Source of the DNA: Dehalococcoidia bacterium
GTDB taxonomy: Bacteria; Chloroflexota; Dehalococcoidia; UBA2979
NCBI GenBank assembly: GCA_965198045.1
Contig: CBDAOL010000007.1
Location: 57,612 to 121,611, forward strand
Direction: 5' to 3'
Length of the DNA stretch: 64,000 nt
Part shown: piece after piece, positions 1-64,000 of the stretch
Numbering within the stretch: the stretch's first letter is position 1
Layout of the letters: each line of letters begins with the position of its first letter
The notes under the pieces: generated by a model
Database searches by the model: none
Told to the model about the DNA's origin: nothing
The model's input: only the letters and a program-made list of their open reading frames with translations
Translations under genes and position numbers: made by a program

Positions 1-350
1 CGTCTCATATGACGAACGCAGTCGTTCGAGCGACCCGTAGGAGGTAAGTGCAGCATCGATCGCGCCATAGCCGTCTTGCGTGGCTCCGCCGACGACCGCG
101 GACTCTGCTGGCAACCCAGTCGATTTCGACCAGCTTTCGATGGCGTTGGACCACGCCTCGAACTGGCCTCTCGCCTCCGACTCGTCACCGTTCGCCAGCA
201 GCAGTCTCGCGTGCGCGCCCCGGAACTTGCGCGTGGGCCTCCCACATGAAACCGCCTCCATGTGACTCGCGGGGGAGCAGGTCAATCGCTCCCTGCAGAT
301 CGCCAGTCATCCCCGCGATACCCGCACGCAGGATGTCGACGACGAAGTTC

Positions 351-3300
351 TCACCCTGGCAGTCTGCAAGCCGAGACTCGGCGGCGGCGAAGTCGCAGCG
401 CAACGCCTTCCGCCCCCAACCGTCTCGCGGTCGCGCTCGTAGAACGCACCTCGAGCACGAACCACGCGAGGTGAACGACGGCGAGGTAGACCAGGCTCTG
501 CTGCTCGCTGAGCCGAACGTGATGAGCCCGCGAGTACTCGTGAGCGGCGGCGGCAGCTCGTTCGGCCTCGTCGAGACGACCGAGTTGGAGGTTGATGCGC
601 GCGCGGTCGTCGAGCTGGTGACATGCGTTGATGTGGTCTCCGAGCGCGTCGAAGGCATCGAACGCCTCATCGAGTACCGCGAACGTGTCCTCGAAGCGCA
701 ACGCCCGCCAGGTCGCATGAGCCCTGGCGTCGAGCATGCGAGCCTCGATCTCGGGCAGGTCATGCTGGTCGGCAAGCTCGCGGGCCTCGCGAAGCGCGTC
801 GTCGGCGTCTTGGGCCTGACGGTTACCGCGGAACGTCAGATCCATGAGCAGGTGCGCCCGAATGCCCGGCTCCGCGTCGCTAAGCAACGCCAGGGCCTCC
901 CGCGCGATCTCGAACCCGCGTTCGGTCGGCGGATTCATCATCAGCGCCAGTCGAGTCGAGCGACCGAAGCCGACGACGTCCGCGCGCCCGCGGTAGAGCT
1001 CCCGCGACCGCATGGCCGCGCGCCAACCGGGCCTCCATGATGCGGCCTTGCTGTAGCAGTTCGCGGCTGACTCCAGGATCTCGGCCTCGTCGTTGCTCAG
1101 GGCAGCGTCCGTCTCGGTCAGCAGGGCGAGCGCGTCTTCATACCGGCGGGCGGCGTCGTCCCAGCCGAACTGCTCTTCCGCCTGACCCGCCGCGGTCAGG
1201 CTGTATCGCATCGCCTTCTCCGCGTGACGATCCGTGAGCGTGGCCGCTTCGACGAAGTGCTGAGCGAGGCGAGTGGCGCGCTCGTCAGCGCGGTCGCCCC
1301 AGCGAGCCTCGAGTGCCTCGCCGATACGGCCGTGCAGACGCACCCTCCGCGTGGTCGACAGTTCGTCGATCAGCGTTTCCTGCATCAGCGCATGCGTGAA
1401 GCGGTATCGGCCGGGCGCGTCGGCCTCCTCGACCACGCGAGCCGACAGGCTCTCCTCGAGCAGCTCGAAGAGCGCCTCCTCCTCATGATCGCCGAGTGCG
1501 GCAAGGTCCTCATACCGAAACTCTCGTCCCGCCACCGCTGCCACCTTTAGCAGCTCGCTTGCCTCGTCAGACAGGCGGTCGAGGCGGCGGCCGAGCGCCT
1601 CACGCACCCCGTCGGGGACGGCGATGTCTGAGACCGAGTCGGCTGTGAGCGACCCCTCCTCTGTCATCAGGTTGACCACCTCCGAGAGGAAGAACGGGTT
1701 GCCCTCGGTCTCCTCGTGGATGTGGGCGATCAGGGCCGACGGTGGCTCGATCTGTGCGGTGGCGCGGATGTAGCTGCCGACCTCGTTGGCCGTGAGGCCG
1801 CGCAGCGTGATGCGCTCGAGTCCGGTCTCACGGTTGAGCGCGGCTAGCGCCTCCGAGAGCGGGTGCGTGCGTACCAGGTCCGTATCGCGGTAGGTACCGA
1901 CGACAAGCAGCCGCAGCCGCGACAGTGAGCGCGCGAGGTGCTGGAGCAACAGCAGCGAGGGCTTGTCGGACCAATGCAGATCGTCGAGGACGACCAGTAG
2001 CGGGCGCTGCTGGGTGATGGCCGCGATGAACCCGCTGTAAGCGTCGAAGAGGCGGAACTGTGCCGCCTCCGCATCGTCCAGGGCGGGTGCCGGCTCGACC
2101 GCGACCTCGGGGAAGATGCGCGCTAGCTCGGCGCCGGTCCCCTCGGGCAGGTCGAGATCCGTCAAGTCGTTCTGCGAGCCGAAGGCGCGCCCGACCTCAA
2201 ATCCAGGGCCAGAACGAGGGCATGCCCTCCGACTCGTGGGTGCGGCCGACCAGCACGTGCGCACCGCGCATACGGGCGTAGGTCTCGAGTTCCTGCGAAG
2301 TGCGCGTCTTGCCGCTGCCCGGCTCGCCGACGAGCATTACAACGCCGCCCTGCCCACTGTACGCACGGTCGAACGCCCCGCGCAGGCGCTCCAGCTCGTC
2401 CTCCCGTCCGACGAACACCCCGCGGGCGAGCCGGTCGAGTGGGTTCGCATCCGAACCTGAGTGCGTGGTGCTTCTCGTGTCCGGATCGACGCGATCGACG
2501 GCCTCCTGCACCTCGGCAGCGCTCTCCGGACGGTCGTCGGGCGCCTTCGCCAGCAGGCGCAGGATCAGCTCCTCAAGGTCTGGCGGGCACCGCTCGCTGT
2601 GCCAACTCGGCGCGACCGGCGGCGTGTTGATGTGCTGCGAGATCACCGACGTGGGGTCGTCACCGACGAACGGTGGCCGGCCTGTCACCAGCTCGTACAG
2701 CATCGCGCCGAGCGAATAGAGATCGGACTGCGGGGTGACATCTCCACCCAGGGCCTGCTCCGGTGGCATGTAGGACGGGGTGCCGATCAGTGAGCCCTCG
2801 GTGGTGAGCCTCGTGCGGTCGAGGCTCACAGCGAGGCCGAAGTCGCCCACCTTCGCCGTGCCGTCTTCGGCAAGGAAGACGTTCGAGGGTTTGAGGTCGC
2901 GGTGCACTAGGTTTTGCTCGTGGATGAAGCTCAGCGCCGAGCAAACGTCCTGCGCCAGCTGGAGAGTCTGTTCCAGCGGAAGGGGCTCATCGCCGATGAG
3001 GTCCGCGACCGACCCAGCTGATACGTACTCCTGCACGATGAACGGTGCGCCTGACTCCTCGCCGATGTCGTAGATGTTGACGAGGTTGGGGTGCGCGCCG
3101 ACGCGGCCCATCGCCTGCGCCTCCTGGGTCACGCGGGCGCGGCCCGCGGCGTCCATGCCCTCGGTGCGGAACTGGCCGAACGCCACGTCACGGTCGAGGG
3201 TGGTGTCGTGCGCCAGAAAGACGCGCTTCTTCCCGCCCTCGCCGAGGAACCGCTCCACGCGGTAGCGACCACCAGCGAAGGAGTCGGGGTGCTGGCGCTC

Positions 3301-3531
3301 TGGCACGGGGGTCAGATGCTCGGCGGTCTCGATGGCTCGGTTCGGGGATGTTGCGACACCGGAGTCGTGCTCGGCGGCCTCCAGGAAGGCGCGAGCGTCG
3401 GCATTCTCGTGGTCGAGTCGCAGGACCCGGTCGCAGAGTTCGCGCAGCCGATCCCAATCGCCCGCCTCGAAGGCCGCCTCCGCCTCGTCGAGGTGACGGT
3501 CGATCTGCCGCTGCACACGTTCGCTGACCAT
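351..3531 (-). pseudogene. Ser/Thr protein kinase fused to P-loop STAND/AAA ATPase and TPR-like helical repeats, reading frame broken
   Basis: ORF 2197..3531 has Hanks kinase motifs (HRDLKPSNVF, DFGLA, SYMPPE) then Walker A GEPGSGKT. ORF 351..2264 continues in another frame (LLVVLDDLHWSD, then helical repeats). The frames swap at the A/T run at 2197-2203. The 3' end runs into an IS fragment, and similar helical-repeat coding continues in other frames to the window start. Confidence 0.75.
395..473 (-). mobile_element. Orphan fragment of the IS1182/IS5-type transposase 5' coding region
   Basis: About 70 nt match the region encoding HLAWFVL...FYERDREDGWGRKA of the 460-aa transposase (compare 39045-39130). 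It has an internal ~25-nt deletion and a 1-nt deletion. No IS terminus is present. Confidence 0.7.
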
Positions 3532-3621
3532 GACGGACGCGATGATAGCGGGATGGGCGCACGTGTAGCGTCTGCGTACGAGGTCGGCCGGGTCCTGGGT
3601 CTTGAGCTGACCCTGGAAGGG

Positions 3622-4281
3622 CTAGTCGGGCTGCTTCACCAGCCTGAGGTACGGAAGTGGCGACTCCCAACCGTCAGCGTACTTCTCGGCGGCAGCATCA
3701 TCGGACACCGAGGGCACAATGATCACATCTTCGCCCTGCGCCCAGTTCGCGGGCGTCGCCACCTGCTCCTTTGCCGTGAGCTGGCAGGAGTCGAGCAGCC
3801 GCAGGATCTCAGCAAAGTTGCGCCCCGTGGTCATTGGGTAGGTGAGCGTCGCCTTGATCCGCTTGTCGGGACCGACGATGAAGACCGACCGTGCGGTCGC
3901 GTTGTCAGCCGCGGTGCGCCCGTCGGACGTGTCACCCGCGTCCCCCGGCAGCATGTCGTAGAGCTTCACCACCTCGAGGCTCGGGTCCCCGATGAGCGGG
4001 TAGTTCACGGCATGACCCTGTGAGGCCTCGATGTCTTTCGACCACGCCTCGTGGTCGGACACCCCGTCGACACTGATGCCGATGATCTTGCAGTTGCGCG
4101 CATCGAACTCTGGCTTCAGGCCAGCGACCGCACCGAGTTCGGTGGTGCACACCGGCGTGAAGTCCTTCGGGTGCGAGAACATGAGCGCCCAGCCGTCGCC
4201 CATCCAGTCGTGGAAGTCAATCGTGCCCTCGGTTGTCTCGGCCGTGAAATCCGGCGCTACATCATTGATTCGCAGAGACAT
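3622..4281 (-). CDS. Peroxiredoxin, 1-Cys (Prx6-like) type
   Basis: N-terminus MSLRINDVAPDFTAETTEG and active site FSHPKDFTPVCTTELG. GAAGGGGGA lies just upstream of GTGATG, so ATG 4281 is preferred over GTG 4284. Confidence 0.9.
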   Translation of the reverse strand: MSLRINDVAPDFTAETTEGTIDFHDWMGDGWALMFSHPKDFTPVCTTELGAVAGLKPEFDARNCKIIGISVDGVSDHEAWSKDIEASQGHAVNYPLIGDPSLEVVKLYDMLPGDAGDTSDGRTAADNATARSVFIVGPDKRIKATLTYPMTTGRNFAEILRLLDSCQLTAKEQVATPANWAQGEDVIIVPSVSDDAAAEKYADGWESPLPYLRLVKQPD

Positions 4282-4507
4282 CACTCCCCCTTCGTTGCGG
4301 TCAGCGACGGGATACTACGCCAGTGACGCTTCAGCTTCGTGATGGAGATCACCAGTGGGCGCCAGGATCGGCGTCCACGAGGACGGATGCGGCGCCCCCG
4401 CCGGCACAGGGGCAGTACCTCGTCGACCGTGAGCCCGCGGAGCGTGACGCGCTCGCCTGATACCACCTAGTGAGGCTGAACCCCATCCTCGTCAGGATCT
4501 GAATCTC

Positions 4508-4948
4508 GTGATTTTTTCAAATCTCATGCTGTTCAGTTCCGCAAGATCCGATCTCGGATCTAGATCTCGCATTGCGAGGTGGGAACGCGATCTCGGGCTC
4601 GGGGGCCTTAGGGACGAACTTGAGTCCGTGCACCGCGAGGCGCTGCAAGCGCTCAAGGAGATCGCCTTCCGCGATTACGCGCGAGAGTTGCTGCAAGCAG
4701 ACAACGGCCTGAGAACGAAGACCGGCGGGCGCAGACTGAGGCTTGTTCAATTGGTCCTGAAGGAGCCAACGTCCCTCGCCGATCTGAAAACGGGTGAGGC
4801 TGTGGCGAGCGCGCTGTACTCAGCAGTTACGTCAAAGACACTGTCCCGCGATCTGAACTACCTGACTCGCGAGGTTGATCTGCTCGTCATAAAGGATGGC
4901 CAAGTCAAGGCGAACCTAGATGCGATGAACCAGTTCATGGACGGCTGA
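4508..4948 (+). CDS. Hypothetical protein, possibly a C-terminal winged-helix fragment of a Fic/DOC-type protein
   Basis: 146-aa ORF in a visibly lower-GC stretch. The C-terminal part (TSKTLSRDLNYLTREVDLLVIKDG) resembles a wHTH. The N-terminal 30 aa look non-genuine. Confidence 0.35.
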   Translation: MIFSNLMLFSSARSDLGSRSRIARWERDLGLGGLRDELESVHREALQALKEIAFRDYARELLQADNGLRTKTGGRRLRLVQLVLKEPTSLADLKTGEAVASALYSAVTSKTLSRDLNYLTREVDLLVIKDGQVKANLDAMNQFMDG

Positions 4949-5031
4949 GGCTAGCGCCGGGTGTGCGCGCCGGCACTACCACGCGACGGGGGATCAAGGG
5001 CACTCACCGATATAATCCCCTTATGGAGCGC

Positions 5032-5535
5032 CTAGTCGGGGGGAAGGGCGACAGGGTCTTCTTCCGGCCACGCGTCATCAGCTTCGCCAGAGAGCGGCAT
5101 CGAGGCGAGCGCCCGCAGCTCATCCGGCGTCAGCTGGTCGAGGGCGGCGTGGAGGTGTAGTTGTGGAGTCTCGGTTTCGCGCCACAGACCGACATCCTTC
5201 CCCAGCAGCTCCAGAGCACGGATCGCCGCCGCATGCTGACCCTCAGCACTCGCAGCCAGATCCTCTTGCACGAGCCGGCCGCGGACGTACGAAGCCGTCA
5301 CCATCTCAGCGAGAGCCTCGGCAACGTACCGCCTTCCGATCGCGTCGGTGAATTCAGCGACGAGCTGGGTGATGCGTTCGGAAACGCCAGGAATCGATGC
5401 TAGCTCCGAGGCGGATGAGCGTGCCGTACCCCGGGACTCCGGCTCATAGCCAGCTTCCAGGTCCGCGTCTGTTTGACTGCGGCCGGCGGCAACGAGTACG
5501 GCGAAGCGTTCATTGCGTGGAGAGAGGTCTGACAT
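5032..5535 (-). CDS. Phage terminase small subunit-like protein
   Basis: LSPRNERFAVLVAAGRSQTDADLEAGY...ASELASIPGVSERI...AIRALELLGKDVGLW follows the Terminase_2 pattern (LTPKQERF..AGYS......ALELLGRHLGLF). Confidence 0.6.
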   Translation of the reverse strand: MSDLSPRNERFAVLVAAGRSQTDADLEAGYEPESRGTARSSASELASIPGVSERITQLVAEFTDAIGRRYVAEALAEMVTASYVRGRLVQEDLAASAEGQHAAAIRALELLGKDVGLWRETETPQLHLHAALDQLTPDELRALASMPLSGEADDAWPEEDPVALPPD

Positions 5536-5585
5536 AACCAGAGCGTAGGGTGCCAGCGGATCATGACGGGCAGTCCGCGGCTACG

Positions 5586-6369
5586 TCAGTCAACGTTTTG
5601 AGGATGCCGCTCCTCGGGGATCTTCTTCTGGAACGCCGAGGTGGCGGGCCAGACGAACAGCAGCGTTCGATCGCCGCCGTCCCACCAGAAGCGAAGCTCG
5701 ATAGCGAATTCAGTTGGACCTATACCGAGCGCGGCGTCTCTTTCCATGGTGTCGTGCGTCCTGGCGTCGGGATGCCAGTCCGGGATCTTCCACTGCGGGC
5801 TGCCAATCTTACCTGTGAAATCGAGCGCATCTAGCACAGCCTCAGCGAGATCGCCTGCAAATCGGCCACGAACGTTACCGATGTCCGTTCCCTGCTGTTG
5901 AATGAGAGTCGCGGTGTACGTCCAGGGTTCGTCATCGGACCTTGTCGTTGAAACCCCGAGTTTGAACCCCGGTGCGCCTGGGCGCAGCCACCAGTCCGCC
6001 GGGACTGGGACTGGTGCCATGGCTTGGAGAACGCCGAGCAGCTCTTCGCGGGCGAGCGGCTCCACATTCGACTCGTGACTCGCCTTCATCGTTTCCAGTA
6101 CGTCGATCGTGGTATTCGTCGGCGTTTGAGTCGACAAGCTTATGGTGGTTGCCACAGAGCATCAGCAGGTTCGTCGAGCTATCGACCTCGGCCTGGGTAA
6201 GGCTTTGGACGTAGCGTGGACCCCCTGGCGACTGGGCGCGGATGTGCGCCGCCTCGCCGAGCACAGTCCCAGTTCCGGAGTCGACCAGAGGCGCATCGCA
6301 ATCCGGGAACGCACACTCATTGCCCGACAAGGCCGCGAGAGCGACACGAGTTGACTGTCTGATTGCCAC
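5586..6369 (-). pseudogene. HNH endonuclease with one frameshift
   Basis: ORF 5932..6369 carries CAFPDCD...EAAHI...LCGNHHKLVDS. The expected continuation TTIDVLETMKASHE is in the frame of ORF 5586..6155. The switch is at about 6126-6135. Confidence 0.7.
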
Positions 6370-6941
6370 GAGGCTCGCTCTCTCCTGCTGAACGCGATTG
6401 TCTCATCCGAGCGTGGCGCTGAAGGCTTTCGGCTGACCACGGCGCAGGCGACGCGTTCGCCGATCTCTGCCGGGCGATGGCACAGCGCTACCGCGGGAGC
6501 ACGGTTGCTGAGGTCGGAGCCGACGGACGCAAGTAAGACGAAACGATCCCAGCGAACGGGTGGACATCGGGGGACGAGTCGCGCGGTTCTGGGTTTTTGC
6601 AGAGACGCCCAGCGAACCCCGGCGGTTTGACAACAACCCACGCGGACGACGGACAGCTGCGGCGGACGGCTACGGATACTAGAGGTTGCTACTCCACGCG
6701 TGACGGCCCTTAGCGGACAGCTACGGACCCCCTGATTCTGATTTGAAGACCGCGGGCACCACCGGACACCATCCACTCCCAGCGCGCGATTCTACGGTGG
6801 ATCGCCAGCGCTCGCTTGCTTCGGTCGAGGTACCATGCGGCGCGGTGCACGAGCGATTGGACTGGAGGTGAGCGATGGATGTGCTACGGACGCCAGAGGA
6901 TCGCTTCGCTGGGCTGCCGGAGTTCCCGTACGAGCCTCGCT

Positions 6942-8512
6942 GAGGCTGTCGCACAAACCCACGAAGAGGGGGACATCGCTATACGATGAGCATGGCGGCG
7001 GGGGCGGAGTGATTCCGAGGTGCCGCCGTGACCCAGCGTTTCTTGCCGTGCGACCGTGACCAGCAATACCTGATGCCCGCCAGCCTCCGCGACTGGCTGC
7101 CCGGGGACCACCTCGCGTGGTTCGTGCTCGATGCGGTCAGCCAGTTGGACCTCACCGCGTTCTACGAGCGCGACCGCGAGGACGGTTGGGGGCGGAAGGC
7201 GTACGAGCCGTCGATGATGGTCGCGCTCGTGCTCTACGCCTACTGCGAGGGCGAGCGCTCGAGCCGCCAGATCGAACGGCGCTGCCGGGAGGACATCGCC
7301 CTCCGGGTGCTGACCGCGAACCAGCACCCCGACCACGCGACGATCTGCCGTTTCCGCCAGCAGCACGAGGAGGCGCTCTCGGGACTGTTCGCCGAGGTGC
7401 TCAGGCTGTGCGCCGAGGCTGGTCTGGTGCGGGTCGGGGTGGTCGCGCTCGACGGGACCAAGCTGCACGCCAACGCCAGCCGTGAGCGCAACCGCACGGA
7501 TGCGGACCTGGAGGCCGAGGTGCGGCGCATCCTCGACGAAGCGGAGCGGGTGGACGCCGAGGAGAACGCGCGCTTCGGCGACGCGCGGGGCGACGAGTTG
7601 CCTCCGGGATTCAGGGACCGCGAGGAGCGCCTGCAGCGGTTGCACGAGGCGCGGGAGCGACTGGCGGCCCGAGAGCGGGAGCGGCAGGAGGACTACGAGC
7701 AACGCCTCAGGAGCCGCGCGGAGAAGGACCAGCGCGGGCGCCGCCCGAAGCCGCCGCAGCCGGAGCAGGGTGCGAAGGTGAACGTCACCGACCCGGACAG
7801 CCGCGTGGTGCGCGACTATCACGGCTACTTCCAAGGCTACAACGTGCAGGCGGTGACGACCCGCGACCAGATCATCGTCGCGGCTGAGGTGAGCCGACAG
7901 GCGACCGACATGCACGAGCTGCAACCGATGATCGAGGTGATGCACCGCAACCTGCAGGCCGCACACTGCGGGCCGGCGCGCGTGCTGCTGGCTGATGCCG
8001 GCTACTACTCCGAGGCGAACGTGCGGCAGGCGGGGAGCGCAGGTCCGGAGCTGCTGCTCGCGACCCGCAGCGACCGCAACCGGCGCGTCGGCGCGGCACC
8101 GCCGCGCGGGCGCATCCCTGCCGGGCTCTCCGTCCGTGAACGGATGGATCGCAAGCTGGCGACGCAGCGTGGCCGGCGTCTCTACGAGCAGCGGCGCTGG
8201 ATGATCGAACCCGTCTTCGGCGACGTCAAGGAGAACCGCGGCATCCGCCGGTTCATGCGGCGCGGGATCGCCTCGTGCGCCAGCGAATGGAAGCTGATCG
8301 CAGCCACCCACAACCTCAAGAAGCTCTATCGCCGGGCGCGGCCGTCCTCCTGGCCAGCGAACGGCAACCCCCGGCAAAGAGGCTGGTCTGCCGCCGTGGC
8401 GGCCGCGTAGCGCCGCTGCCCTGTGAGAGGCGGCTACTCCGCCCCGACAACCGACCGGCTGACCTCTTGGCCCTCGTGGCGCTCCGCCCACGCCACTCCA
8501 TGCGACAGCCTC
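6942..8512 (+). mobile_element. IS1182/IS5-superfamily insertion sequence, copy 1 (1571 bp)
   Basis: Identical-length copies lie at 37729-39299 and 43443-45013. Terminal 12-bp inverted repeat is GAGGCTGTCGCA. A 4-bp direct repeat CGCT is at 6938-6941 and 8513-8516. Confidence 0.9.
7028..8410 (+). CDS. IS1182/IS5-type DDE transposase (460 aa)
   Basis: The N-terminus LPCDRDQQYLMPASLRDWLPGDHLAWFVLDAV is InsH-N/DUF772-like. The central part is acidic coiled-coil and the C-terminus is a DDE region. The ORF occurs three times, nearly identical. Confidence 0.9.
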   Translation: MTQRFLPCDRDQQYLMPASLRDWLPGDHLAWFVLDAVSQLDLTAFYERDREDGWGRKAYEPSMMVALVLYAYCEGERSSRQIERRCREDIALRVLTANQHPDHATICRFRQQHEEALSGLFAEVLRLCAEAGLVRVGVVALDGTKLHANASRERNRTDADLEAEVRRILDEAERVDAEENARFGDARGDELPPGFRDREERLQRLHEARERLAARERERQEDYEQRLRSRAEKDQRGRRPKPPQPEQGAKVNVTDPDSRVVRDYHGYFQGYNVQAVTTRDQIIVAAEVSRQATDMHELQPMIEVMHRNLQAAHCGPARVLLADAGYYSEANVRQAGSAGPELLLATRSDRNRRVGAAPPRGRIPAGLSVRERMDRKLATQRGRRLYEQRRWMIEPVFGDVKENRGIRRFMRRGIASCASEWKLIAATHNLKKLYRRARPSSWPANGNPRQRGWSAAVAAA

Positions 8513-9575
8513 CGCTATGTCGACGTCGACGACGAGGATGGCGGGACCCTGCGGATGGCGTGGGTGGACGAGGGACCAGCGGACGCTCGCCCTGGTCGGC
8601 ATGGGGCGATCGGACAAGCCGACCGAGAAGAGCGACTACTCCTACCCTCGGCACGTGCGCTGGTTGCAGGCGTTGGTGCAGCACGCCGATATCCGAAGCG
8701 GCGTGTTCTTCGGGCAGGACTGGGGCAGCGTGATCGGTCTCAAGGTCGTCACGCTCGAGGACGATCGTTTCGATGCGATCGTCCTCGCGAACGGCGGGCT
8801 GCCCGACCCCGACCACCCGGAACGCATCGTAGAGGCGCGCGGGGAGTCCGAGGCCGTGGCGCGGGACCCGGAGCGGTTCCAGCGCTGGCAGCAGTTTTCG
8901 GCGGCGGCGGCGGAGCTGCACTGCGGCCAGATGCTCAGTCGCAACGTCGAGCAGTTCACCGGGACGCCACTCAGCGCGGAGGAGGCGGCCGCCTACGACG
9001 CGCCGTTCCCTGATCCGAGCTACCAGGCCTCGGCGTTGATCTTCCCGTCGCTGATCCGGGCTCTCGGCGATGAGGGCGAGGCGCGCGCGATGATGAGCGC
9101 CGCCTGGCGCGTGTTCGAGCGATGGGAGAAACCGCTGCTGACTGCCAACGGCAAGGAGGATGCGGTCCTGGGCTGGGCGGACCGGCTGTTCCAGCGCCAT
9201 GTGCCCGGGGCCGCCGGCCAGCCGCACCTTGAGTTCGCGGACGGCGGACACTTCATCCAGGAACAGTACCCTGACGGACTGGTCGCGGCGATCGTGGGAG
9301 TCACCAGCCGGCTGTGAGCCCAGACGCGACGAGAGCGCGCGCATCTGTCGCATGAGTGTCGAGGATGCGGTCCGATGATCCGGCGCCGGGGGCGGCGCGT
9401 TCTGCTTCGCTTGAGTCGCGCGCGTGTGCCTCAGTAGGAATCGTCTCATGTCTCGCTGTGGACTCGCGACTTTCATGGGAACGGCAAGACTTCAGCAGCT
9501 TCGGGTGCTTCCGATGCCCTCCTCCTTCTGGCGGATCCGTGCTATCAATCGAAACGAAGTGAAGGGCAGCCACTA

Positions 9576-9830
9576 ATGACGAAGTTTCGAACACTCAACC
9601 CCGACGAAGTGCATGTCGGCCGAGGTAAGGACGCGGCCGCGGCGCGCGTGCAGTTCGTGAAAGCGATCGAGGGCGGCGACGCGGGACGCATCGATCTCGA
9701 GTCGGGGGACAACCCGGCCGTGATTAAGCGCCGCCTGCGTGAGGCGTCGAAGCAGGTCGGCATCAAGGTGCGCTCGTCGTGGGCGACCGACGCGCAGAAG
9801 ACCCTCTACTGGAAGCGCACCGGACTCTAG
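9576..9830 (+). CDS. Hypothetical small protein (84 aa)
   Basis: ATG-initiated ORF in an otherwise empty interval. No recognisable motif. Confidence 0.4.
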   Translation: MTKFRTLNPDEVHVGRGKDAAAARVQFVKAIEGGDAGRIDLESGDNPAVIKRRLREASKQVGIKVRSSWATDAQKTLYWKRTGL

Positions 9831-9873
9831 GCTCTAGGAGAGACTCCAGGAGCAGGAGTCGCGCTTCCCGGCG

Positions 9874-10914
9874 TTACGCCTGCATCGCCTCCGCGAACGA
9901 CGTGAGTGCGTCGAGGTGGTCCTGTAGGCTCGCGCCGTCCTGGCCGACGAAGTTTTGCGCCGTGAAGTAGCTGAGGTGCGTCGCGCCGAGTTCCTCGAGG
10001 CCGCGGGCGACCTCGACCTCGCGCGCGATGTCGCCGCTGGCCATCACTGAGCACTGCAGACCGAGCTGCGCCGGGTCGCGCCCGGCCTCCTCGGCGGCAG
10101 CGCGCATGATCTCGATGCCGGCTTCCAGGCGGGCGCGATCCAGTCCGAGCGGGAACCAGCCGTCGCCGATGCGGCCGGCGCGCGCGACGGCGCGCGGGTC
10201 GCCGCCGCCCATCCAGATCGGGATGTCGCGGCGCGGCGGCAGTGGCTTGATGCCCGCCTGGTCCACCTGGTCCCAGCGACCCTCGAACGTGACAACCGGG
10301 TCGCGCCAGAGCTGCCTGAGAAGGCCGACCTGCTCCTCCATCCGGCGGCCACGCGTATGGAAGTCCTGACCGAGCGCGTGATACTCGACGGGGTTCCAGC
10401 CGATCCCGACGCCGAGGACCAGGCGGCCGCCGAGGAGCACGTCGAGCTGCGCCGCCTGCTTGGCGACAAGCGCGGTCTGACGCTGCGGCAGGATCAGGAT
10501 GCCGGTCATCAGCTCGATGCGCTCGGTCACCGCAGCGAGGTAGCCGAACGTTGGGAACGGCTCCTGCCACTCCGTCTCGTGCGTGTAGGGCCCGGCCCAG
10601 CCGCCGGGCCGGTTCGGATCGGCGCCGAGCACATGTTCACCCATCGACATGCGGGCGTAGCCGGCGCCCTCGACGGCCTGCGCGTAGTCGCGGAACACCG
10701 TGGGGTCGGATCCGAGATCGTTGCTGGCGTAGAACGCGACGAGGTCAGCGATGATGGCGCTCCTTCGAACGTTCGGGCGGTTGGTCCCGAAACGAGCTGG
10801 TGTTGCAGCATAGTGAGTCTGCCAGTTGTCGGCAGCCTGTGACCGACCACGGTGTACCCTGACCGCGCTCAGGCGGTCTTCGCTTGTGGCCCAGACTCGT
10901 CTCTGCCGACTCAC
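9874..10914 (-). CDS. LLM-class (luciferase-like) F420-dependent oxidoreductase
   Basis: AGYARMSMGEHVLG...ILPQRQTALVAKQAAQLDVLLGGRLVLGVGIGW is the typical LLM pattern. The true start is uncertain; GAAGGAG at about 10757-10763 suggests a shorter protein. Confidence 0.8.
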   Translation of the reverse strand: MSRQRRVWATSEDRLSAVRVHRGRSQAADNWQTHYAATPARFGTNRPNVRRSAIIADLVAFYASNDLGSDPTVFRDYAQAVEGAGYARMSMGEHVLGADPNRPGGWAGPYTHETEWQEPFPTFGYLAAVTERIELMTGILILPQRQTALVAKQAAQLDVLLGGRLVLGVGIGWNPVEYHALGQDFHTRGRRMEEQVGLLRQLWRDPVVTFEGRWDQVDQAGIKPLPPRRDIPIWMGGGDPRAVARAGRIGDGWFPLGLDRARLEAGIEIMRAAAEEAGRDPAQLGLQCSVMASGDIAREVEVARGLEELGATHLSYFTAQNFVGQDGASLQDHLDALTSFAEAMQA

Positions 10915-10972
10915 CGAGCCCGCCGCGACGACTGGAACATCAGTGGCACGAGCCAGTAGGTTCGTGCGCGTC

Positions 10973-11233
10973 GTGGAGGTTACGACCCTGGATATCTACG
11001 TAGGCAACCTGCCGTACTCGGCCGAGACCAGCGAGATCGAAGAGCTGTTCGCGCAGCACGGCGAGGTGCTTCGGTGCTCGCTGCCGACTGACCGCGAGAC
11101 CGGCCGCGCGCGTGGTTTCGGTTTCGTCAAGATGAGCGATGGCGATGCACGAAATGCGATTGCCGCGCTCGATGGCACCGACTTCGATGGGCGCTCGATG
11201 CGCGTCAATGAGGCCCGGGCCCGCGATCAGTAG
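10973..11233 (+). CDS. RRM-type RNA-binding protein
   Basis: IYVGNLPY (RNP2) and RGFGFVKM (RNP1) motifs. The start codon is uncertain (GTG 10973 chosen). Confidence 0.85.
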   Translation: MEVTTLDIYVGNLPYSAETSEIEELFAQHGEVLRCSLPTDRETGRARGFGFVKMSDGDARNAIAALDGTDFDGRSMRVNEARARDQ

Positions 11234-11257
11234 CTGACGCGGTGCGAGTTCAACTGA

Positions 11258-11290
11258 GGAGCCCCGCGGTCAGCCGCGGGGCTCCTTTGT
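11258..11290 (+). terminator. Rho-independent terminator-like hairpin between convergent genes
   Basis: GGAGCCCCGCGG-TCAG-CCGCGGGGCTCC is a perfect 12-bp stem, followed by TTTGT. It overlaps the stop codon of the convergent CoA-transferase gene. Confidence 0.6.
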
Positions 11291-12511
11291 GACCACACCC
11301 TGCGCTTCGAGCTCCTCGATCGCGCAAGCGTCGAGGCCGAGAAGCTCGCCCAGCGCGTATTCGTTGCCGTTCGCATACGTCGGTGCAGCCGATGCCACGC
11401 CGTGATGTCCGCGCCGCGAGCGCCACGCGGTGCGCGTGTGGGGAAACGCCCCCATCTCCGGGTGATCGACCGTCACCAGCGACCCGCGATACGCGAGTTG
11501 CGGATCCTCGTGCACCTCGGCGATGTCGAGGAGCGCGCCGGCAGCGATGCTCGCTGCCTGAAGCACCGTCTGCACCACGTGCGGCGTCCGTTCCGTCGTC
11601 CAGGCCTCGATCGCCTCGTCGAGGAGGTCGTGGTCCGCGCGCCGGCCGTCCGCGGAGGCGTAGCGAGTGTCCGAGGCGAGATCGTCCCGCCCGATCGCGG
11701 CCGCGAAAACGCGCCACTCCGCGTCCGACTGTACGGAGATGGCGACCCAGCGGTCCTCGCCGGCGCAGCGGTAGACGCCCTGCGGCGCATGCCAATCGTG
11801 CCGGTTGCCGTTCCGCGAGGGCGAGCGGCCGTTCATCGTCACGTCCATCAACGCCGGAGCGATCAACTGCATCTCGCCCTCGAGCATCGCGAGCTCGATG
11901 TACTGGCCCTCGCCGTGGAGGCGACGGTGGCGCAGCGCCGCCATCGTGGCGAGGGCAGCGGTCAGACCGGCGTTCTGGTCGCAATAGAACTGCGCGGGCT
12001 TGCCCGGCCCTCGATCGGCGTAGCCGGTGAGGTGTGAGAGGCCGCTCATCGCGTCGATACCCGGTCCGTAGGAGCCACGCATCGCGTACGGCCCGGTCTT
12101 CCCGAGGCCCGGCATCGACACGAGGATGATAGCCTCGCGCACGCCTCGCAGTGTGTCGAAATCGAGCCCGAGGCGTCCGAGGACGGGGGGCGAGAAGTTC
12201 TCGATCACCACATCCACCTTCGCCACGAGCTGGAGCGCGAGCGCATGCCCCGCCTCACTCGTCAGATCGAGGGCGAGCAGGCGCTTGCTGCGATGCAGTT
12301 CGTTGAAGAACACCGAGCGGTTGTACGGGAGATCGGGCGCGCCGGGCTTCGGCGGCGGCGCTGCGGTGTGCGCAGCCGTGCGGCCTCGAGGTGACTCGAC
12401 CTTGATCACGTCGGCGCCCATGTCGCCGAGCACCGCGCCGGCCACGGGACCGGCGACAGCGGTCGTCAGCTCGAGCACGCGGATGCCGTCGAGGGGTCGG
12501 CGGCCGCTCAC
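11270..12511 (-). CDS. Family III CoA-transferase (CaiB/BaiF type), downstream subunit of a tandem pair
   Basis: LDGIRVLELTTAVAGPVAGAVLGDMGADVIKVESP is the family III N-terminal signature. GTG start 12511 overlaps the upstream stop (GTGA). Confidence 0.85.
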   Translation of the reverse strand: MSGRRPLDGIRVLELTTAVAGPVAGAVLGDMGADVIKVESPRGRTAAHTAAPPPKPGAPDLPYNRSVFFNELHRSKRLLALDLTSEAGHALALQLVAKVDVVIENFSPPVLGRLGLDFDTLRGVREAIILVSMPGLGKTGPYAMRGSYGPGIDAMSGLSHLTGYADRGPGKPAQFYCDQNAGLTAALATMAALRHRRLHGEGQYIELAMLEGEMQLIAPALMDVTMNGRSPSRNGNRHDWHAPQGVYRCAGEDRWVAISVQSDAEWRVFAAAIGRDDLASDTRYASADGRRADHDLLDEAIEAWTTERTPHVVQTVLQAASIAAGALLDIAEVHEDPQLAYRGSLVTVDHPEMGAFPHTRTAWRSRRGHHGVASAAPTYANGNEYALGELLGLDACAIEELEAQGVVTKEPRG

Positions 12512-13764
12512 GCCACGACCCCCGCATCGCGTAGCTCGGCGATGGCCTCGGTGTCGAGCTCCAGCAGCTCGCCGAGGATGTCGTCGGTGTGCTGCCCCAG
12601 GAGCGGCGCGACACCCGTCCGCCATGGCGTCGCGCTGAGCCGAGCCGGCGGACCCGGCTGCCGGACTGTCGGTGCGACGGGGTGGTCCACCTCGACGAGG
12701 AACTCGCGCGCCTCCAGATGCGGATCGTCGAGGATCTCCTCGGGCGTCAGTACCTCGGTGAACGGCAGGCGGAGCGCCTGCGCTTGCTCGACCACCTCGA
12801 CGCGGTCGTAACGCGCCAGCCAGCGGTCCATCGCCTCGTCGATCGCGTCGGCGTTGCCCATCGGCGCGTCGAGGAGCTGCTCGATGCCGACATCGGGCAT
12901 CAGCGCAGCCAGCAGGTCCATCTTGCGGTTGTTGCTGTGCGCGTGCACCCAGCCGTCGCGGCAGGGACGCAAGGTCGAGGGGTAGGTGTAGACCGGGTTC
13001 GTGAACAGCAGACGCGTGCCGTTCCTCGTCGGGACGCGCCCGTCGAAGGCAAACGTCTGCGTCGGACCGCCGATCAGGAAGAGCGCCGCGTCTTGCGCCG
13101 AGACATCGAACCAGTCGCCCTCGCCGGGCTCGCCGTCCTCGGCGGTGAGGTCGCGGTACGTCAGCCCGACCACCAGCGCCGTCGCGGCGTGCAGGGCGGC
13201 GTGCTGCGTGACGAGGTCGTCGTATGGCTTTACCGGCTCGCGGTCAGGATCGCCGCAGAGCCGCAGGTAGCCGCCGAGCGCGACATCGACGATCTCCGCA
13301 CCGCGGTAGCCCGCGTACGGCCCATCCTGTCCGAAGTGCGTGACCGAGACCATGACGAGGTCGGGGCGCAGCTCGACCAGCGCGTCGTAGTCGAGGCCGC
13401 GCGCGGCGAGGTAGCCCGGCCCGAAGCTCTCGATCAGCGCATCGCTCTCGGCGACCAGCGAACGCAGCAGCGACTGCCCCTCGACGCGGTCGAGGTCAAC
13501 CACCAGGCCGCGCTTGGCAGCGTCCAGATGGAGGTGGCGTGCGCTGACCTCGAGCCCGGGCTCGTCGTTCGGGAACGGTGGCCAGCCGCGCAGCGGATCG
13601 CCGTCAGGCGGCTCGACCTTGATCACGTCCGCGCCGAGCCCGGCAAGCAAGCGCCCGGCGTAACCGAAACTGCCCCGCGCCAGGTCGAGGATGCGCACCC
13701 CGTCGAGGACCCCGCGCACCTCGGCGGCGCTGTCCTCGGGCGCTGTGTCTGCAGTCATCGTCAC
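12508..13764 (-). CDS. Family III CoA-transferase (CaiB/BaiF type), upstream subunit of a tandem pair
   Basis: LDGVRILDLARGSFGYAGRLLAGLGADVIKVEPP signature. 418-aa ORF. Confidence 0.85.
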   Translation of the reverse strand: MTMTADTAPEDSAAEVRGVLDGVRILDLARGSFGYAGRLLAGLGADVIKVEPPDGDPLRGWPPFPNDEPGLEVSARHLHLDAAKRGLVVDLDRVEGQSLLRSLVAESDALIESFGPGYLAARGLDYDALVELRPDLVMVSVTHFGQDGPYAGYRGAEIVDVALGGYLRLCGDPDREPVKPYDDLVTQHAALHAATALVVGLTYRDLTAEDGEPGEGDWFDVSAQDAALFLIGGPTQTFAFDGRVPTRNGTRLLFTNPVYTYPSTLRPCRDGWVHAHSNNRKMDLLAALMPDVGIEQLLDAPMGNADAIDEAMDRWLARYDRVEVVEQAQALRLPFTEVLTPEEILDDPHLEAREFLVEVDHPVAPTVRQPGPPARLSATPWRTGVAPLLGQHTDDILGELLELDTEAIAELRDAGVVA

Positions 13765-13827
13765 TCCCGGCTAGCCGTGGCTCGTCGGGGCGGAGTATAA
13801 GAGCGGAACGAGCGAACAGGCGGCGGT

Positions 13828-14997
13828 ATGAAAAGCCTCAGGCAGCGCTATTGCATCGTGGGCGTGGGCAACACGGCCTACGGGAAGAACCCGGGCATCT
13901 CGCAGATCGCTCACAACGTGCTCGCGATCCGCGGGGCGCTCGACGACGCCGGGCTCACGACCGATGACCTCGACGGCGTGCTCACGAAGGCGCCGACGTC
14001 GACGTTCCCGATGCTCTTCGCGCCGCGCGTCGCCGAGGCGCTGCGCGTGCAGCCGAAGGTGACCGGCACGCTCGACCAGGCCGGCGCGAGCAACATCGGG
14101 CTGATCCAGTACGCCGTCAGCGCCATCGAGCTGGGCCAGGCGGAGGTCATCGCGATCTCGTACGGCGACAACCCGCGGACCGGCTCTCGCTCCACCTACG
14201 CCCGCCCCCGGGGTGACGACGCGCTGGCCGGGCTGTTCGGCGCGCCCTCCAGCTACGCGATGATCGCGCGCCGGCACATGTACGAGTACGGCACGACGCA
14301 CGAACAGCTGGCGAACGTCGCGATGACACATCGGGACCACGCGAGCAAGAACCTGAACGCGGTGTTCCAGGACACGTTCACCCTCGACGAATACATGAAC
14401 TCGCGCTGGGTGGCCGAGCCGTTCCACCTGCTCGACTGCTGCCCGGTGTCCGACGGCGGCGCGGCCTACATCGTCACCACGGAGGCGCGGGCGCGCGACC
14501 TGGCGAAGGCCCCGGTGTTCGTCGAGGGCATCGGGCAGGGGCACCCCTCGTGGGACTTCTATCGTCGCCCGGACATGGCCACGAGCGGCGCGAAGGTGGC
14601 GGGTGCGATGGCCTTCGAGTCGGCGGAGATGAGCCCGTCCGACATCGACTTCTGCGAGATCTACGACTGCTTCACGATCGTCCCGCTGGTGACGCTCGAG
14701 GACTATGGCTTCGTCGACAAGGGCGAAGGCGGGTCGTTCTACGAGGAGCACCGCACGCACATCGGCGGCGAACTGCCGTGCAACACCTCGGGCGGGCTCC
14801 TCAGCGAGACCGGGATGCCCGGCACGCAACTGGTCGTCGAGGCGGTGCGGCAGCTCCGCGGCGAGGGCGGTGAGCGCCAAGTGGCTGACGCCGAGGTCGG
14901 GCTCGTCAGCCAGCAGGGCGGCATTATGACGACCCACGCCGCGATGATCCTGTCGAACGACGGCCATACGGCCTCCTCGAACGGCTCGCCGGCATGA
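13828..14997 (+). CDS. SCP-x/lipid-transfer-type thiolase
   Basis: IVGVGNTAYGK..., LLDCCPVSDGGAA, NTSGGLLS motifs are typical of non-acetoacetyl thiolase-like proteins. Confidence 0.85.
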   Translation: MKSLRQRYCIVGVGNTAYGKNPGISQIAHNVLAIRGALDDAGLTTDDLDGVLTKAPTSTFPMLFAPRVAEALRVQPKVTGTLDQAGASNIGLIQYAVSAIELGQAEVIAISYGDNPRTGSRSTYARPRGDDALAGLFGAPSSYAMIARRHMYEYGTTHEQLANVAMTHRDHASKNLNAVFQDTFTLDEYMNSRWVAEPFHLLDCCPVSDGGAAYIVTTEARARDLAKAPVFVEGIGQGHPSWDFYRRPDMATSGAKVAGAMAFESAEMSPSDIDFCEIYDCFTIVPLVTLEDYGFVDKGEGGSFYEEHRTHIGGELPCNTSGGLLSETGMPGTQLVVEAVRQLRGEGGERQVADAEVGLVSQQGGIMTTHAAMILSNDGHTASSNGSPA

Positions 14998-15455
14998 CCA
15001 GCGACACGCGCGCACCGATCGAGGAGCGGTTCGCCGCGTTTGCGGCGCTCGCGCCCGAGCCGACGGAGCTGAACGCGCCGTACTGGGACGGCCTCGCGTC
15101 CGGCGAGGTGCGATTGCAGCATTGCAGCGCCTGCGGCGCCTACCAGCACCCGGCCGAATCGTTCTGCTACGAGTGCGGCGCGACGGACCTCGCATGGGTG
15201 ACGGTCAGCGGCGAGGGCAAGATCCACTCGTTCATCGTCGTGCACCAGCCCTACCACCCGGCGTTCCAGCCGTTCCTGCCCTACACCGTCGCCACGGTGC
15301 AGCTCGACGAGGGGCCACGGCTCCTCGGCCCGATGATCGAGCTCGACGCGCCGGTCGCTATCGGTGATCGCGTGCGGCCTCGCATCGAGCCGATCGCCGA
15401 GGATCGCGCGACGCTGTTCTTCGCGCCCGCCGACGCCTCGGCCGGAGGCGGGTAG
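14994..15455 (+). CDS. DUF35 OB-fold / zinc-ribbon protein (thiolase partner)
   Basis: CSACGAYQHPAESFCYECG zinc ribbon followed by an OB-fold segment. ATGA overlap with the thiolase stop. Confidence 0.8.
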   Translation: MTSDTRAPIEERFAAFAALAPEPTELNAPYWDGLASGEVRLQHCSACGAYQHPAESFCYECGATDLAWVTVSGEGKIHSFIVVHQPYHPAFQPFLPYTVATVQLDEGPRLLGPMIELDAPVAIGDRVRPRIEPIAEDRATLFFAPADASAGGG

Positions 15456-15457
15456 CG

Positions 15458-15886
15458 GTGCGCATCAAGAAACCGTGGACGGCGTGGGATGACGCGCTCG
15501 ATTATCGGCGGCTGCCGGGCGCGATGGGTGTCTACGAGCTGGCGGATGCGGACCACCGCACGCTCTACATCGGCAAGGCCGGCGGGCGCTCGCCGTACGG
15601 CCTGCGCGGCGAGCTGTTCCGCCACTTCGCCCCGCCGGAACGCCTCGCCGACGAGAACTGGTCACACCCGAGGATGGGCGTGACGCTGCCCTCGCTGGCC
15701 GGTCGCGCGCGCTACTACCGCTTCGAGGTGAACCACATGTACTACAGCCGATGGGTGGAGTGCCTCTCGCGGTTCCGCGAGGACCACGGCCGGCTGCCGG
15801 CCGGGAACCTCGAGGACCCCGAGCCGCTGCCGCCGCTTGGGCGCTACCACTGGCAGACGGACGAAGCGGGAACGGAGCCGGCCTGA
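15458..15886 (+). CDS. Hypothetical protein with GIY-YIG-like motif spacing
   Basis: GVYELADADHRTLYIGKAG (GVY, 10 residues, YIG), then R44/R50, H56, E90. It starts 2 nt after the DUF35 stop and overlaps the ACAD start by 1 nt. Confidence 0.5.
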   Translation: MRIKKPWTAWDDALDYRRLPGAMGVYELADADHRTLYIGKAGGRSPYGLRGELFRHFAPPERLADENWSHPRMGVTLPSLAGRARYYRFEVNHMYYSRWVECLSRFREDHGRLPAGNLEDPEPLPPLGRYHWQTDEAGTEPA

Positions 15887-17052
15887 TGGACCTGCAACAG
15901 AGCGAGGCGCAGCAGCTCATCATCGCCAACGTCCGGCGCTTCATCCGCGAGGAGATCCGGCCTCTCGAAGACGACCTCGACCCCGACGCCTACTCGCTGC
16001 CGGACGAGGAGCGTGAACGCCTCGTCGCCATGGTCAAGGAGATGGGCCTCTACCAGATGGACCTGCCGGAGGAGTACGGCGGTCCCGGCGTCGACACCGT
16101 GACGCGCACCCTGGTCGCGGAGGAGCTGTCGCAGCATCGCGCCGGCCTCTACGCACCCGCCTATGGCGTGTTCGGTTCCGGCCCGCCCGGGCAGCTCTTC
16201 TTCGCCAACGACGAGCAGAAGGAGCAGTACCTCTACCCGATGATCCGCGGCGAGAAGCGGGCGTTCTTCGGCCTCAGTGAGCCCTCGGGCGGGTCGGACC
16301 CGGCGCGGGCGATCCAGACGCGCGGCATCCGCGACGGCGACGACTGGGTGATCAACGGCAGCAAGCTCTGGAACTCGGGCGCGGACACTGCCGACTTCGG
16401 CATCGTCTACGTGCGCACCGATCCCGAGAAGGGGCGGCAGGGCATCACCGCCTTCCTCATCGACACCGACACGCCGGGCTTCCGTGTCGAGCGGCTGGTG
16501 CAGGTGCTGCGCGCCCACTACACGACCGAGCTGTCGTTCACCGACATGCGTGTGCCGCACGCGAACATCCTCGGCGAGGAGGGCGGTGGCTTCTCGCTGG
16601 CGAACGAGCAGCTCGCCGCGAACCGCATCCCGTACTCGGCCGCGTGCCTCGGGGTGGCGCAGTACGCACACGAGATGGCGATCGACTGGGCGAAGCAGCG
16701 CGAGACGTTCGGTCAGCCGCTGGCAAACCGCCAGGCGATCCAGTGGATGCTTGTCGACAACGAGATCGACCTGCGCACTGGACGCTGGGCCTGCCTCGAC
16801 GCCGCGGACAAGGCCGAACGAGGCCAGCCGTTCCGCTTCGAGTCATCGCTGGCCAAACTCGTCTGCTCGGAGGGCGCTGGCCGCGTCGTCGATCGCTGCA
16901 TGCAGATCTTCGGCGGGCTCGGCATGTCGAAGGACCTGCCGCTCGAGCGCTGGTACCGCGAGCTGCGTATCCGCCGCATCGGCGAAGGCCCATCCGAGGT
17001 CCAGCGCATCGTGATGGCGCGCGACATGCTCGGGGTCCGCAGCGGGGGATAA
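15886..17052 (+). CDS. Acyl-CoA dehydrogenase
   Basis: FGLSEPSGGSDPA, INGSKLWNSGA, QIFGGLGMSKDLPLERWYRELRIRRIGEGPSEVQ. ATG 15886 lies in a TGATG overlap. Confidence 0.9.
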   Translation: MDLQQSEAQQLIIANVRRFIREEIRPLEDDLDPDAYSLPDEERERLVAMVKEMGLYQMDLPEEYGGPGVDTVTRTLVAEELSQHRAGLYAPAYGVFGSGPPGQLFFANDEQKEQYLYPMIRGEKRAFFGLSEPSGGSDPARAIQTRGIRDGDDWVINGSKLWNSGADTADFGIVYVRTDPEKGRQGITAFLIDTDTPGFRVERLVQVLRAHYTTELSFTDMRVPHANILGEEGGGFSLANEQLAANRIPYSAACLGVAQYAHEMAIDWAKQRETFGQPLANRQAIQWMLVDNEIDLRTGRWACLDAADKAERGQPFRFESSLAKLVCSEGAGRVVDRCMQIFGGLGMSKDLPLERWYRELRIRRIGEGPSEVQRIVMARDMLGVRSGG

Positions 17053-17056
17053 CGGA

Positions 17057-17588
17057 GTGGCGACGGCCAAGCTCACGGGCAGTTACTCAGTCTTTAGCGT
17101 CGACTCCTACGCCGACAGCGTGGCTCACTACGTCGACTGGCTCGGCTTCAACCTCGGCTGGGAGTGGCGCGCCGCGCCCGAGGCGCCTGCGATCGTCTCG
17201 CTCTCCCGCGATAGCGTCTCGCTGATGCTGAACGAGGCCGATGCGGTGGCCACCGGCTCCCAGCTCACCGTCTTCGTCGACGACCTACAGGCTGGTGGAC
17301 GAGTGGAACGCTCGAGGCTCCGACACCGTCGCTGTGTCGGTGCAGCCCCCGTATGACATCCCCTCGGTCGTCATCGCGGACGCGGCGGGCAATCGCATCA
17401 GCTTCCAGCAGCCGATCGACGAGGCGGAGGAAGAGCGGCGCGCCCGGTTGCGGGGCACGATGCGTGAGTGGGTCCGGGCCCGCCTCGACGCTGGCGAGGA
17501 TGCGCCGACGGCCGAGCAGCTCGTCGAGGCGGTCGGCCGGCCGCTCGGCCTGGCGATCGAGGTGGTGCAGGAGTTCGCGGACCGCTAG
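17057..17588 (+). pseudogene. VOC (glyoxalase/bleomycin-resistance) family protein with one frameshift
   Basis: ORF 17057..17356 (YVDWLGFNLGWEW...LTVFVDDLQA) continues in the frame of ORF 17241..17588 (LVDEWNARG...VVIADAAGNRISF). The switch is near 17290-17293. Confidence 0.6.
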
Positions 17589-18400
17589 AGCAGCTCGCGC
17601 GCGTCCGAAGTGAGGCGCAGCGCACCGACGATGACCGCGCCGGCGAGTGCGGCGTGTCCGACGATCCGCACAGGCAGCGACCAGCGATCCGACACGCGCT
17701 CGAACGCCACGATTGCCCAGGTCGCGAGTGTCGCGAGGCCGGTCAGCACGACGAGCGAGCCCAACACCGGCGCCGACTCACAGCCGCAGCTGTCCTCGCT
17801 GAAGTACTGGATCACGAGCCCGGGGATGAGCAGCGCCCCGAGCGCCACGGGCACGATGTACCTGGACGCGTCATGCTCCTCAATGTCCTCGATCCGCGGG
17901 AAGCGGGCATCGAGGAGATGACGGATCCCAGCGACCGTCAGCCCGAAGATCAGGAACAACGCGAGGAACATCGTGACGTTCAACGGCTCGTTACGGAGGA
18001 TCGCGAAGTCGAAGTTGTCAGGCACGATCACCATGTGTCCAGCGACCGCTATCAGTGCCAGACCGAATGCCAGCGGCTTGAGGCGGCGAGCCCAGCCGAT
18101 CCACGGGTCGATGATCACGTAGGCGATGGCGCCAAACGCCCCACCGAGGACGCCGACGAAGATCACGATCGCAATCGTGCCGGGCGCGGTGATGTCCCCA
18201 ATCACGACCCCGCTCTCGGTGAGGATGCCGTTGACCCTCGAGGGGGCAGCGATCGCCGAGATGCGCATCACGATGCGCCCGCCCACCCCGCCGACGAGCA
18301 CGCCCGCGATCAGGCCAGCAACGCCGACGATCGCCGCGTGTCGCACAGTTTGACGCCACGCCAGGTCGAGCGGCGCCTCGATCGTTGTTGTTGCCACCAC
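17585..18400 (-). CDS. Integral membrane protein, function unknown
   Basis: 271-aa ORF with several long hydrophobic segments. Its stop overlaps the VOC stop within CTAG. Confidence 0.6.
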   Translation of the reverse strand: MVATTTIEAPLDLAWRQTVRHAAIVGVAGLIAGVLVGGVGGRIVMRISAIAAPSRVNGILTESGVVIGDITAPGTIAIVIFVGVLGGAFGAIAYVIIDPWIGWARRLKPLAFGLALIAVAGHMVIVPDNFDFAILRNEPLNVTMFLALFLIFGLTVAGIRHLLDARFPRIEDIEEHDASRYIVPVALGALLIPGLVIQYFSEDSCGCESAPVLGSLVVLTGLATLATWAIVAFERVSDRWSLPVRIVGHAALAGAVIVGALRLTSDARELL

Positions 18401-18521
18401 GCCCTCCTGACGACAGCTCCTTCTTCTACATACGTGATGGCGGGCCTGTCTGTCACGCCACTACGATGTGCGCCCAACGCCAGGCCGGCTCCAGCCGAGC
18501 CCTCGAGGGGAGCACGCGACG

Positions 18522-19316
18522 ATGACGATCGACTTCGAGGTCGCAGACCACATCGCGACGATCACGATCAACCGGCCGGAGGCGCTGAACGCAATGACGC
18601 CAGAGATGTATCGCCAGCTCTCGGAGAGCTGGGTGGAGGTTCGTGACAACCCGGACATCTGGGTCGCGGTCGTCGCCGGCGCGCCGCAGCCCTCGAGGCC
18701 GCCCGAGCGCCAGGTGTTCTCGGCGGGCGCCGACCTCAAGCAGACGATCCCGCAGACACCGGAGGCGTACTCGTTCTGGCAGACGCAGAGTGACCAGATC
18801 CTCAACCGTGGCCTCGAGGTCTGGAAGCCCATCGTCGCGGCCATTAACGGCCTCTGCCTCGCCGGCGGCATGACGCTGCTGCTCGCCACGGACATCCGCG
18901 TCGCATCGGAGCACGCGATGTTCGACCTCTCCGAGGTGAAGCGCGGCATCCTGCCGGGCAACGGCGGCACGCAGCGCACGATCCGGCAGCTGCCCTACCC
19001 GATCGCGATGGAGGTGCTGCTGCTCGGGCGGCGGCTCAGCGCCGAGCGCGCGGCGCACTTCGGCCTGATCAACGAGGTGGTCCCGCACGACGAGGTGCTC
19101 GACACCGCGATCGAGCGGGCGCGCGAGCTGGCCTCGATGGCGCCGCTGGCCGTGCGGGCGATCAAAGAGCTCTCCGTGCGGGCGCAGTACATGCCCCTCG
19201 GCGATGGCCTGCGGCTCGAAGAGGCGATTTCTGCGCGTCTGCGCGTAACCGAGGACGCGCAGGAGGGACCGCGCGCCTTCGCCGAGAAGCGGCAGCCCGA
19301 GTTCAAGGGGCGGTAG
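18522..19316 (+). CDS. Enoyl-CoA hydratase/isomerase (crotonase) family
   Basis: TITINRPEALNAM, FSAGADLK, AAINGLCLAGGMTLLLATDIRVA. Confidence 0.9.
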   Translation: MTIDFEVADHIATITINRPEALNAMTPEMYRQLSESWVEVRDNPDIWVAVVAGAPQPSRPPERQVFSAGADLKQTIPQTPEAYSFWQTQSDQILNRGLEVWKPIVAAINGLCLAGGMTLLLATDIRVASEHAMFDLSEVKRGILPGNGGTQRTIRQLPYPIAMEVLLLGRRLSAERAAHFGLINEVVPHDEVLDTAIERARELASMAPLAVRAIKELSVRAQYMPLGDGLRLEEAISARLRVTEDAQEGPRAFAEKRQPEFKGR

Positions 19317-19328
19317 GCTCGTAGGAGA

Positions 19329-20705
19329 GTGAGGAGCCGAACCATGACGCTCGATCGCGAAGAGGTCGCCGCGCACAGCTTCCATCGCAACGGTGGCAAG
19401 GTCTGGGCGCGCGGCGAGGGCATCTGGCTCATCGATGCCGACGGCGAGCGCTACATGGACGCCTCGGGCGGTCCGATGGTGGTCAACATCGGTCACGGCC
19501 GCCCGGAGCCCGCGGAGGCGGCAGCGAAACAGCTGCGCGAGGTGGGCTACCTGATGCCCGGTTACGCGAACGAGTCGCGCGTCGAACTTGCGCGACGCAT
19601 CGAGACGCTGGCGCCCGAGGGGCTGGACCGCGTCTGGTTCGGCTCCGGCGGGTCCGAGGCTGTGGAGGCGGCATCGAAGTTCGCGATCCAGGCGCAGCAG
19701 GTGCTGGGCCGCGAGGGCCGCTACAAGGTCCTCGGACGGCGCAACTCCTACCACGGCAACACGATCTACACGCTCTCGATCGGGCACTTCCCCTCGCGGC
19801 GCGAGCCGTTCCTACCGCTGCTGCAGCCGACGGAGCACGTGGCGGACTGCAACTGCTACCACTGCCCGTTCGACCAGACTTACCCCGACTGCGGCCTCGC
19901 CTGCGCGGACGACCTCGAGACGCGCATCCTCGCCGAGGGCCCGGAGACCGTCGCGGCGTTCATCGCCGAGCCGATCGTGGCCGCGGCCGCGGGCGTGGTC
20001 CCTCCGCCGTCGGCGGACTACTTCCGCCGCATCCGCGAGATCTGCACGAAGTACGACGTGCTGCTGATCGTCGACGAGGTGGTGACGGGCTTCGGGCGCA
20101 CGGGGCTGCCCTTCGCGGTGCAGCACTGGGATGTGCGCCCGGACGTGATCGTGTTCGCGAAGGGCGTCGCCTCGGGCTATGCACCGCTGGCGGGGTTCAT
20201 CGCCGCCGACGAGCTGGTGGCCGCGTTCGATGAGCAGAACCTGCCGTTCAACACGCTGTTCACCTACTCGGCCCATCCGGTCTCATGCGCCATCGGCGTC
20301 GCGGTGCAGAAAGTCGTCGAGGACGAGAACCTGATCGCACGCACGGCCGAGCTCGGCGAGTACCTCGCGACACGCCTCGAAGGGCTGCGCGAGGTGCCGA
20401 TCGTCGGCGACATCCGCGGCATGGGCCTGCTGCGCGGCATCGAGGTGGTGGCGAACCAGGAGACGGGCGAGCGCTTCCCCGCCGCGATGGACGTGGCCAA
20501 CGACATCCAACGCGAGCTTTACCGGCGCAACGTGCTGCACTACCAGGGCAACTGGCGCGACGACGAGGGCGCTGGCGCGCAGCTGATCATCGCTCCACCC
20601 TTCGTGATCGAGCGCGACGAGATCGATCTGCTCGTCGACACCCTCGCCGAGGTGCTGACCGACCGCGCCGACGTCTATGCGAAGGAGCGCGCCGCCGTCA
20701 GCTAG
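19329..20705 (+). CDS. Class III PLP-dependent aminotransferase
   Basis: GSEAVEAASKFA, LLIVDEVVTGFGRTG, FAKGVASGY (PLP lysine context). The start may be ATG 19344. Confidence 0.9.
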   Translation: MRSRTMTLDREEVAAHSFHRNGGKVWARGEGIWLIDADGERYMDASGGPMVVNIGHGRPEPAEAAAKQLREVGYLMPGYANESRVELARRIETLAPEGLDRVWFGSGGSEAVEAASKFAIQAQQVLGREGRYKVLGRRNSYHGNTIYTLSIGHFPSRREPFLPLLQPTEHVADCNCYHCPFDQTYPDCGLACADDLETRILAEGPETVAAFIAEPIVAAAAGVVPPPSADYFRRIREICTKYDVLLIVDEVVTGFGRTGLPFAVQHWDVRPDVIVFAKGVASGYAPLAGFIAADELVAAFDEQNLPFNTLFTYSAHPVSCAIGVAVQKVVEDENLIARTAELGEYLATRLEGLREVPIVGDIRGMGLLRGIEVVANQETGERFPAAMDVANDIQRELYRRNVLHYQGNWRDDEGAGAQLIIAPPFVIERDEIDLLVDTLAEVLTDRADVYAKERAAVS

Positions 20706-20719
20706 CGCGGCGGAGAGCG

Positions 20720-21589
20720 ATGGCACACACCCTCGAACGGATCGACAGCGCCTCGGCGTTCCTCGCAGCCGCGGGATCGTGGTTGTCAGCGCGCGAGGTC
20801 GAGCATGCGTTGATGCTCGGGATCGCCGGCACCGTCGCAGGCGGCCGCGCCTACGGTGAAGAGGCGCCCTGGTTCGCCCTCGTGCGTGACGGCGACGCCA
20901 TCGTGGCCGCATCGCTGCGGACGCCGCCGCAGAACGTGATCGTCGCGCTCGCCGACGCCGATGGAGCGATCGAGCTGATCGCGCGCGACGTCCTCGAAGC
21001 ATCGCGCACGCCGGGCGTGCTCGGCCCCGCCGCCGAGGCGGCTCGGTTCGTCGAGGTGTGGCGCGAACTGACCGGCGAGAGCGCCCGCCTGAACGTGGCG
21101 CAGCGCCTCTACCGGCTGACCTCGGTCGTCCCGCCGGCGGCCGTCGAGGGTTCGCTGCGACCGATCGAGGAGCGCGACCGTGCGGTCGTGGTGCGGTGGC
21201 TCGAGGAGTTCGACCGGGAGGCGCAGGGCAACGACGAGCCGCCAGACATGAACCCGGGGTTTGACCTCCGCCTCGAGGGTCCGCCGGACGTCACCGGGAT
21301 GTTGGTGTGGGAGGTCGCAGGACGCCTCGTCTCGGTCACGGGGTACGGCGGTCGTACCGCCGGCGGGATGCGCGTGGGGCCAGTGTACACGCCGCCCGAG
21401 GACCGCGGGCACGGCTGGGCGAGCGCGCTGGTGGCGGAGGGGACGCAGTGGCTCCTCGACGAAGGTCGCGAGTGGGTGTGCCTGTACACGGACCTGTCGA
21501 ACCCGACATCGAACAGGATCTACCAGGCGATCGGGTATGAGCCTGTGTTGGACTTCGACCAGTACGAGTTCGTCGCCGACCGGGGCTGA
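20720..21589 (+). CDS. GNAT family N-acetyltransferase
   Basis: The C-terminal VGPVYTPPEDRGHGWASALVAEG...NPTSNRIYQAIGY is an acetyl-CoA-binding motif. Only the last 289 codons of ORF 20285..21589 look genuine. Confidence 0.7.
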   Translation: MAHTLERIDSASAFLAAAGSWLSAREVEHALMLGIAGTVAGGRAYGEEAPWFALVRDGDAIVAASLRTPPQNVIVALADADGAIELIARDVLEASRTPGVLGPAAEAARFVEVWRELTGESARLNVAQRLYRLTSVVPPAAVEGSLRPIEERDRAVVVRWLEEFDREAQGNDEPPDMNPGFDLRLEGPPDVTGMLVWEVAGRLVSVTGYGGRTAGGMRVGPVYTPPEDRGHGWASALVAEGTQWLLDEGREWVCLYTDLSNPTSNRIYQAIGYEPVLDFDQYEFVADRG

Positions 21590-21592
21590 GCG

Positions 21593-21880
21593 TTACGCGG
21601 CCATCGGATCGTTGGCGGGCGGCGGAGCCTCGAACATGCCGACGAACGGGACAGTCAGGCCCTGGCTGGCCCAGCCACCACTGATGATCCTTCGCACCAT
21701 GACTCCGTACTCGCCGGTGGCGGTGCGCAGGGTGTAGCGCCCCGGTGTCAGGGCACGGCACGGCCCGTCCAGGCGCACGAAGCCGCGCCACCCTAGGAAG
21801 CCGATGCGCGAACCGGGGATGATCTCAACCACGCCGCGCGCGCGCACGTTCTCTGTCTCGTCGAGGATTTCAGCACGCAT
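21593..21880 (-). CDS. Hypothetical protein (95 aa)
   Basis: ATG ORF convergent with the GNAT gene. No motif recognised. Confidence 0.4.
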   Translation of the reverse strand: MRAEILDETENVRARGVVEIIPGSRIGFLGWRGFVRLDGPCRALTPGRYTLRTATGEYGVMVRRIISGGWASQGLTVPFVGMFEAPPPANDPMAA

Positions 21881-22157
21881 CTTGACCTGACCCTCCTCGG
21901 ACCGTGGCGGTCAGGACGGGGTGGAAGGACTGCTTGTTGGGTAGAACGACGCGGCGTCGGTTTCGTTCGCCGGCGGCGGCGTGACCAGCCGCAGATGCGC
22001 CACCATACGCAGGCCCCCCGCCGCGACAACCCTCGCCCACTCGCGCGATCGAGGCAGTGCGCGATGGGATCAGGCTAAGACCGCCTCGGGCGGCTCGAAT
22101 CGGCCAGAACCACTAGGGGAAGACCCTCGGTACGGTCGCCAGGCCGTGATGCTGACG

Positions 22158-22709
22158 CTAGGTCGCCGGGATGCCCTCGACGAGCGTCTGCACGATGGCC
22201 GCTGCCAGATCGTCGGGGCGGAACCCCATCGGTCCGGGCTCGCCCTTGAAGGCGATGCGGCCATCGCCGTCGACCAGGAAGAGACGATCGGGCACGGCGC
22301 CGTACGCACGGTTGGTGGCATCGTCCATCTCGTCGATCAGCATTGGAATCGTGACGTCGAGGCCCAGCGAACAGGCCTGAGCGACCGCCTCGCGTTCCTC
22401 GAACGTACCCGGCTGCTCGAAGACGACGTCCTGCTCCTCGTTGACGTCGAGCTGCCACTCGTCGGAGGGATGCGCCTCCTGGATGTAGACGACGTAGAAG
22501 TCGACACGGTCGCGGTACTGCTGGTAGAGCTCCTCCAGGCGCCCGGCCTGGAACCTGAACGGCGGTCAGGTGTAGCTGCCGAAGATCAGCCCGACGGGCC
22601 GCCCCTTCGAGTCGGAGAGCTTGACGCGCTCCTCGTTCTCGAGCCGGCGCAGGTCGAAGTCGTACGCCGCCTCGCCGACCTCGGGCGCGCCGTTCTGGAT
22701 CTCGCGCAT
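22158..22709 (-). CDS. Iodothyronine-deiodinase-fold thioredoxin-like protein with in-frame UGA (candidate selenocysteine) at the catalytic position
   Basis: Manual translation from ATG 22709 gives MREIQNG...GLIFGSYT-TGA-PPFRFQ...FYVVYIQEAHPSDEW...YGAVPDRLFLVDGDGRIAFKGEPGPMGF. This parallels the deiodinase motifs FGSCTUPSF, YIEEAHASDGW and LPERLYII..G.I.YKG..GP. The TGA is at 22566-22568 and there is no other stop until 22158. Confidence 0.7.
22533..22568 (-). promoter_or_regulatory. UGA codon plus candidate bacterial SECIS hairpin
   Basis: UGA, then a 12-nt spacer, then UUCCAGGC-CGGGC-GCCUGGAG (8-bp stem including one GU pair, G-rich 5-nt loop). Confidence 0.5.
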
Positions 22710-22723
22710 GAGCCCGACGTGCT

Positions 22724-23673
22724 GGCAGTGTCAGATCTCAGGGCGCGTCGACCCTTAGGCGCCACAAGGCGACGTCGCTGGTGGTCTATGCTACAGCCAG
22801 TTCGCTGATCAGCGAGTGCCAGCGTGTGAGGAAGAGCCGTCGCTGCTCTGTCAACGCGACATGGGCGCCACCGCGGCGGCGGACGCGGAAGTACTGTCGC
22901 AGCTCATCGAACGCGCTACAGAAGCGCGACGCGGACTCGAAGCTCCCGAAGCCCTGCATCGGGTAGTAGCGCTGCTTCACCGCTCGGTGACTCTGCTCGG
23001 TGTAGTTGTTGAGGTACTGCGTCGTGCGATGCCAAGCCTTGCGGCCGATGATCCAGCGGATCGCCCGTCGGTAAGCGGGGTGCAGGTCGGTCGTGATCCG
23101 TGCGGGCTTGCGTTCGGTGATCTCGACCAGTCTCCGCAAGAACCTCCGCGCGGCATGCTTGTCTCGACGCTCGCTCAGCATCGAATCGATCAGTTCTCCG
23201 TCGCCGTCGATCGCTCGGTAGAGGTAGCACCAGCGCCCAGCGACCTTCACGTACGTCTCGTCGAGGTACCAGGACTCGCCGGCTCGGGCTCGTCGCTTGG
23301 CGCGGAGTTGGTCGGCGAGCAGTGGGGCGAATCGAAACTCCCACTCCCGGATGGTCTCATGCGTGACCTCAACGCCGCGCTGAAGGAGCATTTCTGCCAC
23401 GTCGCGGAAACTCAGCTTGTAGCGCAGACGCCACAGCACCGCGAGGAGCACCACGTCGGTCGGGACCTGAAGATCGTTGAACGGCGTGCCGGTTCGCTCG
23501 TTGAAGCGACGCTTGCACGAGCGGCAGTTGAACCGCCGGTAGCCGAGCGTCGTGCGCGCCTGGCGTCTGGTCGTGGCGGCGGATGCACAGTGCGGACAGT
23601 TCACCGATGTCTCCTCGTCCATGCTCAGACGAGGCTAAACCTCACAGTTCGAGCCCTCAGATCTGACGCAGCC
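22724..23673 (-). mobile_element. IS6-family insertion sequence, copy A (950 bp)
   Basis: Ends are GGCAGTGTCAGATCTCAGGGC and GGCTGCGTCAGATCTGAGGGC, matching 18 of 21 as inverted repeats. Near-identical copies lie at 27936-28886 and 30452-31401. The flanking 8-mers GACGTGCT and ACGACTTA do not match. Confidence 0.9.
22786..23622 (-). CDS. IS6-family transposase (278 aa, N-terminal zinc finger)
   Basis: CPHC...CRSCKRRFNERTGTPFN, then WYLDETYVKVAGRWCYLYRAIDGDGELID...TTDLHPAY...LNNYTEQSHRAVKQR (DDE). Confidence 0.9.
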   Translation of the reverse strand: MDEETSVNCPHCASAATTRRQARTTLGYRRFNCRSCKRRFNERTGTPFNDLQVPTDVVLLAVLWRLRYKLSFRDVAEMLLQRGVEVTHETIREWEFRFAPLLADQLRAKRRARAGESWYLDETYVKVAGRWCYLYRAIDGDGELIDSMLSERRDKHAARRFLRRLVEITERKPARITTDLHPAYRRAIRWIIGRKAWHRTTQYLNNYTEQSHRAVKQRYYPMQGFGSFESASRFCSAFDELRQYFRVRRRGGAHVALTEQRRLFLTRWHSLISELAVA

Positions 23674-23832
23674 ACGACTTACCACCCGCACTGGGCGGAT
23701 GCTTCGCCTCGCTCGTGTACCCCAGGTCCTCGCGGCGCATCCGCCCAGTGCTGACGGCAGTTTCTGACGATGCGAAGCGGCTGGGCGCGGTTGCCAGTTC
23801 GCGTGCACCCGTGGGACGGCAAAACTTGATCC

Positions 23833-24616
23833 GTGCGGTTCGATGCTGAGATAGCAGAGTATCGGCGAGCCACGAGAGGCTCGTCTGTGCTCTACCTCCG
23901 TCTGCTTGTCGCAGCACTCTTCGCATCGGTCCGCGCCCGCCGAGATCTCGTCCTCAAGAACTTGGCGCTGCGGCATCAGCTCGCCGTCTACACAAGGGGC
24001 CGTCGTCGACCGCGGCTCCGTCGCCACGACCGCCGACTCTGGTCACTGCTGGCACGTGGTTGGTCCGGCTGGCGAGGCACGCTCGTGATGGTCGAGCCGG
24101 ACACGGTGGTGCGCTGGCATCGTTCTGCTTGGCGCGCCTACTGGCGCTGGAAGAGTCGTCGCCGCTCCGGACGACCCCGGATTCCCGCAGAGCTGCGACA
24201 GCTGATCGTCCGCATCGCCACTGAGCATCCGCGGTGGGGCGCCGTCCGCATCGTCGGCGAGCTGCGTGCCCTTGGCTTCGAGGTCAGCGCCCGCACCGTG
24301 AGTCGCTACCGCCCGCAAGCGCTGCGGCGCCCCCCGAGCCAGTCGTGGCGCACGTTTCTCCGCAACCACGCGTCCAGCATCTGGGCCGCCGATCTGTTCA
24401 CGGTCCAGACGCTCGCCTTCCGCACGGGTCAACGAACAACATCTCCGGCGGGTGCTTGGTGAGTACGTCCAGCACTACAACGCGATGCGGCCGCATCGAT
24501 CATTGTCGCTCGACTCTCCGGAGGGACGCTCGCCGGTGCAGCGGACGCCGAGTCAGCGAGTCGTCAGCAAGCCGGTGCTAGGAGGCTTGCATCATGAGTA
24601 TCGGTGGGCCGCATGA
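23833..24616 (+). pseudogene. rve (integrase-core) type transposase with the catalytic core deleted
   Basis: The N-terminal part ...LVLKNLALRHQL...GRPRIPAELRQLIVRIATEHPRWGAVRIVGEL...FTVQTLAF ends near 24425. The C-terminal tail NEQHLRRVLGEYVQHYNAMRPHRSL...GGLHHEYRWAA resumes at about 24440 in another frame. The DDE core between them is absent. Confidence 0.7.
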
Positions 24617-25884
24617 GGTTTTGCCGACTTGTTTGAATCCGGCCAGACACCGGGGGTTGCGGCCCTAAGGTGTTGAGGACGCTGGTCGGCTGACTCCAAG
24701 TTTTGCTGCCGTGCTGCTGAGCAGGACTGGCTCTGGGGCGGAGTGTCGCCGGCCACCGTCCGGCCGCGGTGTGACTCGACAGAGGCGTGCGGGTGCTCCC
24801 GAAGTCGGCCTGTCCACCGCCCTCCCCACCGCAATTCAGCTACGACAGGGAGAGCTTCATGATCTTGATCGCCGTCGACCCCCACAAGTCCTCGCATACC
24901 GCCCTCGCCGTCGACCCCGCGGGCCGCGAGCTCGGCCAGCTCCGGGTGGAAGCTCGTGCGCACAGCCGGCTGCTGCGCTGGGCGCGGCAGTGGCCCGAGC
25001 GCCGCTGGGCCGTGGAGGGGGCCCGCGGTCTCGGCCACGGCCTCAGCCAGTGGCTGCTCACGGAGGGCGAGTCGGTCGTCGATGTCCCGGCGCGGCTGGT
25101 GGCGCGCGTGCGCTTGCTCTCCGGTGGCGGGAAGTCCGACCCCGCAGACGCGCGTGCCATTGCGCTCGCCGCCCAACCCCTCACGGCGCTGCGTGCCGTG
25201 CGGGCGGAGGACGACACGGCGGTGCTGCGACTGCTCTCCGACCGCCGCGACGAGCTCACGCAGGAACGCACGCGCGTGGTCAACCGGCTGCACCGGCTGC
25301 TGCGCGAGCTACGACCGGGTGGGGGCCCCTCCAGGCTCTCCGCCGATCGCGCGCAGGCGCTCCTACGCCGCCTGCGTCCGACCGGCGCCGCGGATCGCGA
25401 GCGGCTGCGTATGGCCCGCGAACTGGTACGCGAGGTGCGGGTGCTGGACCGCAACCTCGTCGAGAACGGCCGCCGCCTCGAGGCAGCGCTGCGTGTACAA
25501 GGCAGCGCCCTCACGCGCATCCCCGGCGTCGGCGTGATCCTGGCGGCGAAGATTGTGGGGCGCAGCGGAGCGGTCAGTCGCTTCCCCTCGCGCGCGCACT
25601 ACGCCAGCTACACGGGGACGGCGCCGCTTGAGGTGTCGAGCGGGGAGGTCCAACGCCATCGCCTCAGCCGCGGTGGAGACCGCCAGCTGAACCGGGCGCT
25701 CCACATCGCGGCGCTCACCCAGGCGCGCATGCCGGGCACCGAAGGCCACGGCTACTTCCGTCGCAAACTCGCCGCTGGCAAGAGTCGGAACGAGGCGCTG
25801 CGCTGCCTCAAACGCCGACTCTCGGACGTCGTTTACCGATGCATGGTGGCCGATGCTCGCACCTGCGCTACCGAGGCCGCTTGA
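24617..25884 (+). mobile_element. IS110-family element 1 (boundaries not determinable from a single copy)
   Basis: An intact IS110-type transposase gene is preceded by about 240 nt of non-coding sequence. No terminal repeats are expected for this family. Confidence 0.5.
24859..25884 (+). CDS. IS110-family DEDD transposase/recombinase (341 aa)
   Basis: GGGAGA-N5-ATG; MILIAVDPHKSSH..., AVEGARGLG, KSDPADA, then C-terminal IPGVGVILAAKIVG...SSGEVQRHRLSRGGDRQLNRALH. Confidence 0.9.
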   Translation: MILIAVDPHKSSHTALAVDPAGRELGQLRVEARAHSRLLRWARQWPERRWAVEGARGLGHGLSQWLLTEGESVVDVPARLVARVRLLSGGGKSDPADARAIALAAQPLTALRAVRAEDDTAVLRLLSDRRDELTQERTRVVNRLHRLLRELRPGGGPSRLSADRAQALLRRLRPTGAADRERLRMARELVREVRVLDRNLVENGRRLEAALRVQGSALTRIPGVGVILAAKIVGRSGAVSRFPSRAHYASYTGTAPLEVSSGEVQRHRLSRGGDRQLNRALHIAALTQARMPGTEGHGYFRRKLAAGKSRNEALRCLKRRLSDVVYRCMVADARTCATEAA

Positions 25885-26187
25885 CACAGAGGCTCCGTCC
25901 CACGGCGCTGATTGACGACTGAAAGTCCCACAGTTGCTGACTTCAATCCTCGACCAGTCGGCCGACACGGTGATCGTCACGGTTCCGGCGCCACCAGCAA
26001 CACGTCGTGAGCGATGGTCGTACACCCTACAGAGGATGCCGGCGTCGGACGTCACGTAGGTGCCGGGCACGACCTCGTCTGGCACGAGGTACGTGCCGTC
26101 ACCGAAAGAGGTGCGAACGCTGGGCGTGTGTGGGCGGAAAGTCAGGGGCGAACTCAGCGCCGCTCGGCCGGGGCTCGAACCGCTCGC

Positions 26188-26769
26188 TCAGACCACGATC
26201 GCGAAGGCGATGCTGAGGACGAGGACCTGGGCGATCGAGCCGAGCACCGCCGTACCGATGGCGCGCCAGGTCGAGAAGTCGAGGGCGGCCCGAATCGCGA
26301 TGACCGTCGTAACGAGCACCCAGATGCCCACGAAGAGCCCGATGATCGGACCGATCACCGGGACGAAACCGACGATCAGGAGCGCCCTCGGTGAGTTGGC
26401 GTAGCCGAGCGTGCGCGCCAGCTCGCTCCAGCTCGCACTGGTCTCCGGCCCGGCGAGGATGCGGGTGCCGATGAAGTAGGTCAGCCACGCATAGACGGCC
26501 CAGGCGATGAGGGCGAGCACCGCGAACACGGGGATCCAGACGATCCCCGCGCTCAGACCGCCGATGCCCGCGGCAATGCTCGTGCCGACCACGACGATCG
26601 CAGCCTGTCCCGTTGCGTCGGGGTCGTGCTCGACCTCCTCGTAGAGGTCGTTGTCCAGCTTCGCGGCCCGGATCATGCGATCGATGATCGAGCTACTGGC
26701 CATCGATGTGTCCACGTCATCCTCCACGCTACCGTCGCCGCTTCCCCAACCCAGGAGCATCATAGCCAC
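26188..26769 (-). CDS. Yip1-family integral membrane protein
   Basis: IIDRMIRAAKLDNDLYEEVEHDPDATGQA followed by five hydrophobic segments, which is the typical Yip1-domain layout. Confidence 0.7.
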   Translation of the reverse strand: MAMMLLGWGSGDGSVEDDVDTSMASSSIIDRMIRAAKLDNDLYEEVEHDPDATGQAAIVVVGTSIAAGIGGLSAGIVWIPVFAVLALIAWAVYAWLTYFIGTRILAGPETSASWSELARTLGYANSPRALLIVGFVPVIGPIIGLFVGIWVLVTTVIAIRAALDFSTWRAIGTAVLGSIAQVLVLSIAFAIVV

Positions 26770-26853
26770 GGATGTTGCGGGCGCGCTCGGTTAGGGTGCG
26801 CTGAACGCGTGCTCGCGCCTCGACGGTGCGAGCGTTCGGAGGACGGTGCGCGC

Positions 26854-27180
26854 ATGAAGCTCTGCATGGTCGTGGTACCCGAGGCACACGAGAAGCAGCT
26901 CCTGGAGAGCATGCGCGTCGCCGGATTCCGGTTCACCCAGATCGAGGCGCGTGGGGGCTATCGCGGACAGCGCGTCGCCACGGTGATCACCGCCGTCGAG
27001 GACCGCGAGGTGCCGGGGCTGCACACGCTGTTGCATCGCGACTTCCCGGAGATCACGATGCCGATGCCGAAAGCCTGGGCCGGCATCGGCATCGACGAGG
27101 GCGGCGACGAGATGATGGACGTGCGCGTCCACGGCGCCGTGATGTTCGTGATGCCGCTGGACGAGCTGTTCCGCAGCTGA
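26854..27180 (+). CDS. DUF970 / DarA(PstA)-like PII-fold cyclic-di-AMP receptor protein
   Basis: MKLCMVVVPEAHEKQLLESMRVAGFRFTQIEARGGY...AVEDREV...VHGAVMFVMPLDELF parallels the B. subtilis DarA pattern MKL..VV....LL....FR.T.....GG....VED..V....GA.VFV.P.DE. Confidence 0.6.
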   Translation: MKLCMVVVPEAHEKQLLESMRVAGFRFTQIEARGGYRGQRVATVITAVEDREVPGLHTLLHRDFPEITMPMPKAWAGIGIDEGGDEMMDVRVHGAVMFVMPLDELFRS

Positions 27181-27192
27181 CGCCGAGTCCGC

Positions 27193-27935
27193 TCAGGCGG
27201 TGCGGACGAGCTTGTTGAGCGACTTCAGCTCCCGCGGCGGATCGAGGCGGCTGCCGGCGTTGGTGTACGAGACCTCGCCGACGTAGACATCGCCGCGCGA
27301 GTCGACGGCCACGCTGTGCGGTGCGATGAACTGGCCGGCGTCACTGCCCTCCTCGACGGCGCCGAACCGCCCGAGGAGCGTGCCGGAGCGGTCGTACACG
27401 CTCACGCGGTGGCCGATCCCGAGCGCGCCATCCATCAGCGCCACGCCGTTGAGCTCGCCGATGTAGACGAGACCGTCCTGCCCGACGGTGAGTCCGCACG
27501 GCCGGTGGACATCGTGCCAGACGTCGAGAAGCGTGCCCTCGCCGTCGAACACCTGGACGCGGAGTGCCTCGCGGTCGGCGACGTAGAGGCGGTCGTCGGC
27601 GTCGATGCTGATGTTGTGCGGGCACATGAACTGCCCTCGGTCGATGCCGGGCGAGCCCCAGGAGTGCAGCAACTCGCCCTCGGCCGAGTAGTGGTGCACG
27701 CGCGCGTTGCCGTAACCGTCGCTGATGTACAGGCTGCCGTCCGAGGCGACGGCAACGTCGGTCGGGCGGTTGAACGGCTCACCGCTGAACTTCTCGGCGG
27801 GCTCATCGGGGCGACCAATCGTCAGCAGCAGCTCACCCTCGGGCGTCCACTTCGTCACGGTGTGGCGGCCGTCGTCGACGCAGAACACGGAGCCATCGGG
27901 CGCGATGGTGATCGCGTGCGTGCGTGCGCTAAAGG
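27193..27935 (-). pseudogene. NHL-repeat beta-propeller protein, 5' end removed by IS6 copy B
   Basis: Repeated ...DGSLYISDGYGNARV..., ...DDRLYVADRE..., ...DGLVYIGE... The open frame runs without a start codon straight into the IS end at 27936. Confidence 0.7.
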
Positions 27936-28886
27936 GGCTGCGTCAGATCTGAGGGCTCGAGCTGTGAGGTTTAGCCTCGTCTGAGCATGGACGAGGAGAC
28001 ATCGGTGAACTGTCCGCACTGTGCATCCGCCGCCACGACCAGACGCCAGGCGCGCACGACGCTCGGCTACCGGCGGTTCAACTGCCGCTCGTGCAAGCGT
28101 CGCTTCAACGAGCGAACCGGCACGCCGTTCAACCATCTTCAGGTCCCGACCGACGTGGTGCTCCTCGCGGTGCTGTGGCGTCTGCGCTACAAGCTGAGTT
28201 TCCGCGACGTGGCAGAGATGCTCCTCCAGCGCGGTGTTGAGGTCACGCACGAGACCATCCGGGAGTGGGAGTTTCGATTCGCCCCACTGCTCGCCGGCCA
28301 GCTCCGCGCCAAGCGACGAGCCCGAGCCGGCGAGTCCTGGTACCTCGACGAGACGTACGTGAAGGTCGCTGGGCGCTGGTGCTACCTCTACCGAGCGATC
28401 GACGGCGACGGAGAACTGATCGATTCGATGCTGAGCGAGCGTCGAGACAAGCATGCCGCGCGGAGGTTCTTGCGGAGACTGGTCGAGATCACCGAACGCA
28501 AGCCCGCACGGATCACGACCGACCTGCACCCCGCTTACCGACGGGCGATCCGCTGGATCATCGGCCGCAAGGCTTGGCATCGCACGACGCAGTACCTCAA
28601 CAACTACACCGAGCAGAGTCACCGAGCGGTGAAGCAGCGCTACTACCCGATGCAGGGCTTCGGGAGCTTCGAGTCCGCGTCGCGCTTCTGTAGCGCGTTC
28701 GATGAGCTGCGACAGTACTTCCGCGTCCGCCGCCGCAGTGGCGCCCATGTCGCGTTGACAGAGCAGCGACGGCTCTTCCTCACACGCTGGCACTCGCTGA
28801 TCAGCGAACTGGCTGCAGCATAGACCAGCAGCGACATCGCCTTGTGGCGCCTAAGGGTCGACGCGCCCTGAGATTCTGACACTGCC
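27936..28886 (+). mobile_element. IS6-family insertion sequence, copy B (951 bp)
   Basis: Same ends as copy A, with a 1-nt insertion in the right inverted repeat (GAGATTCTGACA). The flanking 8-mers GCTAAAGG and GTGACGAA do not match. Confidence 0.9.
27987..28823 (+). CDS. IS6-family transposase
   Basis: 278-aa ORF differing from copy A at about 4 residues. Confidence 0.9.
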   Translation: MDEETSVNCPHCASAATTRRQARTTLGYRRFNCRSCKRRFNERTGTPFNHLQVPTDVVLLAVLWRLRYKLSFRDVAEMLLQRGVEVTHETIREWEFRFAPLLAGQLRAKRRARAGESWYLDETYVKVAGRWCYLYRAIDGDGELIDSMLSERRDKHAARRFLRRLVEITERKPARITTDLHPAYRRAIRWIIGRKAWHRTTQYLNNYTEQSHRAVKQRYYPMQGFGSFESASRFCSAFDELRQYFRVRRRSGAHVALTEQRRLFLTRWHSLISELAAA

Positions 28887-28888
28887 GT

Positions 28889-29152
28889 GACGAAGCCTTC
28901 GCGCGCTGGATGACGACCGCCACCCCGTTCCTCTCAGCGCACGGCGCTCAGGTGCTCTATGCTGGTAGCATCGCGGAGTTGCTCGTTGGGGATGTGGGTG
29001 GCACGTGGGATCGGATGGTCCTGATCCAGTATCCGACCCGCCAGGCGGTCCTCGACTTGGCGGCGGATCCCGCGTTCCGGGAGGCCGTGCCGCAGCGCGA
29101 CGCGATCGTGGCCGCCCAGGTCTTGTACGCGACCGACCCCAGCGGGGACTGA
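28889..29152 (+). pseudogene. DUF1330 family protein, N-terminally truncated by IS6 copy B
   Basis: DEAFARWMTTATPFLSAHGAQVLYAG...VLIQYPTRQAVLDLAADPAFREA matches the interior and C-terminus of DUF1330. The frame is open back to the IS end. Confidence 0.6.
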
Positions 29153-29337
29153 CGCGGCCGTCACGCGTGTGGTCCAAGGCCCGGCAGGTCCATGTGCGAG
29201 CTGTCGCGAGCCCCGCACGCGCAACCTGATGAGCGCGACGCTCCCGGAGCACATGCGGGCGGCGCAGGTAGCGGTCTCGCTTGGGGGCGGGTCGGTGCTC
29301 ATGGCCATCGGATCGTTGTTGTCCGGGGGGTGACGTG

Positions 29338-30249
29338 ATGAAGTTTGGCGCGCAGGTCAGTTGCTACCGCACGACATGGGACGACATCCGCGCGGTGGTG
29401 GAGACGATGGAGGCGGGGCGCTGGCACAGCCTCTACCACGCCGACCACTTCGTGAACGCTCCGAGGAGCGATGAGCCGCTGACTATGTATGAGGGCTACA
29501 CGGCCATCGCCGCCTCCGCGGCGATCACAGAGCGACTGCGCCTCGGGCATCTCGTGCTTGGCAACACCTACCGCAATCCAGCGCTCGTCGCGAAGATGGC
29601 CGCGAACATCGACCAGATCTCGCACGGCCGCTTCACGCTCGCTATCGGCGCGGGCTGGTTCCGGCGCGAGCACGAGGCATACGGCTGGGTGTTCCCATCG
29701 ATGCGCGAGCGTTCGGACCGCCTCGAGGAGGCGGCAGCGCTGATCCGCCAGCTGTTCACCGCCGACGGCCCGGTCACCCTCGAGGGCCAGTATTACCAGC
29801 TCGACGAGGCGCCGCTGTCGCCCCGGAGCTTCGACGCGCCGATCCCGCTGATGATCGGTGGCACCGGACCGAAGCGGACGCTGCGCACGCTCGCCATGTA
29901 CGGCGACGTGTTCAACCTCGACGGCTTCGCGCGTCGCGGGATGTCGGTGGAGTTGCTGCGGGAGAAGCGAGAGATCCTCGAGCGGCACTGCGAGCGCGTC
30001 GGGCGCGATCCGGACGAGATCCGCATCACGATGCTAGTGCCCACGAAGCTGACCAACGACCAGGCCGAGGCGGACGAGTTCATCGAGCTGATCGGCCCGA
30101 AGACGGTCGCTGGCAGCGCTGACTACATCGCGCAGCGCCTCGGCGAGTTCGCCGCTGAGGGCGTGGACGAGGTGATGTTCGGCCGCCTGCCCAACACCGT
30201 CGAGGACTTCCAGCGCTTCGAAGAAGAGGTGATCGCCCAGTTCGACTAG
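29338..30249 (+). CDS. LLM-class F420-dependent oxidoreductase
   Basis: MKFGAQV..., LYHADHF, LGHLVLGNTYRNPALVAKMAANIDQISHGRFTLAIGAGW. Confidence 0.85.
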   Translation: MKFGAQVSCYRTTWDDIRAVVETMEAGRWHSLYHADHFVNAPRSDEPLTMYEGYTAIAASAAITERLRLGHLVLGNTYRNPALVAKMAANIDQISHGRFTLAIGAGWFRREHEAYGWVFPSMRERSDRLEEAAALIRQLFTADGPVTLEGQYYQLDEAPLSPRSFDAPIPLMIGGTGPKRTLRTLAMYGDVFNLDGFARRGMSVELLREKREILERHCERVGRDPDEIRITMLVPTKLTNDQAEADEFIELIGPKTVAGSADYIAQRLGEFAAEGVDEVMFGRLPNTVEDFQRFEEEVIAQFD

Positions 30250-30451
30250 GGGCCCGCGTCTCTCTTCGCGAGCTCTGACGATCGCGCGACGCCCCGCCGC
30301 GACAGACGAGACCGATCGAGGAGCAGCCCATGCGCGAGCCAGCAGCGGCACCGAAACCGATCCGCAACGACGTGATGCAGCCCGCGGAGGAGGTGCTGGT
30401 GCTGCGTGACCACGCGCTCCGGCTCGGCTCGCACCGTCAGTACTTCGAGTG

Positions 30452-31401
30452 GGCTGCGTCAGATCTGAGGGCTCGAACTGTGAGGTTTAGCCTCGTCTGA
30501 GCATGGACGAGGAGACATCGGTGAACTGTCCGCACTGTGCATCCGCCGCCACGACCAGACGCCAGGCGCGCACGACGCTCGGCTACCGGCGGTTCAACTG
30601 CCGCTCGTGCAAGCGTCGCTTCAACGAGCGAACCGGCACGCCGTTCAACCATCTTCAGGTCCCGACCGACGTGGTGCTCCTCGCGGTGCTGTGGCGTCTG
30701 CGCTACAAGCTGAGTTTCCGCGACGTGGCAGAGATGCTCCTCCAGCGCGGTGTTGAGGTCACGCACGAGACCATCCGGGAGTGGGAGTTTCGATTCGCCC
30801 CACTGCTCGCCGGCCAGCTCCGCGCCAAGCGACGAGCCCGAGCCGGCGAGTCCTGGTACCTCGACGAGACGTACGTGAAGGTCGCTGGGCGCTGGTGCTA
30901 CCTCTACCGAGCGATCGACGGCGACGGAGAACTGATCGATTCGATGCTGAGCGAGCGTCGAGACAAGCATGCCGCGCGGAGGTTCTTGCGGAGACTGGTC
31001 GAGATCACCGAACGCAAGCCCGCACGGATCACGACCGACCTGCACCCCGCTTACCGACGGGCGATCCGCTGGATCATCGGCCGCAAGGCTTGGCATCGCA
31101 CGACGCAGTACCTCAACAACTACACCGAGCAGAGTCACCGAGCGGTGAAGCAGCGCTACTACCCGATGCAGGGCTTCGGGAGCTTCGAGTCCGCGTCGCG
31201 CTTCTGTAGCGCGTTCGATGAGCTGCGACAGTACTTCCGCGTCCGCCGCCGCGGTGGCGCCCATGTCGCGTTGACAGAGCAGCGACGGCTCTTCCTCACA
31301 CGCTGGCACTCGCTGATCAGCGAACTGGCTGCAGCATAGACCACCAGCGACGTCGCCTTGTGGCGCCTAAGGGTCGACGCGCCCTGAGATCTGACACTGC
31401 C
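30452..31401 (+). mobile_element. IS6-family insertion sequence, copy C (950 bp)
   Basis: Same ends as copies A and B, in direct orientation with B. The flanking 8-mers TTCGAGTG and GTGGTAAA do not match. Confidence 0.9.
30503..31339 (+). CDS. IS6-family transposase
   Basis: 278-aa ORF, one residue different from copy B. Confidence 0.9.
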   Translation: MDEETSVNCPHCASAATTRRQARTTLGYRRFNCRSCKRRFNERTGTPFNHLQVPTDVVLLAVLWRLRYKLSFRDVAEMLLQRGVEVTHETIREWEFRFAPLLAGQLRAKRRARAGESWYLDETYVKVAGRWCYLYRAIDGDGELIDSMLSERRDKHAARRFLRRLVEITERKPARITTDLHPAYRRAIRWIIGRKAWHRTTQYLNNYTEQSHRAVKQRYYPMQGFGSFESASRFCSAFDELRQYFRVRRRGGAHVALTEQRRLFLTRWHSLISELAAA

Positions 31402-31403
31402 GT

Positions 31404-31619
31404 GGTAAAGCGGCCCGAGGTGGAAAGCCGAGGACCCTCATCGTCGGACTGACCGGCAGTGCCTTCGAAATCGACGCGGTACTAAAGCGCTGCAAGCGTC
31501 ACATCGGCGCAGGGGGCACGCGGCAGGGCAATGTCTTGCTGCTGCAGGGTGACCACCGCGAGAAGCTGCGAACCTTCCTCGAAGCGGATGGCTACCAGGT
31601 CAAGTTGGCTGGCGGATAG
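31404..31619 (+). pseudogene. SUI1/YciH translation-factor family protein, N-terminally truncated by IS6 copy C
   Basis: GKAARGGKPRTLIVGL...LKRCKRHIGAGGTRQGNVLLLQGDHREKLRTFLEADGYQVKLAGG matches the SUI1 C-terminal two-thirds. The frame is open to the IS end. Confidence 0.7.
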
Positions 31620-31667
31620 CGCCACCGGTCCCGTAGACTGCCGCGAGCGTTCGGCTGAGGGGGCGTC

Positions 31668-32852
31668 GTGGTGGCTCGGGGCCCCGTTGAGGGAGCGTTG
31701 GCGGGCGTACGCGTGCTCGACCTCACTGACGAGCGCGCGATCCATGGAGCGCGCCTGCTCGCCGACCTCGGCGCCGACGTGATCCGCGTCGAGCTACCAG
31801 GCGGCGACCCGCTCCGCCGGCGCGGTCCCTTCACGGCGGCCGACGCCGATGGCGAGGGCGAGGCTGGCCGCTCGCTCTGGTACGCGCTCTACGCTTCCAA
31901 CCGCCGCTTCGTCACCGTCGACGTCGAGACGGCGCGCGGACGCCGGCTGCTCGCGGAGCTCGTCGGCTGGGCCGACGTCGTGATCGACTGCGGCCAGCTC
32001 GCGCGCGGCGGGCTCGACGCGGGCGCGCTCGTCGAGGCGCGGCCAGCGCTCGTGGTGGTGCGCGTCACGTCGTTCGGGCCCGACGGTCCGTGGGCCGAGC
32101 TGCTCGCGCCGGAGCTCGTGGCCGCGGCGCTCGGTGGCTTCGCGGCTACGACGGGAGACGCTGGCACGCCGCCGCTGACGGGGTTCGGCGAGCTCAACTT
32201 CATCACCTCCGGCACCTACGCCGCGATCGCGGCGCTCACCGCGCTGCGCCACGTGCGCGAGACCGACGCCGCCGGCGGCCAGGTCGTCGACGTGCCGGTG
32301 CACGCGGCGATCGCCTCCTGCCTCGAGCACGTGCTGATGTTCCACTGGTATCAGCAGGGTCGCGTGCTGCGGCGACAGGGCTCGGTGCACTGGAGCTCTG
32401 CCTACGAGGTGATGGCGGCGCGCGGCGGGCACGTGATGGTGACGCCGACGCCCGACATCGAGCGCAACATCGCCTGGCTCGTCGAGGAGGGCGCCCACGA
32501 GGACCTGCTCGACGAGCGCTACCAGGATCCGGCCAACCTCCAGCAATTCATCGCCCGCCTCATGAAGGTGCTGCGAGCGTGGGTCGCCACGAAGGAGGCG
32601 GAGCCGTTCTTCTTCGAGGCGCAGGCGCGCCACCACCCCTACGGCCTCGTGCTCTCGCCCGCCGAGGTCGCGACGAACGAGCAGCTCGCCGCGCGCGACT
32701 GGTGGGCGCGCTACGAGGTCGACGGCGCGACCGTGCGCGGCCCCGGCGCGCCGTACCACTTGAGCGCCACGCCCTGGGCGCTGCGCCGCGGCGACGCCCC
32801 GGCCGGGGCACAGAGCGACGAGGTGTTGGCGGAGATCGGTTGGGACGAATGA
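31668..32852 (+). CDS. Family III CoA-transferase, upstream subunit of the second tandem pair
   Basis: LAGVRVLDLTDERAIHGARLLADLGADVIRVE signature. GTG start. Confidence 0.85.
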   Translation: MVARGPVEGALAGVRVLDLTDERAIHGARLLADLGADVIRVELPGGDPLRRRGPFTAADADGEGEAGRSLWYALYASNRRFVTVDVETARGRRLLAELVGWADVVIDCGQLARGGLDAGALVEARPALVVVRVTSFGPDGPWAELLAPELVAAALGGFAATTGDAGTPPLTGFGELNFITSGTYAAIAALTALRHVRETDAAGGQVVDVPVHAAIASCLEHVLMFHWYQQGRVLRRQGSVHWSSAYEVMAARGGHVMVTPTPDIERNIAWLVEEGAHEDLLDERYQDPANLQQFIARLMKVLRAWVATKEAEPFFFEAQARHHPYGLVLSPAEVATNEQLAARDWWARYEVDGATVRGPGAPYHLSATPWALRRGDAPAGAQSDEVLAEIGWDE

Positions 32853-34063
32853 GCTCCGGGCCGCCATCAGCCCCATCCGCGGGGCCGCTCGTCGGCGTGC
32901 GCGTGCTCGACTTCACGCACGTCCTCGCCGGGCCCTTCGCGACCCGGATCATGGGCGATCTCGGCGCCGACGTGGTGAAGGTGGGATCGGCCGCGCGTCC
33001 CGGCAACACGCCGGGGAGGCCCTCCTACACGATGTGGAATCGGAACAAGCGCTCGCTCGCCCTCGACATGCGGGTCGAGGAGGCGCGGGCGATCTGTCGC
33101 CGGCTCTGCGAGCGTGCCGACATCGTGATCGAGAACTTCTCGGTCGGCGTGCTCGACCGCTGGGGCGTGGCGTACGAGACGGTGAGCGCCGCCAACCCCG
33201 GCGTGATCTACCTCAACATGTCGGGCGTCGGCGCCGACGGGCCCTGGGCCGACTTCGTCACCTACGCGCCCACGATCCACGCGCTGTCGGGGCTGACGGC
33301 GCTCACCGGGGTGCCCGACCACGCGCCGATCGGCATCGGCGTCTCGTTCAACGACCACCTCGCCGGCCTGCACGCCACCGTGGCGGCGCTGGCCGCGCTC
33401 GAGGCGCGGCGCCGCAGCGGGCGCGGCCAGCGCATCGACCTCTCGCAGCTCGAGGTCGGTGCGAGCATGGCTGGCATCGCGCTCATCGACCACTTCGCGA
33501 ACGGCCGCACCGCGGCGGCCCGCGGGAACGCGCCAGCCTACGACGCCGTGGCGCCGCATAACTGCTACCCCTGCGCCGGCGACGACCGCTGGGTCGCGAT
33601 CGTCGCCGCTTCCGACGCGCAGTGGTGGTCGCTGCGCACGCTCATGGGCGAGCCGGCGTGGGCCACCGACGCGCGCTTCGACACCGCGGCCGGGCGCGCC
33701 GCGCACGTGGCCGACCTCGACGCCGGGATCGCGGCGTGGACGCGCGGGCTCGCCGCCGAGGTGGTGCAGGCGCGCTGCCAGGAGGTGGGGGTGCCCGCCG
33801 GCGTCGTCCAGGACGGCGCCGACCTCGCCGAGCGCGACCCCCAGCTGCGGCACCTCGGCTTCATCGCGCACACTGACGACGCTGGACCGGAGGGCACCCC
33901 GCTGCCGATCGACGCGCTGCCGCTGCTGTTCTCGCGCACGCCCGTGCCGCGCTACCGCGCTCCGCGCGCGCTCGGCGCCGACACCGCCGACGTGCTCGCC
34001 GAGTGGGCGGGGCTGGGTGCCGAGGAGATCGCGTCCGCCGAGGCTCAGGGCGCGCTCAGCTGA
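32849..34063 (+). CDS. Family III CoA-transferase, downstream subunit of the second tandem pair
   Basis: LVGVRVLDFTHVLAGPFATRIMGDLGADVVKV signature. ATG 32849 overlaps the upstream stop (ATGA). Only the last 404 codons of ORF 32090..34063 are genuine. Confidence 0.85.
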   Translation: MSSGPPSAPSAGPLVGVRVLDFTHVLAGPFATRIMGDLGADVVKVGSAARPGNTPGRPSYTMWNRNKRSLALDMRVEEARAICRRLCERADIVIENFSVGVLDRWGVAYETVSAANPGVIYLNMSGVGADGPWADFVTYAPTIHALSGLTALTGVPDHAPIGIGVSFNDHLAGLHATVAALAALEARRRSGRGQRIDLSQLEVGASMAGIALIDHFANGRTAAARGNAPAYDAVAPHNCYPCAGDDRWVAIVAASDAQWWSLRTLMGEPAWATDARFDTAAGRAAHVADLDAGIAAWTRGLAAEVVQARCQEVGVPAGVVQDGADLAERDPQLRHLGFIAHTDDAGPEGTPLPIDALPLLFSRTPVPRYRAPRALGADTADVLAEWAGLGAEEIASAEAQGALS

Positions 34064-34182
34064 AGCCACGGTCCGCCGTCAACGCGAACCCACGAGTATC
34101 CAAGCATATCACGCAGCTAGGTGACCTTAGCCTGTTTACAAAGTGCCAGGGTCGCTTCATCCGGCTGGGTTGATGTTTCCGA

Positions 34183-34265
34183 GGGGGGGTAGCGGACGAC
34201 TACCGGTGCCGAACACGAACCGGATATCCGGCGTTCGGCTGTTCGGAGCGCTATCCAACCCCCCC
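34183..34265. other. Nested inverted-repeat element (possible structured RNA or DNA cruciform)
   Basis: GGGGGGGTAGCG (34183-34194) pairs with CGCTA..CCCCCCC (34249-34265). Inside it, GCCGAAC (34208-34214) pairs with GTTCGGC (34233-34239) around the palindrome CCGGATATCCGG (34220-34231). It lies in an ~800-nt stretch with no convincing ORF. Confidence 0.4.
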
Positions 34266-34816
34266 GACGTACTGCCGGGAAGTCGATCACCCGGTGCGGC
34301 CGAGCGTGACGCAGGCTGTTCAGTGTCTTGCGCTAGTGTGGCGCGCAACGGTCACTCAACTAGCACCAGTGTTCAGAGCACGTTCAGCGCGAGCGCGTCG
34401 CCGATCGTCGGCTTCGCCCTTGGCGCCGGACGGTGCTGGCGACCGACGCATCGGATCCCCCCGATTGCGCCCAGGCGGCAGGGCGGTGTGTTCCCTCATC
34501 CGAATCGGTTTCGATCCCCGACGGTGATCTCAGCGCGTCTGCAGCGCGTCTTGCGGGCGCGGCTCGGTGGGTCGCTAGAGGTCCACCACCGGCAGCTCTC
34601 CGAGCGCGGTCATGGCGTCCACGTATGCGTCGTGCTGCAGGAGCTCCCGAAGCTGCTCGGCAGGGTCTGCGACTTCGCTGACGCTTGCGCGCTTCTCGTC
34701 GTACACGATCACGCGCTCGTCCTCGGTCATCGTGGGCGTCTAGAGTGTCGCGGTCGCGATGAGTCGCCGAGTCTCAACTAGCCAAGCATCCCCTCGCGCC
34801 CTCGCGCATGGGCCCG

Positions 34817-34832
34817 GGGGTGCGGGTTGCTA
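34817..34832 (+). repeat. 16-nt direct repeat GGGGTGCGGGTTGCTA, copy 1
   Basis: Identical 16-mer at 35852-35867, with partly similar upstream context (GCGC.T...CCCGG). Confidence 0.6.
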
Positions 34833-34864
34833 CCACCTCGCCCGCGGTCTCGGGCCGTGCCGCG

Positions 34865-35478
34865 CTACTCGTCGAGCCCTTGGTTCCACAGGTGCAACAA
34901 AGACGCGAGTTCCTCAAGCGCTTCGGGGCGCTGATCGCTGCTTGCTCCGTCAGCGTGCACCTGAGCGTCTAGGAACGGTCGGAAGACGTTGGCGCCAAGC
35001 ATGATGAAAGCTACTGCCTCGGCAACTACCAGTGGGTCGAATTTTGGAGGCGACCCGGATCCGTAGGCGCGAGCGACCGCGGCTTTAATTTCATCGAACT
35101 GCAGGTCGAGTTCGGCGACATCGCGGCCGTTGAGGAGCCACCACACTAACAACCGCGTGTATGCCGGATGCTCTCGGTGGAACCGCATGAGTCGACGGAC
35201 CGAAAGCCGAACATCGGAGGATCCCCTAGCGATCTCCACACGCCGTTCCGCGAGATCCTCAATCGTGGCTGCGACTAAGGCGTCCTTGGTGCGGAAGTAC
35301 CGGTGAAGGAAGGCCTGGCTGACGTTCGCCCGATCGGCGATCTGTTGCAGCGTGACAGGTCAGGCAGGGACCGTTCAAAGAGCTCTTCTGCGGCTCGGAG
35401 CAAAGCGGCCTGCACAGCTTCACGGCCTCGGGGGCGCGGTTTCTCTCCCGGAGCACTCTTCACCAGCCGGCCCTTCAA
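34865..35478 (-). pseudogene. TetR/AcrR family regulator with one frameshift in the HTH
   Basis: ORF 35275..35478 gives ...AALLRAAEELFERSLPD. The HTH continues as VTLQQIADRANVSQAFLHRYFRTKDAL in the frame of ORF 34865..35239. The switch is at the GG/CC run near 35355-35362. Confidence 0.7.
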
Positions 35479-35851
35479 TACACCTCAGGTCGTACCACTT
35501 GTCTTTATACAGGCCCCAACTCGTTCGGGGGCCCTGGGGGCTGGCCTCGCACGCGCGCGGGCCAGGGAGTCGAACAACGACGGGGCAGAACGGTTGGGGG
35601 CGGCAACATGGAGCCGCCCAGTCCCCCCGCCTCTCCCTGAGGGGGGAGGGGGTCACTCATTCCGACAGATACGGATCGCGTGCCGACGAGGGGACTGGAA
35701 AGCGAGTGTAGTCAGCTACATACCTACGCGTCAACATTACGGTCGCCAGCGTCGCGGCGGAGCTGTGGCGGGTTCCTCAACCAGTCTTTCACTGGGATTC
35801 TGCTGTTCGTCCTTGGACTGTGGGTTGTCGTTGCGCGTAACGACCCCCGGT

Positions 35852-35867
35852 GGGGTGCGGGTTGCTA
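35852..35867 (+). repeat. 16-nt direct repeat GGGGTGCGGGTTGCTA, copy 2
   Basis: See copy 1. The two copies bracket the TetR pseudogene. Confidence 0.6.
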
Positions 35868-36034
35868 GGTTGACCACGCGATGAACCGGGGTGGCGCTCC
35901 CCGGACTCAAAACCGCGGAAGCCCGACCTCACCGGACCGCCCGTGCTTGCGTAGCTTTAGTGGTCGGCGCTGATGGGGAGCCCGCCGACGGTCCTCGTCG
36001 CGCAGCATAAACTCCAACGAAGCATCCGCCGAAC

Positions 36035-36784
36035 TCAGCGGCTCGTCAGCTGCTCAACGGTCGCCTTCTCGAAGTGCAACTGCTCGTGCGTGACCCCGAC
36101 GCTCCCGTCGCTGCGGAGGTCGACGAGCGCGACGCTGCCCGGGCCGAAGACGGGCGAACTCGACCCGCTGTACGCCAGTGTCATCGCGCCGAAGCGTGCT
36201 GTCTCTGGCGCGTGACGGTGGCCCAGCGCTAGGTAGTCGACGCTCGCTAGCGCCTCCGCGTGGCGTTCGAGGACGATCGGTGAGCTACGAGTGCCCTCGG
36301 GTGGGTTGAGCTCGCCGTGCGCGAGGACGATCGACCACCGGCCGTGATCGCGTGCGCCGGGCAGGTGCGCCAACGGGTCGTTCGCCGGAGTGTGCTCTGG
36401 CATCCCTCGACCCCATACCCTGACCGCACCGTCAAGCAAGTCGACGGCGCGTCCGCCGGGCTCGTCGATGTAGATGTGCCCGTCTGCCGCGAGCGCCGCG
36501 AGTCCGCCGAAGGCATCGCCGTCGCTCTCGGAGTAGCGGATGTCGTGGTTCCCGGGGATCGCGACCAAGGGCAGCGGCAGGCCCCTGAACTCCTCGGCCA
36601 CGGCCTCGATGAGCTCGGCCGGCTGGTTCGCGGAGTCGAACAAGTCGCCCGCGACAATCACCGCCTCAGCCGCCGCGGCCTCGGCGAATCGGGCGAGCGC
36701 CCGGATCGTTTCGAACGCTTCCGTGGGATACGTCCGGTGGAAGTGGAGGTCCGAGGTGTGGAGGATGCGAATGGGCCTGCGCAT
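36035..36784 (-). CDS. Calcineurin-like metallophosphoesterase
   Basis: ILHTSDLHF, VIVAGDLFD, IPGNHD, VLAHGE, LGHRH motifs. Confidence 0.8.
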   Translation of the reverse strand: MRRPIRILHTSDLHFHRTYPTEAFETIRALARFAEAAAAEAVIVAGDLFDSANQPAELIEAVAEEFRGLPLPLVAIPGNHDIRYSESDGDAFGGLAALAADGHIYIDEPGGRAVDLLDGAVRVWGRGMPEHTPANDPLAHLPGARDHGRWSIVLAHGELNPPEGTRSSPIVLERHAEALASVDYLALGHRHAPETARFGAMTLAYSGSSSPVFGPGSVALVDLRSDGSVGVTHEQLHFEKATVEQLTSR

Positions 36785-36978
36785 GACTCGAGTCTAGGGT
36801 CCGCCCAGTTCGCGGTCGATGGGGGCTCGCCGCTGTGATGCTGCACGCGAGCGATCAAGTATCGAGCGCCGGATGTGGGCCGTGAGCGAGCAACTCCGGC
36901 TGCGGGTCCATAAAGCTCGGAGTACTATCGCCTCCGCCAGGCGGTCGAATCAGGACAGGTCGCTGTAGCCGAGGTAGC

Positions 36979-37521
36979 GTGGCCTTGGATCGCTGCGACG
37001 CGAGCCGTAGCGCCCGAGGGTGGCACTCGAGGGTGGAGATGTTCGGGAACGCCGAAGACGCACCAGAATCGGCACCGCAGAAGGTGGAACGTCGCCGGGA
37101 CGAGTTTGGCCGTCCGCTGCCTGCCGGCTCCGTCTCCCGGCTCAGGCTGGAGGACTTCGACGCGCTCTCGATTGAAGAGAATCATCAGCTTGGGAAGCGG
37201 TACTTCAACGAGCGCCAGTTCTTCGGGGCGCACGAAGCATGGGAGACCGCCTGGCGCGAAGCCCGCGGGAGCAAAGACGAGGAGTTCTTCAAGGGGCTGT
37301 CACAGCTCGGTGCTGGCTACACGCATTACCAGCGTGGTAATGCCCACGGGGCACAGGCGTTGGTGCGTCGAGGACTCGAGCGGATCGCGCAGTACGGCTC
37401 GGCTCACCGAGGCATCGATATCCACACGCTCGCGCGCGATGCGGCCGAACAGGCAGACCGCTTCGAGGCCGCGGAGCGGCGTGAGGAAGCGCCGCCTCAA
37501 ATCAACCCGCCGAAGCTCTGA
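36979..37521 (+). CDS. DUF309 domain protein
   Basis: GKRYFNERQFFGAHEAWETAW...FFKGLSQLGAGYTHYQRGNAHGAQALVRRGLERI is the DUF309 signature. The start may be ATG 37039. Confidence 0.75.
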   Translation: MALDRCDASRSARGWHSRVEMFGNAEDAPESAPQKVERRRDEFGRPLPAGSVSRLRLEDFDALSIEENHQLGKRYFNERQFFGAHEAWETAWREARGSKDEEFFKGLSQLGAGYTHYQRGNAHGAQALVRRGLERIAQYGSAHRGIDIHTLARDAAEQADRFEAAERREEAPPQINPPKL

Positions 37522-37687
37522 GACGTGACGCGGGGCGCCAGCTCGCGGCCGTATCATCGGCCGTCAGCCAGCGGCTCGGTACGCGCGAGGGTGGGAGAGA
37601 AGCGGCGCCACTCCTCATCTGATGCAGGCCCTTGCTCCGAACCCGCACCCCCGCATAGGGCGCTGGCTACGTGTGAGGGGCGAGGAG

Positions 37688-37728
37688 CTCATAAGCCGTC
37701 GGTCGCCGGTTCAAATCCGGCCCCTGCT
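37688..37728 (+). tRNA. tRNA-Met(CAU)-like 3' half (anticodon loop to acceptor), 5' half absent, discriminator and CCA separated by the IS
   Basis: CTCATAA-GCCGT-CGGTC-GCCGG-TTCAAAT-CCGGC-CCCTGCT ends at the IS. The sequence after the IS (39300-) reads TGCT-ACCA, restoring ...CCCTGCT-A-CCA once the 4-bp duplication is removed. The 5 nt before the loop (AGGAG) cannot pair with GCCGT. Confidence 0.55.
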
Positions 37729-39299
37729 GAGGCTGTCGCATGGAGTGGCGTGGGCGGAGCGCCACGAGGGCCAAGAGGTCAGCCGGTCGGTTGTCGGGGC
37801 GGAGTAGCCGCCTCTCACAGGGCAGCGGCGCTACGCGGCCGCCACGGCGGCAGACCAGCCTCTTTGCCGGGGGTTGCCGTTCGCTGGCCAGGAGGACGGC
37901 CGCGCCCGGCGATAGAGCTTCTTGAGGTTGTGGGTGGCGGCGATCAGCTTCCATTCGCTGGCGCACGAGGCGATCCCGCGCCGCATGAACCGGCGGATGC
38001 CGCGGTTCTCCTTGACGTCGCCGAAGACGGGTTCGATCATCCAGCGCCGCTGCTCGTAGAGACGCCGGCCACGCTGCGTCGCCAGCTTGCGATCCATCCG
38101 TTCACGGACGGAGAGCCCGGCAGGGATGCGCCCGCGCGGCGGCGCCGCGCCGACGCGCCGGTTGCGGTCGCTGCGGGTCGCGAGCAGCAGCTCCGGACCT
38201 GCGCTCCCCGCCTGCCGCACGTTCGCCTCGGAGTAGTAGCCGGCATCAGCCAGCAGCACGCGCGCCGGCCCGCAGTGTGCGGCCTGCAGGTTGCGGTGCA
38301 TCACCTCGATCATCGGTTGCAGCTCGTGCATGTCGGTCGCCTGTCGGCTCACCTCGGCCGCGACGATGATCTGGTCGCGGGTCGTCACCGCCTGCACGTT
38401 GTAGCCTTGGAAGTAGCCGTGATAGTCGCGCACCACGCGGCTGTCCGGGTCGGTGACGTTCACCTTCGCACCCTGCTCGGGCTGCGGCGGCTTCGGGCGG
38501 CGCCCGCGCTGGTCCTTCTCCGCGCGGCTCCTGAGGCGTTGCTCGTAGTCCTCCTGCCGCTCCCGCTCTCGGGCCGCCAGTCGCTCCCGCGCCTCGTGCA
38601 ACCGCTGCAGGCGCTCCTCGCGGTCCCTGAATCCCGGAGCCAACTCGTCGCCCCGCGCGTCGCCGAAGCGCGCGTTCTCCTCGGCGTCCACCCGCTCCGC
38701 TTCGTCGAGGATGCGCCGCACCTCGGCCTCCAGGTCCGCATCCGTGCGGTTGCGCTCACGGCTGGCGTTGGCGTGCAGCTTGGTCCCGTCGAGCGCGACC
38801 ACCCCGACCCGCACCAGACCAGCCTCGGCGCACAGCCTGAGCACCTCGGCGAACAGTCCCGAGAGCGCCTCCTCGTGCTGCTGGCGGAAACGGCAGATCG
38901 TCGCGTGGTCGGGGTGCTGGTTCGCGGTCAGCACCCGGAGGGCGATGTCCTCCCGGCAGCGCCGTTCGATCTGGCGGCTCGAGCGCTCGCCCTCGCAGTA
39001 GGCGTAGAGCACGAGCGCGACCATCATCGACGGCTCGTACGCCTTCCGCCCCCAACCGTCCTCGCGGTAGCGCTCGTAGAACGCGGTGAGGTCCAACTGG
39101 CTGACCGCATCGAGCACGAACCACGCGAGGTGGTCCCCGGGCAGCCAGTCGCGGAGGCTGGCGGGCATCAGGTATTGCTGGTCACGGTCGCACGGCAAGA
39201 AACGCTGGGTCACGGCGGCACCTCGGAATCACTCCGCCCCCGCCGCCATGCTCATCGTATAGCGATGTCCCCCTCTTCGTGGGTTTGTGCGACAGCCTC
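37729..39299 (-). mobile_element. IS1182/IS5-superfamily insertion sequence, copy 2 (1571 bp)
   Basis: Same ends as copy 1. A 4-bp direct repeat TGCT is at 37725-37728 and 39300-39303. Confidence 0.9.
37831..39213 (-). CDS. IS1182/IS5-type DDE transposase
   Basis: 460-aa ORF differing from copy 1 at two residues visible in the ORF track. Confidence 0.9.
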   Translation of the reverse strand: MTQRFLPCDRDQQYLMPASLRDWLPGDHLAWFVLDAVSQLDLTAFYERYREDGWGRKAYEPSMMVALVLYAYCEGERSSRQIERRCREDIALRVLTANQHPDHATICRFRQQHEEALSGLFAEVLRLCAEAGLVRVGVVALDGTKLHANASRERNRTDADLEAEVRRILDEAERVDAEENARFGDARGDELAPGFRDREERLQRLHEARERLAARERERQEDYEQRLRSRAEKDQRGRRPKPPQPEQGAKVNVTDPDSRVVRDYHGYFQGYNVQAVTTRDQIIVAAEVSRQATDMHELQPMIEVMHRNLQAAHCGPARVLLADAGYYSEANVRQAGSAGPELLLATRSDRNRRVGAAPPRGRIPAGLSVRERMDRKLATQRGRRLYEQRRWMIEPVFGDVKENRGIRRFMRRGIASCASEWKLIAATHNLKKLYRRARPSSWPANGNPRQRGWSAAVAAA

Positions 39300-39558
39300 T
39301 GCTACCACCCCTTCGCATGGGCGGCACCTCGAACCGCGGAAACCTTGGTCCCTGCCGGCGCAGCGCTCCTGCTTGACGCCCGCTAAGCTGCACAGCGCCG
39401 AGCCAGCAGGAGCGAGCACCATGGCTGCAGTTCAGCAGGTTCGTGGGGCGAGTGGCAGCGGACCCCAGTGTCCACTGCCGTTTCTGACAGTGCGATGTCG
39501 TCGGGCGCTATGGCCGACGGCTTATGAGTTGTTGAACATCCACCTACCCGAGGGCACT

Positions 39559-39666
39559 GCGGGACGAGCAGAGACGCGATCGGGAATCGACTGATTCCGC
39601 GGTCTCACGCGCTTGAGCCGCTGCTTCCCGAGCAGAGGGTCGAGGGTTCGAATCCCTTCTCCCGCT
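39559..39666 (+). tRNA. tRNA-Gly(CCC)-like sequence with a non-canonical 5' half (pseudo-tRNA, att remnant or insertion-bearing tRNA)
   Basis: The 3' part is canonical: GAGC-C-GCTGC-TTCCCGA-GCAGA-GGGTC-GAGGG-TTCGAAT-CCCTT-CTCCCGC-T. A matching 5' acceptor GCGGGAC lies 108 nt upstream of the 3' end. The D-arm region is occupied by a ~35-nt hairpin (GAGAC..GGAATC-GACT-GATTCC..GTCTC). Confidence 0.45.
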
Positions 39667-39874
39667 CGAACCACACTGTCGAATGGCGCAGCCCCTGGAC
39701 GCATGGCTCAGTGCGTCGGCATCGCCGAGCCGCTGCGCGCCAGCGTAGAGGCGGCGATGTAGCGACGAGCTCAGCGCCGCCGCGGGCGCTCCCAACAGAC
39801 ACGACGAGCGGCCTACCATCCGTGCGGCGCCGCCACGCCCACTGCCTGCGATCGGCGCAGTCGAGGAGATCTGC

Positions 39875-40846
39875 ATGCTCAGGTACTCGTTCCGGCTTCC
39901 ACCCGGCCCGGACACCGCTCGCTACGCGAAGCTCGCCGAGGAGATCGGCTACGAGGGCGTGTGGACGCCAGAGGTGCCGGCCTTCGGGCACGACATCTGG
40001 ATCACGATGGCGCGCGTGGCGGAGGCCACGAGTCGCATCCACTTCGGCCCTGCGGTGCTGATCCCCAGCTACCGACACCCCCTGGCGCAGGCCTCCGCGA
40101 TCGCGACTGTCGAGGCGCTCGCGCCGGGCAGGCTGCGGGTCGGCTTCGGCACCGGCTTCACCGGGCGCTCGGGCCTCGGCCAGCCGCCGTTGACCCTGCG
40201 CGAGATGCGGCGCCACATCGAGCAGGTGCGCGGGCTGCTGCAGGGCGACGCGGTCGAGGTCGACGGCGGGATGGCACAGCTGCTCGCGACCGATGGCTGG
40301 CTCGCGCCCCGACCGCTGTCTGTGCCGCTGTTGCTGGCGGCGCAGGGACCGCGCGGGCGCCAGCTGGCGCACGAGGTCGCGGACGGGCTGATCACGCTGG
40401 GCGGCGCCGCGCTCGGATTCGACACATGCCTCGTCTCCGTGAACGGCACGGTGATGGACGACGACGAGGACGCAGAGACGCCGCGCGTGCAGGCCGCGAC
40501 CGCGCCGCTGGTGGCGAGCGCGTACCATGGCCGCTGGGCGCGCGACCCGGCGAGCCTCCACGAGCTCCCGAATGGGGCGCAGTGGCTGGGGAGCGTGGAG
40601 CGTGTTCCAGAGCAGCTCCGTCACCTCTCTGTGCACCGTGGCCACAACCTGGAGATCGCCAACGGCCACGACGAGCTCGTGGGCACAGGCCTAGCCACGC
40701 GGATGACCTTCTCGGGCACGCGCGACGCACTGCGGGCCAGGCTCGACGCATTCGAGGCCGAGGGTGCGAGCGGCGTGATCTTCGGCACCAGCGGCGCCGA
40801 CGTGGAGCGCGAGCTGCGTGCGTTCGCCGAGGTGGCCGGCCTGTAG
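39875..40846 (+). CDS. LLM-class F420-dependent oxidoreductase
   Basis: YEGVWTPEVPAFGHD, GRLRVGFGTGF... Length and layout are typical of methylene-H4MPT-reductase-like LLMs. Confidence 0.85.
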   Translation: MLRYSFRLPPGPDTARYAKLAEEIGYEGVWTPEVPAFGHDIWITMARVAEATSRIHFGPAVLIPSYRHPLAQASAIATVEALAPGRLRVGFGTGFTGRSGLGQPPLTLREMRRHIEQVRGLLQGDAVEVDGGMAQLLATDGWLAPRPLSVPLLLAAQGPRGRQLAHEVADGLITLGGAALGFDTCLVSVNGTVMDDDEDAETPRVQAATAPLVASAYHGRWARDPASLHELPNGAQWLGSVERVPEQLRHLSVHRGHNLEIANGHDELVGTGLATRMTFSGTRDALRARLDAFEAEGASGVIFGTSGADVERELRAFAEVAGL

Positions 40847-40989
40847 CTGCACCACGCGTCTCTCTCGCCGGTGCGACGCTGCTCCGGGGACGGAGCGCCG
40901 CTGCTCCTCGCGTACGATGCGGTCGCGCGGCTGCTCGCTTGCACGGCAGTGCGCGTGCGCAGGGTCAGGGGTCTGAAGGGCTTGCCGCG

Positions 40990-42015
40990 ATGCAGGAACT
41001 CGAACTGGGCACGATGGCGGTTGGTACTCCGGGGTCAGGCGAGCGGTTGGGAGCCGACGCCGAGGCGGACGGCTACGACGTGGCGCTTCTCAGCGACAGT
41101 CAGAACCTGCGCGGCGATCCCTACGGCCAGCTCGCGCTGATGGCGAGGGCGACTGAGCGCGTGCGCATCGGTACCGGCGTGACGAATCCCGTGACGCGCC
41201 ATCCCGCCGTGACCGCCGCGGCCATCGCGGCCCTGCACGTCGAGAGTGGCGGACGCGCGATCCTTGGGATCGGGCGCGGCGACTCCGCACTCGCCCACAT
41301 CGGTCGCGGGCCGGCACCGATGCGCACGTACGAGCGCTATATCCGCGCTGTGCGTACGTACCTCGATGGTGACGCGGTCGATCAGCACGGTTTTCCGAGC
41401 CGGCTCGTGTGGCTCGATCGCCACGACCTCCCGCGCGTGCCGATCGACATGTCGTGCTCGGGCCCGCGGTCGATCGCGCTGGCGGCGCAGCTCGCGGATC
41501 GCGTGACGTTCGCAGTGGGCGCGGCCCCGGAGCGCCTGAGCTGGGCGGTGCAGACGGCTCGTACCGCAGCCCAGGAGGCGGGGCGCGACCCGGATGCGAT
41601 CCGCTTCGGCGCCTGGGTGAACGTGGCGATCGATGACGATCGCGAGCGCGCGATCGAGTCGCTGCGAGGCGGGGTCGGCACGTTCGCCCACTTCAGCGGC
41701 ATGAGCGACTCGCCGACCGATGAGCAGCCCGAGATCCTGCAGCGCGTCAGCCGTACGCTGCAGAGCGAGTATGACACGCGGCGGCACGGCGAGGCGAGCG
41801 CACCGCACGCCTCGCACCTCGATGACGAGTTCATCGACTGGTTCGCGATCGCCGGATCGCCGGACCACGTGGTCGAGCGGCTCCGCGAATTGGTCCGGCT
41901 TGGCCTCCGCCACCTGTACTTCCCGGGCGCCCTGGCAGGAGGCACGCGCGAGCCGATGGTTGCCACCGTGCTGCCCGCTCTACGCGAGCACGCCGCTGCT
42001 GCGGCTGGCGGTTGA
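40990..42015 (+). CDS. LLM-class flavin/F420-dependent oxidoreductase
   Basis: ATG 40990; GYDVALLSDSQNLRGDPY, GGRAILGIGRGDS. Only the last 341 codons of ORF 39961..42015 are genuine. Confidence 0.85.
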   Translation: MQELELGTMAVGTPGSGERLGADAEADGYDVALLSDSQNLRGDPYGQLALMARATERVRIGTGVTNPVTRHPAVTAAAIAALHVESGGRAILGIGRGDSALAHIGRGPAPMRTYERYIRAVRTYLDGDAVDQHGFPSRLVWLDRHDLPRVPIDMSCSGPRSIALAAQLADRVTFAVGAAPERLSWAVQTARTAAQEAGRDPDAIRFGAWVNVAIDDDRERAIESLRGGVGTFAHFSGMSDSPTDEQPEILQRVSRTLQSEYDTRRHGEASAPHASHLDDEFIDWFAIAGSPDHVVERLRELVRLGLRHLYFPGALAGGTREPMVATVLPALREHAAAAAGG

Positions 42016-42333
42016 CCGATTGGCCCGTGGCGACGGCCCCTCAGCTGTCCACGCGGCGCGCGATCGCTTGGTCCGAGATCTGACAGGGATGATCGGTACG
42101 ACGCCCAGCCACCACTAGGCGGCGAGCGTTTACGGTGCCGGGTGGGCTCCCGGGCTCGGTCTGACCCCAGATTCTGACTGGCGCTTCGGCTGCTCTCGCT
42201 CTGATCTGTCGGCCGCGCCTCCGAGTCCATCTGGCACGCACCGGTCGGGCGAACGTGACCTCATAGGAGCCTGCCTTGGCGGCTCGTCCCTGTCCTGTCC
42301 GCCGTCCCGGCACGTGCGGCCACCCTGCACAGA

Positions 42334-43408
42334 TTGTTCGATGAAGGGATGACGATGACCACCATGACAGATGCGACCACGCGCGTCACCGCCGGGGTCG
42401 ACACGCACCGCGACCAGCACGTGGTCGCCGCGCTCGATGAGCGGGGCGGCGAGCTCGGGGTGCGGTCGTTCGCGACGACCACGGCCGGCTACCGACAGGC
42501 GCTCGCCTGGCTCCGCAGCCTTGGTCCGGTCGAGCGCATCGGCGTCGAAGGGACGGGCACCTACGGCGCTGGCCTGACCCGCTACCTGCTCGCCGAGGCG
42601 GTGGCGGTGGCGGAGGTGAATCGCCCCAACCGCCAGCTGCGACGCCGCCACGGTAAGTCCGACCCCGTCGACGCCATCGCCGCCGCTCGCGCTGCGCAGT
42701 CAGGGGAGGCCTCGGGTGAGGCGCAGACCCGCAGCGGTGCCGTGGAGGCGATCCGCGCGCTGCGCACGGCTCGCCGCTCGGCCGGGCATGCACGCACGAC
42801 GGCCCTCAACCCAGATGCGCGCCCTGCTCGTGAGTGGACCGGACGACCTCCGGGCCGCACTGCGTGGCAGCACTGTGTTCGAGCTGGTGACGACCGCGGC
42901 CCGGCTGCGTCCGACTGACCCCACGACCGCCGTCGGCGCCACCAAGCTAGCCCTGCGTGAGCTGGCTCGGCGGGTGCAGCGCCTCGAGGCAGAGTGTCGC
43001 CGCCTCGACGCCGTGCTCGAGCAGCTGGTCGCCACCACCGCGCCCGCCCTCGTCGCCTGCTTCGGCGTGGGCACCGACACGGCCGGCGCTCTGCTCGTCT
43101 CCGCCGGCGACAACCCGCAACGCCTCCGCAGCGAGGCGGCATTCGCCCATCACTGCGGCGTCGCCCCGATCGACGCCTCGTCGGGGCTGACCATCCGCAA
43201 ACGACTCAACCGCGGTGGCGACCGCACCGCGAATCAAGCGCTCTGGCGAATCGTCATGGTCCGCATGGTCCACGACCCCCGCACCCGCCGCTACGTCGAG
43301 CGGCGCACGCGCGAGGGCCGTTCCAAGCGCGAGATCATCCGCTCGCTCAAGCGCTACGTCGCACGGCAGCTCTATCGCTACCTCCCGCGACCCGAGTCGC
43401 TCGCTTGA
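42334..43408 (+). pseudogene. IS110-family transposase (element 2) with one frameshift
   Basis: ORF 42334..42918 (VTAGVDTHRDQH..., GVEGTGTYG, KSDPVDA ...ARTTALN) continues as QMRALLV...CFGVGTDTAG...SSGLTIRKRLNRGGDRTANQAL in ORF 42716..43408. There is an extra C in the CCC run at 42810-42812. Confidence 0.8.
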
Positions 43409-43442
43409 CAGGCGATAGGAGCATCAGAGCCGACCCATAGCG

Positions 43443-45013
43443 GGGGCTGTCGCATGGAGTGGCGTGGGCGGAGCGCCACGAGGGCCAAGAGGTCAGCCGG
43501 TCGGTTGTCGGGGCGGAGTAGCCGCCTCTCACAGGGCAGCGGCGCTACGCGGCCGCCACGGCGGCAGACCAGCCTCTTTGCCGGGGGTTGCCGTTCGCTG
43601 GCCAGGAGGACGGCCGCGCCCGGCGATAGAGCTTCTTGAGGTTGTGGGTGGCGGCGATCAGCTTCCATTCGCTGGCGCACGAGGCGATCCCGCGCCGCAT
43701 GAACCGGCGGATGCCGCGGTTCTCCTTGACGTCGCCGAAGACGGGTTCGATCATCCAGCGCCGCTGCTCGTAGAGACGCCGGCCACGCTGCGTCGCCAGC
43801 TTGCGATCCATCCGTTCACGGACGGAGAGCCCGGCAGGGATGCGCCCGCGCGGCGGTGCCGCGCCGACGCGCCGGTTGCGGTCGCTGCGGGTCGCGAGCA
43901 GCAGCTCCGGACCTGCGCTCCCCGCCTGCCGCACGTTCGCCTCGGAGTAGTAGCCGGCATCAGCCAGCAGCACGCGCGCCGGCCCGCAGTGTGCGGCCTG
44001 CAGGTTGCGGTGCATCACCTCGATCATCGGTTGCAGCTCGTGCATGTCGGTCGCCTGTCGGCTCACCTCGGCCGCGACGATGATCTGGTCGCGGGTCGTC
44101 ACCGCCTGCACGTTGTAGCCTTGGAAGTAGCCGTGATAGTCGCGCACCACGCGGCTGTCCGGGTCGGTGACGTTCACCTTCGCACCCTGCTCGGGCTGCG
44201 GCGGCTTCGGGCGGCGCCCGCGCCGGTCCTTCTCCGCGCGGCTCCTGAGGCGTTGCTCGTAGTCCTCCTGCCGCTCCCGCTCTCGGGCCGCCAGTCGCTC
44301 CCGCGCCTCGTGCAACCGCTGCAGGCGCTCCTCGCGGTCCCTGAATCCCGGAGGCAACTCGTCGCCCCGCGCGTCGCCGAAGCGCGCGTTCTCCTCGGCG
44401 TCCACCCGCTCCGCTTCGTCGAGGATGCGCCGCACCTCGGCCTCCAGGTCCGCATCCGTGCGGTTGCGCTCACGGCTGGCGTTGGCGTGCAGCTTGGTCC
44501 CATCGAGCGCGACCACCCCGACCCGCACCAGACCAGCCTCGGCGCACAGCCTGAGCACCTCGGCGAACAGTCCCGAGAGCGCCTCCTCGTGCTGCTGGCG
44601 GAAACGGCAGATCGTCGCGTGGTCGGGGTGCTGGTTCGCGGTCAGCACCCGGAGGGCGATGTCCTCCCGGCAGCGCCGTTCGATCTGGCGGCTCGAGCGC
44701 TCGCCCTCGCAGTAGGCGTAGAGCACGAGCGCGACCATCATCGACGGCTCGTACGCCTTCCGCCCCCAACCGTCCTCGCGGTAGCGCTCGTAGAACGCGG
44801 TGAGGTCCAACTGGCTGACCGCATCGAGCACGAACCACGCGAGGTGGTCCCCGGGCAGCCAGTCGCGGAGGCTGGCGGGCATCAGGTATTGCTGGTCACG
44901 GTCGCACGGCAAGAAACGCTGGGTCACGGCGGCACCTCGGAATCACTCCGCCCCCGCCGCCATGCTCATCGTATAGCGATGTCCCCCTCTTCGTGGGTTT
45001 GTGCGACAGCCTC
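43443..45013 (-). mobile_element. IS1182/IS5-superfamily insertion sequence, copy 3 (1571 bp), no target duplication
   Basis: Same length and ends as copies 1 and 2, except position 2 of one terminus (GGGGCTGTCGCA). The flanking 4-mers AGCG (43439-43442) and GGCT (45014-45017) differ. One flank is the IS110 tail and the other is a truncated eamA-type gene. Confidence 0.85.
43545..44927 (-). CDS. IS1182/IS5-type DDE transposase
   Basis: 460-aa ORF, near-identical to copies 1 and 2. Confidence 0.9.
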   Translation of the reverse strand: MTQRFLPCDRDQQYLMPASLRDWLPGDHLAWFVLDAVSQLDLTAFYERYREDGWGRKAYEPSMMVALVLYAYCEGERSSRQIERRCREDIALRVLTANQHPDHATICRFRQQHEEALSGLFAEVLRLCAEAGLVRVGVVALDGTKLHANASRERNRTDADLEAEVRRILDEAERVDAEENARFGDARGDELPPGFRDREERLQRLHEARERLAARERERQEDYEQRLRSRAEKDRRGRRPKPPQPEQGAKVNVTDPDSRVVRDYHGYFQGYNVQAVTTRDQIIVAAEVSRQATDMHELQPMIEVMHRNLQAAHCGPARVLLADAGYYSEANVRQAGSAGPELLLATRSDRNRRVGAAPPRGRIPAGLSVRERMDRKLATQRGRRLYEQRRWMIEPVFGDVKENRGIRRFMRRGIASCASEWKLIAATHNLKKLYRRARPSSWPANGNPRQRGWSAAVAAA

Positions 45014-45351
45014 GGCTATGTGGGCGAAGATCGCCGTGAACAGCGGCATGCCGCTGTTCAGGATCGCCGCGAGGTTGCTGTCGATCTCCTGCTCGCCCCA
45101 CGGGATCAGCACCAGCGGCGCCGCCGAGGCGATCAGCCCGATCACGATGGCCGCCAACCAGTAGCGACGGTCGCGCGGCACCTCGAGGCCTCGCACGGCG
45201 ACCACGACCATCAGCAACGCCGCGCCCAGGCCAAGGCGGAGCCAGCCGACCGCCACCGGGCCCACTTCTTCGAGCATGACCTTGATGAACATGAACGACG
45301 CGCCCCAGATCAGGGACAGCGCGATCAGCATTGCCAGCGGCTTCGTCTGCA
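45014..45351 (-). pseudogene. EamA/DMT-family transporter, 3' part removed by IS copy 3
   Basis: MQTKPLAMLIALSLIWGASFMFIKV... is the first EamA half only. The frame runs into the IS end at 45013, and no remainder is found on the other side of the IS. Confidence 0.7.
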
Positions 45352-45432
45352 TCGCGACCTCTCGCAGAGGTCGCTCACGATCGGCCGTCGTGAAGAGCCG
45401 TGCAACCCGGAACGCGACGTGGATCGCCGCGG

Positions 45433-45969
45433 CTAGACCTCGTCGCGGAGATACGCCGTCGCCAGCGCGTCGGCGTACTCGTTCCAACGCGAGCCGTCGT
45501 GGGCCTTGATCCACTGCAGGTGAGCCTTCGGACGCTCCTGTGCGAGCGCGTAGGCCTCCTGCACCAGTCCGAGGTTCTTCACCTCGCCGTCACGGCGTCG
45601 CCACCCGCGCCGCTCCCAGCCAGCGGCCCACTTCGTGATCGTATCGACCACCAGCCGGCTGTCTGTGTGGATATCGACCGGCTCGTTCGGCCCGACGAGG
45701 CGGAGCGCCTCGATCATGGCCGTGAACTCCATGCGGTTGTTGGTCGTCGACGGGTCCTGCCCGTGCCGCTCCGCGAGGATCTCGCCTTCGAGCACGTAGA
45801 CCACGCCCCAGCCGCCCGGGCCCGGATTGCCGGAGCAGCTGCCGTCCGTGAAGAGACCGCTCGTCGGCCCGCCGTCGTAGCGCGCGAGCACCTGCGCGGT
45901 CGTCAGGTTCTCGGCCCCCGCGCCGGAGGAGCGAGCGCGCCGCGAGGACGACCGTCGCCGGTTACTCAA
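45433..45969 (-). CDS. rnhA: Ribonuclease HI
   Basis: LFTDGSCSGNPGPGGWG, TNNRMEFTAMIEAL, IHTDSRLV, WIKAHDGSRWNEYADALA. Confidence 0.85.
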   Translation of the reverse strand: MSNRRRSSSRRARSSGAGAENLTTAQVLARYDGGPTSGLFTDGSCSGNPGPGGWGVVYVLEGEILAERHGQDPSTTNNRMEFTAMIEALRLVGPNEPVDIHTDSRLVVDTITKWAAGWERRGWRRRDGEVKNLGLVQEAYALAQERPKAHLQWIKAHDGSRWNEYADALATAYLRDEV

Positions 45970-47530
45970 GCGGCACCGCGTTGTAGAGCATCACCGGATC
46001 GCCCTCGAACGAGTCACTCTCGAGGTTCGCGATCACTACGATCGGGCGGCTCGCGATCACGACCGCTGCGCCCACCCAGTCGCTCGGCAGCTGCCGCTCC
46101 TCCCACTGACGGAAGGTGCGGCTGCCCACGACCGGCCGGCCGACGACGGCCTTGAGGCCCGTCGGGAACGCCTTCGAGAAGTAGATGACCGAGACGCCCG
46201 CGACCGATCCGTCGAACGTCAGCACGCGGAACCACGAGTTCCAACCGTCGCCCGTCAGCCAAGGGTTGAAGTTCTTGTTCGTCACGGGCACCACGACCTT
46301 CGTCGAGGCGTCCTGCGCCGTGAATCCGCGGTAGTCCGCCAGTGAACCGTCCTCTGACCGCCGTTGCCCGACCACCGCGATCGGCTGCACCGACTGCATC
46401 CGCACCGTGCCGAAGAACGTCGAGGGCAGCGCCGTGCCCTCCGGCAGGCAGCCGAGCGCCCCTGCGAAGTCCTGGTCGCAGGTGCGCGCGCCGAACACCG
46501 TGATCGTGTGCTCGAACTCGAACCGATCGCCGGAGGCGTCCGTGCCATCGAACAGCAGCGTCACCTCGGTCGGCACGCTCGGGTTTGCCGCCATGATGCG
46601 GAAGCGTGTGCTCCACGTGGACTCGCCCTCCGACGCGTTGCGGTCGACGAGGGGCAGCAGCACGACCCGCGCCGCCTCGTCCTGCCCGATCGCGCGGTAG
46701 GTCGCGAGCCCGGCCTGCGCTCGGTCGCGCGTATCGACCACCACGGCCGGGCGCTGGGCCTCCGCGGGGATGCCCGCGTCGCTGTCGTACGTGCGCAGCA
46801 CGGCTGCGCCGTCGAAGCCGAAGGGCACCGGCAATGTGAACTCGTTGCGCAGCATCGTGCCGCGCGCCTCGATCAGCTCGCCACCCTGCGAACAGCCGGC
46901 GCTGGGCGTCCGCGGATCGACGGTCGTCGGCGAGGTGTCGCCCGAGTCGTAGTAACTGATCTCGACGCAGATCGCGTGGTCCTCGCTCGCGTTCTGCACC
47001 GTGATGCGGGAGATGTACCGCTCCGTGTCCTGCACGATCGGCAGGTAGTGCACGTCCGTCCCCGCGCCCAGGCGTAGGCTCTCGCCCGCAATCTGCAACT
47101 CGCCGGTCTCGGGCCGGTAGACATCGCGCGCCAGCATCGCCACGAACGGCTGGTCGCTCTCGATGAATGCCGAGCCCCGGAAGCCCGCCGGCAGGTCGTT
47201 GTCGAACTGCTGGAAGAACGACCAGCCGAAGCCGCTGCGAATCTCGATGCAGCCGCCGCCCGTCGGGCAGCTGTCGGTCGCGAGGTAGCTGCCATCGCTA
47301 TCGAAGAAGTCGATGTCGATCGAGGAGGGCCCCTCGCCGACGTTCTGGATACGGATCCAGGAGTTCTCGTCGCCGAGGTCCACCTGCTGAGCGACGCCTC
47401 GGTCGCCGCCGCCGGCGATGAGCGCGATGCCTGCCACCGCCGCGAGGACGATCGACAGGCCGAGGGTCCGGAACGAGCGCGGTCGCATGCGCCGCGCGGA
47501 CGCCGCGAGCGGAACCAGCCTGCGTACCAC
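45962..47530 (-). CDS. Secreted or membrane-anchored protein of unknown function with internal beta-rich repeats
   Basis: N-terminal hydrophobic anchor (LGLSIVLAAVAGIALIAGG), 522 aa. Its stop overlaps the rnhA start by 8 nt. Confidence 0.7.
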   Translation of the reverse strand: MVRRLVPLAASARRMRPRSFRTLGLSIVLAAVAGIALIAGGGDRGVAQQVDLGDENSWIRIQNVGEGPSSIDIDFFDSDGSYLATDSCPTGGGCIEIRSGFGWSFFQQFDNDLPAGFRGSAFIESDQPFVAMLARDVYRPETGELQIAGESLRLGAGTDVHYLPIVQDTERYISRITVQNASEDHAICVEISYYDSGDTSPTTVDPRTPSAGCSQGGELIEARGTMLRNEFTLPVPFGFDGAAVLRTYDSDAGIPAEAQRPAVVVDTRDRAQAGLATYRAIGQDEAARVVLLPLVDRNASEGESTWSTRFRIMAANPSVPTEVTLLFDGTDASGDRFEFEHTITVFGARTCDQDFAGALGCLPEGTALPSTFFGTVRMQSVQPIAVVGQRRSEDGSLADYRGFTAQDASTKVVVPVTNKNFNPWLTGDGWNSWFRVLTFDGSVAGVSVIYFSKAFPTGLKAVVGRPVVGSRTFRQWEERQLPSDWVGAAVVIASRPIVVIANLESDSFEGDPVMLYNAVPLE

Positions 47531-47707
47531 TCGGCACGCCCTTCCTCGCCGCCCGCCCGTGTCTTCGTGTCAGGACCCATAGTGTCAGGACCCGGGCGTG
47601 ATCGTACCAAACCCTCGCCGCACGGCCCTCGACGGGTCGTGGCCCCTCGATGGTGCGCCGGGAATGGCGTACGATCCGCGCCCGGGCCGCCAGGCCCGTC
47701 GTTTGCG

Positions 47708-47784
47708 CGGGGTGTAGCTCAGTTTGGCAGAGCGCGTCGTTCGGGACGACGAGGTCCCCAGTTCAAATCTGGGCACCCCGACCA
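47708..47784 (+). tRNA. tRNA-Pro (anticodon CGG), CCA encoded
   Basis: The full cloverleaf was folded by hand: CGGGGTG-TA-GCTC-AGTTTGGCA-GAGC-G-CGTCG-TTCGGGA-CGACG-AGGTC-CCCAG-TTCAAAT-CTGGG-CACCCCG-A-CCA. Confidence 0.95.
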
Positions 47785-47898
47785 TCTTTCCTCAATAGCC
47801 ATGCGGTTTCCTGAGCCGGTGGCCACGCCTGGACGCAAAGACGATCCCCCAGGCCCGCGTATGGTCCCTGCGCGGCCGAGGCCAAGCCATCTGAACGA

Positions 47899-48749
47899 TC
47901 AGCGATGGGCATCCGGTCCGGAGCGAGCGAGCGCTTCTCGCATCTGGCTGAGCCACTCTGCGCCCAGTTGGCGCCCGTTCGGGAACTGGTCGTCTCGATC
48001 CCAGCGCCACGTTGCGATCATGGCAAGCACGAGGATCCGGCACTCGCTGAGCAACTCGTGGTCAACCTCCGGATAGCGCTCGCTGACCTCTTCGGGCACA
48101 TGTGCGAGGTCGAATTCGATCGGCCCACGGCAAAATTCTCGAGGTCTATGAACAGCGGGCCGGCTTTCGTGCTGAGCACGTTGGCTGGGTGCGGTTCGCC
48201 GTGCAGCAGCTGCTCGGCGGCGCCGCGGTCGCCGATCGCTCTCCTCAGGCTTCGTAGCGTGGTGCTCAGAAGCGCCCGGTCATCGTCGGCGAGCGCCGGA
48301 GCGCGATCGCGGCTTGCAACGAGGTTCTGAGCCTCTTCGACGCGATCCGTGAAGTGCGGCACCGTGACATCGAGTTCACGCATTCCGGAATGCAGCCGCT
48401 TGAGAGCATCCGCGTAGTCAGCTGGTGAGACCTCTTGAGGTGCCACAGGTTGGTAGTAGGTCCATAGCGTGACCGCGAAGCCGTCACGCTCGTAGACGCG
48501 CGGCTCCACCCGAGGCTCAAGAGCAGCCACTGGGCTATCGGCTTCGGCCAGCCGTTGAGCAAGGTCTACTTCGAACTGCGCAACCTCATGTCCTACGTGT
48601 GCCACTCGAGCAAGGACGTCACACGGCAGCAGGCGCAGCGCGAGTTTGTTCGAGTTCTGAAGAACGACCGCGTCGTGGACTGTCAGGTCGAGCGCTGCCA
48701 CGATCGACGTGGCCGCAGCGACCGCACGCTGGACCTCTGACGTCTTCAT
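47899..48749 (-). pseudogene. Aminoglycoside-phosphotransferase-like (APH/choline kinase fold) protein with one frameshift
   Basis: ORF 48018..48749 ends ...LLHGEPHPANVL...LFIDLENFA. The expected RGPIEFDLAHVPEEVSERYP... is in the frame of ORF 47899..48099. The switch is at the A/T run at 48132-48135. Confidence 0.7.
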
Positions 48750-48950
48750 CGTCGCCTCGTCGCTCTCCGCTGCCGGTCGGACTGTGCCAGTAATACATAC
48801 CGCCTACCCCTTAGGAGAAAGCGGCAGGGGGCCTCCAGTGTGCCCGGCGTGAGTGCGGCCGATAGCGAGCGTCGCCGGTGGCGCCTACCACGACCCTCGA
48901 TCGGGCTAGAGGCTCGTGGTCAGGCTGAGGCGCGATGACCGATGCCTACC

Positions 48951-49970
48951 TCAACGCGGCTGGACCACTTCGGCCGGGAGGGGGAGTCGGTAGACGCGGG
49001 CAGCTGTGTCGTGGAAGAGGGCCAGGCGCTCGTCCGAGGAGAAGCTGCCGGTCAGCTTCTTGAACTGGTTCCAGAGCACCGTGTACGAGCACGACGCGCG
49101 ATCGACCGGGAAGTTGCTCTCGAACATGGAGCGGGTCGGTCCGAACGCGTTGATCGCTTGCTCGTACCAGCGGCGGTTCGTCTCCAGTAGCTCGTCGGAC
49201 GTGGGCGGCGCCTCGCGCTCGTGCCAGCCGAAGCCGTTCACCGGCATCTGGATCCCGCCGAGCTTCATCACGACGTTTTCGTGAGCGGCGACGGCCGCGA
49301 TGTCCTCTCGCCACGTCGCGAAGATCTCGTCGGGGTCGCCTTCGCCGAGGATCGGCCCTCCGAGATGGTTGAGGATGATCGTCGTGTCGGGGAACGCCGA
49401 CGCGAGATCGGCCACGTCGCGCAGGTCGGGCTGGTAGAGCCACGCCTCGAAGGACAGGCCATAGCGGCGGAGATGGGCGAATCCGGCGCGGAACGACGCA
49501 TCGAGGAGCAGATGCTCGGCGCTCGCCGGCCGACCGGCGCCAGTCGGACCGGGCTCCGGCCATGCCGCTCGGTGTCGAACGCCGCGGAAGCGTTGCGGGC
49601 TCGCCGCGAGTTGCGCTTCGAGCACCGGGACCACGTCGTCGCCCAGCAGCAGATCGGCGGTGCCGACGATCCCGGCCGCCACCCGGCATGAGCCGTAGCC
49701 GCCGCTCGCGCTCTGCGCCGCGATGCCCTGCACAAACTCGGTCTCGCCGACCGGCCTCAGGTGCTCTGGCCCGGTGGCCCGGTACATCGCGCCGCATTCG
49801 ATGAACACCGTCTGGCGGACCTGATGACCGCTGGCGTCAGCTACGATCTCGTCGAGCAGATAGCGGTAGCCCGCACGGTCCCAGAGGTGGTGGTGCGGGT
49901 CGAGGATCGGAAGCTCGGGCTCTAGAGCCTCCTCCGGCGTTTGGCTCAGCCAGTCGTCGTTCAGCGGCAC
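48951..49970 (-). CDS. Amidohydrolase-2 family metal-dependent hydrolase
   Basis: ILDPHHHLWD..., IILNHLGGP, MKLGG, FESNFPVD motifs. Confidence 0.85.
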   Translation of the reverse strand: MPLNDDWLSQTPEEALEPELPILDPHHHLWDRAGYRYLLDEIVADASGHQVRQTVFIECGAMYRATGPEHLRPVGETEFVQGIAAQSASGGYGSCRVAAGIVGTADLLLGDDVVPVLEAQLAASPQRFRGVRHRAAWPEPGPTGAGRPASAEHLLLDASFRAGFAHLRRYGLSFEAWLYQPDLRDVADLASAFPDTTIILNHLGGPILGEGDPDEIFATWREDIAAVAAHENVVMKLGGIQMPVNGFGWHEREAPPTSDELLETNRRWYEQAINAFGPTRSMFESNFPVDRASCSYTVLWNQFKKLTGSFSSDERLALFHDTAARVYRLPLPAEVVQPR

Positions 49971-50383
49971 GTCAATCCGTTCCCACGGGCGACCGATCGG
50001 GGCGCTCGGAGTCTACGTCCTCGGGTCCCGGCGCGGGCCGAGCCGAGGTGACTGCAGCGAGGTGCCCTCGAAGGCGGGCGCCTCCTCGCTGAACATCAGA
50101 CTCGTCCTGACGGATCGCCATGTTCGGTGCACGCACCGCGAGCATCGCCGCCTCCGGTGACGCTCCGCGCAGCAGAGCTGACGTTCCATAAGCGCGCCTC
50201 ACGATGCGTGAACTCGACGTGCCAGTCGAGCACGTCTGGGACGCGGTCAGCACCGCCGAGGGGCTGACGTACTGGTTCCTCGGGCTCGAGAAAGATGCAC
50301 CTGAACCTGCGACCCGGCGCGTTGATTCACCACCGGCAGAGCCGGGTCGACGACATCGAGGAGCGCGCACGGCACGCAGCGAG

Positions 50384-50650
50384 CTAGGACGCCAGGCCGC
50401 GGTCGTTGAGGACGCGCTGCTCCAAGGGCAGCTCGACGTGGGGTTCCACGCGCTCGACCGATGTGGTGAGTACCAACTCGCGCATGAGCGCGCCCAGAGC
50501 CAGGCCGGGTGGCAGCAACAGCGGCAGCGCGACCATGGATGGCACGCCAGCGGCCATGCCCTCGAGCACCAGGGCGACGAAGACGAGATTGATTCCGGCC
50601 AGAGCTGCGATCGCCGCTAATTCGCGATACCTGTGCGAACGGATGAGCAT
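50384..50650 (-). CDS. Hypothetical small membrane protein
   Basis: 88-aa ORF with two hydrophobic segments. Confidence 0.35.
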   Translation of the reverse strand: MLIRSHRYRELAAIAALAGINLVFVALVLEGMAAGVPSMVALPLLLPPGLALGALMRELVLTTSVERVEPHVELPLEQRVLNDRGLAS

Positions 50651-50803
50651 GACGAAACACCTTCACGTGCGCGCGAGCCTGCGCAAGCGCCCTCTGTCTT
50701 CGTGATGGGTGAGGCCCCTCTATGCGTTCTGTCAGATTCCGTCGGAACAAACGCAAGACTGGTCGGCGGACCTTGGCGACAACCACCGGAGTGACGTCGT
50801 CGG

Positions 50804-52559
50804 CTACGCCTCGTCGCCGTGGAGCGCTTCGCCGCGGTTCAGCCGCGCCGCGATGTCGTACGTCTGGCCGACCGCGCGCACCGTCGGCGCATGCGCCGTC
50901 AGGAAGCGCGCGGCGCCGATCAAGACGTGGTCGCCCTCCGGACGGCCGGCGAAATTCGCGTACTGGCGCGCCGCCGCCTCGTAGATCTGGAACTCGTGGA
51001 ACCCGGCATCCTCGCGCAGCAGCGCATGTCCGAGGCTGGCCAGCACCTCGTCGTGCTCGCCCGCGGCCAGCCGGTCCGCGACGATCGTGGCCGTCTCGTC
51101 GACTCGCTGCTGCCGGTCGAATTCGGCGAGCATCGCCTCGCGTCCGCCGCTCGCGCCGTTCGTCGCGGGCAGCGGCTGCTTCGGCACGTTGAGGAACCGC
51201 TCGAGGTACACCGACATCGCGCCATCGAAGATCCCGCGCGCGAGCTCCCTCGAGGGTGCCCGCCGCATCGCCTGGTCGACGGCGTTGGTGTACGTGAACG
51301 TGTGGTGCACCGTGTCCCAGTCGCCGAATTCGTTCGAGATGTGGAAGTGCGCCGGCCGGCGCGCCGCCGCATAGGCGACTGTCGCCGCCAGCTCCACCAG
51401 CGGCACGCCGTCGCGAACGGCGTCGAGCATCGCGCGCAGCGACGTGCTCGGCTCCTCGTCCAGGATCGTCTCGGCCAGCGCGCGGTGGCCGTCCCACCCC
51501 TCGAGGCGTTCGCCTCCGGCGGCGAGCGCCTCGTCCAGCTCGGCGTCGGCCTCGCGCAGCTGCGCCGGCAGGTCGACCGGATGCTGCCAGCTCGACAGCT
51601 CCTCGGACCGCTGCCCGCGCACCATGTTGCCGATCAGGCTCGGAAGCACCGCGTCGGCGTGCTCCCAGCCGATGTGGTCCAGCAGTTCGCACGCCTTGTT
51701 CGCGAAGTCGAGCGCGTGGCCCTCGGCGAGGAAGAGATGGTCCGTGCAGGCGGCGAAGATCATGTCCGCCACCTGCACCGGCGAATGGCCGAGGCCGATC
51801 GCCGTCAGCAGCGTGCGCTCGGCTGGATCCGTAGACCGCGTCTCGATGAAGAGGCGGAACCACGTGCGGTACACCTCGGGCCGCGCCTCCTCGCTCTCGA
51901 GTGGTTCGAGGTCGAAGTCAGGCGGCTGGCCCGCCGTGTCGCGAGCCACGTGCATCAGTCCCTGGTAAAGCGCCCGCGGCCGGTCCACCTCGTCGAGGAG
52001 CGGCTGCACGTTAGCCATCGCGGTCAAGATCGAGAGCCCGGAGCTCCACCCGGCGGCGCGGTTGCGTGTGCCGAACAACGCCGCGCGCTCCAGCAGCGGG
52101 TCCGTCGCGTCGAGGTCGCTCAGCCCCAGCACCGATTTCGCCAGTACGAGCCTGATGTTCTGCTCCAGCCCCTCATCGAGCTTCTGCAGCCAGTGCGCGC
52201 CGCGGTCCTGCTCGAGTGGCGTCGGGTCGAGCCACACCTGCCCATCGCGCACCTCGGTCCGGAACGCCGCGACATCGTCCGCAAACGGATCGAAGGTGCA
52301 CCCCCCCGCGAGGTCGAAGCGGGCGTGGTGCCAGTGGCACGTGAGGATGCCGTCGCTCACCGTCCCGCGGCTCAGCGGAAATCCCATGTGCGGGCAGCGA
52401 TTGTCGAGGGCGTGCGGACGCCCCTCGTGGACGAACATCACGATCGTGCGACCACCCGCGGACAGGTCGCTCAGCCCCGCGGACCCGCGGCTGCTCGCGC
52501 TCAAGCTCCTCGATCGACCCGATGTGAACCAGCGTGTCGGTGTCAGATGTCGTCGTCAT
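50804..52559 (-). pseudogene. Rieske [2Fe-2S] domain protein with a large helical C-terminal domain; probable frameshift near the N-terminus
   Basis: CPHMGFPLSRG...LTCHWHHARF is the Rieske motif. The first Rieske strand (TLVHIGSIEEL) is encoded from ATG 52559 in another frame, which joins the main ORF (50804..52504) near 52500-52512. Alternatively the gene simply starts at TTG 52504. Confidence 0.6.
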
Positions 52560-52648
52560 GGCTCGATCCCGCCCGTCCGGCCCCTGAACGAAGCCCTCGC
52601 GGCGCATCGTACGCCTCCGAAGGTCGCGCAATCGGTACCATCGAGGCG

Positions 52649-53311
52649 ATGCCAGCAGTGACGCCAGATCCGACGACCGCCGGACAGATCGTGATCCTCA
52701 ACGGCGCGCCACGCGCCGGGAAGTCCAGCATCGCGAGCGTCATCCAGGACACGTTCGACGGCGTCTGGATGAACCTCGGCGTCGATCTCTACGCGCGGGG
52801 TGCGACGCCGCAGCGTCTCCAGCCCGGGATCGGGCTGCGCCTCGGCCCCGGCCCGCAACGCGGCGGGGAGCGACCGGACCTCGAGCCGCTGCTGCCGGTG
52901 CTCTACGCGGCGCTCTTCGACTCGGTCGCGGCGCATAGCCGGCTCGCGCTGAACGTCGTCGTCGACTGCGGCCTCCACCGCGCCATCAACCGGGCGATCC
53001 TCCCCGACTGCGCGCGTCGCCTCGAGGGGCTGCCGGTGCTCTTCGTCGGCGTGCACTGCCCGATCGAGGAGATCATGCGCCGCCGCAACGAGGCGGGTCC
53101 GGGACGCGGCTACGCGCGCGGCACGCCCGAGGTCCCGATTCCGCCGCCCGTCGCGCTCTGGCAGGAGGCAGTCCACGACCCCGGCCACTACGACCTCGAG
53201 GTCGACACCTCCGAGCTCACCCCCGAGGAGTGCGCCGCCCGCATCCGCGCCCGCCTCGACGACGGGCCGCCCGGCACCGCCTTCGCCGACCTCGCGACGC
53301 TGGAGGACTAG
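52649..53311 (+). CDS. Chloramphenicol-phosphotransferase-like (CPT family) P-loop kinase
   Basis: IVILNGAPRAGKSSIA Walker A, 220 aa. It is the genuine 3' part of the 830-aa ORF 50819..53311. Confidence 0.75.
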   Translation: MPAVTPDPTTAGQIVILNGAPRAGKSSIASVIQDTFDGVWMNLGVDLYARGATPQRLQPGIGLRLGPGPQRGGERPDLEPLLPVLYAALFDSVAAHSRLALNVVVDCGLHRAINRAILPDCARRLEGLPVLFVGVHCPIEEIMRRRNEAGPGRGYARGTPEVPIPPPVALWQEAVHDPGHYDLEVDTSELTPEECAARIRARLDDGPPGTAFADLATLED

Positions 53312-53446
53312 GGCGCCCCCCTCGAATGGCGCCTGCCTGGCCGAGGCCGAACGCCGCTCGACAACCCGCAAGCGCTCGCGTATATCACGCTCGCAATGCA
53401 ATAGCGGTGCGTCGGGTCACCCGCCGGTCGATGTGCCACCAACCCG

Positions 53447-53947
53447 TTGGGGGTATCGATGACGATTCAGCAAGTTGCAGCCTTCCGCGTGAACCCCGGC
53501 CACCGAGATCGCTTCCTCGGCGTGCTCGCCGAGGTGCAGGCGAACGCCGCGGCGGGCCGAGCCAGCCCGCGCGCTGGAACAGTGCTGTCCGGTCAAAACG
53601 CGGGCATGGTAGTGACGGCTACCGAGCACGAGAGCTGGGAGGCGTTTGCTGACTACAGCGACGCTTCTGACGCGAGTCCGCCGTCGCAACCGCTCCTCGA
53701 CGCGCTACGCGGGAGCGACCCGCCGGCCACGCTGGCTGGCCTGGGTATCCGTGCCCAGGTTGGCGACCATCCGGCCGAGAACAAGTCGTTCATCTCCAGC
53801 ATCTCGTTCGACGTGTTGTCGAACCGACCGGACGTCGTGGCCGCGATTGGTGGGATGAGGGACCTCTTCGAGACTGTCGGCGCATCGTCGAGGATCTTCG
53901 CGACGGCAAACGGCGATAACCCCGGCCGCCTGATCTATCGTCAGTGA
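53447..53947 (+). CDS. Hypothetical protein
   Basis: 166-aa ORF (the start may be ATG 53459). No motif recognised. Confidence 0.45.
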   Translation: MGVSMTIQQVAAFRVNPGHRDRFLGVLAEVQANAAAGRASPRAGTVLSGQNAGMVVTATEHESWEAFADYSDASDASPPSQPLLDALRGSDPPATLAGLGIRAQVGDHPAENKSFISSISFDVLSNRPDVVAAIGGMRDLFETVGASSRIFATANGDNPGRLIYRQ

Positions 53948-54214
53948 GTTTGACGGCCTCGGCGGTTGGGCTCGCTTCCGTGATGCACTGCAGACCACCG
54001 CCGACGGCGGCACGGCCCCACTGGCAGGCGTGCAGGAGCACATCCAGGGCGCAGGCATCAGCCACGTCAGGGCACTTCCGCTCTAGATCGACGGCGCAGC
54101 TCGCGAAGCGCATGGCCCGCCCCGCAGGGGCTGGCCTCTTCGCGTCCATCGCCCGCGCACATCGGCCGTACACAGTCCGTGGTGCTGCCGCGCCTCGGTC
54201 GCTAGCATCGGCGC

Positions 54215-54946
54215 ATGCCCGACACCGCAGCCTCGCGACCCCGCATCCTCATCACCCGCGCCGAGGATGTCCTCGGCGAGCACTGGGAGGAGTACGGCGC
54301 TGCCGTCGAGGCGGCCGGAGGCGAAGCCGCCCCACTCGACCTCGCCACGTTCGATGGCACGGTCCCCGCGTTCGATGGCCTGATCGTCACCGCCGGCGTC
54401 GACCTCGACCCCGCGCGGTACGGCCAGGAGCGCTCCGACCGCGTGCGCGAGATCAACGCCGAGCGCGACATCTTCGAGGAGACGGCCATCGCCGCAGCAC
54501 TCGAGCGCCAGCGGCCGTTGTTCTGCATCTGCCGTGGTCACCAGCTGTTCAACACCTCGCAGGGCGGCTCGCTGCTGCAACACCTCGAGGAGCGCGAACC
54601 CCACCGCGCCCGCTACGGCGCCGACGGCGAGACCATCGAGTCGGGTTGGCACGAGGTCGCCGTGGCGTCCGGCTCGCTCCTCGCGCGCATCTCTGGCGCT
54701 GCGACGTTGCGCGTCAACTCCCGGCACCACCAGGCGGTGCTGCCGGACGGCGTCGCTACCGGCCTCGCGGTCGTGGCGACCGCTCCCGATGGCGTCGTCG
54801 AAGCGCTTGAGGCGCCGGACCGCCCCTGGGCGCTCTCCGTCCAGTGGCACCCGGAACGACCTGAGATGATCGACGACCCTGACCTGCAGACCGGCTCCGC
54901 CGCGCTCTTCGAGGCCTTCGTCGAGGCGGCGAGAACCGCCCGATGA
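54215..54946 (+). CDS. Class I glutamine amidotransferase-like gamma-glutamyl hydrolase (peptidase C26, PuuD-like)
   Basis: FCICRGHQLFN (nucleophile Cys), VNSRHHQAV, SVQWHPE. Confidence 0.85.
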   Translation: MPDTAASRPRILITRAEDVLGEHWEEYGAAVEAAGGEAAPLDLATFDGTVPAFDGLIVTAGVDLDPARYGQERSDRVREINAERDIFEETAIAAALERQRPLFCICRGHQLFNTSQGGSLLQHLEEREPHRARYGADGETIESGWHEVAVASGSLLARISGAATLRVNSRHHQAVLPDGVATGLAVVATAPDGVVEALEAPDRPWALSVQWHPERPEMIDDPDLQTGSAALFEAFVEAARTAR

Positions 54947-55443
54947 CCGCCGCGCCCGGTCGCTTCCACTACTTCGGCTTCGGCTCGAACCTCGACATCG
55001 ACCGCCTGCGGATCCACTGCCCATCAGCCGAGCTCGCCTCCATCGCTCGCCTCGCCGGCTACCGCCTGGCGTTCACCCTCGAAAGCAAACGCAACTGGCT
55101 CGGTGGCGTCGCCGACATCCTCGACGCACCGGACGCCGAGGTCTGGGGCGCGCTCTGGTCGATCGACCACGGCGAGTCAGAGGAGCTCGACCGCCAGGAG
55201 GGCCTCTTCCGCGACCCGCCCGCCTACCGCCGACTCGCGATCGAGGTCGCGACGCCGGATGGCGACCTCGTCGCGTGCCGCAGCTACCGCGTCGTCACCC
55301 CCAACCTCGAGGGCTACGCACCCTCGCCCGCGTACAAAGAAACGCTGCTGCGCGGCGCGCGCGCTCTGGGCCTGCCCGCCGCCTACATCGCCGTCCTCGA
55401 GGCGCTCGAGCACAACGGCCGCGAGGGCGGCGGGCCGCGCTAG
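54943..55443 (+). CDS. Gamma-glutamylcyclotransferase (AIG2/GGCT-like)
   Basis: YFGFGSNLDIDRL N-terminal motif. ATGA overlap with the upstream gene. Confidence 0.75.
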   Translation: MTAAPGRFHYFGFGSNLDIDRLRIHCPSAELASIARLAGYRLAFTLESKRNWLGGVADILDAPDAEVWGALWSIDHGESEELDRQEGLFRDPPAYRRLAIEVATPDGDLVACRSYRVVTPNLEGYAPSPAYKETLLRGARALGLPAAYIAVLEALEHNGREGGGPR

Positions 55444-55526
55444 ACCCAGCGTGAGGACGCTCGACGTGACGAAGAACGGCCGCCCTTCGGGGCGGCCGTT
55501 CCGGAAAGTGGTCGCGAACGAGCGAG

Positions 55527-57212
55527 CTACGTCCGCTCGACCACCGGGCAGTTGACCACGAGGTCCGTCGGCACCACCTCGAGACCCGACCCCTCGACGT
55601 CCTCGCGCGACTTCAGCGAGTTCGCCTCGTAGCTGTCGTCGACCATCACGAGGTTGACGCGCCAGAAGGCTGAATAGCCCTCGTCTGCAGGGACGGCGTC
55701 GATGATGTTGCGCTGGCCCTCCACGAACTGTGGGTTGCCGTCGTCGTCAACGCCGGTCACGAAGGCCCAGATCGGGATCGCTGCCGCGACGTTCCCACCG
55801 AAGTCCGGGTAGAACACGTCACGCTCACGGTAGTAGCCGTTCACCAGCTCCTTGCCGGTCTCGAGAGTGCTGCCCGCTCCAACGACCGGGCAGTTCACGA
55901 ACAGGTTCGTCACCTGCTTCTGGTAGCGCGTCGCGTCGATGCCGGCCTTCGAGGTGATCGTGCCCGCCTCGTAGTCGTCGTCGACCAGGACGATGTGCAC
56001 CTGCCAGAGGTCCGAGTACCCCTCGTCGCCGGGCAGCAGGTCGATCACGTTGTGCTGACCGTCAACGAAGTTCGGGCTGCCGTCAGCTCCGATGCCGTTG
56101 GCGAAGGCATAGATCGGCGCGACCCCGACCGCGCTGGTCGCAGCGTCCAGCGGCGAGTTCATGCCGAAGTCGTAGTAGACGACGTCCTCGCCCCGGTACC
56201 AGCCCTCGACGAGATCGAATTCCTTCGCCTCCGGCTGCAGGCTGCGCACCACTCCCGGCGCGCGCGGCTCAGCGTTCGCCGTCGTGGCGTCCGGCCGCAC
56301 GACCGGGCAGTTCACCACCAGGTCGGTCTGCGTCACCGCCAGCCCCGATGCCGCCACCTGCGCCGCGGAGGTCAGTGTGTTCCCCTCGTATGCCCCGTCC
56401 ACCTGCACGAGGTTGACGCGCCAGAAGGCGGAGTAGCCGTCCTCACCCTTCACCACATCGATCACGTTGTTCGGGCCCTCGACGAAGGCGGGCGTGCCGT
56501 CATCGTTGAAGCCGGTGATGAACGCCCAGATCGGGATCGCGACCGGGTCGTTGCCTCCGAAGTCGGGGTAGAACACAGGCTCGCCGCGATACCAGCCCTG
56601 GGTCAGCTCCTTGCCCTCCTCGAGGGTGCTGTCGGCGCCGACGACCGGGCAGTTCACGAACAGCCCGGGCTTCATCACGTCGTAGCCCTCATCCTCGATC
56701 GCCGCGTCGAGGGCGGCCTTCGAGGTGATCGACTCCGCCTCGTACGCGTCGTCGACGATCACGAGGTTGACCTCCCAGAGGTCGGAGTACCCCTCGTCGC
56801 CGGGAACGACGTCGATGATGTTGTGCTGGCCGACGACAAAGTCCGGCGCGCCGTTGGTGACACCCGTCGCGAGCGCGTAGATCGGCGCGACGCCGACCGC
56901 GTTCGTCGCTGCGTTCAGCGGCGAGTTCATGCCGAAGTCGAAATACTCGGTCGCCTGCTGGCGGACCCAGCCGTCGACCAGGTCGAACGTCTGCGAGTCG
57001 GGCAGCGCGCTGCGCGTACCCGGGTCGACATCCGCGTCGTCATCGTCATCATCGTCGCTGCAGCCGATCAGCGCGGCGGCCGAGAGGCCGGCGATGCCAA
57101 CAACGGTGCCGCGGAGCATGGCGCGCCGCGAGATAGGCGGCCCAAGAAGGATCCGCCGGAGCCTGAGATGGAAATCTCGTCCTCCTGTGCCTGCGTGGTG
57201 GGGCTCATCCAC
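55527..57212 (-). CDS. Tat-signal lipoprotein built from four ~115-aa homologous modules
   Basis: SRRAMLRG twin-arginine motif, LIGC lipobox and a poly-Asp linker. Four modules follow, each ending in (F/V)VNCPVV. Confidence 0.75.
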   Translation of the reverse strand: MDEPHHAGTGGRDFHLRLRRILLGPPISRRAMLRGTVVGIAGLSAAALIGCSDDDDDDDADVDPGTRSALPDSQTFDLVDGWVRQQATEYFDFGMNSPLNAATNAVGVAPIYALATGVTNGAPDFVVGQHNIIDVVPGDEGYSDLWEVNLVIVDDAYEAESITSKAALDAAIEDEGYDVMKPGLFVNCPVVGADSTLEEGKELTQGWYRGEPVFYPDFGGNDPVAIPIWAFITGFNDDGTPAFVEGPNNVIDVVKGEDGYSAFWRVNLVQVDGAYEGNTLTSAAQVAASGLAVTQTDLVVNCPVVRPDATTANAEPRAPGVVRSLQPEAKEFDLVEGWYRGEDVVYYDFGMNSPLDAATSAVGVAPIYAFANGIGADGSPNFVDGQHNVIDLLPGDEGYSDLWQVHIVLVDDDYEAGTITSKAGIDATRYQKQVTNLFVNCPVVGAGSTLETGKELVNGYYRERDVFYPDFGGNVAAAIPIWAFVTGVDDDGNPQFVEGQRNIIDAVPADEGYSAFWRVNLVMVDDSYEANSLKSREDVEGSGLEVVPTDLVVNCPVVERT

Positions 57213-57291
57213 GCTAGGCAGGCGCAGGCTTGTGGGTATTACATTTCTTACGGCGAAGCTGGCTGGATCTCAGCGAGTAGGTGCCGTCCGT

Positions 57292-57759
57292 TCAGCGCTC
57301 GCTGCGTCGAGGTTTGAACCGCCAACGTACCACGACATCGTCCTCCCCGTCCGCCACGCCGCCGATCGATGCATAGAGCGCCATCGCCGGCTCGTTCGAG
57401 CGGTTCGTGATGAGCCACATCGACGCCGCATCGACCTCGTGGGCGAGCGCCTCCGCCTCGGACATCAGGGCCGTTGCGACGCCGCGCTGGCGGTACGGCG
57501 CGTCGACCGCAACCTCGTAGACGAGCAGCATCGTGTCGCCGTCGCCTCGGGGCAGCACATGCGCGATCAGCGCGCCGACCGCGCGACCCTCGAGCTGCGC
57601 CACGAGCAGCCGGCTCCCCGGATCGTCGAGGAACGCCTTCGCGCCCTCCTCGTCCGGTGCGAAGTACTCCTCGAGGGCCGAGAACGCGCTGATCATCGCC
57701 GCCTCGTCACCGGCGCTGAGCAGGCGGATCGCGAGACCTCGAGGCGGCGTCGACGGCAT
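57292..57759 (-). CDS. GNAT family N-acetyltransferase
   Basis: VAVDAPYRQRGVATALMSEA acetyl-CoA-binding motif. Confidence 0.8.
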   Translation of the reverse strand: MPSTPPRGLAIRLLSAGDEAAMISAFSALEEYFAPDEEGAKAFLDDPGSRLLVAQLEGRAVGALIAHVLPRGDGDTMLLVYEVAVDAPYRQRGVATALMSEAEALAHEVDAASMWLITNRSNEPAMALYASIGGVADGEDDVVVRWRFKPRRSER

Positions 57760-57900
57760 CGGAGGGCCCTTTCGAGCGGACGCTAGGAGGTCGGGCGCGG
57801 TAAACTGTACCTACCCCGGATCCACACCGCTGGATCCGCCTTCGAGCGCTCCCCGCGGCCCCTGCTGGACGACCCACAGCGGCCACTCAGAGAGGTGTCC

Positions 57901-60561
<2,661 letters not shown>

Positions 60562-60577
60562 CCGCCGCAGGAGAGCC

Positions 60578-61630
60578 ATGACTGGCGAGGGCTCCACGCC
60601 CGCTGATGCGGGCCTCCACGATCTCGGCGAATTCGGCCTGATCGACCGCATGGTCGCCCGCCTCGGCGCGGCCGCGGCCGGCGACATCCTCGTCCCCTCC
60701 GGCGACGACGCCGCCGTCTGGCGCGGCGACCCCGCCACCGTCGCCACGATCGACACCCTGGCCGAGGGCACGCACTGGCGCGCCGACACCATGGACCTCG
60801 CCGATGTCGGCTGGCGCGCCGTTGCCGCCAACTGCAGCGACCTCGCCGCCATGGGTGCCCGGCCCTCGACGCTGCTCGTCGCCACGATCCTCGGCCCCGA
60901 CGTCACCCTCGAGGGCATCGACGCGCTGATCGACGGCCTCGCCGCGGGCTGCCGTGCACACTGCGTGCGCATCGCTGGGGGCGATGTCGTGCGCGGGGGT
61001 GCGACCGCCATCACCATCGCCGCCTACGGAGGCGCGGACCTCGAGGGCGCACCCGGCCTCGATCAGCGCGAGTCCGCACGCGTCCTGCGCCGTCACGCCG
61101 CTGCCGTCGGGCAGCGTGTCGCCGTCTCCGGCGCTCCCGGCGCCGCCGCCGGCGGCCTCGCGCTGATCGAGGCCGGGCGAATCGCCGAAGCGGGCGCAGC
61201 GGACCTCGTCGCCGCCCACCGTCGCCCGCTCGCCCGCACCGACCTTGGACGCGCCGCCCTCGACGCGGGCGTGCGTTGCGCCATCGACATCTCCGACGGC
61301 CTGCTGCAGGACCTCGGCCACATCGCCCGACGCTCTGGCGTCGGCATCGAGGTGGCGGCTGCCGCGCTCCCGTTGCATCCGGCGGCGCGCTCGCTCCTCG
61401 GCGACGAGCGTGCGCTCGACCTCTGCCTCGGCGGCGGCGAGGACTTCGAGCTCGCGCTCGTCGGCGACGCCGATGCGCTGCGCCGGCTCGACCGGCCCGA
61501 GCTGCCCGTGACGCTGATCGGCCACGTCGTCGCGGACCACCCGGGCGAGGTCATCGTCTGGGACGAGGAGGGCGAGGCCTACGTTCCCGCCGTCGCCGGA
61601 TGGGACCAGCTTGCGAGCCCCGACCGATGA
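60578..61630 (+). CDS. thiL: Thiamine-monophosphate kinase
   Basis: GEFGLIDRM, GDDAAV, DTLAEGTHW, AVAANCSDLAAMGA. GGAGA-N4-ATG. Confidence 0.9.
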   Translation: MTGEGSTPADAGLHDLGEFGLIDRMVARLGAAAAGDILVPSGDDAAVWRGDPATVATIDTLAEGTHWRADTMDLADVGWRAVAANCSDLAAMGARPSTLLVATILGPDVTLEGIDALIDGLAAGCRAHCVRIAGGDVVRGGATAITIAAYGGADLEGAPGLDQRESARVLRRHAAAVGQRVAVSGAPGAAAGGLALIEAGRIAEAGAADLVAAHRRPLARTDLGRAALDAGVRCAIDISDGLLQDLGHIARRSGVGIEVAAAALPLHPAARSLLGDERALDLCLGGGEDFELALVGDADALRRLDRPELPVTLIGHVVADHPGEVIVWDEEGEAYVPAVAGWDQLASPDR

Positions 61631-62103
61631 GCACCGCCAACCGCGTCACCATCGACGTCCCGAACCTGCGGCGCACGAGGGCGCTTGCCCGACGTTTGGC
61701 CCGGCTGCTCCGTCCTGCCGACGTGCTACTGCTGCAGGGCCCGCTCGGCGCCGGCAAGACCGCCTTCGCGCAGGGCCTCGGCATAGGGCTCAAGCTCGAG
61801 ACGCTCGTCAACAGCCCCACGTTCATCCTGATGGCGCGCCACGAGGGCTCGCTGCGGTTCTTCCACGCCGACCTCTACCGCCTCGACGACCCGGAGGAGG
61901 TCGCCGAGCTGGCCCTCGCCGAGCAGGCCGCCGAGGGCGTCCTCGCCGTGGAGTGGCCGGAGCGGGCGTTCGAGGCGCTGCCCGCGGAACACCTGCTCGT
62001 GATCCTCGAACCGGTCGAAGGCGATCCCGACGCTCGACGTATCACGCTCGTCCCCAGCGGCGCCAGGGCGCGCGAACTGCTCGATGGCCTCGGCGATGTC
62101 TGA
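61627..62103 (+). CDS. tsaE: tRNA t6A37 biosynthesis ATPase TsaE
   Basis: LQGPLGAGKTAFAQGL, SPTFILM, FHADLYRL, VEWPE. ATGA overlap with thiL. Confidence 0.9.
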   Translation: MSTANRVTIDVPNLRRTRALARRLARLLRPADVLLLQGPLGAGKTAFAQGLGIGLKLETLVNSPTFILMARHEGSLRFFHADLYRLDDPEEVAELALAEQAAEGVLAVEWPERAFEALPAEHLLVILEPVEGDPDARRITLVPSGARARELLDGLGDV

Positions 62104-62809
62104 CCCGCTCGCTGGCCCGCTCGATGGCCTGCTGCTCTCGCTCGACAGCGCGTCCCTCGACGCCTCGGTGGCGGTTTTGCGCGGCGACCGTGTGCTCGTC
62201 GACCACCGTTGGACGATCGACTCAACGCCGTCCGAGGAGCTGCTCGCGGCCATCGACCGCGCGCTCGAGCGGGCCGAGGTGGCGCGTGACGACCTCGACG
62301 GCATCGTCGTCGTCACCGGCCCCGGCGGCTACGGCGGCCTGCGCGTCGGGGTGGCGACGGCGCAGGGCCTCGCCTTCGGCCTCGACCTCCCGCTCGCCGG
62401 GGTTGGCCGCCTCGACGCCGAAGCTGCCCGCGACCTCGACGCCCCGCGCCTGCCGGTCGTCGCCGTCCACGACGCCGGACGCAGCGGCATCGCCTGGGCG
62501 ACCTTCGAAGCGGCCGACGGCGATGTCCGAGCGAACGTCGGGCCGCGGCTCGACGAGCCGGAGGTCGTCGCGCGCGAGGCGCCCGCGGGCCGCTGGTGCG
62601 GCGATCTCACCGAACGGCTGCGGGCGGCCCTGACCGCCGAAGGGCGAGACGCTGAGGTGGAGAAGGGCGACACTACCTCGGCGGCCGGAGCGCCATCGCG
62701 GGCAGCCAGCGCCGCGCAGCTGGCCCGCCGGCGCGCCGCATTCGGCGACCCGGCGGCCGTCGAGATCGTCTACTTGCGCCCGCCGCCAATCACGCGCCCC
62801 CGGGCGTAG
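62084..62809 (+). CDS. tsaB: tRNA t6A37 biosynthesis protein TsaB
   Basis: LLSLDSAS..., VVVTGPGGYGGLRVGVATAQGLAF. The start may be ATG 62096, overlapping the tsaE stop. Confidence 0.8.
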   Translation: MASAMSDPLAGPLDGLLLSLDSASLDASVAVLRGDRVLVDHRWTIDSTPSEELLAAIDRALERAEVARDDLDGIVVVTGPGGYGGLRVGVATAQGLAFGLDLPLAGVGRLDAEAARDLDAPRLPVVAVHDAGRSGIAWATFEAADGDVRANVGPRLDEPEVVAREAPAGRWCGDLTERLRAALTAEGRDAEVEKGDTTSAAGAPSRAASAAQLARRRAAFGDPAAVEIVYLRPPPITRPRA

Positions 62810-62844
62810 CGCCGGACGCAAACGAGACTGCGAAGGGGTACACC

Positions 62845-63297
62845 GTGGAACGCACGCTCATCCTCGTGAAGCCGGACGCCATGCAGCGCGGACTGGCGTT
62901 CGAAGTCCTGCGCCGCCTCGAGAATCGCGGCCTGCGCATCGAGGCGCTGCGCCTGCTGCACGTCGACGAAGAGATGGCTCGTCGCCACTATGGCGAGCAC
63001 GAGGGCAAGCCCTTCTTCGAGGGTCTCGTCGCCTACATCACCGCATCGCCGATCATCGCTGCGGTCTTCGCCGGCAGCGACGCGATCGGCGCCGCACGAC
63101 AGACGATGGGCGCGACCAACCCGACCGACGCCGCGCCCGGGACGATCCGCGGCGACCTCGCCGTCGAGATCGGCCGCAACCTCGTGCACGGCTCAGACTC
63201 GGTCGAGTCGGCCGAACGCGAGATCGGCATCTTCTTCGAGGGCCAGTCGCCCCTCGATTGGCGTCGCGCCACGGATGGTTGGATCTTCGAGGACTAA
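62845..63297 (+). CDS. ndk: Nucleoside-diphosphate kinase
   Basis: ERTLILVKPDA, GATNP, GTIRGD, NLVHGSDS (active-site His). Confidence 0.95.
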   Translation: MERTLILVKPDAMQRGLAFEVLRRLENRGLRIEALRLLHVDEEMARRHYGEHEGKPFFEGLVAYITASPIIAAVFAGSDAIGAARQTMGATNPTDAAPGTIRGDLAVEIGRNLVHGSDSVESAEREIGIFFEGQSPLDWRRATDGWIFED

Positions 63298-63328
63298 TCG
63301 CGACCGGCTCGGGTCAGCGCTCTCTAAG

Positions 63329-63649
63329 CTATTGAACGCGCACGACCTCCTGAGCCCGGTTCCACAACCCCTCCAGGTCGAACCGCGCGCGGCCATCGAC
63401 CGAGAACACGTGCACGATTACACCCGCGCCTACGTCCAGCAGCACCCAGCCACTGGACGGCTCGCCCTCCGGACGAACGCGGTTGCCGCCTCGCTCGCGG
63501 ACCCGCTCGTCAACCGCGTCCATCACGGCACGCGCCTGGCGAATGTTGTCGACGGTGGCGATCACGAACTCGTCCGCAAACGCCGACAGTTCGCTGAGGT
63601 CAAGGAGGACGACATCCGTCGCCTGGCGGTCGACGAGGGTGTCGACCAT
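63329..63649 (-). CDS. rsfS: Ribosome silencing factor RsfS
   Basis: ATDVVLLDLSELSAFADEFVIAT...WVLLDVGAGVIVHVF...RARFDLEGLW. Confidence 0.85.
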   Translation of the reverse strand: MVDTLVDRQATDVVLLDLSELSAFADEFVIATVDNIRQARAVMDAVDERVRERGGNRVRPEGEPSSGWVLLDVGAGVIVHVFSVDGRARFDLEGLWNRAQEVVRVQ

Positions 63650-63775
63650 GTCATGCGCGAGGTCTGATGGCAGTGCCAGCTCCTGGATGGTGCGCGGGCG
63701 GACTGGCCGAGGCCGCTTCGAACGTCGAGTATAGCCGTGCGGCCCGCGTCCACCTCGCTGCGGTCCGCTTCGGTG

Positions 63776-64000
63776 ATGTGCGAGGCGACGGAGGCCGCGG
63801 TGAGCACGACTGATGCGCTGGGCGTGATCCTCACCGCCGGTGCGGCGACACGCCTACGGCCGCTCTCGCTTGAGTTTGCGAAGTCGCTGATCCCCGTCCT
63901 CAACCGTCCACTGATCGACTACTCGCTCGACCTCATGGTCGAACTCGGCCTCCGCGACGTCGTGATCGTCGTCGGCCCGACCGACGAGGAAACGTTCGCG
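63776..64000 (+). CDS. Sugar-phosphate nucleotidyltransferase (NTP_transferase family), 3' end outside the window
   Basis: GVILTAGAATRLRPLS...KSLIPVLNRPLIDY is the N-terminal signature. Confidence 0.7.
   Translation, partial: MCEATEAAVSTTDALGVILTAGAATRLRPLSLEFAKSLIPVLNRPLIDYSLDLMVELGLRDVVIVVGPTDEETFA

Follow-up and report, generated by a model that had tools for sequence, protein, structure and literature searches.

The minus strand of the 64-kb stretch of DNA analyzed here (referred to as the window) carries, at positions 22158-22709, the probable remnant of a deiodinase-like selenoprotein gene. Translated from 22709 to 22158, it comprises 183 codons and a stop codon with a lone in-frame TGA at 22568-22566, which confirms the frame that had been described from the letters alone as open save for one TGA. 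By comparison with intact orthologs, what remains of the ancestral gene are its codons 63-245 and the stop codon. The TGA (shown as an asterisk) is embedded in the motif GLIFGSYT-*-PPFRF, with the sequence continuing as GLIFGSYT-*-PPFRFQAGRLEE. When Cys was put at the TGA, the remnant protein matched the Pfam family PF00837 (T4_deiodinase) with E=2.6e-29 and 102.6 bits (gathering score 27), and weaker matches were obtained to AhpC/Redoxin families. The PF00837 match spans residues 12-170 of the remnant, and the corresponding thioredoxin-fold catalytic domain is kept complete. For the full-length form encoded in sister genomes, the top PDB sequence matches were mouse DIO3 (4TR3, E=5.9e-21) and DIO2 (9H48), and in this comparison the TGA aligned with their catalytic Sec/Cys position. 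The deiodinase fold with a TGA at the Sec position, as proposed in the sequence-only reading, is thus borne out by both profile and structure-database matches: the TGA (22566-22568, minus strand), which we interpret as the ancestral Sec codon, occupies the alignment position of the Cys in Cys-type homologs and of the active-site Sec in animal deiodinases.

The sister genomes L165-L167 (contigs of 3.0-6.6 Mb), which were reached via P0127, a sequence clustering with the window's thiolase at 90% identity, encode orthologs with 96.7% amino acid identity across the retained part. It should be noted that neither the remnant nor its orthologs are represented correctly by gene calls. A mechanical ORF list of the window contained just a 61-aa C-terminal ORF for the remnant, and in the sister genomes the same gene was broken into pieces of 109 aa and 61 aa, in agreement with the earlier expectation that automatic annotation would miss or break the gene. 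Within the 64 kb, the TGA at 22568-22566 is the sole TGA flanked on both sides by coding-type composition (GC3>0.8, GC1>GC2), and no further TGA-containing coding ORFs were found in the window by the same measure. Besides the Sec site, the deiodinase-like product has a conserved Glu and His in YIQEAH as well as a near-invariant Cys approximately 65 residues downstream of the Sec site, which could serve as a resolving thiol. A redox or dehalogenation role of the enzyme is a conjecture, and no conserved gene neighborhood hinting at a substrate was found across 80 loci.

The conservation of the TGA was assessed across the relatives of the gene. Considering all distinct homologous sites, the codon was TGA at 153 of 157, and a Cys codon (TGT or TGC) was present at the remaining 4. 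Among reference genomes of soil and sediment phyla, at least 594 contain relatives, of which 80 loci were inspected, from Chloroflexota, Myxococcota, Acidobacteriota, Planctomycetota, Actinomycetota, and Binatia, among others, and TGA was found at all 83 sites therein. A metagenome scan, although seeded with Cys-type proteins, returned TGA at 70 of 71 sites. The close relatives L161-L167, with amino acid identities of 80-97%, all carry TGA. The sequence-only reading had specified that close relatives with TGC at this position would speak against a Sec codon; instead, the relatives carry TGA. In a protein search, among the matches listed, all full-length database proteins had Cys at the TGA site (FGSYTCPPFR), while approximately 80 of the 120 matches listed were proteins of 110-130 aa that start just past this motif, as is typical when a TGA interrupts gene calling. 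As a side observation, the closest named DIO-like homologs are from Chloroflexota, with approximately 60% identity, and the aminotransferase homologs included no close relatives with a name.

Intact orthologs are under purifying selection both upstream (omega 0.27-0.48) and downstream (omega 0.18-0.34) of the TGA, at dS values of approximately 0.6-0.8. Such selection on both sides requires that the TGA is read through. Furthermore, genes for Sec decoding were found close to homologs in 2 other genomes: in a member of the Planctomycetota (L030), selC-selB-selA-selD are located 3.6-9 kb away from the deiodinase-like homolog, and at another locus (L085), selB lies directly upstream of it. At the family level, the assignment of the TGA as a conserved, putative Sec codon of a deiodinase-fold protein holds.

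The second feature typical of a bacterial selenoprotein gene is a SECIS-like hairpin. As described in the earlier reading, an 8-bp stem with a G-rich 5-nt loop is present 12 nt past the UGA. This hairpin, UUCCAGGC-CGGGC-GCCUGGAG, extends from 22553 to 22533 on the minus strand (+13 to +33), as defined by folding and by 27 sequences sharing the same register, and its conserved core consists of 6 bp (22551-22546 with 22540-22535), with the loop beginning 20 nt past the UGA. The stability of the single sequence does not exceed that of dinucleotide shuffles (z=0.06, with 92 of 200 shuffles folding as well), and, at such GC content, the hairpin is meaningful through comparative data only. We therefore rely on a gap-free alignment of the 48 nt from the UGA onward over 80 sequences, in which two hairpin registers occur in different clades. 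In the register of most clades (type B), columns 14-20 form a 7-bp helix with columns 24-30, enclosing a loop of GGC or GGU. In this helix, 76% of the cells are paired, compared to 52% when columns are shuffled and no more than 49% with a slid partner, and double-sided changes occur in 5 of the 7 pairs; many Acidobacteriota members form the same helix with one bulged C. The register of the window and its Chloroflexota-like relatives is shifted by 2-3 nt, pairing columns 16-23 with 29-36. Across its 27 sequences, 83% of the cells are paired, compared to 23-44% in slid registers, and the 6-bp core is paired almost throughout. Since these 27 sequences were picked for pairing, only the slide control and the compensatory changes count as evidence; the latter affect 3 of the 6 core pairs, with CG, UA, and GC at pair 18/34 and further changes at pairs 22/30 and 23/29.

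Across the relatives, a G is always present in the apical loop. The hairpin of the window gene and its relatives thereby fits the criterion for bacterial SECIS elements, i.e., a stable stem-loop that directly follows the UGA and whose small apical loop includes a G (PMC1088965). A search of positions 22100-22800 against Rfam (E<=10) matched no family, including the eukaryotic SECIS families. The specificity of the hairpin for Sec-encoding genes, which had been suggested as a check, received a mixed answer from the 4 Cys-form genes: with folding energies of -4.7, -5.1, -9.3, and -10.4 kcal/mol, compared to a mean of -10.5 kcal/mol for the Sec forms, 2 of them lack a comparable hairpin, as a specific element would predict, while the other 2 fold about equally well, one of them keeping a near type-B hairpin. 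Taken together, the covariation among relatives supports the hairpin as a conserved, covarying SECIS-like element, with a putative role in recoding.

While the TGA and the hairpin characterize the gene family, the copy in the window is distinguished by the loss of its 5′ part. An IS6-family element (copy A; 22724-23675, minus strand) adjoins the remnant. Its boundaries were defined from three copies, all lying inside one 9-kb section of the window, which share the ends GGCTGCGTCAGATCTGAGGGC… and …GCCCTGAGATCTGACACTGCC, representing terminal inverted repeats. The transposase ORF of copy A (23622-22786) encodes a DDE_Tnp_IS240 domain (PF13610, E=1.3e-38), and the element shows 82% nucleotide identity to an IS6-like element of the sister genomes. 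Its right inverted repeat, …GATCTGACACTGCC, abuts the truncated deiodinase-like gene, and the boundary at 22724 agrees with the earlier statement that the element ends 14 nt upstream of the ATG. These 14 nt (22710-22723, minus strand) are the last native DNA before the internal Met and read, in frame, (Q)HVGL, comparable to KHVGL or KHIGL of intact orthologs. Accordingly positioned, blastn homology to L162 and to L165-L167 starts exactly at 22723, and these four relatives read …KH(I/V)GLMREIQNGAPEVGE… across the breakpoint. L162, the closest relative with upstream sequence (approximately 82% amino acid identity), reads …REQMLKHIGLMREIQNGAPEVGE…, while the window reads (IS6)…QHVGLMREIQNGAPEVGE….

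The intact gene of the sister genomes L165-L167 comprises 245 codons (MANAPDLETMLEALPAEMQVRMRERMAGLDEAGRERMRGRMAAAYGAMDDHTRTQMLKHVGL-MREIQ…), with the TGA and the hairpin being the same as in the window. Upstream of it lies a CoA-transferase gene, and no IS6 element is found nearby. In approximately 85 homologs, the distance from a plausible start codon to the Sec codon ranges from 57 to 106 codons, compared to 47 in the window, where a stop codon within the IS6 end closes the frame. The N-terminal segment of the homologs is conserved within clades. Aligned with the intact orthologs, ATG 22709, which the sequence-only reading had taken as the start of the gene, is an internal Met (…KHVGL-M-REIQ…) of the ancestral 245-codon ORF and not its native start. 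By the same comparison, IS6 has removed the 62 N-terminal codons together with the promoter and the upstream neighbor gene. The missing N-terminal part was not found elsewhere in the window, including beside IS6 copies B or C, where an inversion could have placed it. Moreover, no 8-bp target duplication surrounds copy A, its flanks being TAAGTCGT and AGCACGTC. For IS26-type elements, this pattern is more in keeping with a deletion or rearrangement of adjacent DNA mediated by the element than with simple insertion. Since the target duplication is lacking and the 5′ part of the gene is absent on the other side of the element, an IS-mediated adjacent deletion is favored.

Apart from this truncation, the remnant is undamaged. 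Relative to the sister gene, it has acquired 18 synonymous and 6 nonsynonymous changes (omega approximately 0.1), no frameshift or extra stop was found in it, and the TGA and the hairpin are unchanged. The lack of any further lesion implies either a recent truncation or continuing constraint on the remnant. The remnant is co-oriented with the IS6 transposase gene and lies 77 nt downstream of the transposase stop. No promoter-like site or terminator was found near the IS6 end, although a search with the sigma-70 consensus is of limited value at 69% GC. Beyond the earlier suggestion that expression may depend on the IS end, the copy is truncated and not merely IS-dependent.

The surroundings of the remnant place these events in a wider context. 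A block of 14.2 kb (8585-22723) is syntenic with the sister genomes (L165:4738-18893) at approximately 93% nucleotide identity and includes genes for a luciferase-like monooxygenase, a CoA-transferase, a thiolase, an acyl-CoA dehydrogenase, an enoyl-CoA hydratase, an aminotransferase, and an acetyltransferase. Its end within the deiodinase-like gene, at 22723, is a single base away from the terminal repeat of IS6. In the same block, a hydrolase gene is interrupted by an IS5-like element with a 4-bp duplication. A plasmid origin of the window was considered and rejected, with no meaningful match in PLSDB.

In all three sister loci, approximately 14 kb away from the deiodinase-like gene and inside the synteny region, ARAGORN identified a canonical 97-nt tRNA-Sec with a UCA anticodon, an 8-bp acceptor stem, and a long variable arm, which scores 70.2 bits against Rfam RF01852 (gathering score 47). 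The window retains only nucleotides 1-39 of this tRNA (6742-6780, minus strand), at 100% identity to the sisters, i.e., the 5′ acceptor strand, the D-arm, and the anticodon stem and loop up to UUCAAA. For the remaining 58 nt on the 3′ side, the 64-kb window contained no match. Their place is taken by a prophage remnant of lower GC content (4500-6741), which is unique within the window and encodes a terminase small subunit (5035-5535, minus strand) and an HNH endonuclease (5935-6369, minus strand). No tRNA-Sec was revealed in the 64 kb by ARAGORN or by scanning the entire window against Rfam at permissive settings; a whole-window Rfam scan at gathering thresholds was empty as well, but, as it was empty despite the presence of a tRNA-Pro, it is not counted as evidence of absence. 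Furthermore, no homologs of SelA, SelB, or SelD were found in the 64-kb window. The check for Sec machinery proposed in the sequence-only reading, run on the window, thus yielded a truncated syntenic selC, which points against Sec decoding in this genome.

From these findings, we consider it highly probable that the locus represents the 3′ three-quarters of a bacterial deiodinase-like selenoprotein gene, which is probably a recent, still undecayed pseudogene, located in an IS-rich genome from which Sec decoding is disappearing or is already gone. In intact orthologs, the ribosome would meet the UGA in …FGSYT-UGA-PPFR…, and the coding-region hairpin 14-15 nt downstream would recruit SelB·GTP·Sec-tRNASec. 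Sec would then be inserted at the UGA, followed by the translation of approximately 135 further codons, and the product would be a thioredoxin-fold oxidoreductase with a catalytic Sec in the deiodinase active-site motif. In the lineage of the window, an IS6-mediated adjacent deletion probably replaced the 62 codons, the promoter, and the upstream neighbor, and selC in the syntenic region has lost its 3′ 58 nt beside the prophage remnant. Should transcription read through out of the IS6 transposase gene, ribosomes starting at the internal Met would be expected to terminate at the UGA, having added 47 residues, as long as the genome has no other selC. We infer SelB binding and Sec insertion for the intact orthologs and non-expression for the remnant; the status of the latter as a relic follows from the loss of the promoter, the native start, and the conserved N-terminal segment, together with the broken neighboring selC.

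Three other explanations were weighed against this interpretation. The TGA could be a recent nonsense mutation in a Cys-type gene, with the hairpin being incidental, and indeed the single-sequence fold is no better than shuffles and the surrounding region is rich in disrupted genes. Yet L161-L167 all carry TGA, as do the great majority of the distinct homologous sites (153 of 157), the hairpin covaries among relatives, and purifying selection acts on the part that follows the TGA. With the TGA conserved in relatives and both halves of the gene under selection, a nonsense mutation was rejected as an explanation, and we assign it a vanishingly small probability. A different possibility is that the truncated gene still works, being transcribed by read-through from IS6 or from an outward promoter, starting at Met 22709, using a tRNA-Sec encoded elsewhere, and yielding an N-terminally shortened enzyme. 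This would be in line with the retention of the full PF00837 match (residues 12-170), with a TGA and hairpin identical to those of the sisters, with the low omega of approximately 0.1 relative to the sister gene and the lack of disabling mutations, as well as with the co-oriented position 77 nt past the IS6 transposase stop, which makes read-through transcription possible; in addition, the searches for selC and the other sel genes covered the 64-kb window, out of a contig of at least 235 kb. However, all of the approximately 85 homologs keep at least 57 codons, and typically 80-105, before the Sec codon, and the clade-wise conservation of this segment together with the purifying selection on it (omega 0.27-0.48) indicates that it is probably needed. 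Moreover, a Shine-Dalgarno sequence is not evident in AGCACGTCGGGCTC-ATG, a promoter-like site was not found, and the selC at the syntenic position is broken; as a rule, bacteria have just one selC. A functional, shortened gene therefore appears unlikely to us.

It could also be argued that the truncations are assembly artifacts, i.e., that repeated or mobile DNA gave rise to a chimeric contig and that both the selenoprotein gene and selC are really intact. The contig was assembled from a metagenome, its junctions are known from the assembly alone, and the breakpoint in the deiodinase-like gene lies at a repeated element with three copies within 9 kb, a classic site for mis-joins. Against this, the junction with IS6 falls, to the base, at its terminal inverted repeat, as in a real insertion or deletion, while the breakpoint in selC abuts DNA that is unique in the window and involves no repeat. 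A third, independent IS event in the same block, that of the IS5-like element with its 4-bp duplication, looks genuine, and the megabase-long contigs of the sisters show that the lineage assembles well. We regard artifactual truncations as even less probable than a gene that has remained functional. The interpretation as a recent pseudogene extends to a broader one, namely that the loss of the Sec-decoding trait is in progress, with mobile DNA having truncated selC and a selenoprotein gene within 16 kb while the UGA and SECIS are pristine and the sisters, at approximately 93% identity, are intact. To this broader interpretation we give about an even chance.

Deiodinase-like selenoproteins of the PF00837 family with an in-frame UGA and a bacterial SECIS were described in 2005 by Zhang, Fomenko and Gladyshev from the Sargasso Sea metagenome (PMC1088965), and the family is listed, with the motif UxxC, in prokaryotic selenoproteome reviews from 2022 and 2026 (PMC9312934, PMC13188914). 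The kind of feature found here is thus already known. The window gene shares with this known family the PF00837 domain, the UGA at the catalytic position, the existence of Cys homologs, and a SECIS with a G in a small loop. It differs in that the window copy is 5′-truncated by IS6, and its clade has U-P-P-F with a near-invariant Cys approximately 65 residues downstream in place of the UxxC motif given in the reviews. Furthermore, while the 2005 description comprised 4 Sec and 6 Cys sequences (PMC1088965), the Sec form by far predominates in the present sample of the closest relatives (153 of 157 sites), and two alternative hairpin registers are seen in different clades. For the bacterial deiodinase-like proteins, a redox role was proposed, and thyroid hormones are not expected as substrates (PMC1088965).

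With animal DIO1-3, the window gene has in common a homologous catalytic domain (E=5.9e-21), the motifs FGS-x-T-U-PPF and YI-x-EAH-x-SD-x-W, and the position of Sec. In contrast to the kink-turn SECIS in the 3′-UTR of the animal genes, the window family has a bacterial-type hairpin in the coding region. The N-terminal segment of the window clade differs as well, being Met/Arg-rich and apparently soluble, and Cys239 of DIO3 is not conserved in the window family, in which another Cys is. We treat the window gene as a homolog of the catalytic domain of DIO1-3 only and do not file it under animal deiodinases. Similar to SECIS elements of the E. coli fdhF type, the family hairpin lies inside the ORF, begins 12-15 nt past the UGA, has a short G-containing loop, and, in many members, contains one bulged nucleotide in the helix. 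In contrast to these parallels, there is no sequence similarity to the fdhF-type element, the stem sequence and register vary between clades, and binding by SelB is putative.

The evolutionary loss of the bacterial Sec-decoding trait, for which selC is the signature gene, has been documented (Romero et al. 2005, PMC1273633; Zhang et al. 2006, PMC1794560). In the window, selC and a selenoprotein gene are both inactivated, and both are kept in the sisters. What sets the present case apart is that mobile DNA, namely IS6 and a prophage remnant, caused both lesions and that these are recent, with the UGA and SECIS being pristine. The principle is therefore not new, as the family, the SECIS type, and the loss of the trait have all been documented before. 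If the loss of Sec decoding holds for the whole genome, the locus would provide a dated, mechanistically explicit case of an IS expansion dismantling a recoding system. A fitting annotation would be that of a 5′-truncated selenoprotein pseudogene beside IS6, with the truncated selC flagging a probable loss of Sec decoding.

For the family as a whole, the fragmented gene calls, together with the presence of Sec at 153 of 157 sites among the closest relatives sampled, show that deiodinase-like selenoproteins are systematically mis-annotated and that prokaryotic selenoproteomes are under-counted. With Sec forms being abundant in Dehalococcoidia, Acidobacteriota, and Myxococcota, the bacterial deiodinase-like proteins would be reasonable targets for biochemical work.

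Comparison with the sister genomes revealed that the tRNA-Sec gene (selC) of the window, located on the minus strand at 6742-6780, is cut off after nucleotide 39, and that a whole tRNA-Sec gene occupies the syntenic position in all 3 sister genomes (4315-4411 in L165). The 2.2 kb adjoining the truncated selC correspond to a prophage remnant, which is of lower GC content and encodes an HNH endonuclease as well as the small subunit of a terminase. Furthermore, the sisters differ from one another on the left side of selC, where rve, serine-recombinase, and IS6-like genes are found; therefore, selC appears to be a hot spot for integration. A partial copy of the tRNA-Sec 5' half was found in L165 (4236-4278, plus strand) in inverted orientation, 37 nt past the 3' end of the intact gene. 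Just left of the prophage remnant, the window encodes a 1-Cys peroxiredoxin with AhpC-TSA and 1-cysPrx_C domains (3625-4314, minus strand); its Cys is an ordinary one, and its reading frame is free of TGA codons.

An IS5-like element with a DUF772/DDE_Tnp_1 transposase (6942-8512) lies inside an alpha/beta-hydrolase gene, where it is flanked by a duplication of about 4 bp (CGCT); the hydrolase gene is unbroken in the sister genomes (L165, 4505-5470). Two further copies of this element are present in the window, near 37.8-39.2 kb and 43.5-44.9 kb. Moreover, 3 nearly identical IS6-family copies are confined to 9 kb of the window: copy A (22724-23675, minus strand), copy B (approximately 27934-28890, plus strand), and copy C (approximately 30450-31400, plus strand), with an HTH_32 transposase fragment (23833-24462) and an IS110 element (24787-25884) between IS6 copies. 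No matching 8-bp duplication was found at the inspected flanks of the IS6 copies, which suggests that this region was shaped by IS-mediated rearrangements or deletions.

With respect to RNA genes, the Rfam scan of window positions 1-64000 at gathering threshold returned 0 matches despite the presence of a tRNA-Pro (47708-47781; 63.5 bits, compared to a gathering score of 29). The tRNA-Pro was recovered by a local Rfam scan as well as a permissive full-window scan, and the empty result represents a tool-filter miss rather than biology.

Deiodinase-like TGA genes occur in tandem in some genomes, with 2 or 3 of them in the space of a few kb, e.g., in the Dehalococcoidia sequence OZ240228.1 (L007; 10120, 10889, and 15899) and at locus L087 (1633 and 2315). 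In a Planctomycetota genome (L030; 1164-6390 and 10001-10492), the deiodinase-like gene is found 3.6-9 kb from selC-selB-selA-selD. On another contig (L085; 167-1453 and 1501-2082), the end of a selB homologue is located about 50 nt upstream of the deiodinase-like gene.

Within this single protein family, the SECIS hairpin adopts 2 alternative registers, 2-3 nt apart, in different clades (alignments A2/A4, covering 48 nt starting at the UGA), and the peptide encoded at the hairpin varies along with the register (RFQAGRL, RAQAGHL, or RREVPAL). In the Cys-type (TGC) homologue P0018 (L170, 1306-1353), the position of the SECIS is still occupied by a hairpin close to type B (GGCCCAGGCUGGGAC), which may reflect a recent Sec-to-Cys conversion.
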